DNA of 58,068 nt, filler included, from Sphacelaria rigidula (lineage: Eukaryota): the NCBI GenBank assembly GCA_964200075.2. It is 8 parts of 8 records of this genome, joined end to end, with 100 filler letters (N's around TTAATTAATTAA, not from the genome) between each part and the next. Parts side by side here need not be neighbours in the genome. Positions count along the whole stretch, not along the records: positions 29,085 to 36,255 come from CAXNAA020016147.1; 7 more parts are not named here. The stretch is one strand, 5' to 3'. A program made the translations under genes and the position numbers. Under the pieces are notes generated by a model. The model had not been told where the DNA came from. It ran no database searches and saw only the letters and a program-made list of their open reading frames with translations. Below, piece after piece: positions 1-58,068 of this stretch (within the stretch, counting starts at the first letter, position 1; each line of letters begins with the position of its first letter).

Positions 1-332
1 CCGATACGGTCAGTCCAAAGGCGCCAAACACGTCCACTATGATGGTCATCATCCTCGCCAGTCCGTCGGGGGATTCTATAGTACAGGGTAAAACACACCC
101 TGTTTGCGGTAGCTTCCGCCGTAGGACACTAGGGAACGTGTCGACTCCGGTCTGCACATGTTCTGTATCACAAGGTTAATGAGCGAGACATATCTTGCGT
201 ACCGTTTCAAGGGAAGAGGAATTGAATATTTTTGCCGCTCTGTTGCCCCGATGGCGAGTTCGGCTCGGATTATTTGTGCCACGCTACATATGATGGAGCC
301 CGGTTCGGCGACAGGCCAAACCTACGGCTGTA

Positions 333-2808
333 TTGCATGGTACCCGAGCGGGAGTTTTATTTTACCCACAACACAAGAACATTGCACACTCTCCTCTCGC
401 TACACCACACCCCGCGCAGCTTACCTATGCCTTTTTATCCTGTATATGTACTGGAAAGAATTCTAAGCCGGTGCAATCCAGTCCACAACAGTTGACCCCA
501 AAGTGTCGTGTTCACCCTGAAGATGAAATGAGTGCCGGACGATCTGAAAACATCACCATCCGGCATAACGCAGCCCCAATGCCCCGCCTGCAACCCTTTG
601 AACCTCGCTTTCACTCGTGGCTTGGAGTCTGGTACGCAGTGGGATACGTGGAAGCACTCGCTTTGAAAAAAAAAACAGTTAAATTTCTGTCGGGTCCAAA
701 AAATATCTATATACATACACGACACGTCCGTCCAACGGTTTCGTGTTTGATTGTATGCTATACGCGTCTACAGGACCAACCAGGTCTGATGGCTTTTCTG
801 GCAGAAAGATCCAGGCGTACGAATGCGGTGCGTACATATTTTCGTACGGACCAAACGGATATACAAGAAAATCGAGCTTCAGCGCATAGCGAGTGCATTA
901 TCCAGGACCCCTCTGCGAACCAGATCCAGGAAGGCTGGGAATCAGGAGAATCACCCCGAGCCCCACTACAAGCCCCTGTATATAACGAGAAAGACTTTGT
1001 TCCAGGACACCTGAGCACGGTAGTCCCGTTCTGGCAAGATATTATTCTGAAGGACCACATGCAACCCGACTTGTTATTGTGGATTAACGGTGTAGACATA
1101 CACACATTTGTCGACAAATCAACGACAGCACATTTCCAAGGACGCCCCTTTCACGGCGCCGATCTTACTGGTGTGGAGTTACCCAACCACGTGAATCCAG
1201 AACACGAACTGTTTGTCGACTGCGAGATCAGAAAACTTGTCGATAAAGGCTGCGCGGTGCGATGGGCGGAGATAGCAGACGTTTACGCACAGACCAAGCC
1301 ACCCATGTCTCTCCCGCTCGGAGTAAAACCGTCGGAACCACGCTTAATCTGGGACGACCGTTGGCTGAACCTCATGTGCAATGATATGCCGTTCAAGATG
1401 GACGGAGTAGGAAAGGTGGCCCAATGCTCGTGGCAAGGTGCTTACCAGGTTACGATGGACCACAAATCAGGTTTTCACCATGTGCCCTTCGACCACACAT
1501 CATGGGAATACTTGGGTTTTCAGTGGAAGGGCGAATATTACGTCTGGACTATCCTCTGTTTTGGTTGGTGCAGTTCCCTCTAGATGTACCACACCCTGAG
1601 CGAGGCGGTGGCACAATACCTGCGATCCCGACATGTACCAGTACTGGCGTGGATCGACGATTTCTGGCTGACTCGAGTCCGCTCGACCAAACATGACCCA
1701 CCTAACACGCAGAAACAGGCAGCAAGCTCAGCAGCCCTCCTGGCGCTGTCAGTCTTCCATCACTGTGGATACTTCATGTCCATCTCGAAATGCCAGCCAG
1801 AGCCCACTACGAAAATTGTGTTGTTGGGAATTCTGTACGACACGGACAACTGCTGGTTCGAAGTCCCCGAAGATAAGCTCGTTAAGTTAGAGCGCATCTT
1901 GAACGATGCCCTTGCTTCCGGAACCATCACGTTCACCATGCTTGAGAAGCTGGCGGGAAAGTGCACAGGCATGTCGGTTGCAGTTCCAGCAGCCAGTTTG
2001 TACACGTTTCACATGTACAAATAGATGGCGATATACAGAAAGACGGGAGGAAAACATAACACAGCAACGGTAGCGCTCTCTGTCAATGGTGGTCTTCGAA
2101 ACGAGATAGCCACATGGCGGAAACTCCGAGACAACATGAATGGGGCGGCCTTGTACAGCCCTAGTCACCGCATCATCGCCATAAACGGCGCCACAGATGC
2201 CTCCTCACTTGCATGGGGGGGCATTGTTCGAGGCCCCTCTGGCGTCGCCTTTACAGCGGCCGCCGATTTTTCCACCGAATGGGTGACAGCACACATCAAT
2301 GTCAAGTAAACGTTCGCACTGCACGAGGTCCTTAGACTGTTCTGCTTAGAGCAAGCTGATCAAGTGGCGGGGACTAGTCTGTCAATAGATGTCGACAACA
2401 AAACCATGTACCACGCCTTCAAGAAAAGTAAAGCCAGGGACGAACGCATGCACACACTCATCCAACAGCTCTTCTAGATGCAAGTCAGACAAGACTTCAC
2501 ACTCACGTTACGATGGGTAGACTCAAAGACGAACTCAGAGGCAGACAGCCTCTCAAGACCAGGAGCCAATGAGCACGTGCGACTGAGAGCAGAATATTTT
2601 GACCAGTTATAGTTCGAGTGGGGCGGGTTCGACATGGACCTGATGGCATCCACAGCATCAGCCCAGAATATTCCAATGAATACACCGGGTGGAGGAACAG
2701 TTCTGCCCTTTTACTCTGGATATCATACAGCAGGATCACACGGGGTAGACGTTCTTAGCTATGGCGTTAGCCGCTCATCATGTCGGATGCAGCAATGCTT
2801 CGGGTGTT

Positions 2809-2841
<33 letters not shown>

Positions 2842-3215
2842 CCCCCCGCCGCGCGTCCGCCCACCCGCGTGGCAGGAGNNNNNNNNNNGGGGTAGCCTTT
2901 CTTTGGGGTGGCGCCCCCCCCTCCTCCTGTGGGGTGATGCAGGGCTGCGGTCCCCCCCCCCCCCCCCCCCCCCCGGTGATGGTCGGAGTAGTGCTTCAGC
3001 ACATCGTAGATTGCCACGCCCGTGCGATGGTAGTGGTTCCAGCGAGACCGGCGTCGTGGTACCCTGTGCTCACAGAAGCAGCCGTACGTACCAAGCTTGT
3101 ATCTAGAAAAGGGGAGAATAGGCAGTACTTTCGTACCCACCATCAACGAGGACAGGAGGCGTTCGTATTTCATGAATGGAACATGCACGCAGTTGGAGTA
3201 GATTTTCAAGCCTGA
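333..3215 (+). pseudogene. DIRS-type pol: reverse transcriptase + RNase H + DNA adenine methyltransferase-like domain, with several in-frame stops
   Basis: ORFs 333-1583, 1584-2024, 2025-2309 and 2634-3215 are in one frame. RT motifs PRLIWD, DHKSGFHH, LCFGW, WIDD. RNase H motifs TDASS, DVDN, EADSLSR. MT-like motifs DLMAS...GVDVL...CFPP...VVVP...WYPVL. Stops at 1581, 2022, 2307, about 2475 and about 2608. A 10-N gap lies at 2879-2888. Confidence 0.9.
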
Positions 3216-3218
3216 TGA

Positions 3219-6178
3219 ATGAATGATATTCGGCATGACCCTGTATTGCAAAGTGTCACAAGAGATGCTCTGCCCTCTAAGACGCCAATTACCACACGTA
3301 GAGTACCCGAGAACCATCTGACGAATGCTCTTATCGTGCGACCATTTCAACACATCCAGGCGCTCCTCATGCTCCTCGCTTTGGTGCAACCGTTACTAGT
3401 ACGGATAACAACGATGCTCGCCCACCTAGGCCACAAGCGCGACCCCCCCAGCCACAGCTCGAGTATGACTCGAGTCTCCGCCTCGCGAGCAAGAGTACTC
3501 TGTCCCGACTGCCATGGGGAGAAGGACGAAGACTTTCAATACTGTCAATGGTGCGGCAAAAAGAGTTCGATATTAGCTACGAGAGTAACGCAGGAGGCGG
3601 CATTAAAAATCGATGAGGAGGCTATACAGAAACGATACATTCAGTTTACGCTAGCCGTGGCAGCGTCAGCCTCAGCAAAGAGACAGGATTTTACAACAGA
3701 ACTATGTAATGGATTCTTAGCTTCACGACCCGGGTCCGGCCCCAAATATTGGACAGCAGCGCAATCGACCGACATTGTAGCCTTTCTGTGCTGGCTTGAT
3801 GCATGGGGGAAAGGACGCACGCCAGTACATGCTAGACACTGCGCTGCAGTAGGTGCCCCCGGACTAATCGACTGCTCAACAAAACAGGGGGAATGTACCT
3901 ACAGATACGCACACGATTCCTTACAGACGAATTATACGTCGAAACGAGCGATGGCCTTCGAGAACGAGCTCGGAACGAACTTCGACTGGAGCGATGTATT
4001 ACGGATAAGAAACCCAGTCCGCAGCAACCCCGTGGCAGAATATACGATGTTCACCAGGGAAGAACAGAAGAAAGCAGGAGTGCTAGTAAGACAAGCACCG
4101 ATTCTACTACACAGTCACCTCCTTGAACTGATCACCCCATTGAGGTCAGCTCTACAATGTACTAGAGATGCCAAGGAGCAGGTACTCCTGACCCGAGACA
4201 TCGCCCTGTTCACAGTGGCATTTAGCACCACTAAGCGCGGCGACGAGCTCACGAGGATCCTCGTCCAACGCATTCTCAGACTCCCCAACCTCAGTGATTT
4301 CATGTTCAACTTCCAATGGGAGAAAACACTACGAGGAGGCGCAGACCATCTACTCACTGTACCGTACGATGAGCTCTACCCCGCGACATGCCCTACCCGA
4401 GCAGTGGAGTAATGGGTGAAGGTAGGGAAGCCTGGTATAGATATACCCCTGGCCTAAATATACCTCCCTATACTAAATGATATTTCATGTACCTTAGTCA
4501 TGTTTTTTCGGAGGCTATATGATATGAAATGATATTTTTTTCAGCAAAATGTGACTTGAAGGGTATGTGATATGTGGTATATGATAGGTCTAAATCGTGT
4601 GATATATATGACTGTATTACCTGGTACATGTAAGATATCGGCTTATATCGGTACAATGTGCTATACAATGCGCGATAACTGGGACCGCCCACTGTACACA
4701 AAAGGGGACGCACACGTCTGCCAGACTTTAATTACGAGTACTGAGGTGAAGTTTTGACGCGATGAGCGACGCCCTGGCACCTTCATCCCCGGCTACAGGC
4801 GAGTCTCAGCAGCAGTCGCCTTCGACTACGCCCACCCCCATCACCGCCCCCAGGCCGTCTTCGACCACTGCCAAAACCGCAAGGATCGGCAGGTGCTTCT
4901 CGTAACGAGTGGGGGGCGGGATGCAGCTAGCGGGTGGCGTGAAATTTATTTTCTCGGGGTTTCGGAGTAGTGCAACTCCGTGCCAAGCGAATCGAGCTTG
5001 CAGTGTTTTTTCCCTTGCACCTGAACCTTCGATGTTTTGATTTGCTACAGTTTTTCTTGCTTCGGTTTGATTTTTCGGTCGGGGTTCGTCCGGTTGCAGT
5101 CGGTCGAAGGAGCATTGTATCATAATAGCCGCCTGACCTGTGATACGCCCTGAAAGTCGGAGAGATCACGTGTGGGGCGCAAGCAAAAATTAAAAAGGAA
5201 CATGAAGATTCTTATGATACATGTCGTTGCCGTTATTGATCGCAATGCTACTGCTGTCTGCACGTCTGCATTTCACCACATATGTAAATATAACCTCGGA
5301 GCAGTTGCGTTTGGTGGAGTCACCAATACAATTGCCACACTGGGCACAGTTCCCAACCAACGACAGGTATATAGATGCGAGAGTATCACTGAAAAACGCG
5401 ACATATATTATATATGCGGGGGGACCATATATGTAATGCACTACATTGTTGTGTCCCAAATAGGTTAAATAGCGAGTTACTTCATCATCATATAGGTCAG
5501 ATGCCAGGTGATCCACGTCACACAGCCAGAAATCACGTGATATATAGTATATATATATCGCATATATAGTATATATACCCCTATATATCGTATACCCTAA
5601 ATATATTAGATTCATATCGATACATGGAAAAATGGGGGGTATATGAACATGACTACGAATAAATCAACTTTAATGACATACCACCTTTTTCGGGAGGGGT
5701 ATATATAGATACACTATATCTCGAAAAGTTGAGATGATACCAGGGTCTAGTAGGGACATCGATGGGTTGTAATTTGACCCGAGGCTATCTATTTCCCCAG
5801 ATTGATACGTCGACAGCAACCCCGGAACGCGGTTTGACACCGATGCCGGCCGCTCAGATGACGGTGACACTCAGACATCGAGGAAAGGATGCTGGAATAA
5901 AGTGCCCGTTCTCCATGCATTCGTTTCGCTCGGGAGGCGCCGTCTCCCGTGCCCTGGCAGGCGACGATTTGAAGACGATAATGCAGAAGGCTTTCTGGAA
6001 AAGACCGAGCACGGCGTGGAGATAAATGAGATCGATGGAAGTTGTAGATCCTGGCACAGTCGGAAACCGCATGGTCGAAGGCGTCTCGGAAGCTCAGTAC
6101 AGAGAGATTCATGAGTTCCCATTACAGAAACAGAGTAGGTCTTGGTCAGCCTTCGGGAAACAACTCATGTACACATAA
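3219..6178 (+). pseudogene. Tyrosine recombinase of the DIRS-order element, split by an insertion at 4429-5749
   Basis: N-terminal CxxC..CxxC ribbon (CPDC/CQWC), catalytic R in KRGDEL, HxxR in MHSFRSGGA, W in KAFWK. Removing 4429-5749 plus one TSD copy restores the frame (VE*WVKVGTSMGCNLTRGYLFP). The expected catalytic Tyr codon reads TAA (6023-6025), and the frame continues to TAA at 6176-6178. Confidence 0.88.
4429..5749. mobile_element. Non-autonomous TIR DNA transposon (hAT-like) inserted into the YR gene
   Basis: GTAGGGA is duplicated at 4422-4428 and 5750-5756. The right end reads TAGACCCTGGTAT in reverse complement against a left end AGCCTGGTAT. Subterminal TATATACCCCT motifs occur in inverted orientation at both ends. 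No transposase ORF. Confidence 0.8.
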
Positions 6179-6312
6179 AGACACCAGCAGGTGCGAAAAG
6201 AACATCGAGGACCATACCCGAGAGAGTAAGGGATGAATTTAGCCACCAAACGATTGAGCTAGAAAGAGTAACGGAAATCGGTATGATCAACTCAGACGAG
6301 TACAGGGTAAGG

Positions 6313-6783
6313 GGACACACCAGCTGCGGATGGTGCACCCACAGATTCATCCCATACTAATTGACGAGAAGAGTGGGCATGAAGATACACTAGGATCATT
6401 TGACAGGAAGTGTTGCATGTAGCCGCAGGCGTTATGACACGCTGTCAAGTAAGAGTGATATACGAGCCCCACACGTAACCAGTTATTTATTGATCATCGA
6501 TTCCTGATCACCGAGAAACAGCACGGAAAGCAGGAACCGATTTGAGATACCACCCGCCCACCCAAACACAGTTATGCAGAGACAGACACTGAAGAATGAT
6601 TTATCTTCTTGCAAACTCTTCCTTTCCACGTGAGAGAAACCCGAGTGATATTGACACCGAGGGAGAAAACACTCGGGTAACGTCTCCACACGCGGAAGTG
6701 GACACACAAGTCCACGCGGCTGGTGCACCCACATATTCATCCTATACTAATTGACGAGAAGAGTGGGCATGAAGATACACTAG
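6313..6783 (+). repeat. 3' split direct repeats (B1 ... B2) of the YR retrotransposon
   Basis: 6331-6393 and 6721-6783 match at 61 of 63 positions, 390 bp apart. Weaker similarity extends to GGACACAC at 6313 and 6700. Confidence 0.85.
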
Positions 6784-6893
6784 TATCCAAAGTACTAGGA
6801 ACTAAGTGACACACAAGACGCCAGGCTAACAAGATGATGAGCGCGCCCGAATGTTTCGCTTGCCCCGTTCTTTGGTTCTCCCGGAATCTACAG

Positions 6894-7097
6894 GAAATGG
6901 TTCGGATTGTGGGCTTATCCGCCACACTGCCGAACTACGAGGACGTAGCCACGTTCCTCAACGTAAACCCGAGCAAGGGACTGTTCTACTTCGACAACTC
7001 GTACCGCCCAGTGCCTTTGCAACAGCAGTACATCGGAGTCACGGAGAAGAAGGCTATCAAGCGCTTCCAGCTGATGAACGAGATTTGCTACGAGAAG
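6894..7097 (+). CDS. SNRNP200: Internal exon of U5 snRNP 200-kDa Ski2-like RNA helicase (Brr2)
   Basis: CAG| acceptor at 6891-6893, CTAAC branch-like motif at 6826, |GTA donor at 7098. The 68 codons [22 protein letters not shown]...[38 protein letters not shown] match the Brr2 N-terminal cassette around motif III (SAT). Confidence 0.95.
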
Positions 7098-7171
7098 GTA
7101 TCCCCCCCCCCCCCCCCCCCCCCCATCTGTGTTGTTTCTTCTTCTTAAACAAGGAAGGGGCTAGCGCGGGG

Positions 7172-7271
7172 NNNNNNNNNNNNNNNNNNNNNNNNNNNNN
7201 NNNNNNNNNNNNNNNTTAATTAATTAANNNNNNNNNNNNNNNNNNNNNNNNNNNNNNNNNNNNNNNNNNNN
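7172..7271. other. Artificial contig linker (N44-TTAATTAATTAA-N44); identical linkers at 14443-14542, 21714-21813, 28985-29084, 36256-36355, 43527-43626, 50798-50897
   Basis: Six-frame-stop linker recurring with an exact period of 7271 bp; 8x7171 + 7x100 = 58068. Confidence 0.99.
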
Positions 7272-7910
7272 TTGTTGCTTGCCTTAGTCATTTGACCATT
7301 GACCACGCATCCCTTTCGAGACGGAGGGAGGAGCGGGGGGGGGGGTTACTCGTGATCTTGCATATGACATCTGACGTCGCTTCCCTGAAAAGCCGGGATA
7401 GCACGCCGGGTTTCCGCCGGACCAGGCTCGCGATCAGTCACCCAAGCTCCAAGCGCCGTGATGTTTTCGGCGAGTCGCATGAAGGGTGAGCTGGATCCTG
7501 CCAAGATTATTCGGCCCGAAACGTACTGATTATCTTGCTTTTGGATGACAGTCTCCAATGAGCTGCTTCATATTCTGATATCCCCATTGACAGAGACACC
7601 CGCGGCTTACACACTGCTTCTTCGGTGTCCCACCATATTAACACTACTACTTAGGATGATCATCCCCTTTGCGCGGAGTTGAGGTCCTCCCACCCCGCAC
7701 GAAATGATCTAGCTCGACCACCATCATGGTTGCCGCAAACAAAACGCAGGTGCGCAAAACAATCGGTAACCTGGTGGCCTAGCTTACACGGTGCGTGGCG
7801 TGTATTTCAGTGTCATCGCCAAACGACACCAACCCCATGGGGGGTTCGTCCGTACAAAGCCGGGACGGAGCACGCCGGGGCTTCGGCGGACCAGGCTAGA
7901 GGGGGAAGGA
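7272..7910 (+). repeat. Dispersed ~600-bp non-coding repeat family flanked by G-runs (short copy followed by long copy)
   Basis: Aligns by eye with 12980-13336 (+) and 36487-37100 (-). Shared motifs GACCATTGACCACGCATCCCT, GCACGCCGGGTTT and GTCGCATGAAGGGTGAG. Confidence 0.8.
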
Positions 7911-8226
7911 GCGGTGCCCATTTTTGAGAGATGTGTAATCCCTTGTTTCACCTTCAGTAATTGGAAAAGGGTAGTAGCACATCAGGATTACAATCTCCAC
8001 GTCAGCGGCAGAAACGAAAACAGGAGCTGCACTTACAACGCTCGAATTTCGAGCGCCAAATCATCACACTTGTTTCGTAGTCCTGCTTCGTCTACGTTTT
8101 GGGGGAGAATTCGGACGAAGAAGTCAAATGCTTTTTGGTCAACTTGTATAACGCCATCACTGGGTTGAACCTAATGACGGTGAACTCATCTCCATGACAT
8201 GCTTCCCTCGTGCGCACCCTCCACAG

Positions 8227-9348
8227 TTTTCTGAAGCGGCGAACGTCACTTACCCGGGCATATACGGGAAGTTCCTGGACAGTGTGAACGTGCTGAATTT
8301 TGATCTGACCTGGATACTCTCTACCGGATGCATCTTCGACGTAGACTTTCACGGACGCCTCATCTTGTCCACGATAGCCCCTATCGTCGGTTTGGCCATC
8401 CTCGGAGCCACGTACCTTGCTGGGAGGAGCAAAAATAGCGGATCTGACGCTGCTCTTGGAAACTTTCGTCGGAAGCACCTCACCATGGTGATTCTGTTGA
8501 CGTTCTTGGTGTACTCGTCAGTTTCTTCCATCTTGTTCCAGATGTTCTCCTGCGACGAGCTGGACGACGGCAGGGTCTATCTTCGCGCAGATTACCGAAT
8601 CGAGTGCGACTCTCGAAAGCACAATTCACTTCAGATCTACGCAGGGTTCATGATTGTCCTGTACACGGCAGGCATCCCCGGTTTCTACGCCACCCTTCTT
8701 TTCAGACACCGTGGCGTGTTGTTGGACGAGGTCGGTCGTGAAGCCAACATGCGCGTAAAACCAATCACGAATTTGTGGGCGCCGTACAAGCCGCAGTGCT
8801 TCTACTACGAGGTGATCGAGTGCGGCCGTCGGATCTTGCTTGCTGGGGTAGTGGTGTTTATTTATCCCAACACATCTGCGCAGATCTCGGTCACAATCGT
8901 GTTGACTGTTCTCTTCATTTTCATCTACGAGGCGTTGGCTCCCTACGCATCTAGATGGGATACGTGGGTGAGTCGTACAGGTCATGCAATAATATTTTTA
9001 AGCATGTATTTGGCTTTGTTGTTGAAAATAGACGTGTCTGACGAAGACGCTATTAGCCGGAGGCTGTTTGGGGGTGTTCTCGTGGCAGTCAATATTTTCA
9101 TGATCACTGTTGTTCTTGTCGAGGCCTTCGTGGTTGCTTGCTCGTTGTGGTGTGAAGAACAAGACGGCCCAAGCCAGTCGAAGAGTGACCGAGGCGTGAC
9201 GTCCTTTTTCGAAGGAGAAGGTCGTCCTTGGCCAGCCAACGCTGACGATGCTCCAACAGGAGCAAACATCGAGCCGCGTAGGTTCATAAAGCTCACTTTG
9301 CCAGCTAGGAGAGACGCATGTCACTGTCGCCCTCACTTATTTCCATGA
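8227..9348 (+). CDS. Probable terminal exon of a multi-pass membrane protein (brown-algal polymorphic membrane protein/adhesin-like family, C-terminal TM region)
   Basis: CCACAG| acceptor at 8221-8226 in frame with the 384-aa ORF. About 8 hydrophobic helices. Family-typical motifs ANVTYP, NFDLTWILSTGC, YLRADYRIEC, LWAPYKPQCFYYEVIECGRRILL. Confidence 0.8.
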   Translation, partial: FSEAANVTYPGIYGKFLDSVNVLNFDLTWILSTGCIFDVDFHGRLILSTIAPIVGLAILGATYLAGRSKNSGSDAALGNFRRKHLTMVILLTFLVYSSVSSILFQMFSCDELDDGRVYLRADYRIECDSRKHNSLQIYAGFMIVLYTAGIPGFYATLLFRHRGVLLDEVGREANMRVKPITNLWAPYKPQCFYYEVIECGRRILLAGVVVFIYPNTSAQISVTIVLTVLFIFIYEALAPYASRWDTWVSRTGHAIIFLSMYLALLLKIDVSDEDAISRRLFGGVLVAVNIFMITVVLVEAFVVACSLWCEEQDGPSQSKSDRGVTSFFEGEGRPWPANADDAPTGANIEPRRFIKLTLPARRDACHCRPHLFP

Positions 9349-9639
9349 GGAAGTGTGGGTGAAGTGAAGAGTTTTACCGTGTGTGCCCAGCGCATGGGTT
9401 GTAGCCCAACAAATAAGTTAGCCTGGCCTTGGCAAGACCTTCTGATCTAGAGCAAAGATGACGGAGACATTGGTGAAGTAACCGACTGCGGGAGTCTCAA
9501 TACACCCCCCGAGATATTATTGCCGTGACTGGGGGTCAGCAGTTTTCCTGATACGAGTTTCGCCTGACTCAGGTCAGTCGTCTTGTACCTTCAGGGCCGT
9601 TGGGGCCGTTTTTGAGGCCGTTCTTCACGATTCGGGTGC

Positions 9640-10480
9640 CTCCGAGAACTTTCCATCCACTTTTTCGTTTTCCACCTGTAAAGAGAGGTGAAATTGACAG
9701 CTTCACGTCGAACGGTTTTAGGCACACGTCCTTCACTCCCCATCCCATCACACGCTGCCATGCCAACAGAGCAAGCGCCCAATATCATCACGATCACACC
9801 CCAAAACAGCACAATCATGCCCGCCTGCAGTGTAGTCATGGTGTGCAATATTGTGGGTGTGAGTGCCCCAAACTGCATAAAACAAGTAGTGGCGCTGATG
9901 TGTTTGGGTACCCACTTTCTGTCATTGGAAATGCAGGCGAACACCGCGATAGAAAAAATGTTCTGCACGACTCCAACATGAAAAGAAGTGAACTGGAAAA
10001 TGCACACGGAAAAGGCACAAAAACGGAAATAGGGGGAAATGGTCCTGTACCGCCATTAAGAACGCTCCTTAACAATGAAAAAAAAGGGTCAGTTTCCCCA
10101 TGTTTACATGTTTTCCGTGCACGTTTTCCTTTTCCTTTTAGTTTGAAGGGCGCACCATTTTTCTTCGCATCGTCATGCTGGTTCCCGAGTCAGATTCGGA
10201 AGGTGGGCACTTCCACAAGTCAGCACTACCATAATTTGGTTTCATGCAGCTTGAGACACGCACATCCCTGGCAACGCATACAGCACACCTGCACTTGATG
10301 TACAACGTGCTGTCCTTGGGGGTGATAATGATGGCCCTGGGCGCTTGTGCTTCTCCGTGACACAGACTGATGGGGTGCGGGATATCGGTCATGGGCCGAA
10401 AGCCTTTTAGCATGAAACTGCCATTTCTCCATTTGTTCAGGTGGAAAACAGAAACGCAAATGGAAGGTTTCCAAAAGTAC
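9640..10480. repeat. Diverged inverted pair of ~390-bp repeats (9640-10035 vs 10095-10480)
   Basis: Collinear shared motifs in opposite orientation: TTTTCCACCTG, CAAGCGCCCA, ACAGCAC, CTGCAT(A/G)AAAC, GAAAAATG, CACGGAAAA. Confidence 0.6.
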
Positions 10481-12650
10481 TCACCACATTGTCATGAACG
10501 GGCGTTAGTGTCGACCGTTTTTTGTTTCTTGTTTGGGTGTGTTTTCGTGATGTTTTCGTCCCGCGCGCGTGCTGCTCTTTGCCTTGTGAACTCGTAGCCC
10601 GCCGCATGCATGCACTTGTTTGTCCATGCATTTATTATTGTGCCCGAGTATTCCTTCTCCCTCTATCCTTTGTTTTTATTTCTTTTTTGCCTTTAATGCG
10701 GTAGCAGTGGTTGCGTCCACGGTCATTTTTATCCCTATTTTGTGTCTTTTCGATTCATGTGTACGGCCTTCCCACCCGAAGTAATGCCATGCGGCAGGGG
10801 CTGGCCATTCTTTACGTGTCCTTGTTTTTTTTGAGCGGGACCGGGTACCCTAGATCCATCTTCCTTCACCTTGCGTTTTCCTTTTAATAACCTGTCTGTG
10901 GGTACGTCTATATTGTGACCACTGCTGGGTTCCAACCACATGGGGGGGGTCAGTTAGTGTGTACTCAATATGTATATGTATATGTATATATTAATCAATT
11001 GATGAGGAGAGATGAGTTGGAGAGAGACGGAGTAGCTCAACGGAGGATGTAGATAGGATGTGATGACGAGGATGGGATTGGAAGAGAGCGTGCGATACTG
11101 TATATTTCGGTCAGTACACATTTCTTCTGGTGGATTCTCTCTCGGATACGTCCGCCGTCACTGCCGCTTGGCCTCTTCACTCTTGGTTTTTGAGAGCGTT
11201 TTGTAGCGCTGCTGTTGCTTCTGCTTAGCCGCCTTGTCGCACATTCAATATATATTGTATAGCCGCCATTCCCCGATGGTCTAATCGGGGATGTGGCGTC
11301 GATTCCCTCCAGTTGCGTTCAACTTGGCTTTGGTTTCACCTCGCCACAAGTAGTACAATATCTTACTCCCGTCGTTGTAAACCTGAGGACGTGGGTAGCA
11401 AAAATAGTCTGTATCACAGCAGAGAGGTTGTTCGACAAGCGTCGACGAGGTGCGGGAGTGCGGATGGTCGTGATCCAATCGGAGATATCAAAATATGAGT
11501 GTCTCCAGCGGGGAAGCTGGATTGATCTCTTGACACCACGGACTCGTTTCGGGGAATGTGGGGGATTTCAAGTTTGACGAAGTAAAAGGCGCGGGTGGGT
11601 AGGTGGGTGGGTGGGGTACTCAGTTGTTGCTTACTTTAGGCGTTTGACCATTGACCACGCACCCCTTTCGAGACGGTGGGTGGGTGGGGGGGGACATTTT
11701 GTGTTCACGGCTGGTCACAGGGGTGTGTTTACTTGTCATGTTGTAAAACTTGGGCGGCAGGTCAGTCGCCTTGCCTTGTATTTCGTGTCCGTTCTCTGCT
11801 TGCCACTTCGCAGTATGTCGTCGGTTGATTACGACGTTTTTTGTTTTCTTGACGAGGAGAGCATAAAATCCGTCATCCCCTTCTCTTTAGTTCGCAGAAT
11901 TCGAATCCGCTCACTCACATCAGTGTTCCTACGATATCCAAATCGATCAAGAATGATGAAGAGAACTTGGGAGTGTCAACACTGGACTGAAGCAACACCT
12001 GTGACGCCGTTTTCTCATGGTCCTCTCGTCGGTGAAGTGCACTCGTTTCGTCACTCTTATCGCCAATACAACGTTGATCAAGAAGAACATTCGAGACTGC
12101 GTGACTCACTGCTCTTCCTCTGCTGCTGCTGAGAAGCACGAAATGGGCAATTTATTTGTTCAACCATGTGTCAGCCGGGAGCGATGTGCCCAAGGCTGTG
12201 TGTCCGGGCGACTCACCCAGTGGCTTCAGGAGACGTGAGCACACTAGTAAGGGCAAGTGATTTGCCAAGGAATGCTTACGTGTGGGCACAGGGGAACCTT
12301 GCGGAATTTTGGCTTCTTACTTTTGTCCCCTCTCTTTTGACTGCCTCGTGCAAACCCGCCCAAACTGCGGTACAATGCACACAAAGCCTTTGCATGGCGA
12401 ACATCCTGTGGAATGCGCATGTATTGAGGTGTGAACAATATGTTTCTGAGATCAGGAACGAATTTGGCTTTTGGATCGGAAGGTTTGTCTTGATTTACAT
12501 CAGGACGGCCGATTTGTTCGAAACGGACGTCACCCCCATGACAGTCCGTGATCTGATGGGGGAAATTGGCGAAATCAGATTTGCAATCGGTGACGTCTTC
12601 CATGAGATGTGACCGAAAATATGCACATTTTTCTTTTTTGTACATGCATA

Positions 12651-12970
12651 GCCGCCGCGCCCCGGTGGTGTAATGGTCCGAATTTCGCCATTAGGGTGGA
12701 GAGAACGGGGTTCGATTCCCGATACGTTGGGTTTTTCCTTCGTAATGTATAATTCCCACCGTGGAAAGCGTGAGAACGTGAGTAAAAAACAAAATAGTCG
12801 ACTGGATTTGTGTGACGTGAGTTGACGCGGTGCGGGAGTGCTGATCCAATCTGCGAGACCAAAATGTACGGCTCGTACCGGTGGAGAGATGGGTTGATCC
12901 CTTCAGACCACGGACTCATCCCGAGGAAGGGGTGGGGTTCAAAGTGTGGGGAAAAATAAATAAATAAATA
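12651..12970 (+). mobile_element. tRNA-derived SINE (a related, head-deleted copy lies at about 11262-11585)
   Basis: Pol III A box TGGTGTAATGG (12666-12676), B box GGTTCGATTCC (12709-12719), non-tRNA body and (TAAA)n tail. The body GGTGCGGGAGTG..GATCCAATC..ACCACGGACTC recurs at 11449-11545. Confidence 0.8.
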
Positions 12971-12979
12971 CCATATATG

Positions 12980-13336
12980 TAGTCATATGACCATTGACCT
13001 CGCATCCCTACAAAGTCGGGATGCAGCACGCCGGGTTTCCGTCGGACCAGGCTCACACTCAATCACCAAGCGCAAAGCACCGTGGTGTGTTCGGTGATTC
13101 GCATAAAGGGTGAGCTGTATCCTGCAAAGATAATTCGGCCCGAAGCCTACTGATCATCTTGCATTCGGATGACAAACTTTAATGAGTTGCTTTTTTTCTT
13201 TGGCATCGCCACTTCCAGGGACAACCATGGTTTATACACTGCCTCATGGATGTCTCACCACTTTGGGGGCGTACTAATTTCTTGCTTGCCTCAGTCGTTT
13301 GGCCATTGACCACGCATCCCTTTCGAGACGGAGCAC
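12980..13336 (+). repeat. Partial copy of the G-run-flanked repeat family plus its short form
   Basis: Matches 7380-7640 and the reverse complement of 36800-37080; the short form is at 13272-13336. Confidence 0.75.
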
Positions 13337-14279
13337 CGTCAGCCATTTTTCTGGGAAGCGGTTATCGTGCCATTAGTTGAGATTTGGAATTTGGTGCTGT
13401 GGGGTGCAGGTGGCATCCGGCGAATATCTTACCCTCCTTGCGCGTTTCAAGTCATTCTCCAACATGTGGCAGGATACCCGCCCCCCTCTCGCCCCGGGCT
13501 CTAGCTCATGGAGATGGAGTTGCCCGAGCGTGGTGGTGCCTTGTTGAAAGCTGCGCCGTTGGAAGGCGGGGAGACTGATCTAGTAGCCTCTTCCGCAGCG
13601 ATACAACAAGGACCGCTTGTCGTGAGTTGCAGGGGAATATTCCACTAACCAGAAACATGAAAATGGCCACTACCCCCTCTAGGCCAATTGTCCGACCCAG
13701 ACAATTCCTGCAAACAAGTGTGGATAATCTGGAAAGTTTTTTATGACGATCGGGGACCCGCCCCCCCTCTCAATGTGTATATATATGTACAACCCTGGAT
13801 TGTCAACTGGGTATATATACTGTTCCGAAAACGATGCCAGAGATCAAAAGGTTAGATTCTCCTAATGCAGTCTGATTCACGCCCCATTCTCATCCTTCAA
13901 ACTCCGCACTGTGCTGCCCTTCGACCCTCCATGTGTAGTTTCCCGTCGACTTCGGTTTGCCCCAACGTTGAAATTATCCTTCAGGGGTGATATCTAAAGC
14001 ACTAATATGCGGGCATTATTGGCCCATCGTCGCGAGCTGGTGCCACAAGGGAAGCGGAGGGCACATGGTAACAAGATAGAAATATACGCGAAAAAGACTT
14101 GCATCGTTCTGGCACGAGCCGATTCAGTTCATGGATTTTCAACTGTCGAGTGCACAAAAGTTGATATTTTCCCCTCCGAGCGGGGAGGAGAAGGGGGCGG
14201 GGGGGGCGGGGGGTGACCAGGCATGTCAAAATTTCCAGCTCACTGGTACCCATGCACACGTGGCCACTGGGGGGAGGCT

Positions 14280-14442
14280 CCAGGACCTTGCAGGCACCTT
14301 GCGCAACCTGGCCCGGCAAGGTAGGTTATCCACCTTTGGCAAGGTGGAGGTTGCGCAAGGTACGTTGCACAAGGTCCTGGAAGGTCGTGGAAGGTCTGGT
14401 AAGGTACGTTGCACAAGGTCCTGCAAGGTACATTGCACAAGG
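14280..14442. repeat. Degenerate minisatellite built on GCACAAGG/GCAAGG units, running off the contig end
   Basis: Repeated AAGGTACGTTGCACAAGGTCCTG-like units. Confidence 0.7.
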
Positions 14443-14542
14443 NNNNNNNNNNNNNNNNNNNNNNNNNNNNNNNNNNNNNNNNNNNNTTAATTAATTAANN
14501 NNNNNNNNNNNNNNNNNNNNNNNNNNNNNNNNNNNNNNNNNN

Positions 14543-16600
14543 GGGGAGCGGTTGATTCTCATTTCAAAATACGTTCTCATTTTTCTGGCAACCCTGTTAA
14601 GTGCCGTTGGAAATCAGACAGGAGCGTGGCAAGCGTGTCGTAGAAACAGAGGTCACACCTTGTGAAAGCTGGTTCGCCATCTCCCGCCAAGAGATCATAG
14701 AGTATTTTTGGGACAGGGTTGCTGTACACTCGTAACACGGATGAGTGCAATCCTCGGCCGCTTTCACGAGGGTTTTACGCACGCGCGGCCTTCCGCGTGG
14801 GCGTATACCATGTCTTCACCGCCGGTAGGATCGGATATGCGGTGGAACGGGGTGCTGATCCCGATCTCGCCGCCACACGCTATGCAGAGGAAGGGCAGCT
14901 GTTTTCTGGAGCCCTTTGGGACTGATTTTGTATCCTGCGAGATATTGATGTGGGTGTTGCAGGTGGAGCACCTGTCAATGCCGAACGAGTTGGGAGGAGG
15001 ACGAAGCGACAGTTGCGGAAAGTTCAGCGAGAAAATAGTACGGAAGGAAAGATAGTTGTACTGTGAGCGAATACGCGACGAACGGGTGTTGAAAGCAACG
15101 ATGTCAAGTAAGTTGAAGAGGGAGGAAGTGGGATAAGAAGTTGCCTTCGGTTATCAGGATACTTCTCGATGAGCCTGCACTGAGTAAACCATGGCCTCCA
15201 CGTAAGTGTGGCATTCTGTACAAGCACGTCTAGTATGTGGGAGTGTATTATCACAGAGAAGGTGGGAGGTCCCCCCCTAGTGTCCCGTTCCTAACGTGTG
15301 TCGAATCGTGGGCTTGCAATGGTTGGTGCCAACTCCGGTGGGAAAGTACACCGAAAGCATCGAAGAAATAGGCTGGGGAGGGAGCCAGTTAAAATTCTAT
15401 ATCTTCATTGCTATTACTGGAGTTGAACTGGAAATGGGTACGAGAGCGCCAGTTGTCCAGTTCATGTGGAGGTGTTGCGCCGCTTGTCTATACCGAGTAA
15501 TTTTCATAGTAGTTCAATGATGGGACGTTTATAAGAAAGAAATAATGTGCACGATTAGACTGTATGGTTGAAGTCAGCAGTCTACAGCAGTTCAGGTCCC
15601 AAAAACGTCGGTGGTACCCGGTTGTTCTGCAGTTTGTTTTATCGCCGACATCGGGTCGGTCGACGGCTGGTCAGTCGAATGAGATAAACGAAGAAATAAA
15701 GAGGCGGGTCTCAGTTATAGTGGGACGCTTGGTGCTGAAGTGCCGGAATCCATACCCTAATTCACAATTGCATGAAGATCGATGTGAACATGAAGCAGGA
15801 GATACTCATAATACGTCGAAGTAATGTAGCAGGTATGTACCTCATCCGAAAAAATCAATTCGGTTACGAGCGATCACAAAACACACAAGTGTTCCATCGA
15901 ATAAGCTGGGGTGAGAACCTGTTTACTTCAATTGCCCAAGGAACTGCCAGGGTGTGGCATGTTTGTTCCGATCCCCAGGTCCCCAAGAAGAGGGTCTGCT
16001 GCTGGATGGTGTGGAAAAATGATGTTCGAATCGATGCTACATACCGAAGACATGTTAGAGCCGTACGAGGCTCGTATCAGCTCGCAGGGAGTGATTACAT
16101 TATTCACAACCAATTACGGTCAAGGCAGGAAAAAATGGTCAAACACGAGAAAAGTTTCTGACTTGGGCGACGCTCCTAAGCGGGACCCTCTACCAGCCGG
16201 GAGGGGCGATTAGCTGGGAAACGTGGATGGAGTGGCAACTGGCGTGGCGAGTGTTGACGGAACTGAACAGAGCTGATTGTTCACAGCCCCGAGAATAAAT
16301 TTGATTTTTTGTAGCGTTAAGGTGCATTGGGTAGGGTACGAGAGGTTTCGTGGATCATACAGAAATAGGGAGTACCGATAAACAATCGCTCGGAGGCCAC
16401 GGAACTTGTCGGGTAGGGATAGGAGGCTTACAGAGAATCCACTGGTGGTCTTGTGATAAAAAAGGGTTGCAGAATAAATAGAACACGCACCCGGATATTT
16501 GTACAAGGGTCTAGGGTCAAATCGTGTGTACAAAAAGAACAGAACTATCTTGGAAGGGTATGGTGGATCACAACCGTCACGCAAGTGTCGTGGACAGGTA
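14543..16600 (-). pseudogene. Possible heavily decayed Ty3/Gypsy pol remnant
   Basis: Minus-strand fragments in gypsy order: SGFSVSLLSLPDKFRGLRAIVYR (RT start-like), IARNRIDFFG (RT end-like), RKTLVKAAEDCTHPCYECTATLSQKY (integrase zinc-binding-like). No intact catalytic motif is visible. Confidence 0.35.
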
Positions 16601-18595
16601 GGACAGCCTTCGACAAGTCCCAGAACTGTCGAGGGATTAGGAAAGCGTTACTGAAGTCAAAGATCTGTCGAGTAGGGGTGTGCAAGTGACACTGAAGTCA
16701 TAGAGCTATCAAGTTGGGCAACGAAAGCCTTACAGATTTCACTGGAAAAATCGGGCAGGCCAAACACAGTCCAAGAGAAGCTACAGAACTGTCGGCTACG
16801 GGGATGAAAGTTTTCCAGAAGTCACCGAACTGTCGTATAGAGATAATATCTGTGAAGATACCCCGTGTATGCAACAAACCGGCCCCCATACGAGATAGGG
16901 TTGAACACCATAGACCGATACCCTGCAAATTGATACCGATGGCGGCGTAGATGAAGCCCCCCCAGTCGGTCCGATACCTGTTGATTATCATGTTTCGCTT
17001 TCCCTTTCAACTCGTACCCTGTAACCCATCTGTTCCCCGAACAGGAAAAAATATCTTGAAGGGTGTACGCAGTTGAATACCAAGGGGTGTTAGATGGATG
17101 GAGGTTGGGGAACAAGTGCGAGTTTTCAGAACAAAGGTAGGGATTGAGTTTGAAACTTCAACCCTCCCGGGTAATACCCCCACTCTGCCTACACCGCGTA
17201 TACGCATAAGGGTATATATGCTGAATCCGGGCCGGGACTACGGGAGGCTTGCAGACCTTGCAGAGTCGTCGAGCAGGGGTATGAGGCAGTTTCAGATAAA
17301 ACAATCTGGCGAGTAAAGTCAAGACAGGTCTTACACAGCCTCTGCGTACCGGTTTGATATTTTTACACGGTTTAAAGGACTGGACAAAGACAGCAGGAGC
17401 CAATCGCCTCGGCGAAGACGCGATTTTCTTGTTTTGCCATATCATGACGACAAGGTGTACGTTAGTTTGAATCATACGTCGTACGACAAAACACACAGCT
17501 TGTTGACAGCACTGATGGCAGCACGCTGGAATTTGTGTTTCAGTGTGGAGCGATGGCACGATGAGCTGCGTCTTGCCGTTGATGGCTGCTCAGCCGTTCT
17601 TGATGGGTCCCTCGGCAGGTGTTTCGAGTGCATATCGGAAATTCGATGCGGTTGGCGAGAGTCCCTGGCAAAATCGATTTGCTGCAGCTCATAGACGGGA
17701 GGCACTCCATTGGCTTCGTGCAAGAGAATTTGTTATGATCCGCTGCCATCGAGGGTGAGATCACGGAACATAATCCAGGGTCCCACCACGTTTTGCGACT
17801 TTTCTCGGCACGAAAAGACGGGATATCACCAGTCATATCACACGCGATGACTTGCGCTTTCAAAAACAACGACGGAAACTGTGGCGAAATTGTTGAACAG
17901 AAAAGTGATTTCAAGATATCCACGACTCCCAAGTCCACATGACGAATGGTGGCATCAACTGCATTTGCGAATGAATTCGGGCACAACCTGGCTAAATCGT
18001 ATCTTTTACTCGAACCGCACGACTCACACTACCTTGGAGACATCTTGTACGATGCATTTTTCAACAAATACGACCTGTGGGCCAGCGCGCAACATTTGTA
18101 AACATTATTCTGCCATTCCATTCAGGCAACGGGTGGCGGGAATGTTCCAACATGCTACACATGTAAACCTTTCGTCTCATTATCGGAACCGGCGCAGCGA
18201 GGCATGTTAAAAATAAAACCTAACTCTCAATCATAATTTCAACGCTCGATTTCACGGAAACATTGGTAGGTTTGCCGGCAGAATTTTGCACCAATGTGCG
18301 AGGTAAGCGTTTGGTCCATCAATGATGCAGACACACCCGGCCGCTGAAAGCCATGAAGAGCCTGCTCTCAATCGTATCGTAGATTCTCAATCTCGCGAAA
18401 ACAATGTTAAACGTATCTTGCGTAGCGAGAGAAGAGCAGTTCTAAATCTCAAATGTTGCGTCTTCGAACTCGATCCACCCACGGGGATGTCGTTGTCGAC
18501 CAGGGGTGTGATGGACTCACAGCACATACAAAACGGTCGGGTGCAGGTAAAAACGTTTCACAGGGGTGACAGAATTGAGGAAACACACAGCAGTA

Positions 18596-18848
18596 GCCGG
18601 TCGCCGTGGTGGCTCAGATGGTAATCTCGAAACCTTCTGACGGTTAGGACGTGGGTTCAAATCTCGGGAAGATCTGGGATTTTCTCTCACACTATGCCCA
18701 ACAGTGGAGAGCGACTATGTCGTGAATACACACAGTTCGACTTCACGGTCGACGAGGGAAGGGACCGCTGTTCCCTTATCTCGGTAAATAGAAAGGCAAG
18801 CACCGCAGCAGGAAGGTGGGGTGCTCAAAACAGCGAAAAAGAAAAAAC
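18596..18848 (+). mobile_element. tRNA(Gln-CTG)-like SINE
   Basis: A box TGGCTCAGATGG, anticodon arm AACC-TTCTGAC-GGTT, B box GGTTCAAATC. The acceptor stem does not close. A-rich 3' end. The head is near-identical to 43454-43526. Confidence 0.7.
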
Positions 18849-18854
18849 TCCTGT

Positions 18855-20157
18855 GCTAAGGCTACTTCTTATGTATCGAAAAAAACTCTATCAGAAAACG
18901 CGTTTTCTGATAAATGACCAAAAACCCACTTATTATGTGATCAGAAAACGCGGTTTCTGATATAAGCTTTTCAGATAACATTTTCGATAGCCCAAAGGTA
19001 TCAGAAAATCACGATTTTCTGATGACCTTGAGCTATCGAAAATTTCTGACCTTGAGCGATGGAAGAACGTTATTGAAAAAGCGTTTGAACTCGTTTGAAG
19101 ACGTTTGAACACACATTACAGCCTGCTACAGCACCTGTGATAGCTTGGCTGACATAACTACTAATGCGGTCGCCGGTGCTCGCGGGCATTCAGCGTGTTG
19201 CATCATTGTCCTTCGCTCGCCAGTAGCGTGGTGGCACTTTACCCCACGAGAACAGCAGAGGGCAGGGTCGTCAACGGCAACTGCTGCACAAAAAGGATAG
19301 TCTATGCTGTATGTTGCCCTTACAAAATATAGTAGCTCAGTTGATGTCTGTGCAAGCGTGTTGCGAAGAGCCGTCGCAATGCTTTACAGACTGCCCACGC
19401 ACCCAAGCCTTGTAGAGACAGGACCAGACTGACAGTACACACAAGACTATGAGATAGGTAGTGCTACTACTGTAGTACATCCAACGCATACAACACAACA
19501 GTGGTGTCTGTACTGATGTCTGTGGTGCCCGTGCAACCGAGTACTACAGTGCAGCGAAGTTGAAGCTCAGTTGAGGTCTGTGCATGCAGCTTGTTGCGAA
19601 CAGACGTCGCTTTGCAGTACAGACTGCCTACGCACCCAAGCCTTGTAGATACAGGACCATACGGACAGTACACACAGGACTATGAACAGTGCTACTGTTG
19701 TAGTACTACAGCCGATGCATGCAATGCAGCTCTGTTGTGTGTACTGTTGTCTGTACTGTCATTTCAGTCAAGTACAACAGAACCGTGCGGTAAAAAAGCA
19801 CAACCGTCACTTCTACAGTCAGTTGGTACAGCAAGGCCGTACTCGTATTCTTATTGATGGTCTTGCGTCACGCGGCCCACCATGTATTGCTCAGGCAATG
19901 TATCACAGAAGTACAGCCAGACAGTACGGACCGTACTCCACGACAGGACAGCAGAGTGCTGCGTCTCTCTCGCGCGCCCCAGACGTTGAAATTATGTCTG
20001 CACACATCATAGAAAACGATGAGCACTGCTTTTTCAATGTTGATAGTGCATCGAACACGTAAGAAGGGCTAGTTTGAAAATTTCTATTGGAAAACGTGGT
20101 GTTGAAAAAGGGCTTTTCTGATAACGTGTTTTCCGATACATGAGAAGTAGCATTAGC
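18855..20157. mobile_element. Non-autonomous TIR element (~1.3 kb, Harbinger-like ends)
   Basis: Left GCTAAGGCTACTTCTTATGTATCGAAAAAAACTCTATCAGAAAA against right (reverse complement) GCTAATGCTACTTCTCATGTATCGGAAAACACGTTATCAGAAAA. ATCAGAAAA subterminal repeats. Internal direct duplication at 19334-19450 / 19564-19690. Confidence 0.7.
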
Positions 20158-21299
20158 CTTCCTCTGTGCGAAAGAAGTATTTTCAGGGCCTGTCTTAGGC
20201 CAACTCTTACGGGACACACGTGGACAGATAGCACCCTGTGGGGCGCACTGTGCAGGGTCCGTACAGGGTCCTCCACAGTCTTTTCGAAAAGACCCTGACA
20301 GTGAAATGCAAAATCTGTACCCGTGGCAGCGTTTTGATAGGGTTTTCCCCAGGGTTGGATTTGCAGCGCTGTGTAGGCACGTCGGCAAAGCCCTGCACAG
20401 TCATGTGGTGGTGTTTTGGTGAAAAAACCTCAAGTGTTATTTTTCGAAAATTCCAAATATTTTGTTACAAAATCTGTAAATTTATATACATCTTCAATAC
20501 CTTGTCCTCCTGTCCGAGGTAAATTCCTCTTCACCCGATTTGAGTCGAGCGAAAACGAGTTTATTCCGGACAGCAGGTCAAGCTAGATCCAAAACAGATC
20601 CTTTTCTCGCCCGATTAATTTTGGCAAAGAAAAGGATTTATTTTGAACAGCAGAAGAAGCTGTTCAAGATCGATCCTTTTTTCGCCCATGTTTGAGATGA
20701 GCGAAAAATAATCTATTTCGAACTGCTCCTTTTGCTGCGCAAATCCCATGCACACTGGCAGATTCAGGATTTGACCGGCAGAAGAAGCTCGAAATGAATA
20801 TTTACTTTTCCCTCCAATTCATCCTGAGATTTGGGAAAAACAAATTCATGGCGAGCAGCGTCCGCTGCTGGGCAAATCCCGCATATTGCATCGTCACCAG
20901 TCCATGGGATCCGACACGCAGAAAAAGTTGCTGAAAGGTATTCATCCTTTTACCCCCGAGTCCACGTGTACATGGGCTGAAGGATGAATAGCTCTCTACC
21001 GCTTTCGCTGAATAGAGATCCAACACGTTGGATACGTGTGTATGTCCACACCTGTGCTTCGTGTGAAGCCCCTGGGAAGGTGGGAATATGCCGTACGATC
21101 GGATATACCTCGTGAAAATATTTACATTTCCCCAAAACCCCGTTTTCCGTTGTCTACCAACACGAACCATGTTTAGAAAATATCACTCATAATAAATCGT
21201 ATATGAATAGTATATATCTGGACCATCACTTCGTGTATTTATCACAGCACACAAATTGAACATTACCAAAAGCACCCGCCCGCACAACGGTGCTATTAT

Positions 21300-21713
21300 T
21301 CTACCCAGCTATACGAACACAACCCCGCAGCAAGGAGCACGGGTTGGGCACAGGGATATAGACACATACACGCACTGCCGTGCGGCGCGGGTGGATATGA
21401 TGTATTTCTCGTCGGTGGAAACTTGAGCACCTACTTCTTTCATGGTCGCGACATCGCGCGGCGACGACATACGCGGGGTGCGTATATATATATATATATA
21501 TATATACAGCAGGTACGGGTGCGAAGAACAACGATCAACCAGCCGCCTATGGCATGCATATACACATACTCACCATCATATCCATACTGCGGATCGCGGA
21601 CGCACCGCGATATAACATATACTGTAGTGCAGCATACACAGGCCGCGCGTATACGATATGCTGCACGTTGTTCAAGTCCTTTTCACGTCGCACTGTAGGT
21701 AGAGAACATACTT
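21300..21713 (+). repeat. Dispersed repeat shared with 25300-25530
   Basis: Common motifs GTTGGGCACAGGGATATAGA, AACTTGAGCA, TTCACGTCGCACTGTAG. Confidence 0.65.
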
Positions 21714-22063
21714 NNNNNNNNNNNNNNNNNNNNNNNNNNNNNNNNNNNNNNNNNNNNTTAATTAATTAANNNNNNNNNNNNNNNNNNNNNNNNNNNNNNN
21801 NNNNNNNNNNNNNGTTCCGATATCTACGTAGTACTCTGTACTGGGCATCTCATGCGTACGCCTTTCGCGGTCATAGGCCAAAGACACCAAGCTAGGGTAA
21901 AAGAAAATTAAAAAATCAAATCGGATTCAGAAATAATTCACACAGACGTGATACAAGAGAAAAAACAAAAACGAAAAACTAGAAAAGAAAAAAAAGGTTG
22001 AAAAAAGAGGGAGGAGAAAGGACTACAGGCTGGTTCAGGCATATCACCCAGAAAGCACCCATC

Positions 22064-22354
22064 GGCAAAACCTCACGCCATTTCAAGGAGTTAGACCCTG
22101 AAATTTTGCACAGATATTCTATGGGTTATCACACATCTATCGGATGTCGAGTTTTTTCGACTTTTCGATTTTTTGACCGTTTTTCGGGGGTCCCAATTCT
22201 TCCCGGGAAACACCGATCCAATCGCACCCCCGTAATACGGTAAAGAAGACAAACGTTAAAAAACCTCGTTCTTCCAAAGTTGCTTCATGACCCGTAGCAC
22301 AGCTGTGCAAAATTTGAGGGTCCAACTCCTTAAAACAGCGTGAGGTATTTCGCC
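22064..22354. repeat. Inverted repeat pair with GAGTT(A/G)GACCCT(G/C)AAATTT motif
   Basis: 22064-22130 is the imperfect reverse complement of 22285-22354; the same motif occurs at 26840, 27035-27053 and about 38738. Confidence 0.65.
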
Positions 22355-23160
22355 TTTGTGCGATGAACTTTGACGTGCCGCGGTGAAACCGCAAACTACT
22401 TGATTCTAGTACGAAAACGGCGTTTTTGGGATTTCTTTGACGTGAACAGGAAAATTCAAGCATCAGTTGATCGATTTTTGCGACAAAAGTTCGTGGGACC
22501 CTTACGAGGGTTGTGCGGGGACAGCTCGCTCATAAAATATCGTTTTGTCAGTTTTCCCGGGTCCCAGAACGGAGACTAATTCGAAAAACGACCTGGACCC
22601 CCGTCGGAGCCCCGATAAACGGTAAAAAACTCAGGAAATATAAAGCATGATCCATAAAAAGTTGCGTAGTGATACATGGCATGTTTTAGCAAAGTTTCAG
22701 GATGTAACTCTCAATAACGGCGTGAAGGTTTGCGCGTTTGTGGAGGACGTGGGCTTGAAACGTGCAATTCCTAACTACTTGGTTTTAGTATTGAAACGTA
22801 TTTTGAGGTGAACTTCACGTCAAGGCAAGAATAACTGCATGAGGTTTTCGAGTTTCTGCACCAAACTCTGTACATGTGTTCCTTGGACGATCCCAGGGCC
22901 CATAATTTCATATTTTCTTCTAGGACATTCTGTACCGTCTTCCGGGGTTCTTCATACTAGGACCCTCGGAAGCCGGTAGAAAACGGAGAAACAATGAAAT
23001 ATTGTCAAGAGCACCGTTTTTCTATTTGGAGCATCACTACCTACGGAACTGCCAAGTTTGAGGGCGATCTGAGCTTTTCTACAACATATATAGGGGGACA
23101 CAGTCACGAGGTTCCCTGGGTCTTTCGTGCGAATCATTAGTGGAAATTAGACGACGCCAA

Positions 23161-23650
23161 CACCCGACATCACCGGAACATAACGGTTTCGGGTAACGCT
23201 TTGTTCGTGAGATTCAGAGTGTAACATCGGATTCAGAGTGGGAACCGGAACAACGGACCTTCCCGTCGATTGACATCGCCACAGTTCAGGGAGTCATGCG
23301 TCCAGCTGGTGAATTGGTGGCTTCAATGAAAGCTGTTCCTACATGATCAATTTGACACATCACTTGATCGCAACGACGTAGTCAGTCCATTGCAACAAAA
23401 GATCCCCTCTTTGAGGAAAAACCGATTAGTGCCTCAGACAGTCTCAGGCCGGAATGCCTCTTCCAGGCGTAAAAATGCTTTGTGCGGCATCTCACCAACC
23501 AGACCGCCGAATTCCTCGAATGAGGTACTGTACGGTAGCTGCATGCACAGAACGTGTGCTCAAGCAAAAAAAAAATCCTGTTAGGATTGTTTGAACATCC
23601 ACTCTGAATCCGACATTACGCTCTGAATCTCACGAATATGTTGTTGGGTG
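23161..23650. mobile_element. MITE-like element with ~40-bp inverted repeats
   Basis: 23202-23241 TGTTCGTGAGATTCAGAGTGTAACATCGGATTCAGAGTGG against the reverse complement of 23599-23638. Outer ends CACCCGACA / TGTTGGGTG. Confidence 0.7.
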
Positions 23651-24830
23651 TAATTCAACCTCGTGGTAACCGTTTTCAAACATGTTTTTTTCGTTAGATT
23701 CCCGAGCCGATGGCGGTTACTACGATTTGAAGCATGTTGAGTTGAATGGAAATTGGGCTGGAAATTCGTAATTTCGATCTCCTAACAACTTGACGGGCGC
23801 TGATTGGTCGATATACTTTTTCGCCCTTGGCGCTACACTATGGCCTTACACTCAAATCCGACTGTCACGCTCTTCGGCTGTCCATGGCGATCAGTATGAT
23901 ATCATGTATGCGACTATTGGGTAGGTATTGCGAAAGACATTTGCTGATGACACAATTTTGGGTGATAAGCGTGAACCAGCCTGTATTAATACTGACGGCT
24001 AGCCCTCCAAGTTCCGATGTCATACGTGACCATTCGGGCTACTGGAGGCAGGGCCCATTGGTCCACTCAACACGCGAGGCCAAACAGAAAGGGAGCCAAA
24101 CTCGAGAGCTACGATCACCAGCCAAGACGAACAGAGTCGCAGGATTCTAAAACCTTCTGGTGTCTGGAGGGACAGCTATGCGTACGAATATCCTACTCGA
24201 AGGCATGACAGGAATATCAGCATAACTTTCGCTTCACAAGATTGAAAATAGAGAGTTTCGGGAAAAGTTTTTTCAAATCTTGGAGTCAGAGTGGAAGAAA
24301 AAATAGCCGGTAACGGTACACTTTCCGCTATCAGGCTTTTTTCAGATCGATTTCTCCAGAGTGAGAGTCCTATTTTCACCACTTCACTCTGAAAACCGTT
24401 GTTCCTCCTCAGAGTTCATAGTGGAATGAAGAAGAATCACGCCCACCTTCACCACCATGGTCGCGTCCAGTCCAAAGTCAAAACACCCTAACAAGCGAAG
24501 TGCGGCATTTATCATGCATCAAAACTGCAGTCACTTGGTACAGCAAGGTGGTATTCTTCTTGCTCGTCTGGCGTCACGCAGCCCATCCTGTATTGCTCGG
24601 TCAAAATATTACAGTAGTACAGACAGAGAGCGCGGACCGTATCATCCATCACGATACGACAGCGGAGCGTTGTGTCTCTCGCGCACTCCTGAATTTATTT
24701 GAAATTATGCACACACACCTTGTAACGAACGATGAACACTGATTTTCCAATGTTGATAGCATCAATTACGTTAGAAGGGCTACTTCAAAAAATCATGCAC
24801 ACGTGACCATTCGGCTTCCCCCTTGAAATC

Positions 24831-24896
24831 CTCTATCGCGATTTTCATCCTCTCGAGGGTAAAGTGACCCTCGGGAGGATGAAAATCGCGATAGAG
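24831..24896. repeat. Near-perfect 30-bp-stem hairpin
   Basis: CTCTATCGCGATTTTCATCCTCTCGAGGGT - AAAGTG - ACCCTCGGGAGGATGAAAATCGCGATAGAG; 29 Watson-Crick pairs and one T-G pair. Confidence 0.95.
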
Positions 24897-26814
24897 ACTA
24901 TTTCATACTCGGTTCCGATCATAAAACGAACCCTGTGGAGGGCATCTGATGCTCCAGTGACTCCCGAGGTCTGAATCCCTCCAGAGGACCAAAAATATGG
25001 TGCTCTGGGGCACGTGATTTTCGTGAACGTCCCTTAGAGGGAAATATGAACAGCAGAGGGGAATATGAGCATCATTCCTGTGGAGGAGGGACCAACTATG
25101 GTCTCTGAGGTATTTGTTGCGACTCCGGAGGACATGGCCGTGCAGTATCCTCCAGCATGTACATTTACACTTACTTGTGCACTTGTGTCCTAACTGCTTC
25201 CAGGGGACCTTTGGGATCATCACACCAGATTTAATATATGTATCACCCGCCGTTCACAGATTGAATCGCAAACCCGACAACACCTCTTCCCGGCAATAAT
25301 ACCACCACAATAACCCTGCAACAAAGAGCATGAGTTGGGCACAGGGATATAGATACACGCTGCAGTAGTTGGGGATGATGTATGTCTTGTTGGTGGAGGT
25401 TTCAACTTGAGCAGCGGGGTATGGTGCAGGCAATAACTGCATACACACCCATGGACAGTACAGTGCAGGCAGACAAAGCTGCGCACACTGTTCACGTCCT
25501 CTTCACGTCGCACTGTAGTCAGAAAACATACGTATAGTCCTGCGCTGTCTGTACTGTACTTTGTCCGCTTCCCTTTCACGTGCCACTGACTGCAGCAGTG
25601 ACCATGCTGCAAGTACGGGCATCGTGATGTATACTCAGTAGCTGACGGTATATAACACCCCCATGCACCCAAAGATACAGGCATCCACTTTGTTTACCAT
25701 ACGTGGCGCATATTCCGCGCCAACTCTGCAGTATATTGCACCGCACGAATATAAGCACGATATGGTACTGTCCTGCAGGCTATTGTACAGTTCATTACAA
25801 CATCAGACCATGTTTTTTGTTGTGATGGTCATATCGTCCTCAACGTACAGAAAAAAACACGATAATTATTTTTCGCGTGTGGAAAACTCCTTCACTTTGG
25901 TGTTGGAATGGTGAACACGGGGCTACGAGCTGGGCCAGCCTAAAAACGGACTTGACCTCTAGAAGCAATATCTCATCGACAAAGACGAGTTGGGCCGTGA
26001 TCGGCATATCGTATTAATCGCCTAATCAAGGGGAGCGTGCCCATCTGCTCAAAAGTTTGCGCCCATATGTTCTCGTTGATTAAATCCCATGCCTAGTAAT
26101 TCCTATACTCAAGGGAGATAGCGCCTATACTAAAATCTCTATGAAACCCCCGATCGATGCATTTAGCAGATGGCGACGAATTTTGGTGTGGGCATTCTCT
26201 GGAGCAAGGGGAGACGACAGATACCCTCACCTTCACCTGATTCGTTATCCATCCCGAGATATGGCGCACATGAGTTTCTATACTAAAACCAATAAATTAC
26301 GAGCAAGGGCACTAGATGCTCTAAATCTGGATAGCGCGTCTCAGTTTTCGAGAGATGTTCCACAAAATTTCGTGTAGTGAACCGCTGGTGCATGATAGAA
26401 AAAAATAAAAACATCTCCTTATCTTTTTCATTTTTTTTCGTGTTTTTAGTGGAGTTTTGAGGAGAAAGTACATCGCTGTGAGGCCGTATCTCCATGTCTT
26501 AGCTCAATTTTGAAAATTTTGAGATCAAAGTTAGTATGGAGAACCACAAAAGAATGCCGGATAAAAAAAAATGAGCCTTCATTTTTCTATTTTTTTTTTA
26601 GAGGTTAGGGCGTTCTCGTGAAGAAATGGTCTCTACCATACCAAAATGCCCTCAACCAGTGGAAAAACGAATAAAAGAAAATCTGGACCACAGCGTTTTG
26701 TTGATCATGCGCTGACGAGGGCTCACCCACAATTTTAATACACGACAAACAAACGTGGGCCGGTGAGTGGCCTGCGAAATACTGTTCTGAATTTCTACCG
26801 ATCCGACTCTTAAA

Positions 26815-27077
26815 AGGCGGATGCGCCGGGCAATATTTAGAGTTGGACCCTGAAATTTGGTATGGACAATGCACAGGGCATGATGAAAAATTGGGAAGAA
26901 GCACCAGAAGTTTTTTTTTCGTGAGTTAATAGCAATAAGTAGTTTTCACGTTTCAGCAACACGCCCTCAACTCACGAAAAGAAAAACTTGTGCTTCTTCC
27001 AGATTTTTTTATGCCCCATTAGTTACCCATACCAAATTTCAGGGTCTAACTCCAAATATTGCCCGGTGCATCCGCCT
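26815..27077. repeat. ~260-bp foldback (long imperfect palindrome)
   Basis: Arms AGGCGGATGC..GGGCAATATTT..GAGTT.GACCCTGAAATTTGGTATGG..GAAGAAGCAC..TTCGTGAGTT pair along about 115 bp. Confidence 0.85.
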
Positions 27078-27777
27078 GCAAACTTTCATGCAGCCTCTAG
27101 GCTGGCCCAGCTCGTACGGGGTTTCGAAAACCGGTGTTGTGCCATAACTACAAGCTAAAGCTACATAGCATGGCTGTGTGTACATACACTCACAATCAGT
27201 GTATGGGATTTGAAACCAGCCAAGCCTGTTGAAGACCTCGATCCGCTTGCATACTTCACATATGAAATAGGGGGCGAGAGGATGAGTTTTCAACTACTTC
27301 TGCTGTTTCTCGAGTCTCATCCACTGATACGGTGCAGTATGTGGGATTTGAACAGCAGAAGCTGCTCGCAAATGAGTCCTCCTTTTGCCCAAGTTCAGGT
27401 ATTGGCGGGCAAATTGGGGATTTATTTCCAACACTTTATGGTGTACAAATTCCATTCACGAGAGTATAGGGGATTTGCACAGCCTCGGCTGTTCGGTATA
27501 AATCCTCTCTGCCTGACTCCAATTTCAGGTTTTATTCAGGATTTATTTTGAACAGCAGAGGCTGTGAAAATTCCAGATTTCCATGGCACTTGTGCCTCCA
27601 GAAACAATCCAGGGAATTCTAATATCGACACAGACTTTCGAGGGCCCCGACATTGAAAATCCTCTGGAGGATTACGAATACCCAAGATCCTCTAGGGGGG
27701 ATTTTAGAACTGACGGAACCGAGGATGACGTTTGAGAATTCCTTTACGAGGTGGCCGAATGGCCGCGTGTGTACAGT

Positions 27778-27996
27778 GAGCAATGACTCGAGTGCTCGCG
27801 CCATTAGCTTGTTTCCGCAACGAGCAATGACTCGAGTGCTCGTCCCATTATTTTCTTCCCCAACGAGCGATGACTCGAGTGCTCGCCCTATTATTTTTTC
27901 CAACTACGGGAATGACACGAGTGCTCGCTCCATCATTTTTTTTCCAACGAGCAATGACTCGAGTGCTCGCTCCATTAATTTTTACGGCCAACGAGC
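27778..27996. repeat. Minisatellite, ~5.5 units of ~42 bp with palindromic core GAGCAATGACTCGAGTGCTC
   Basis: Direct inspection; the inter-core segments are mutually similar (CCATTA...TTTTCC). Confidence 0.9.
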
Positions 27997-29086
27997 AGCT
28001 CAAAGAGTGCGAGTGCCACGAGTCACACTCGTGCTCGTCCGACGTATGTATGCAAATTTTACGCTTCAACTCTGAATATTGCCCGACGCACTCGCCTGCA
28101 AAGTTCAAATCCGCCTCTAGGCTGCCCCAGCCCGTCGTCCAAAACCAAGTGTTCGTGCCGTTCAACTCGTTGCGCGTTTCAGCCCAATACAGTTATGGGG
28201 GTGAGTGAAGGTCTTACCGACCAAAAATCCTTGGTCAACAAAAAAATACGAACGCGGAGGGATATTGAAGACGTCATTGACAGGAAGCGAATCGGCCTGT
28301 GGCACTTGACAGCCCCCGCGCACACACTAGATGTATTCAGCGCCAAAACGGGCTTGCTCAATTCGCCACAGCGGATCCGAAACGCTGCTGAACGTCGAAG
28401 ATGATGCGTTTTTAGTATATTTTGGCGGTTTGCAGAGTGCGGCCAGCTCCGCGGCACGCGTTACGGCAAACCGTTTTGGCGCTGAAAAGTTCTGGTGTGG
28501 GAAACACACGCATCGAACCGCAGTTCAGTCCTCTGCCTCGTCGCCGAGATATCTGCGTTGAAAAATCGGCACTTGCGGCTTCAGGAACAGCAGCGTTTAT
28601 CGAGGTGAAATATGCGGGATTCTCAAATGCTCGGTGTTTGGAAACTCAAGAAGAAAACGGACTCTCGCGCAGCATGGACAAGGTACAAGGGAAAAACCGG
28701 TCAAGACTTATCCTGTGCCTTGACAGCCGCGCGCAAGGTCAAGGCGGCGGCTCAACGCGCAGAGAAGGCTGAAAAAGAACTCCAGGTTGCCACCGAAAGG
28801 CTCAACGCGGTCACCGATAAGTCTGACGCGTCTGCTTCATGTCAGAGTGTCGGGTCCAGCGCATAAGCCAAGCCGGGGCACCCAATTTTTATTGCGGTCC
28901 TTTGGACCCTTCACAGTCGGGAGACAGCAATGATGTTTTCCGTAACTGACTGTGACTACTAATAACAATATGTGAACAATGCAANNNNNNNNNNNNNNNN
29001 NNNNNNNNNNNNNNNNNNNNNNNNNNNNTTAATTAATTAANNNNNNNNNNNNNNNNNNNNNNNNNNNNNNNNNNNNNNNNNNNNGT

Positions 29087-29245
29087 GTTACTTTCTGGAA
29101 AGACTTTGGAGGTCTCAAGGTCAAGGGTCAGGTGTATGACTACGGGAGTCGCTTTTGGCGAGTACGATACGAAGACGGAGACTGGGAGGAGCTATCGCGC
29201 CAGGAACTAGACCGCTTAACACGGGAAAAAGGACCCGTACTTTGA
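29087..29245 (+). CDS. C-terminal Tudor-like domain, probably the end of a Ty3/Gypsy integrase (5' truncated by the contig edge; not in the ORF track)
   Basis: Translation VTFWKDFGGLKVKGQVYDYGSRFWRVRYEDGDWEELSRQELDRLTREKGPVL* has the Tudor pattern K.F..G.V..Y....W.V.YEDGD.EEL. It is followed by a polypurine tract and TGT at 29948. Confidence 0.7.
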   Translation, partial: VTFWKDFGGLKVKGQVYDYGSRFWRVRYEDGDWEELSRQELDRLTREKGPVL

Positions 29246-29932
29246 CCTGGAGTAGGAATGTCTAGGAATAGTCGTTATATATGAAATGGCACAGGATATC
29301 ATTACACAGGGAAGGGGGTTGTAATATAAGCAAGAAGAATTGGTGGTACCGTACTCTTCAGTATGACTTGCAAGCGTGCCTGTTTTTGTTTCTTCTTTCT
29401 TTCTGCTTGGTGTTCCTTGGCTTGTCCGGTTCCCATTTTGTAACATGAAAATATATTTACGAGCCAAGGCGCGTGGGCTCTATTCGTAGCATAAAACATC
29501 GGTAGTTACAGGCAGGCACTTCCCAAAAGCTGCACTCCCGTAACTATTGATGAATTCGTGGAAAGGTTGTTTTTAGCGAATCCAACGTAAGTTGGATGTG
29601 GTTAAAGCCCCGCACTACCCTGGAATTCAGTGTAACTGATCTGGGGTGTCGACGCGCGATGAAGCTAATTAGCTAATCGTTCTCCAGTCTAACTGAGATC
29701 CCGGGAAAACGACAGCGATCGCACTTGTCTGCGGTTTCTGTCGATTGGAAAGGGCGCTAGAGATTTTTTTCCTTTCTTAACGGATAGGGTTTCCCCCGTC
29801 TAACGGGGTTTACCTATCTATTAGATACCGAGTTTTCCCGTGCAACATCAGTTGCAGATTTTTCTGGTTTCCTTATTTTTACGTGTTGATGCACAGGCTT
29901 TGTTTCCCACATTTCTTTCGCTTAGCCTTATT

Positions 29933-29955
29933 AAAAGGCTGGGGGGATGTTCCGG
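29933..29955 (+). promoter_or_regulatory. Polypurine tract followed by putative LTR start (TGT at 29948)
   Basis: AAAAGGCTGGGGGGA|TGTTCCGG, about 700 bp downstream of the Tudor stop. The LTR end is unresolved; candidates are CGGAACA at 30696 and GATCACA at 32337. Confidence 0.55.
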
Positions 29956-31034
29956 ATTGATCGGTTATGGTCCAGTCGAGTAGATTCCATGTTTCATACT
30001 CTTGCGTTGTCTAGCCCGACAGGTCATGGACCATTCTGAGTCTGTTTGATTTCGACAGTGCCCCCTACTCGGACACAGTCTTTTGGGAACTCATCTCAAC
30101 GTACACGTAGCAGCTATCAGCCGGTTGCCAAACATACAAGAAGCATCAACACTATCGCGGACTGCTATCTCAGAGGAGCCTTTGGCCTTCACCAATGTAA
30201 GCCCGCATTGCACGCATCATATGGGTCTTGTCTCCGGCGTGAACCTTGGGCATGTGCCGGGCCACAAGTGTGTGGGTTGACTCCCACCTGATGAATCGAG
30301 CTCAATGGCTTCGATACTAATGATTGTGTTTGAGCAGCTAGCCTGGTGCCCACTGAACTGGCACCATTACCAGCTAGAGTATCGAGCCTTGACATGGTGT
30401 CCATCCGTGCTTGTGTAGAGTCAACTCCGGCATGACCCCAAAAGGCGTAGCATGCGCCTCCGTAAATTTTTTTGTTTGGGGAGGTTGAGATTTCATCTTG
30501 TCGTGTCACTAGACTTATATATGGTAAACAGTTTGCCTTACAACAATGAGGAGAAAATCCACACAGCAACAAACGCCCTTCTCTCCATGAGTGCGAAACA
30601 ACGCAACAGCGCTGCTGCACAGTTGCGTGCTCTCACTGTTTTCAATAGCAAAAACAACCGCACCAGGATATGCTTGTACGACAATTACGCGGAACAGTAA
30701 AGAGAGAGCATGGACTAGGTAGGCTTTGTCGTCCTGTCTGTTCGTGGTATTGCGTTGTTGCCCGCCGCGTTGCACTGCGTTATATACAACCCAAGCAGAG
30801 CGCCACCAACGGCTTTATGCACGAGTTCATCCGGGATGGTTCATCAGCACGCCACTGCAGGCGTTCAAAGCAAAAGTGAAATAACCTAGCCAAAACAATT
30901 GAAAGGCAATACGGTTGAACGAGAACTGCACGAGTCAACGAACCAGAGGGCCTACAACTACGTCGGGGTGTTTTGGGACAGCAAGTTCCAGACAGCTCCG
31001 GAAGCTGTACGCCAGCGTTGCTATTATCCCTTGT

Positions 31035-31258
31035 TGTGGCTGTTCGTTGTTTGTTTGCTGCGGTTCGTTGTTGTCCTTTATTTTTGTTATTGTGCTGCTG
31101 CTGCTGCTACTGCCTGTGGCTGTCCGTTGTTTTGGTTGCTGCGGTTCGTTGTTGTCCTTTATTTTTGTTATTGTGCTGCCGCTACCGTCTGTGGCTGTCT
31201 GTTGTTGGGTTGCTGCGGTTCGTTGTTGTCCTTTGTTTTTGTTATTGTGCTGCTGCTT
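31035..31258. repeat. Tandem repeat, 3 x ~75-80 bp, GT-rich
   Basis: Unit core TTGCTGCGGTTCGTTGTTGTCCTTTATTTTTGTTATTGTGCTGC. Confidence 0.9.
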
Positions 31259-31765
31259 TGCTGTGTTGCTGTCGCTTGTGTGACTACTATAAACTTTCAT
31301 GTTGCAGTTGCTGCGGCTGTTTCCGCTGTACTGACAGTTACCCTGCTGTGTGGTTACTGTTCCTCCTAAAGAACAATGCAATTTTGTTTTGCTGCCCTGC
31401 AGTTACTGTCCCGCCTAAGGCGTTACGATTTTTGACTTTAACGCCCATGGGTAGTTGTACCCTGCTGGCTATCGCACTGCCTGTTCAGCCCTCATGAGCG
31501 CGTAATGCCGCTTACACCGGCATGTAAAGTCACGAGTAGTTTCCCACTCGCGTAGTTTCCCACTCGCGTAGTTTCCCACTCTGCTGCTTGTACGGTGCCC
31601 CACTTCGACCGCATGAGTTTTTACCGATAAACGATTGTCATCACCATGTGTGCCTAAATTGTTGTACGGAGGTCCCCATGCGTCTGTTCCCCTGAAATGC
31701 ACCTCTTCATGTTGACGAGACGTTGTTCGCTGTTGTGGCCTACCCGCACAGTACAGTGGCTTTCC

Positions 31766-31925
31766 CTGCATCGCGTCACCATCATCCCGTTTGGTCGGGA
31801 TCACACATTTTACTAATTGTGTGTACGGGTTGGCCGGGAATTTAGACTGCATCGCGTCACCATCATCCCTTTTGATCGGAATCACACAAGTTACTAATTG
31901 TGTGTACGGGTTGGCCGGGAATTTA
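31766..31925. repeat. Tandem duplication, 2 x 81 bp (also 3 x GTAGTTTCCCACT-containing units at about 31536-31580)
   Basis: CTGCATCGCGTCACCATCATCCC...GGGTTGGCCGGGAATTTA occurs at 31766 and 31847. Confidence 0.9.
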
Positions 31926-32430
31926 AATATTCGTTTTGAAGCCGCTGCTGCCCGTACTGTTCATCACTGCGGTCGCTTCGATTGACGACAATCCTTTGAT
32001 GACCAACCTTTGATGACCGATCCTTCTCGACTGAAAAATAAAATAAAATAGAATGCCCCAAAAAATAAATAATGAAATGATGCGTGCTGGAAAAAAGTAA
32101 AGCATCGTGAAATAGTGGGTCCTTGCAAAAGATGATCAGTCCTTCAACGCTGACCACGCTAACTGTCATTGAAAGCATTTACTAATGCACGCGATGCTTC
32201 CGTTCCTCTCCCTTCTGTCCTGTCGGCGTCCTTCTCCCTCTCTCGGCCGTTGTTATCGGTTTTCGTTTCCTTGCCCCATACTGATATGGGGCAAACAAAA
32301 ACTGTGTTGCTGCGCATCTCTGTTTTCTTGGATCACATCTCATTGTGACCATGGGAAATGACGAAACACACGCGCCGCCGATTTTTCATGCTGTACTGTT
32401 TCATGCTGTACCAGTTGATAAGTAAAGCAA

Positions 32431-34365
32431 ATGTCTGGCAGAGGCGCAGAAGGTGGTGAGGGACGGGGAGGGAGGAACGATAGACGCCGCTCAGACTCCA
32501 GGTTCTCCTCAGCACGCGGCAGTCGTTCCGATTCCCGGGACTCCCGCTCCCGCTCTCGCTTTCACCGCCGCGGTCGTAGCCGTTCCGATTCACGAGACTC
32601 CCGTAGCGCTCGCCGTAGCTCCCTCCGCCCCTCGCGCTCTCGTTCTACCTTCCCTCGCCGCAACCTGTCCCGCGTGACTTACCGCTCCTCGAGCCGTCCC
32701 AGAATGAGTCGTGACAATCGGTCATCCAGGGACAGACATGAGACGGAGGGAAGCGTCAACAGAGAGGAAGGGGTGGGGCCGAAGCCAATCAACTGGCTAA
32801 GGTGAACAAACGGGTGCTGAATCGCATTGCGAACACCTCAAGGATGCCAGTGTACATGGGCACTTTCCCAGGTAAGCTAACCATCGTCAACAGTGCAGTA
32901 CTTCTTCAAGAAAAGATTTGGAGCACATTGCGTCACGTGGAACGTGCCGCGCTGAAGCTCCCCGAAGATGTACCGCTGGGTGGGGGAAGGTGGGGCACTA
33001 AAGTCGACAAGTACTCGCCCCGTCGCCGTGACTTACTCTTAGACTTGCTTGCAAAGGGTAGCACTACTGCCACAGCCTTGCTATCGGGCACTGACAATCG
33101 GGTGTACCGAATCTCGGGAGGATCGGAAATTGTTCGCTATGAGCAGGTAACGGTTACTGATTGGTTGCGTCTGTTGGTGCGTGAACAAGCTCTTAACAGT
33201 AACTCCGCCGAAAATGCGCGAGAGGCGTTGAAGGAACTTACCCTGAAAAACGGTGAGTCTTGGGAGCATGTGGCTGAGCGAGTTTTGTTGGCTTATAAAG
33301 CAACCCTAGCTTGCGCAAGCCGTCCGCACGCCACTGAAACTGACTTTTTCTGGACTTTCATCACGAAAGAGCAACTGAACGAACTATATAAATGCATCGT
33401 CCGAGCCGTCTTGCCCGATGAAGCGCGCAGGGAGGGCATGCAATCAATACTCCACGAGAAAATGAGTGTAGCAGACACCAAGCTCGCCAACATGGCAGAG
33501 GAGCTGCAAAACCCCCTGGGGGGACCTATGCGCTGCCGCGGTGAAGTGACAAAAGAGTTGTACGAAGAGTTTATCAAAGTTCTCACTGCGCGCCCCTCGA
33601 CACATTACACGAAGCCCGTTCAGAAAAAAACAAGTCGCACGGTAGGGCCAGATCATTTTTTTCTCGCTAGAGGATATTCAACAAATGCCCCCCGCGCAAT
33701 TCGCTGCGCTCCGTGGTGGAAATGAAGGATTGATGCCCCGTTTTGCCGCAGACCCTGTGTCCGCTCCCAGAATCTCACCACAGGTAGAGTACGCGCAACC
33801 TCAACCGCAGTCGAGCAAGCGCGCTCAGCGGCAGACACAGGCCCTGGCGGCAGCATTCAACAACACACCAAGGGCCATCCCAGGGCAGCACGGTGTATTT
33901 TTCGTGGAGCAGAAGCAACGGTCGGCCAGAGAAGTGCAGAATCAAGGCTGGGCAGCGGCCGCGAAAGAAGTGTCTTCGTCGCATGCTGCACCACCCCCGC
34001 CTTCAAGTTCATCCTCGGCTGGGAGCACCCGTGACGACCAAGCCGCCCCTTCCCCGACTGGCGATCGAGACGAGGTCATCGATTACCTCCGCAGGAACAA
34101 GATCTGCTTCGGCCACGCTTTCACAGGTACCTGCCGCCGCCGTGACGGCACTCCCTGTCCGTACACGCACGGCATCATCTCACCTGCTCACTACAGGAAC
34201 GTCCAGGCCCGCCGAAGAGCCGCTGTCCCCCGAAAGCGCCTCGCAGCTCTTACGGAATCCCAATACCTAGCGGCGATCGACATGGGCCTGATCAACGAGG
34301 GTAGCGATGGTGGACAGGAAGACGAAGAAGAAGGGACGTCCTCCGACAGCAACAGTGAAAAATGA
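32431..34365 (+). pseudogene. Gag of a Ty3/Gypsy retrotransposon: RS-rich N-terminus, helical core, CCCH zinc finger; two compensating frameshifts
   Basis: ORFs 32431-32805, 32802-33725 and 33685-34365; the first and third share a frame. Finger CFGHAFTGTCRRRDGTPCPYTH at 34105-34170. Lies directly upstream of protease-RT. Confidence 0.75.
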
Positions 34366-36255
34366 GGGGACGCCCCAGGTATTCTCAATCTGGGGAACTT
34401 GCTGGAGGAGGACTTAGCAGCCATCGCGGGCCGTCTCGGTAACCAACTGTGGGTAGCGGGAGAGATCTGGCACCGAAACCGGGCTCGGAAGTCGTGGCCA
34501 CTCGAGGTACTGTTGGACAACGGGGCAGGTGGGGGCAATTACATGTCTGGGTTTTTGTGGCGTTGCCTCATGAAAGCAGAAGTAATACGTTCTAAACTGG
34601 ACACGAACAATGCCGGCGCCCTTCGCGCTGCTAACCCCTCACGGAGCAAGGTACCCCCGATGTCTATAGTTGGATCAGTCGTGATACCTATCTTGTTCAC
34701 CAAGGATACTCGCGTTCGCGAAGTAACAGTCAGGGTGGTAGAGGACCTACCTTACGGGTTCATTCTGGGGGCAAAGTTTTTCAGGGCAAACCGTAGCATT
34801 CTCGAGTTCAAAGCCACAGGAGGGTTCCGCCCTACCCCATTCGCACAATGGATCCCGTTTTTGACCAATGATAGCCCTCGGCATGCTAAACCGAACATCT
34901 CGGCCCTCGAAACGCTCAACGAAGTTTGTTCGCTAGCCATGCCTCCTGCCGCGCCCGGTAAGTTCCCCAGCTACAGCGACATTGCCTGGGAAAACGACGG
35001 GACGAGGGAGTGGAACATCAAGCTGGCCGAGCATTCCGTCTCCATCGATGGATTTGTAAGCATTGCGGTGGAATCAGTCGTCATGGGACCCCAACCCCAG
35101 GATAGGCAGCTAGTGCTGATCCTGCCCTTGGCTAAGTACGACGTGGACGGTGAAGCGTTGGTAGGGGTAGCCAAAGGAGTGTTGTGGTGGGCACCAGGGT
35201 GTCCAGTTTACTGTAAGTTAGTAAATAGAGGTAAGGATAAAGCCGAAGTGAAGACGCGAGGAACAATCGCGCGCTTGATAGCCCTCAACGTGCGCGATCC
35301 TGCTCGCTTTCACTCACTTTTCGACGACACACCATCAACGGTAGACCAACCTACCATGCCCGCATCTCCCTCGTGCCCTGAGCGTAGTCAACTTCTCTCA
35401 GAACCTAGCCAGGTCCGTGTGTCAGATGCAAACATGGGACAGCTCGGGGGAGCAGAGAAGGCGGAACTGGTGCGCGTCCTGCGGGATTTCGTGGAAGCAG
35501 GATTGTTTCCCACGGATCCCAAGCGAGTGCCAGCCTGCATTAATGGTGAGCTAGAATTACCATTAATCGACGAAAGTAGCACGCCTTTCGCCGCAAAGCA
35601 ACACCGCTTCTCGCCGGAAGAACGCCGAATGATCAGGGAAGTTATCCGCCCCTCAACCTCTCCATGGGCCGCATGATGTCTTTGTGTAAAGAAAAAAGAC
35701 GGTACCTTACGCCTGTGCATCGACTGGCGTGCTCTGAACAAGCTTTTAGTGTACGATAGCGGAGGACTGGGTGACATGCAGTCTACATTTGATGGTCTCA
35801 AAGGCAAGAGATATATCACGCGACTAGATCTAGCCTCAGGATTCCACCAAATCGAGATCGCAGAAAAAGACCGCCACAAGACGGGGTTCAGAGATGCGGA
35901 CGGCCTACTCTTTGAGTTGACCAGGGCGGGTTTCGGACTGACAGTACTCCCGGCAGCATTCACTCGTCGGGTAAAATCAACAATAGGCAACCTGACCGGT
36001 GTACACAGCTGGCTAGATGACATTCTCATAGCCATCTCCACGTGGGATGAGCACTTGGCACTACTGACCATAATCTTGCAACGATTGTCGACTGCAGGAT
36101 TCTCGGTTAACTTTGCCAAGTGCAGCTTTACAGCACTGTCTCAGGAATTTCTTGGCATGTTGCTCGATAGCACAGGGATACAACCGGCCCCGTCCAAACT
36201 CACCGCAGTCGCTAAGATGCCGCGTCCACGCACTGTTGAGGAACTCCGTTCGTTT
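34366..36255 (+). pseudogene. Ty3/Gypsy pol: aspartic protease, dUTPase-like spacer, reverse transcriptase (runs off the contig)
   Basis: Protease VLLDNGAGG and FILGAKF. RT IRPSTSPWAA*CLCVKKKDGTLRLCIDWRALN, LDLASGFHQI, GFGL, WLDDILI, EFLG. In-frame TGA at 35674 and an apparent short deletion before IRPS. Confidence 0.92.
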
Positions 36256-36486
36256 NNNNNNNNNNNNNNNNNNNNNNNNNNNNNNNNNNNNNNNNNNNNT
36301 TAATTAATTAANNNNNNNNNNNNNNNNNNNNNNNNNNNNNNNNNNNNNNNNNNNNCGCACAGACCGAAAGAGAACGACTGGCCATGCACTCCCGCCCCCC
36401 CCATTCGGCACAAATCAGGTCCCCCACGTTTCGCGATCATATTTTTTCCGATCAATTGGCGTAACCCCCCCCCCCCCCTCCTTGGG

Positions 36487-37100
36487 TGCTCCGTCTCGAA
36501 AGGGATGCGTGGGCAATGGTCAAACGACTAAGGCAAGCAATAAATGAGTACGCTCCCCCTCCCGTCCGGCTAGAACCCGGCGTGCTCCGTCCCGACTTTG
36601 TAGGGGCGGACCCCCAATGGGGTTGGCGTTGGTTGGCGATGGCGCTATAAAACACGCCACTCACTGCGTAAGCGAGGCAACCAGGTTACCGACTTTTTTT
36701 TTGCGTTCACCATGATGGTGGTCAAGCTAGATTATGTTGTGCGGCGTGGGAGAATCTCAACTCCGCACAATGGGGATGATCGTACTACGTAGGGTTTGGA
36801 TGGTGAGACACCCATGAGGCCGTGTATAAGACGTGGCTGTCTCTGAAAGAGGCGATGCAAGAAAATAAGGCAACTCATTGTAGGCAGTCATCCAAATACA
36901 AGATAATCAGTAGGCTTCGGGCCTAAAAATCTATGCAGGATGCAACTCACCCTTCATGCGACTCGCCGAACACACCACGGCGCTTCGCGTTTGGTGGTTT
37001 GAGTGCGAGCCTGGTCGGGCGAAAACCCGGCGTGCTTCGTCCAAATTCTGTGGGGATGCGAGGTCAATGGTCTATGACTATGGCATGCATGATCATGAGT
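36487..37100 (-). repeat. Full-length copy of the G-run-flanked repeat family followed by its short form
   Basis: The reverse complement aligns to 7345-7910 and 12980-13336; poly-C tracts at 36465-36479 and 37101-37114. Confidence 0.8.
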
Positions 37101-37307
37101 ACCCCGCCCCCCCCTACTCCCTCCCATCCCGTCCATTGTTCGAATCAAATCACGTGATACAAATGAACCTCTCGAGCTCAGATGATACGATATACTTTTT
37201 ATTTCTCAAGGAGAGGGCGTGGACGAATGATTGGTGGATCAATATCGAATATTCGAACGTACCCGGTATACTGTGAGAGTGCTCGATCGTCGGATGTTAT
37301 TGACAGG

Positions 37308-38210
37308 TGATTGATTCATTGGTTAATTGGTTGTCGCACTTTAATTGACCCCCCCAGGGGTCCAGCCGTGGTCGCATGATGGACGTACCAATGAAGAGTA
37401 AAACTGAAACACTCGCTGAAGAAAAGAAGGAACGGAAAAAAGTCGAACATAACGACATAGTAGACTACGACGAAAAAAAAAATGGATGATAAAAAGTCAA
37501 CAAAAGCAAAGCACAGAAGAAGATGGCCGACCTAAAACAACAAAAAAAGAGCAAAACAAATATGGAATTCAAGGGAAAAAAGTAAGAGCCCAAGGGATTC
37601 AGGGCAGCAGAGTAGATACAGACATACACCAGTAGGCACCGCAGAACCACCGACGAAGGACATAACCAACGACCGGTATGAGCAGACAGGCTTCTTCGAT
37701 TGGTGACCCTTGACGCAGCAGCCTCTTGCTTGTGACGGCGGTCTGATTCTCGTTTGTCCGCGCGTCGCCACGTGTCCTCAAAATCTTCAGTTACTTTTTC
37801 GACTCCAATATACCATTTGTCCATGTTCTTCGCCGCAGTGACCCGATCGTATGCATCGTTGACCTCTACTCCTAGTAGACGAACCACTTCCGTCGGGCTC
37901 CTTGGTGTGGGACAGCCCCTAGCGCACGTATGTTCTCGTGTAGGGTATGCTCCCATTGCTTGGGGGGGCGACCGGCATCCTTGGGTCCTCGTGTGGGACG
38001 CCGACCATTCATGACGCGCTCAGGAAAGCGTGTGTCCTTCTTCCGGACAAGGGCTCCCGCGAAGCAGAGTTGACGTTTGCGGATAGTCGTCTCAATACGT
38101 TCGCAGTTGGTCATCTCGAGCACCGCTCTGTACGAAAAAGTCTTGTAGCCATTTCGATCTTTCCTGCGGAATCCAACCACCAAGTGATGAAGAAGAATCC
38201 GCGGAAGGAG
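37308..38210 (-). mobile_element. 5'-truncated non-LTR retrotransposon (RTE-like LINE) 3' end with frameshifted ORF2 tail and 3' UTR
   Basis: VVGFRRKDRNGYKTFSYRAVLEMTNCERIETTIRKRQLCFAGALVRKKDTRFPERVMNG...GRPPKQWE is the post-RT region typical of RTE LINEs. It is followed by a T-rich UTR and an (AATC)-type tail at about 37308-37330. Confidence 0.8.
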
Positions 38211-39001
38211 ATGTTGGGTTATTCCCTCGTCTTGATATACGGCAATTTTTCACGCACGGGACAGTATATGGTCAATAGATGCAATAGACAGAAATATAAT
38301 GGGTAAAGTATAGGCCTATTGCAACTAGTCGACAATAGTTGCAATGGGCCTACACTATATCCGGTACATTTTTTGCCTATTGCGTCGATTGACCATATAT
38401 TGTCATTATCCAGGGTGTACCATTTTTCAACCATTACCGTGTGTAAAAGGAGTACGGTTACCTCAGTCTTCCATGCATCGTTTTTTTCCCTTCATTTTTG
38501 GCAAACACATCAAAACTGGAACGCAAAACTTTGCGTAAAGTCATGCTTGCGCTACGCCCCTCCCCCATCCCTACACACATGAAAATACACAAGCAACCGC
38601 TGAGCCCCGAATCCCTTTGATGTGCGAAACCTTGCGTATCGTTGTCGTCGTTTTGGGCGTTTGATATTAATTGCCTACGAGCTGGGCCAGCTGACAGCGA
38701 TTCTTGGATGTTTTCGCGTGCGGCGGTGCTGAATTCCAGGAGTTGGGCGCTGAAATTTTGACCTTTTCTTTTTACATCAACACGCGCAACATATCTCGGG
38801 ATGCCAAGAAAAAAACAAAAAAACGTTTGAGCGATTTGAAACTTCAGGAAAACTGGAAAACGTGTTGGAACTTTGTGAAAAACATGAAAAAACGGGGGCA
38901 TCCCCAGAAATGTTGTACGTACTCGCGTGGAGGAGACCCTGGTAGAAATTCGGCCAAAAAGTCCCAAAATTGGGCCCAGCTTGGCACATTTTGTGTGATA
39001 C

Positions 39002-39080
39002 AGCTGCGCCCCTTTAGTGCAAGTGATGCAGGGGACTCCAGTTATTGAGGTCACGAGTTCGAATCCCGACATTTCATGTT
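39002..39080 (+). mobile_element. Degenerate tRNA-like SINE head
   Basis: B box GAGTTCGAATCC and a weak A box TAGTGCAAGTG; no cloverleaf. Confidence 0.4.
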
Positions 39081-39633
39081 TTTTGCGTTCCGTCGTGAAG
39101 GTCATATGTGATGCAGTGGATTTCCCCCGCCATTTCTTTCTTTCCTTTATAGCAGCAAAGCGTGCATGACCAGGTCGATCTGCAGTTCACGGTGATGTGC
39201 CTAAATCGGGCTGATTTGGGAAACTCGAGAGGTTGTTGTGTGATGTGCGTTTGTAGATTTCACGGATTGCCCCGCCCGTACGCATCATCGAAGGAAAGGA
39301 ACTCAACACCGTCGAGTTTAATGTCGTCTTGAAAATACAGCAACGCAACATGTCGCCACGTAGCACACCAAATACAATGTACACAGTCGGCTTTTGACGC
39401 GGAGAATCTGACTCCTCAGCCTAGTGCATGCTGTTATGTCGAGTGAATTGCCCTTTGTCGTTTGCAAGTACTCCAATTATTCGGTGGTATTCGGTGGGGT
39501 GAATCGCTCACTTACATTAGGATTTGTCTCCAAGTGGCTGTGTTCTAACAACTAAATTGTTTTTGTTGATGCTGCAGTTATTTCTGTCGTCGTACATCAA
39601 TGTTGTCTTCGTCTGTTCACGGTTTTGTTCCAG

Positions 39634-39753
39634 GTCAAGAGAGAGCAGAAGAAAAACGTCAAGATGGCGTTCACCTCGGAGGCCAGGGTGGTTGCGCATG
39701 CCTTGGCCAATCCTGAGGCGCCTCAGAACCGCAGCGTCTTCAACTATTCGTAG
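39634..39753 (+). CDS. LTV1: Terminal exon, probably of 40S ribosome biogenesis factor LTV1 (not in the ORF track)
   Basis: TTTTGTTCCAG| acceptor, then 39 codons VKREQKKNVKMAFTSEARVVAHALANPEAPQNRSVFNYS and TAG. It resembles the LTV1 C-terminal motif R.EKK..K.AF..E (recognised from memory, not searched). Confidence 0.6.
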   Translation, partial: VKREQKKNVKMAFTSEARVVAHALANPEAPQNRSVFNYS

Positions 39754-40876
39754 AATCAGTGTTATTATAGTAGTATTCTCATAAAGTATTTTCCTTTGCA
39801 CATTTTCGTCTTTTATTTTGCTTGTGTGGTGAGATTTGTTGTCCTCCACCCTCCCCGTTTTTTTCTTCTTTTCTTTCTGTAGTGTGGTTAAGGATGTACA
39901 TTGTTGCGTTGGTTTTGTATCGCTTTTGCGTTCCATATTTCTCAACTGAATACAGTACGTGGGTGTGTTACCTTGATTGTGTCCTCTGGAGTATGTCAGC
40001 TGGTGTTAGCTTAGTTTAAGGGAACGGGATGACGAGAAACATACCTGCAAACTTCGACGGCGGTTGTGTCGTTATTATGGAAAAGTGAACGGTTTTTTGC
40101 ACAAGGAAAAAATGGTCCCAGCGGACCGTTGACTGGTGGGCGCCTTCATCTTTTCTTGTATTCTAGGATCTCTTTTCTTGCCATCTGTTCTCTTCTTTTC
40201 GAACTCTTGGAGACCCTTCCGAGAGTCTCGAGAAGAGCCATCACCCAGGCGGACGGGAGCATACGCAGGACCATGGCCGTTTGTAGCGACCCTAACCGGT
40301 GTGGGTGGAACCGTGATTGGGATGCACACAATACTAGTGTACTCCCCCGCCGTTCGAGGTGTTGCCCGCAATGTAACGAATGCACGCAAACCCGAAATAT
40401 TGTCGGATCTCCGAACCCCTGCAGAGGTGAGGGAATGTTGGCGGGATTCATGACGCAATTATTTGCACCAAAACAGGTCTTGTTACGGCAGTATATACTA
40501 CTTGATATTTTAACCAAAAATGATTCTTGCTCCAAAACAAAAGAAGCAAGAAAAGGTTCAATAACCAAGCCAACCGGACACTTACGATGAGTGGGTACAT
40601 CCTGCAAAATTCGCGTCCCAAGGTTTTGTGCATGTGTATGTGTACACGTTTGAAACATAAGTTGAACAGCAGTTTGCTGTCGGGCACGGCCTTTTTAATC
40701 CTTTTCGCCGACTCGCCGACCTGTCAGTATTCTTCCGGGGTGGTGACGCGATTCCTTTGAGGCAATTACAGCCCATTTGGTTTCGTTTTTTGTCCCTTTC
40801 TTATGCCGTACTGTGAGGAGTGTGGAGACCCAGCTAAACCCGGCCTTCGTTGTTGTTCCGCCTTTTGAGCACTTAA

Positions 40877-41137
40877 CCCTTAGACCACAAGGTTAGTCTT
40901 TTGTTGAACCGGCATCACTTTCAAGTGAACAAAAGTATGCATGATCCAGAAAGACTGCTCTCGCGGTCTAAGGGTTGACCCTTTTGGGACCGGACTCCCA
41001 GAAACATGTGGTTTACACCCAAGTGCTTTTCCGTGAACCGACGTCATTTTTACTTGAAAACGAATGAAAATGACGCCGATTCACAACAGGCCCCCGCGTG
41101 CAAACCAGATGTTTCTGGGAATCCGGTCCCAAAAGGG
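40877..41137. mobile_element. Two abutting piggyBac-type MITEs (40877-40974 and 40979-41137)
   Basis: TTAA|CCCTTAGACC...GGTCTAAGGG|TTGA|CCCTTTTGGGACCGGA...TCCGGTCCCAAAAGGG|TTAA. Confidence 0.85.
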
Positions 41138-41603
41138 TTAAGCTAACATTGCCCAAGCTTATTCTCTCGAGCTGTGTCCACGCATTAAAGTAGATATTTA
41201 TTACAAGTAGTTATTTCCATTCACTCTTTTCTTTGCAGAGACCAAATATGCAGTGCCCTGGGCTTTAGACGGGTTTTCTGTTTTCAATCCCGCCTGCTGG
41301 TGTTTGCTGTGCCCCTGCCGAGACTGTCGTGCACGGAAAGTACCCAGTGTTTTTTTTCATGCACACCTTTCAAATCTTTTAGTTTCCACTCGTCATCCTG
41401 ACCCTCTACAAAACAAATACGCTCGAAAGACGAGCACGTTGGCTATTATGGCCATGCCACAAAATTTTCCTGTAATGCCACACAGAAAGCAACACGTCCG
41501 TTGACAGAAACCGACCGCTGGTATTGGGCGGACAGTGCCCGAAAATTGAAGGCACTGTTTCAGGGACAGGTATCAAAAGATTCACTACAGTGCTTGAGGT
41601 ATA

Positions 41604-41886
41604 ATGCATGAGAGGACCGCGTGCTTAACACTTAGACCGCGACACTAGTCTTCCTGGATCATGCATACTTTTTTTTACTTGAAATTGATGCCGATTCAAC
41701 AGAAGACTAACCTCGCGGTCCAAGGGTTGAAGTACCGCATCGGAATTTGAACATCCCTATGCTTAGGGTTAGGGTTAGTGTTGGGGTTATGGTCAGGGGC
41801 GTGGTACCTGCAGGGACTGGCCCAATTGGTTTCGAAAAACGTCGATTCTGAGGTCTTTTGAACTATGGCGCGGTCCTCTCACGCAC
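41604..41886. mobile_element. Telomeric-repeat-bearing MITE, copy 1, interrupted by a piggyBac-type MITE (41629-41726)
   Basis: TIR ATGCATGAGAGGACCGCG / CGCGGTCCTCTCACGCAC with TA flanks and internal TTAGGG repeats at about 41763-41790. The nested element is an inverted copy of 40877-40974 flanked by TTAA/TTGA. Confidence 0.85.
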
Positions 41887-43453
41887 TACAGAGGGCTGAG
41901 TTGTTGGCTTGAGAAGAGCCTTCACTAGAGAATAGTACGTGAAGAAGCTTTCCGACTAGAAACATGTACCGCGCGGGGAAATGACTTTCTAGTCAAGACC
42001 TTCTGAGTCCAGAGCGAACATCATACTATGCTGTATGTGCATTCAAGGCCACTGTAACGGACGGATGGGGTTCACGCCCCGTTCGATTTGCGCGCTGTGG
42101 GCGAGGTAGGCCGGGTAGCTCTAGGTCAGAAACTATTGTGACCGAAAAATATGGAGGAAGAAGTGCGCACCAAATAAATACTCCTAGAATGAAGGGTATC
42201 ATACAACGGAAGGATGGAGGACAGGAAAAAAGAAGAGCGACCTTCCCGCTTCACACACTATGGAATAACTTTTCTTATTAACCCGTACAAAATGGCCCTA
42301 ACGGTTTGTATTGTTCTTCCGTGTTGTTTACACTACATCCCCCTCCCCAACGTGTTTCAGGGGCAGGTGAATCCCAGATAGATTTTGCGCCTGTACTCCA
42401 CTATTGTAGGGTGGAGAGCGGAGGAAAACAGCTCGGCTAACGTGATGGTCTTCTGTGGTTATTCTAGTCGATCCGCAGCGAGCGTGCGTTTAAATAGCCG
42501 AAATCCACCGATGCAGAGACATATTATTACTCTAGGCACACACACATACATATATATATATATATACTGTTCGTAGTGTATGGGACCCACGAAATGATGG
42601 TGAAACAGAAGATGTATGCTGTTTTGCTGCGATCCTCAAGGTCTTCCAGTACGAGTTTCGAAATTTCGAAATTTCGAAAGTTCGTAGTTTCAGAGTTTTG
42701 GAGATTCGAAATTTCGCAGTGCATGTGATTTCGACAGAAGCGACCGTCCTCGGTATTCAGAAGAAAACACCGGTCAGAACATGCACCACCCAGCAAATTC
42801 GAATCTACATAATATGCCTCGATAGCTTGCAGCATCGCGGCATGACCATTCATCGTGCGGCGACAGGGATTCGCGATCCCAAATATTGCTCTCCCCGGAA
42901 CACAACACAAACAATCGAGTTTTTGATGATTTCACCTCGTCGTTTTTTTGGGAAAGCCTTGCTGCCGAACTCCTCCACGGGAGCTGGTGCTAGTTTCGGG
43001 TGAACATTCTCGGTTGGTTACGGTCAGAACGGACTGTGGTCGACAGCTCTGCAGTAGTTTATCTATTATATAGCGCACCGAAAGAAAGGGGTACAACGAC
43101 GCCACTGATAGCGCGGTCTGCAAGGTGCATCACACGCAGATTTTCAACCACTTAATCATGGTGAGCCGCAGTGCGGGGGGACGCTGCAGTGCAAACGGGG
43201 TGCCGCAATACACGGCAGGCGACAGCAGCGTCCCCTTCCGTAAACGAGCTCGCTATCTGCGCCCGATGACGACTAGGCTGTTGCCCACCTCTTGATATAT
43301 TGGTACTCCGCTGGATGTAGGTGACTCCAACGTGACGTCCCTCGTCGGTCGATTGCTGTGAGTAATTCCGGCGCTGTACGTGCTGTAATTGTACAAATAC
43401 GATATCACCAGACGTGCGCGTAACGGAGGTGAGTTACACGCATGCTACTACTA

Positions 43454-43526
43454 GCCGGTCGCCCCGGTGGCTCAGTTGGTAACCTCGTAACCTTCTGATG
43501 GTTGAGTTGGGGGGTTCAATTCCCGG
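43454..43526 (+). mobile_element. tRNA(Gln-CTG)-like SINE head, truncated at the contig end
   Basis: A box TGGCTCAGTTGG, loop TTCTGAT, B box GGTTCAATTCC; paralogous to 18596-18670. Confidence 0.65.
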
Positions 43527-44936
43527 NNNNNNNNNNNNNNNNNNNNNNNNNNNNNNNNNNNNNNNNNNNNTTAATTAATTAANNNNNNNNNNNNNNNNNN
43601 NNNNNNNNNNNNNNNNNNNNNNNNNNTGGCAATCTCTTTCTCTGCATGTTCTTTACGCTATACTGCCATCGCAATTTCCTAACATGAGGAGGGGGGGGAA
43701 GGGGAGAGGGAGTGGGGTAGAGGAAGCACGAACTCAATTTAGGCCCTTTGATCACGAGGCCACGTCTGAGCACACCAGTTTTTTTCCCGATAAGTCCCAC
43801 TCTGTTGCTTGTTCTTTGCACCCTTGCCCGACGATCGCAGTAGGGTAGACTGCGATTGTCTCTTGGGCGATGTTTATTCGGTGCAGTTATCTTGGCCACC
43901 GAGAATGGGCAGATGGCGATGACAAGGCAAATACAGGTTATTTCTTCGGGTGTGCTCAAATAGCACACTGGTTGCTCGGGAGGTGGTAAACTACGGGTTC
44001 ACCGCGACCATAATCGCCATAACCCAATTTCTGCAGAAACATACGTATTCTTGCGTTTTATTGGTACAAAATGATTCCGCTCGCCTTCATCATTCTCTCT
44101 AGATAGCGAGAGCAAGCAGTGCGTTGGTTGTTGTTGCAATAAAATCACTAAATAATAATTGCAACAAATTGTGAACCTACAAAACAGACAGTAGTCGCTG
44201 CCAAGTCATTCTAAAGGGGTTCTGTGGTCAAAGGCTTACGAGACACATACTATACGAGTAGAGGGAGCTGAGTTCGAAGGCCACATGGCTGTAATCTAGG
44301 ATCTTCGCGCTATTCGGGTATCCAAGAGTCATCCACACATCATCCGAGAAGCTCCACAACACTCACTCACTTGAGGGTAGTCTCCTTGTCTTTGACTATG
44401 CCGAGATCGACCGGAGTACCTCCCATAGCAGCGACGGCTGCCAAAAGAGTCGACCTACACCATTGGGGGAACGGGCGGGGAGGGCGCGGCGGGATGGAGT
44501 AAGGTATACTCTTCGATGTCATCTACTGTAGACACGTGAGAGGGGACTCGCGTAGTTTCCGTCTGCTTAGGGGGGATTTGCTGGTTAATTTGATTGATTG
44601 ATCGTCGCATGTCTGGAAAGGCGAGCCTATGTCTGTGACCACGGGTTCGAGAAATCGGGCCAATGTGCGGAAATAGTGTTAAAAATAACAATGATGTCAA
44701 CTGGCCTGTTACGAATCCAGCCGTGATCGCAAGATAGACGTACCCAAGGCAAACAATCGGGAAAAAGTGATGACGGAAACTCGAGAAAACGAGGCGAAAG
44801 GGAAACAAATTAGGGAGGGGAAGTAGGAAGAGGAGGAGGAGGAGCAGAAAACAGAGAATACTGACGTGGACGTCAGGACGGGGACACATACCGGTTACGA
44901 CAGAACCTCCCGACAGACCCCTGCCAGGGTTCCACT

Positions 44937-45067
44937 TACATACATACATACATGAATGCACACAAACAAACATACATGCATACAAACATGCATACAAACA
45001 TGCATGCATACATACATACTTGCATACATACGTACATACGCACATACACAAATTTATACATACATAC
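44937..45067. repeat. Imperfect (CATA)n microsatellite
   Basis: Direct inspection. Confidence 0.9.
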
Positions 45068-45347
45068 GAGGCCGTACAAAAACCAGAGCATCGGCAGCAG
45101 ATTTGCTACTCAGCTATCTCGAGACCGCGCGCAGCAATGTCAGGAAGCGAGACAAAAACACTATCAACGCCGAAGATACATAAACAAAACCAAAGGAGGA
45201 AGACGAATACCGTACGACACGGAAGAGAAAGGACGGGAAATTAAGGGAGAGCAAGCAAAAACATGAAATGTGTACGTATGGCATGGTCAACAGGAAAATG
45301 AGCTATGTAGAGGTACAAGCCAAGGAGAGAAGGCAACGACCAACTTC

Positions 45348-45596
45348 GACGGGACAGGACAGGACAGGACAGGACAGGACAGGACGGGACAGGACAGGAC
45401 AGGACAGGACAGGACAGGACAGGACAGGACAGGACAGGACAGGACAGGACAGGACAGGACAGGACAGGACAGGACAGGACAGGACAGGACAGGACAGGAC
45501 AGGACAGGATAGGACAGGACAGGACAGGACAGGACGGGACAGGACGGGACAGGACAGGACAGGACAGGACAGGACAGGACGGGACAGGACAGGACA
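45348..45596. repeat. (GACAG)n pentanucleotide microsatellite, ~50 units
   Basis: Direct inspection; occasional GACGG/GATAG variants. Confidence 0.98.
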
Positions 45597-46029
45597 TAAA
45601 TATCAGTTCCCGTCTTCCCCATCTCCAGTGAGAGACTAGGCCGGACACGCTCTCAGTCATTTCCGTCTTGAATTCCTCGAAGGCTGATGTTAACGTTGCT
45701 GCGCCTAGGGTGGGGCCTCTAGACGAAGCAGCCTTTTGATAATCACGTGGTCGGATCGGAAGAGAGGTCTTCGCGTTGCCATGCCTCCTCGAACTCCTCC
45801 GTCCCCTTTCTCGACCCCAAGCGCTATCTGCCCACGTTCTCAGCGGCAACGTCCCAACCTAACGAGCCTCCCACATCAACGTCATGAACAGCCCACTTCC
45901 TTCGTTCTCCTTTGCGTGAAATGTTCCGTAGAGCACGCACACTCTTCTGGGGGCGGTAATCCTCGTGTTTCGGGGTAGTACTCTGATAAAGTAAGCAAGG
46001 TTTCACACGTCGGACAGATCAGCCCCCTA

Positions 46030-47405
46030 TAGCTCGAGCTAGCTCTTTTTGAGCGTAGCTCCCTAGTAAGCTATGAGGGCTACATGAGCTACGCATGTTT
46101 TGACTGGGGTGAGCTATGAGAGCTGTACGAGCTACGCATGTTTGCCCTGGGTGAGCTACCAACCCGTAGCTCATCAGCTCACATTCGTCCTGGATGAACT
46201 ATGAGAGCTGCATGAGCTACGCACGTTTGCGATGGATGAGCTACCAACCCGTACCTCATCAGCTCACATTCGCCCTGGGTGAGCTATGAAAGCTGCATGA
46301 GCTACGCATGTTTGCCCCGGATGAGCTATGGTAGATGCATGAGCTACACATGTTTGCCCCTGGATGAGCTATGAGAGATGAATGAGCTGCACATGTTTGC
46401 CCTGGATGAGCAATAAGAGATGTATGAGCTACACGCGTTTGCCCTGGATGAGCTATGAGAGCTGTAAGAGCCACGATTGCTTGTCCCTTTGACCGCGAGG
46501 GTAGGAGGTCTCTGAATCGGCATCATTCACATCCGAAAAATCAGTTGACGAATGCTGGTTTATCAGATCGCCAACCCTCGCGGTCAAAGGGCTAACTCCT
46601 TGACGGCGAGCATAAGTCATCTGTTGAATCGGCTCCATTGTTACTTGAAAAACGTATGCATAACCAGATGGACTCGTACTCTCGCGGCCAACCGATCAAA
46701 AGAAATGAATCAATCGAGTATTGTAGACACAGGATATTAATACATTTTTTAACCATCCGACCAAGCGAACGAGGATGTGTTGGCTTCTTTTCTTCCTATC
46801 GCGAAGAGTGAGGCAACATCGCGCAACCCAATGATATGTGGCACCATCTGTTCGAACAAGAATGCTGCATCATACGCCACACGGGGTTGGCCAGCGGCGA
46901 GCTAGGCATATGGCGTGAGTGAGTCACGACCATGTGTCCCTGGGGTGAGCTACCGGGCGTAGCTCATCCGCTCATATTTTTCCCGGGTGAGCTATCGAGC
47001 GTAGCTCATCCGCATATGTTTTCCCTGGGTGAGCTACCAACCCGTAGCTCATCAGCTCATATTCGCCCTGAGTGAGCCATGGGATCTGTATGAGCTACGC
47101 ATGTGTGCGATAGGTGAACTACCAACCCGTAGCTCATCAGCTCATATTCGTCCTGGGTGAGCTATGAAAGCTGCATGAGCTACGCACATTGCGATGGGTG
47201 AGCTACCAACCCGTAGCTCATTAGCTCATATTAGCCCTGGGTAAGCTATGAGAGCTGCATGAGCTACATATGTTTGTCCTGGGTGAGCTACCAACTCGTA
47301 GCTCATCAGCGCACGTTTACCTTGTGTTGAGCTATCGGACGTAGCTCACACCTATATGTTTGACTGCAAGGGAGCTACCGCCCGTAGATGAGCTAGCTCA
47401 TGAGC
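46030..47405. repeat. GAGCTA/TAGCTC-rich repeat array with inverted ends (probable non-autonomous element), itself interrupted at about 46485-46930
   Basis: Dozens of GGGTGAGCTA...GTAGCTCATC units; the left end GAGCTAGCTC..TAGCTCCCT is mirrored at 47369-47405. Confidence 0.8.
46485..46692. mobile_element. Two abutting piggyBac-type MITEs (46485-46591 and about 46596-46692)
   Basis: CCCTTTGACCGCGAGGG...CCCTCGCGGTCAAAGGG|CTAA| followed by a copy similar to 40877-40974 and 54432-54526. Confidence 0.7.
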
Positions 47406-47667
47406 TGTCTTACGTGTGCAAGGTTTGTATGCTTTTGACAGAAACATACCATTCGGGCAAGGTGGATGTCGGACAACTTTGGCATACGATCAGATATCAC
47501 GTTAGAGAGAGGAAAAAATAATCTCGATGGGGGGGGGGGGGGGGGGGTTACCACCCCCTGATCGGGGAAAGGGGGGAAATCTGGCGTGATTGTANNNNNN
47601 NNNNGGGGGGCGGTGCACAACAAACAGAAAAAACACAACAAACAAAAAGAGGAGGGAGAAAACACAG

Positions 47668-47698
<31 letters not shown>

Positions 47699-48468
47699 CG
47701 TTACCATCCCCTGATCGGGGAAATGGCGGAAATCTGGCGTGATTGTACCGAGTGCCGCAGAACCCCGTCCTTGCTGTCGGCGAGAAGATGGCGAATCAGC
47801 TGTTTTCTCTGCGAAACGTTGAAATTCTTGCGTTTCTGCCCTTGAGAGGCACTCCCAGCGGCAGACATGTCCCAGCAGCAGACGGGAAGGTGTTTAACCG
47901 GGGCTTCAAAGTTGGGGTGGTGAAAGCGGGCGCCGTCTGCTGCGGTGGAACCCATTTTTTTCCCAACCCTTGAAAAAAAACAGTTCTGCGCGCTGCGTTC
48001 CAGCGCGGCGGAACCAAAAAAAAATAACGTTCCGAAAAAGAGTTCTGTAGACCCGAGTTAGACCGCATCTTGTCAAAACCTTGCTTATTTTACCGGTCAG
48101 AGGGAGTATATATGTAAAACAAAAAACACACTGGGTCTCACGTGTAACGCAAGACGTGGGCATTTGCAATCGCAAGGCTGTGTGGTCCGATTGCCTGCCT
48201 AAAAAGACAGGACCTGGATCTTGCGTGGACCTCAACCGGTCTTATCGGGAAGAAAAAAAAAGGCAAAGTATCTGCTGAGGTTGTGGCATCATACTGGTCC
48301 CTATATGAAGCAAGCGACAACTTTCCACAACGCAGCCTCCGGGACGCCTCCGCAAAAACTGTGCGATACTCGTCTACCTGTACTATCACGTGTCGCCGTG
48401 TATAGCTGGAACCTAACCCTGACTCAAGATAGATAGCTGCCGCTCGGTTGTGTCGTTCCGCTCTGTAC

Positions 48469-48605
48469 CTGTTACTGTCGCGAATGAATCCACCGGAGAT
48501 GGGCTCCCCCGGCTCAACCAACTCGTCGCCGGTGGACATGACACCGACCCGAGGGCTAGCAATCACGGGAGCTTCTGACACCCCGACTGTGGCTAGGAGG
48601 CCGAT
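48469..48605 (-). CDS. CNX1: Internal exon of molybdopterin molybdenumtransferase (MoeA/gephyrin E domain)
   Basis: AAACAG| acceptor and |GTACAG donor. IGLLATVGVSEAPVIASPRVGVMSTGDELVEPGEPISGGFIRDSNR carries the MoeA signatures STGDEL and IRDSN. Confidence 0.92.
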
Positions 48606-48984
48606 CTGTTTTTTAGACAGCATAACAGGACGATAAGAGAGGGAGGGAAAAAAAATCAAGGCATGTTGCCACGGTAGATAGTGCCGGAGCGTGATGAACA
48701 ACATTGGGTGATGGCCTTCCTTTCGGCACTACTGTATCCTCTTCGATGTCGGCGTCAGACGCCTATTGTTTACAGAAATTGCCCCATGGTTACGTCAGAA
48801 TGACAAGGGCAAGACCACGTGTGATGTGCATACGAAAACAGGATCCCCGCCCCGGTGTGAATAGGTCAGTTTAATCCAGAAACTACACTACTCGTAGCAC
48901 GCACGCCCGGAGAGAATAAAGCGTGTCCAATTCATTACATTGACGTATGCACTAGTCGACCACTTCGGAGTCCAACGTCCCCGC

Positions 48985-49400
48985 GGTACAAAACGAACCG
49001 TCACGGTTGATGGTCGTCACTTTCCCGAAATGCAGCAAGTCGCTCTTTCTTTTTTTGTCTTGTTTTCAATATTCGTACAGTACTCGGTTCACCTGTTCCA
49101 CTTTGATTGTTTTTTAATTCCTTCATTTTTCTTCAGCTAGTGCATCTCCACGGCACGGAACGAACCGTCACGGTTGACGGTGTCACTTTCCCGAAATGCA
49201 ACATGTCGCTCTTCCTTTTTCTTTTGTTCTCAATGTTTGTACAGTACTCGATTTATCTGTTCTATTTTATTTTTATTTTTATTCACTTTTCTTCAGCGAG
49301 TGTTTCCGTGTTGTTCACCTTGGGTACATCTACTGTGTGGATAACGACCACCGCGCTGGCTCCCTCGGGGATGAGTTAATGCGCGACAATCAGTCAATCG
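48985..49400 (+). repeat. Tandem ~170-bp duplication ending in a LINE/SINE-type 3' tail
   Basis: AACGAACCGTCACGGTTGA...TTTTCTTCAGC occurs twice (about 48992 and 49159). The 3' part TTCTTCAGCGAGTGTTTC..GGTAC..GACCAC..GCTGG matches the LINE UTR at 37340-37425. Confidence 0.7.
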
Positions 49401-52400
49401 ATGGTCTCATAATATACCATCATGGCATCATGGCATCCAAAGTCGCATGATACCCTCTTGCACTGTACTACACTCCCAAGTACTGTTCACGATGCAAGAC
49501 AGCGGCAGCAATGATCACGTAAGAAAGCACCCCATCCCCGACCCCGAACTAGCAACGCGAAACAAAGCATGCCACAGGTCAAACCGATCTGCAAAAATTC
49601 GTCTCGCGCTCTCTACCCGCGCAGTACCATCAGCGATATCAACGGATAGAACACAATCAATCTTCGGCTTAGGCGGAACATAACATATCTTGTTCACCAG
49701 ATGCTGTTCATGCCGCGAGCCACGGTTGTCGTTCGCATGTCAGTTCCCCCTAGCTGAAGGCGATATTAGGTTTCGACGGCCAGTACTATAGTACTCGTAG
49801 GTCGAATGTATCCCACGTTCCTTTTTTTTTTTTTCCACCTCCTTCTTTACCTTNNNNNNNNNNGCAAAACAAAACTTATTTCGCTCGTAGGTTGCGGCTC
49901 CCGGCGGTATCGTGGTTGTGGGTCGAATGTATCCCACGTTCCTTTTTTTTTTTTTCACGAACCCCCCTTCCCTTCCTCGGGACGAGTCCGCGGTGTCAAG
50001 GGGTCATCTACCCTTCTCTTCCTCGGTACAGTCCATATATGTCGTTGGTCGTGCGATCTTTAGACAGAATCGTCCGGGCAGAGACGGTGGAACCGCCTAC
50101 ATGTTCGAAACACAAATAAAAAAAGTAACATGCGCTTCTCCAACTGACATTTTCTTCGGCCCAGCTCACGGCTGCGAGACACGGAACAGCAGCACTTGAA
50201 GCTTATGTTCACTGCTTCTGCATATCGTATGTAATATTATTATTGGATGCTTATGGCGGTGGGTATACATACTCTGGGAGGATACTACTGTCAGGGATTG
50301 CACCACTGACTGTTTTGTACCTGTCTATATTGATGCCAGCTGTACTGGTGTGCACATACACACGAGACAACAGGATAATCAACCACGCTTATCATTCCCC
50401 AGACCCTTTACACGCGTGATATCCCAACATCCCACATTCTTTGACGGAAATATATAACCAATAGCAGTGGGAAAATATCAACCAACCATGCCTATACTTA
50501 TAAAAACACTTCACCTACATTACGCCTCTCTGTACAAGTGTTACAGTGCCGAAAAAGGTTGAAGCCTAAATCACAAACCCATCACCCAAAAACTCAGAAA
50601 AAAAAAATCATCGTAGCATGTATCTTTGACACTTTCTACGATAGTGCCCCCCCCCCAAACCAGCTAAAAGTATCACGAAAAAAATGGCCATACAGCGCCT
50701 GATCTTCGGGCTCCGGCTGCATGAAGCGCCTCATATTGGCGACATTGGCTAGAACGCACCCAAGCGTGGGCGTTCCAACCCTCTCGTTGTGCTCGGCNNN
50801 NNNNNNNNNNNNNNNNNNNNNNNNNNNNNNNNNNNNNNNNNTTAATTAATTAANNNNNNNNNNNNNNNNNNNNNNNNNNNNNNNNNNNNNNNNNNNNAAC
50901 ATCCTCACCCCTGACCGCAGGTACTAGCCAGTTCCCGCGATCAGCCCTCCGGGCGCGTATCTTCGTTCCGAATCAACGGCCCATCATTGTACTGTCCCCC
51001 TTCCACCGCATCACGCCGCGATCCGTAACACTTCGGCCCTATGCGGGCCCGGAGGTAATTTTGACGCCTTCTGTACATCCTCTTCACACCTCGCTCCTCA
51101 CCCCTCTTACTTTTCAAGATTGTTTTTTTTCGACGTTTTTTTCGCGCTTTGCGTTTCCGCGAATTTGTTGCTGTTGATCGCCATAATCGGGGCGGGATCG
51201 GACTCCGGGGTATGTTGCGTTTGACCAGCAATATCATTACGTGTGATACTGCTGCGTTCGCTGATCGTCTCTCCCGTTTTTGGTGGTGCGTTTGGTCATC
51301 GAAGAGCGCTTCGTCCGAGTGGGACTAGGGCGTGGGGTGGCCGAACATTCTGCTGAGGCCCTGCAAATCTCTTTGTCCGCGGATTCAGGGGGAGATGGGA
51401 CGAACGACGACGGCGTGATGCCCGGCTATGGTATCTCATTCAGCTTCTGGCGAGAGTCGAGGGTCGGCGGATCCCCCCCATACTTCTGTTGGAATACGCC
51501 GAGGTCAGCAGTTGTCGGCAAATGCCCGGGGCGAACCTGAACGTGCACGAGAAGCACCACTCCAAGCTTCCAAAACGTTTTGCTAGCCTCACCTGTGATG
51601 TGATAAGGGTGAGGCACCTTGAGAAAGGTGTAATGGTGTTCACCACGATTGATTCCAGGTTCAGACCTCTGTGTACGTTGTTTGTTTACTCAGCTCAGCA
51701 GCGCGGGCTGTCCACAGTCACTCTCGTGTTGCATCCACAAGGAGAAAACAAGCAAATGCAGACAAGGGTAGCACCGTTTTTTCACGCAGTGGATTGCATC
51801 CAAGCTTCATCTATAGAACAGGGAAATACAACACAAACCGAACAAGCCGAAAACTCAATCAATGAAACACACCAGACAAAACAGCAGCCCGACTGCTGCT
51901 CTTATCTCTGGGACTCACTTTCTTGCGGTTTGTAGATACTCCAGTGGGGAAACTGTTGAATTACAGCCAAAAACTGGAAATGAGAAGAGAGTGACGCTCG
52001 TTGGAACTACTTACAGCTTCAAACGTGTTTCGCCGCCCCATAATCATCCTAAACTGAGGTCATACCTTAAAATCCAAGAGCCGAGCTCTTCAATACATGA
52101 CATACATGGTTGGGTCACTACGTTTTTTTTCGAATTGAAATACATGCTCTCCGTAGAACGTCAACCCGAGGGGCAGCCAATTTTCCGCTATTTGAATATG
52201 AAAATGTTCATCATTCAATGTCACCTTTGCCCAAGATCATGGCTACGTCCTGCAGTCACATCATATCACACCCTGGTATGACTTCTGACGCGTTCACGTT
52301 GGCCAAGATCTTGCTGGACCAGTTGGAGAACGCCTCATTCAACCGGCGCTCATCAGACTTGATGCTTGGACGCACCAAGGATCACGCCACCTATCGTCAG

Positions 52401-53524
52401 ACAGCTTGCTGCAATTAACTGTGGACCTATGGGAGATGCCTTTGTAGTTTGCTCGTGATGGCATTTTTGTACGCATATGGCAAGATGCGCATTACACACC
52501 TCAACATTCCCTAGGATAGCCTCGCGCGGGAGGGCGGGGGAGGGGGGGGGGGGCGAGATGATGACGCACACTTTGGGATAATGTTCTATGTATTGCTCTA
52601 TCGACCTCACTTCCTGTACGGTCTTGTCTTACTTGGCTTGGGTATTAAGTCGAGAATTCTTTGGGGTGTCTCCGACGTCATCTAGGCAAATGTTTTTTTT
52701 TGTGTGTCTTCGTTGCCCTTATTTATTTTCTATTTATTCCCTGGTTTTGAATTTTACTTTCATCTGCCTCTTGTTTCCTCCTGCCCCTTTTCTGTATTCG
52801 ATGGTTTAAGCTTTCTTTCCTCTGGGTCATGTTATTTATTCGGATCATTGCGGTCGTTTTGTGACCATATCTGGGTTCGTAGCGGATGAATTATTGTGTA
52901 ATAAGTGTATCAAATCATTACACTCAAAGAAGGGACTTCATCAACTTCATGCCGGTACCCAGCCCATCCCCGACTCTCGATAAAGGGGAAGCACCTTGAG
53001 TAAATGTCATTTTCCCCGTTTCTTGGACGGTATGCACAATGGAGCAATGCCTTCACCGCCCACGGTCCACCTGCAGGTGAGCAGCTAAAAAATGACGAGT
53101 TTTCGCTGTCTTTGAATTCGCTGACCGTTACCAGGGTGGTATATCACGTCTCAAATCATGTACGGCCTGAGAACTATTTTCAAACTGCGGTGGCTTTTTT
53201 TTCGCGGTATAAAACCTGGTGTGTATGCATGGCATTTTGTGCGTGTGCAAGACATACTAAGCAGAGCAACATGGGCGGAGCCGCACTAGCGAATGCATGG
53301 AGCCTGCCACGGTGCGGTGTACTGTACCAGCAAAGTGGTCGCTCTAGTTTATCTTTGTTTTCGTTCTGAACCAACTCAGTGGACTCCCCATAGTGGTACG
53401 ATCGTACCTGCACAATGATCGGCCTGAAGCCAACATCATCGATCACAAGATCCGAAAAAGCGGTCAACCACTACTTTCATAAATATGTGGTTGAAGAATT
53501 ATGCCGAGATCTGTTGTCGGTGTA

Positions 53525-53717
53525 ATGCGTGAGAGGACCGCGCCGTAGTTCAAAACACCGCAGGATCGATGTTTTTCAAAAACAATCGGGCCAGTCCCTG
53601 CAGGCACCACGCCCCTGACCATAACCCCAACCCTAACCCTAACCCTAACCCTAACCCTAACCATGGCGATGTTCAAATTCCGATGCGGTCCTCTAAGCAC
53701 GCGGTCCTCTCACGCAT
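53525..53717. mobile_element. Telomeric-repeat-bearing MITE, copy 2
   Basis: Perfect TIR ATGCGTGAGAGGACCGCG / CGCGGTCCTCTCACGCAT; internal (CCCTAA)5 at about 53631-53660. Confidence 0.9.
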
Positions 53718-54431
53718 TTCCGTCGGCACCTCATTATTCGTGTCAACCATTTTTTCCGACCATCTGGTAAATAGCCCTCCCTCTCGTAGTCTCATTTTAC
53801 CGCTCACTCGAGGCTGCGCTGCATATAAGCTAACCGCCGCACGCAGTTTCGCTAGTTCTCCTCGCGCTTTCGCTTGGTTGTGTTCAGTAGTTAGTCGTCT
53901 GGACATCGAGTAACGCTGGTTGTACAGGAAAACGAAGAATCAATAACAAATCATGTTCTCGCTCACCACAGACACGTCCGATCGAAAAAGGAATCAATTG
54001 ACAGACAGCGAATATATTGTGCCATTTGACAACAACTGTTTGTTTGTGCTCTGCATGTTATCGCACGCAACAAGTATTTTACTTATGTACGCCTCGATTT
54101 TGACCAAGAATGGGCTTGCCCTCCGACGAAGCTTGTGGCAGATTCAATTTGTCAACTTTTGCCCGGAGCTTCTCTGCGTACTTCTAACGACGGTGCTCCA
54201 GCTTCGCCACGACTCGCCGTGTCATTTGGTTTCATCGAATGTCACTATTATTGTAGGCAGTGGACGCATTTTGTTCCACCGCGAAACGTGACGAAGTGTT
54301 CTGATACTTTCGGAAGAAAACTTGTTGCATGCACAGGATGCGAACCCAATTTCACCGGGAAACGTATGGCATTTGAGGTACATCTAGCAGTAAATATACC
54401 GCGAACATCGTGATTGAGAGTCCGCTATGAA

Positions 54432-54526
54432 CCCCTTGACCGCCAGCGTAAGTCATGTTGAATCGGCCTCAATTTCCCTAGAGAGATGAATGCATGTCCT
54501 AGATGACTACCCTCACAGTCAAGGGG
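54432..54526. mobile_element. piggyBac-type MITE
   Basis: TGAA|CCCCTTGAC...GTCAAGGGG|TTGA; the body TGTTGAATCGGC...ATGCAT is shared with 40877, 41629 and 46596. Confidence 0.7.
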
Positions 54527-54918
54527 TTGAAGTTATGTGCGTCCAACCCCAACTTCCAACCGAAAGGTACACCGTCGACAGCGGACATATGCAACCTGCT
54601 GCTGCGGAAGTGAAGTGTTCCCCACAGCCTTCAAAACTTTAGTTCGCACCACGATCAAGCCCTCTATAGTTCCAGTTGTGCCGCCTTACTATACTTGTGG
54701 CCACGCTGCATTTGCAACCCCACTTTGCCCAGTACCAATGTACCGCGCAGATATCGGAACGGCTTTTAATGTGAAGACAACAACAACTTTGGTGGTACTC
54801 GTTTTGGCGTCCGTTGCGTTTTTTTGTTTGATTAAAAACACAGTATAGTTTACCATTTGGTAGGTATTGGATTTCAGTTTAGTGTGAATCCGGATCTTTG
54901 ATAACTGGATCTTTCGTA

Positions 54919-55137
54919 ATGTGTGGGAGGATCGCGTGCTTAGAGGCCCGCACCGTAATATAGTTCAAAACACTCCAGGATCGACGTTTTCGAAACAAAT
55001 CGGGCCAATTCCTGCGGGGACCACACCCCTGACCCTGAACCAACCCTACTCCTAACCCAAACCCTAACCCTAACCCTAACTATAGGGGTATCTAAAACTC
55101 CGATGCGATTCCCTAAGCGCGCGGTCCTCCCACGCAC
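54919..55137. mobile_element. Telomeric-repeat-bearing MITE, copy 3 (diverged)
   Basis: TA|ATGTGTGGGAGGATCGCG...CGCGGTCCTCCCACGCAC|TA with internal CCCTAA repeats at about 55040-55080; body collinear with 53525-53717. Confidence 0.85.
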
Positions 55138-55647
55138 TACACTTTAATGGAGGTGCTGTGTTCCTAGCGTGCGCAGAACGCGTTTTGTCTCAATCGGCGC
55201 CTGGAGCGCCGATTTGAGGTCTGGCAACGGATACATTGTCTAGGAGGCACTTTGCACCCCCCATGCCCGAGGGTTCTCAGTATGCCTGGCTAGGATTTGG
55301 TGAACTAAACTCCGAATCGAGAGCCGCTTGCACTGGTCTCATTTGTTCCGAATTGAAGTACATGCATGTTCCGGTTTTTCGGAAAACAATAACCTCTTGG
55401 GTAACCCAGATTCATCCTATTGCACCGAGAGAATGGGTTCCACCATAGATATTATTGCCGACACCTAAGTCCCAACCATTCGAAATAACTCATCGACCGC
55501 GGGCATATCAAACCTCCGACAGATCCACATCCTTCCCATTCACTCCATCATCGTCTCCAAGCATAAACGTGACCACTGCGCAGAGCGAACGAGTCAGCGA
55601 CATATCTGAGCAGCAACTGTGTACTGCCAGTTGCTTTCCTTTCCAAG

Positions 55648-56141
55648 GCATGAATCCGTGCGATATCACCCCCGGGGATTCACCCCGCGATAAAGCAGCA
55701 GGAGCTAGCAGCCCATCGCTGTGCGGTAGTGCCGAAGATGACGGAGAAGCCCAAACCTACGCTGGAAAACAAATGAAAGCAGATCCTGGTGTTGAGCCGC
55801 GAGTGGATATATTACCGGCGTCGGCAGACCAGGTCTCATGCGAGATCGCCCCCACCGGCGATGATGAGAATACATCTTCTGGGGCATCTGCCGCGGCAGA
55901 CGCGGGGCTCCTTCACCAGTCGCTGGTACAACATGGTCTCGTCGCTGATAGCCGTGATATCCCGGGCGATAGTGGCCACGATCAGACAGATCGCATTGCT
56001 TGGGGATCCAGCGGAACGCCGGGAGGAGGGGAATTGAAACCACCATCTGAAAGCACTTTCGACGGACTTGTTGAAGAGAAGAAGCCGGGGCTGCTGCAAA
56101 CAACTACCCAACCCAGTGACGCGGTGTACGCAAGTGATGAG
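55648..56141 (+). CDS. Putative internal exon encoding a low-complexity acidic/disordered segment of an unknown protein
   Basis: Lies inside the 250-aa ORF 55455-56207, with a polypyrimidine TTGCTTTCCTTTCCAAG| acceptor and a GAG|GTGAGA donor; D/E/S/A/G/P-rich. Confidence 0.5.
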
Positions 56142-58068
56142 GTGAGAATGCACGGCAAGTATATACCATTATTTCAGGTGAAATGCATTTCTGATGGGTA
56201 TAGTTGACGATTGTATGGTCAACGGCTTAAGTGTTCGGTAAAAATAATCCCTCAAGTCTTTCTTTTGGAGATTGTGTCATATGCATGTGTCCTGTTGAGT
56301 TTACTTTTGCGACGTTTCAAGTGTTTAGCGCGGGAAACAGCAAAAGTATTGGGCACTGTTTGACGACGGTCGACCTTGCGGGGGCGAGCAGCCCCCTCAC
56401 GAACAATGCTATATATGCGACATCGCTTAATGTCATACTTACATCAGTGCAGAGCACCTTTGTGCTCTTATGCGACCTGGCGGCCTGAAATCGATGTGGA
56501 CTATTCACCGAGAAGTACTCTATGAGGGCCCTGACAGAGGTATCTCGAACTCAGATCTCAAGATTTGAACACCAGTTGAACTTATCGGGAACCTCGAGTT
56601 TAAGATACCCCTCTTGATTCGCGTTGTGTCAAGGCCCCCATTAGTTAGAATGATCAGAGATGAAATCATTGATCTGAGATATGCCCGACCGTTGTTGCGG
56701 AAGGCAAGTTGGATGTGTCCAGCCGTTGTACAGCCCGTGATATCCCCATTGCCCCTCCCCCTGCCCCCCCGCCTCTCTTGGCAACACGGAGAGTGTAGAG
56801 GGTAAGATGTCTCCGGGGAGCTTTCGTCACGACAACCAACGAAACAACTGCGGACGCACGTGATGATCGTGCCATCTACGTCATATTGTAGGAAATATGA
56901 GAACTTTCGGATATGCTTGAGATACATTCTGCCCGCAAGAAGGCGTCATCGAAAAATTGACCGCTGAGAGCCTGCATATGTGGTCACACCAGACCGCCGT
57001 ATTGACGGTAGCAACCTGCATTAACTTCATGTGTTCAATCGTTGCGTAGGATATGACGGGCTCCCATGCTCTTCCTCTTTCCCCCTTCCTCACCAAGCTC
57101 TAGTGCGCCCATGGGATCTCCACGAGGACGAGGATGATAATGCATGCCTATGGGGACTTATTGCACAGACGTCTCGCGGAGGCTTCATCGATACATACAG
57201 CCCTTGTGTTTTGATCCACCTCTTTACAGATACAAGATCATCCCGGGAAGGTCTTCAGTATCGTGAAACACAACTTTTTCAAGAGAAAACGTCAACGCAT
57301 ATCTCACGGTTATGGCACATGCACGACTTGCCATGCTGTACTGCAGCTTTGAAACTCAGGTTATTATCCCAAACTCGAGTGTCCCGGTGTATTAAATAGC
57401 AATTTTTGACTGTTGAATATATCGGAAACCTCGATTTTGAGATATCTCAGTTCATCAGCCGTTTCCCACTGCAGGAAGATGAGCAACAAACCCCTCAATC
57501 CGACCGCCGCAGCTCGACGCTGGGCAACTCTGGGGGCAAAACTAGTGTTGGAAACTCGCGCATACGGTAGTAGGTACTTTCGTGCGCTCGTTGAATCTCA
57601 AAGCCTCGCTAATTTGACGAGATGTGATTTTGCAGACCTCCGCAACTGCGTCGAAAGTCTGCCAGGCGGGTTGTCAGCGGGACCCATTGATGTTTTTTCT
57701 CAAACATTTGTTCTGGAAAGAGATTGTCTCCACAACGACCCCTTTCAGTCGCATCACGAACATGGTTTTGTCTAGATCGGCGGCCAAATCCGCATAAAAG
57801 TTCAAAATCGCGGTGCTTTCCGAAGGGCAGTCGTTGGTCCAACACCTTTGTACTGCCATACACAAGATACAACATGACAGTATGACGCCCACACCGAGCG
57901 CCGAAAAAACACGCACGGACACCCCACTCGCGCATGAGCCCCGGCGTGATCCCTCCCTTATACACACACGACAGTCTATGTTTCACAGATTCCCGTTGTG
58001 AGTCATGCTACGGTAGGGGTGCAGAAATAATTTCTGAGATTAGAATTGTTAGGAGCCCCTTATCTCAT

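Follow-up and report, generated by a model that had tools for sequence, protein, structure and literature searches.

Chromatin readers tethered to integrase decide where retroelements land, and chromodomains are the best-known case; the targeting function of chromodomains at the integrase tail was reportedly shown by Gao and coworkers in 2008. In retroviruses, the C-terminal domain of integrase is a small SH3/Tudor-like β-barrel at the tail of the enzyme, and it contacts chromatin or DNA.

The closest described system comes from Ectocarpus. Four gypsy lineages of this alga, all of them with chromatin-reader domains, are covered in the accessible part of the study by Dinatale et al. (Genome Biol 2025; PMC12477816). 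Three carry putative chromodomains, and these chromodomain lineages are placed outside the chromoviruses, while the Tudor-tailed lineage is Gypsy-10_Ec32, which has a homolog in Tribonema minus. The published relative is 11,528 bp long with LTRs of 636 bp. According to the same part of the paper, Ectocarpus lacks H3K27me3 and H3K9me1/2/3, and its repeats are associated with H3K79me2 and H4K20me3. The Tudor-tailed kind of gypsy element has thus already been described (Ectocarpus, 2025, PMC12477816) and is not new. A combined search of the literature for targeted integration by Tudor-domain retrotransposon integrases found no paper.

The DNA analysed here, termed the window, is a stretch of 58,068 nt made up of eight 7171-bp pieces with linkers of the form N44-TTAATTAATTAA-N44 between them. 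A Tudor-like peptide, which is the subject of this report, lies at the very start of piece 5 (29085-36255). The initial annotation had stated that the integrase core was cut off by a contig edge; the core is indeed cut off, but the edge is an artificial sampling joint. The last 500 nt of a public contig (X7 record 25, 2697 nt) cover 29085-29584 with five differences, and this contig extends 2197 nt upstream of the joint at 29085. Nucleotide comparison of piece 5 with the seven other pieces revealed no common repeat. On the evidence of its sequence, piece 5 is the 3′ end of one copy followed by the 5′ two-thirds of a second copy of a single retroelement lineage, with the following features:

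29087..29242, + strand: C-terminal Tudor module, very probably the last 52 codons of Pol (PF21743; 53-73% identity to the C-termini of P0128-P0136)
29243..29245, + strand: TGA stop of the same, very probable Pol frame, read from the sequence
29246..29307, + strand: short 3′ untranslated stretch (62 nt), read directly
29308..29318, + strand: purine run AGGGAAGGGGG, which is a candidate polypurine tract; a T and then TGTAATA (from 29320) come next
29320..31960, + strand: non-coding repeat of very high copy number, lying after the Pol stop and before the next gag, recognised by its contig word depth and with provisional boundaries
32431..34365, + strand: gag-like ORF in three frames, with an Arg/Ser-rich N terminus and a CCCH-like Cys/His cluster (from ORFs, and from matches to the gag parts of the Ectocarpus proteins P0137 and P0140)
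34366..35673, + strand: N-terminal Pol region (protease-like part and linker; tblastn with P0128-P0136, 54-62% identity from 34441-34660 onward)
35674..35676, + strand: in-frame TGA within Pol, where relatives have a residue and which is spanned by the P0128 HSP
35677..36255, + strand: reverse transcriptase RVT_1, cut by the sampling joint (Pfam RVT_1, E 1.2e-19)

Family, fold and putative cage of the window peptide

The open frame at 29087-29242 comprises 52 codons and is closed by the TGA at 29243-29245. The encoded peptide matched the Pfam family PF21743 (PTM_DIR17_Tudor, a PTM/DIR17-like Tudor) with an E-value of 2.9e-9 and 37 bits over profile positions 4-46 of 48, the curated gathering cut-off of this family being 27.2 bits. 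It contains the aromatic residues F3, W4, F7, Y17, Y19, F23, W24, Y28 and W33 together with an EDGD motif. The peptide had been described at the outset as Tudor-patterned, with aromatic-cage candidates, and ending at a stop; this description holds, as the named aromatics, EDGD and the TGA are all present, and because the PF21743 score lies above the cut-off the assignment to Tudor is a genuine match to a family and not a by-eye pattern. The seven relatives that were scanned all scored below the cut-off (13.6-26 bits). The four strands and the C-terminal helix of the module are all present in the window, and the N-terminal helix and everything upstream of it were lost at the sampling joint.

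The fold was explored with an AlphaFold2 model of P0013, a fragment of 156 amino acids that is 64% identical to the window peptide, using a 27-row alignment. Residues 101-156 were modeled with pLDDT values of 93-96 as a short helix, four strands (111-115, 121-130, 133-138 and 143-146) and a C-terminal helix. A comparison of this part with 48,161 PDB representatives (VIA) retrieved small SH3-like barrels with Z-scores of 4.6-5.8, including the methyl-histone readers BAHCC1 TTD with H4K20me1 (Z 5.5) and RDM15 with H3K4me1 (Z 5.5) and, in the same Z range, the Tudor neighbours SETDB1, MTF2, Spindlin-4, 53BP1, SMN, PHF20L1 and PHF19. Foldseek returned the Tudor domains of PHF1 and LBR with a probability of 0.98-0.99 and weak E-values. 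Structure prediction had been proposed as a check on the Tudor reading, and the outcome for this relative is a four-strand Tudor/SH3-like barrel with a helix; the fold of the module is, as modeled, of the Tudor/SH3-like type.

The residues of the putative cage differ between host and transposon proteins. Host-type PF21743 repeats follow the pattern F.G..Y.G.V. Transposon-type modules have V, L or I in place of the strand-2 tyrosine before the glycine, and the window peptide has V. Its strand-1 Trp/Phe likewise varies across the family. Invariant or nearly so in the transposon type are VYD(Y/F), (Y/F)W, RVRY, D.(D/N) and the Trp of DWEEL, and this Trp is found in the transposon type only, as compared with host-type repeats. 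Judged from these residues, the presence of a canonical aromatic cage in the transposon-type Tudor is doubtful.

One alternative interpretation is that the module has a Tudor/SH3-like fold and is not a reader of methylated histones at all; DNA, RNA or a host protein would be its ligand, and it would in this way aid integration or particle assembly. Of the canonical cage positions, one holds an aliphatic residue in the transposon type and a second lacks conservation, and the module is basic around RVRY and continues into an acidic/basic helix. Moreover, barrels that are not readers occur among the fold neighbours at equal Z, namely VapX (5.8), the UvrD C-terminal domain (5.6), CarD (5.3) and KOW (5.2), and parallels can be drawn with the SH3-like C-terminal domains of retroviral integrases and with the 'Tudor' domains of UvrD/PcrA. 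Note, however, that four or five conserved aromatics and the acidic D.D motif have been retained, that the other PF21743 family members found sit in chromatin-type proteins (bromodomain, Myb, RCC1), and that the place of the module at the integrase tail parallels that of chromodomains with a targeting function. The non-reader role is considered rather unlikely, and the preferred reading is that the Tudor module is probably a chromatin-reading tail on integrase.

Fusion to integrase and the Pol tail in relatives

A phmmer search of the peptide against 1.84 billion representative proteins returned 127 proteins at E<=1e-3. A word-index search with the 52-amino-acid peptide among longer proteins gave no match, and it was the later, exhaustive HMMER search that found the family. 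Neither the peptide nor the family profile had a sequence match in the PDB at E<=10, and a scan of viral_contigs for relatives produced 75 pattern matches, none of which was confirmed. The 67 phmmer matches of at least 200 amino acids were scanned against Pfam at E<=1e-5. Host-type proteins accounted for 50 of the 67 and carried one to seven PF21743 repeats without a transposon domain, their co-domains including bromodomain, Myb, RCC1 and HA. Two of the 67, P0014 and P0121, contained Integrase_H2C2 and rve. The other 15 had no Pfam match or matched unrelated families, and among them P0028, P0034, P0051, P0074 and P0124 were found by alignment to be fragments of the same integrase tail.

The window peptide matches P0014 and P0121 at their extreme C termini, at residues 513-558 of P0014 (558 amino acids; 64% identity) and at 626-657 of P0121 (669 amino acids; 56% identity). 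A search with P0014 among longer proteins identified nine Pol proteins, P0128-P0136, of 1207-1647 amino acids, which are 62-83% identical to P0014 over 98-100% of its length. All nine contain RVT_1, RT_RNaseH, RT_RNaseH_2, Integrase_H2C2 and rve and end in the Tudor module, and precomputed PF21743 annotation is present for five of the nine. The order RVT_1, RT_RNaseH, Integrase_H2C2, rve, as read in P0133 and P0130, is that of Ty3/gypsy (Metaviridae-type) elements. When the 22 long proteins P0128-P0149 were compared with the window by tblastn, 18 matched 29087-29236 at no more than 17 residues from their own C terminus; P0137, P0138, P0140 and P0147 had no match to this interval. At the DNA level, positions 546-2134 of the metagenome contig L001 (2959 nt) match residues 3-555 of P0014, and integrase and Tudor are collinear there with no intron-sized gap, in a copy that is frameshifted and dead.

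The window itself holds of Pol only the reverse transcriptase (35677-36255), the N-terminal region and the C terminus, and the fusion of integrase to Tudor is seen in relatives. The initial annotation had named as a check that the peptide be fused in frame to an rve integrase, and such a fusion was found in P0014, in P0121 and in the full-length Pol proteins P0128-P0136. Two further proteins look like internal-deletion derivatives: P0034, in which a protease-like part is joined to the Tudor, and P0022, in which the start of the reverse transcriptase is joined to it.

Host-type multi-Tudor proteins that lack transposon domains are abundant (50 of the 67 long matches), which could suggest that the peptide belongs to a host Tudor gene as its last exon, or is a captured host fragment lying beside a retroelement, and is not Pol; nor is there an integrase upstream of it in the window, owing to the joint. 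Against this, short fragments with the module at their end make up all of the nearest phmmer matches to the window peptide (56-72% identity), and the nearest relatives as a whole (53-73% identity) are all C-termini of Pol or integrase proteins, or fragments, whereas host-type repeats are only 34-44% identical. The window peptide also has transposon-specific residues (the Trp of DWEEL, and QVYDY), contig depth runs into the thousands, and the collinearity in L001, together with the position of the module at the Pol C terminus in relatives, does not bear out the spliced host exon that the initial annotation had considered as a refutation. A host origin of this kind is regarded as highly improbable. 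The reading of 29087-29245 as the Pol C-terminal Tudor of the Gypsy-10_Ec32 lineage, by comparison, is held with great confidence.

The relatives have a second conserved module in the tail, in a region that lies outside the window. It spans ~60 amino acids between the SH3-like GPW segment of integrase and a linker, and is marked by the motif LYTL.DRR ... WEY(K/R)G ... S.W..E ... F(T/S)PLQLD.F.ALW. The stretch L001:1724-1927, folded alone from a 26-row alignment, gave strands followed by helices with a pLDDT of 89.6 and a pTM of 0.73. The top rows in Foldseek were yeast Chd1 chromodomain 2, with a probability of 0.97-1.00, TM 0.57-0.61, rmsd 2.6-3.1 and E 0.04-0.2. Among the best rows of the VIA search of 48,161 chains, chromo and chromoshadow domains filled the first 19 almost exclusively, with Z-scores of 6.0-4.5 that all remain below 8; the neighbours include Oxpecker (Z 6.0), SUV39H1 and HP1 (5.7), Chp1 and Chd1 (5.6), Rhino, CBX7 and cpSRP43. 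Pfam Chromo (at E<=5) and SH3_Tf2-1 had no match in any of the seven relatives scanned, and Pfam Chromo was matched in all 16 of the chromodomain-bearing gypsy Pols used as a control. An hhalign comparison of the module with the chromodomains of 16 gypsy Pols gave P 0.09 and a score of 11.6, as high a value being reached by two of 20 column shuffles. The module between integrase and Tudor in relatives, possibly a new finding, thus seems, from its model and not from sequence profiles, to have a chromodomain-like fold. As this module, if real, precedes the Tudor, the Tudor would have been added behind a chromo-like fold and would not have replaced it. The proposal that the Tudor occupies the position of the chromodomain is therefore kept as far as the integrase tail is concerned, but not in the sense of a simple substitution, since a predicted chromo-fold module seems to be there as well.

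Conservation along the protein was compared over the 78 pairs formed by 13 Pol proteins. The mean identity of the pairs was 0.64 for reverse transcriptase, 0.67 for RNase H and 0.64 for rve, 0.52 for the Tudor, 0.50 for the module upstream of the linker and 0.26 for the proline-rich linker. Because the two tail modules stand at 0.52 and 0.50 against 0.26 for the linker, both the Tudor and the chromo-like module are, as far as these alignments tell, kept by selection.

The second copy and the repeat between the two coding parts

Some 3.2 kb downstream of the Tudor end, on the same strand, a gag-like ORF from the ATG at 32431 is followed by a protease-like start of Pol and by RVT_1. The N-terminal parts of P0128-P0136 match 34441-36255 at 54-71% identity, and a Pfam match to gag-asp_proteas was obtained in the relative P0130 only, and weakly. 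The best relatives of the window reverse transcriptase are the Tudor-ending Pol proteins (74-78% identity); it is 75-76% identical to reverse transcriptase fragments of Ectocarpus sp. CCAP 1310/34 and at most 43% identical to other gypsy elements, chromodomain-bearing ones included. Other copies in public runs have an additional GGAA after 32774 and lack one nucleotide at 33658, changes that would join the three gag frames. By these comparisons the second copy belongs to the same lineage as the Tudor end and is decayed, with its gag in three frames and an in-frame TGA in Pol.

The Tudor stop had been said to be followed by a UTR, a polypurine tract and TGT. The letters are there, and the identification of the run as a polypurine tract at the start of an LTR is tentative, as purine runs of at least 11 are present in 6% of all 75-nt intervals of the window. 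Beyond their Tudor stops, L001 and L002 show no nucleotide homology to the window and no purine run directly after the stop. The interval 29320-31960, which contains tandem repeats at 31035-31257 and 31766-31925, should hold the LTR, between inferred ends, together with the untranslated leader and trailer. No second copy of 29246-32430 that could form an LTR pair was detected within the window, and no inverted counterpart of TGTAATA within piece 5. A tRNA scan of piece 5, including a tRNA-like stretch near 29600, found no genes, and no tRNA-like primer-binding site was identified there. Piece 5 would accordingly be arranged as the Tudor end of copy one, ~3.2 kb of high-copy non-coding DNA (3′ trailer, LTR and 5′ leader) and the gag-PR-RT of copy two.

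Such an arrangement of a Tudor end, 3.2 kb and gag-PR-RT could, instead of two insertions, represent tandem copies with one LTR in common, or the assembly may have looped at an LTR that was collapsed; 29246-32430 would then be the 3′ trailer, one LTR and the 5′ leader of a single type of element. Both flanks are of the same lineage and on the same strand, there is no LTR direct repeat within piece 5, and public contigs bridge 31953-32082 and, separately, 29085-29584. The size would also be compatible: as calculated from its length of 11,528 bp and its ORFs in the accessible part of PMC12477816, the published element has ~3.3-3.6 kb of non-coding internal sequence in addition to its 636-bp LTRs. 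However, none of the contigs listed spans the whole interval, and a step in depth at ~31965 together with the deeper Tudor part would fit many 5′-deleted derivatives equally well. The prospects of this single-LTR arrangement are judged to be evenly balanced; it touches the surroundings only, so the identity of the Tudor is unchanged by it. One X4 contig joins 29215 directly to 35083, possibly as assembly noise.

Parts of the stretch were present in ten of the 11 public runs listed, which carry the label of a single organism or of 'algae metagenome'. In four runs, contig word depth was 6,000-45,000 over 29085-31964 as against 1,000-3,000 over 32205-36255, where depth was summed from contigs and is a rough measure. 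Since this depth is in the thousands in all four runs, the element is a very high-copy repeat and not a gene. The 3′ part, including the Tudor end, is more abundant than PR-RT, which fits the existence of many 5′-deleted derivatives and/or solo LTRs.

Proposed role and comparison with known systems

In the model proposed here, Pol of this lineage would consist of protease, reverse transcriptase, RNase H and integrase (an H2C2 zinc finger, the rve core and an SH3-like GPW part), followed by a tail in which a predicted chromodomain-like module of ~60 amino acids, a variable proline-rich linker and the C-terminal Tudor barrel succeed one another. After reverse transcription, the complex of integrase and cDNA would be tethered to nucleosomes by this C-terminal reader tail. 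Binding of the Tudor to a methylated histone residue would then bias insertion to chromatin with that mark, as chromodomains do in chromoviruses. H4K20me3 or H3K79me2 would be the most attractive candidate marks, because they are repeat-associated in Ectocarpus while H3K9me and H3K27me3 are reported absent there, according to the accessible part of PMC12477816.

Taken as a whole, a Tudor-tailed gypsy Pol end, with a tail proposed to tether integrase to marked chromatin, is likely to be the best explanation of the locus. The more specific proposal that the Tudor reads a methylated histone and steers integration is made by analogy, and its chances are put slightly short of even. A still more specific version, in which a cryptic chromo-fold module and a captured host-type Tudor form a two-part chromatin-reading tail and the Tudor has taken over targeting by reading H4K20me3 or H3K79me2, is speculative and on present evidence improbable. 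If true, it would mean that new copies are sent into silenced repeats, which would explain the very high copy number, and that a retrotransposon has re-tooled its integration tether to fit the unusual histone code of its host.

A Tudor-tailed lineage of this kind suggests that histone readers other than chromodomains can be recruited to the same job. In the host algae, repressive chromatin is reported to do without H3K9me and H3K27me3, and the element could serve as a compact natural probe of the marks that define 'safe' chromatin in brown algae and as a candidate integration-directing module.

With the C-terminal domain of retroviral integrases the module shares the character of a small β-barrel at the integrase tail. 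It differs in that rve in the present lineage is already followed by an SH3-like GPW segment, and the Tudor follows ~170 residues beyond this segment and belongs to a host-type family. The host PTM/DIR17-like Tudor repeats are of the same PF21743 family and share the core motif ..G.V..Y....Y.V.Y.DGD.EEL. In contrast to them, the transposon type is single-copy and stands at the extreme C terminus of Pol, and it has lost the strand-2 Tyr and gained the invariant Trp of DWEEL and a YW pair.

Chromodomain-bearing gypsy elements (chromoviruses, MAGGY, Tf1, Chronos and ECR-1) likewise have a small 'royal family' reader fold at the integrase C terminus and the domain order PR-RT-RH-IN, and the role expected in each case is the tethering of integration to marked chromatin. 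Unlike these elements, the present lineage ends in a PF21743 Tudor barrel and not in Pfam Chromo, its reverse transcriptase is no more than 43% identical to theirs, and the chromo-like fold predicted for it lies ahead of the Tudor, where sequence profiles give it no support.

The closest likeness is to the Gypsy-10_Ec32 lineage, which occurs in brown algae and related groups and of which the window copy is probably a diverged, decayed member from another alga. As far as the accessible text on Gypsy-10_Ec32 goes, the two share a gypsy Pol that ends in a Tudor, gag and pol that possibly form one ORF, many deletion derivatives and a stramenopile alga as host, and the proteins P0143 and P0144 of Ectocarpus sp. 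CCAP 1310/34 end in the Tudor module. The window copy differs in being diverged, with 74-78% identity in reverse transcriptase and, to the named Ectocarpus proteins, 46-52% in the Tudor, and in being extremely abundant in its source runs. In addition, the accessible part of PMC12477816 mentions the Tudor alone, without a chromo-like module ahead of it. What is added here to the published lineage is an independent and very abundant member from another source, the conservation of both tail modules across a wide family, and a hint of a chromo-like fold ahead of the Tudor.

A predicted chromo-like module in related elements

A conserved module of ~ 60 amino acids was located in the interval between the integrase and the Tudor linker, in the relatives only, at the following positions:

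Residues 27-78 of P0013, a related 156-aa protein fragment ending in a Tudor module
Residues 1427-1486 of P0133, a related full Pol protein also ending in a Tudor module
L001:1724-1927, on a 2959-nt metagenome contig with collinear integrase and Tudor

Structure prediction with AF2 returned a chromodomain-like fold for this module (pLDDT 89.6), and its structural neighbours were almost exclusively chromo and chromoshadow domains, with Z values of 4.5-6.0. Significant sequence support was not found when the module was compared with Pfam Chromo or by hhalign. 

The gag-like frame and stop codons of the second copy

The following features were assigned to the second, decayed gypsy copy in piece 5:

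33646-34365 (+): part of the gag-like ORF, with a Cys-x8-Cys-x7-Cys-x3-His cluster
34363-34365: in-frame TGA at the gag/Pol boundary
35674-35676: in-frame TGA at the boundary between the protease-like part and RT

The cysteine/histidine cluster replaces the usual CCHC knuckle, the N terminus of the ORF (32431-32740) is of low complexity and rich in Arg and Ser, and no Pfam gag family was matched. Alignments of relatives, including an Ectocarpus gag-pol protein, crossed both TGA codons without a break. Either the two codons reflect decay of the second copy or, for 34363-34365 only, the TGA is a read-through stop.

Other frames and repeats in the window

The window (1-58068) was built from eight samples of 7171 bp joined by N44-TTAATTAATTAA-N44 linkers, and the artificial cuts affect features close to 7172, 14443, 21714, 28985, 36256, 43527, and 50798. 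Additional N10 gaps are present at 2879, 47595, and 49854. The other features were:

3219-4412 (+): 397-aa open frame with an ALOG domain (PF04852, E 3.5e-7, over cut-off)
8152-9348 (+): 398-aa open frame matching PF06011 (TRP ion-channel family) below the cut-off
45241-45858 (minus): proline-rich, extensin-like frame, piece 7
45348-45596 and 46107-47335: dense short-period tandem arrays, piece 7
7272-7880, 12980-13340, and 36480-37080: dispersed repeat of ~ 300-480 bp, pieces 2 and 6

The 397-aa frame also gave weak DUF7575/DUF7577 zinc-ribbon matches. Tyrosine recombinases of the DIRS/Crypton type have an N-terminal domain related to ALOG domains, and the frame may represent either a host ALOG gene or a mobile element of the recombinase type. 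The 398-aa frame (E 1.3e-5; 24.6 bits against a cut-off of 28.5) is probably an exon of a host gene. Self-comparison of the piece 7 arrays by blastn showed matches shifted by 10 bp with 95-97% identity, together with units of ~ 85 bp. The repeat common to pieces 2 and 6, with 78-92% identity and opposite orientation, is a further dispersed repeat family of the Sphacelaria rigidula genome.

The high-copy non-coding interval

Numerous public contigs end or diverge around 29580-29640, with loose ends at 29579 in two sequencing runs (X4 and X6). The window reads GGTTAAAGCCCCGCACTACC here, while other copies carry the variant GGTTCAAGCCCCGTACTACC. This stretch resembles a tRNA T-arm; an ARAGORN search of piece 5 found no tRNA. 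The high-copy non-coding interval contains tandem repeats:

31035-31257: three copies of ~ 74-81 bp
31766-31925: two copies of 81 bp

Long LTR or leader sequences typically carry repeats of this kind.
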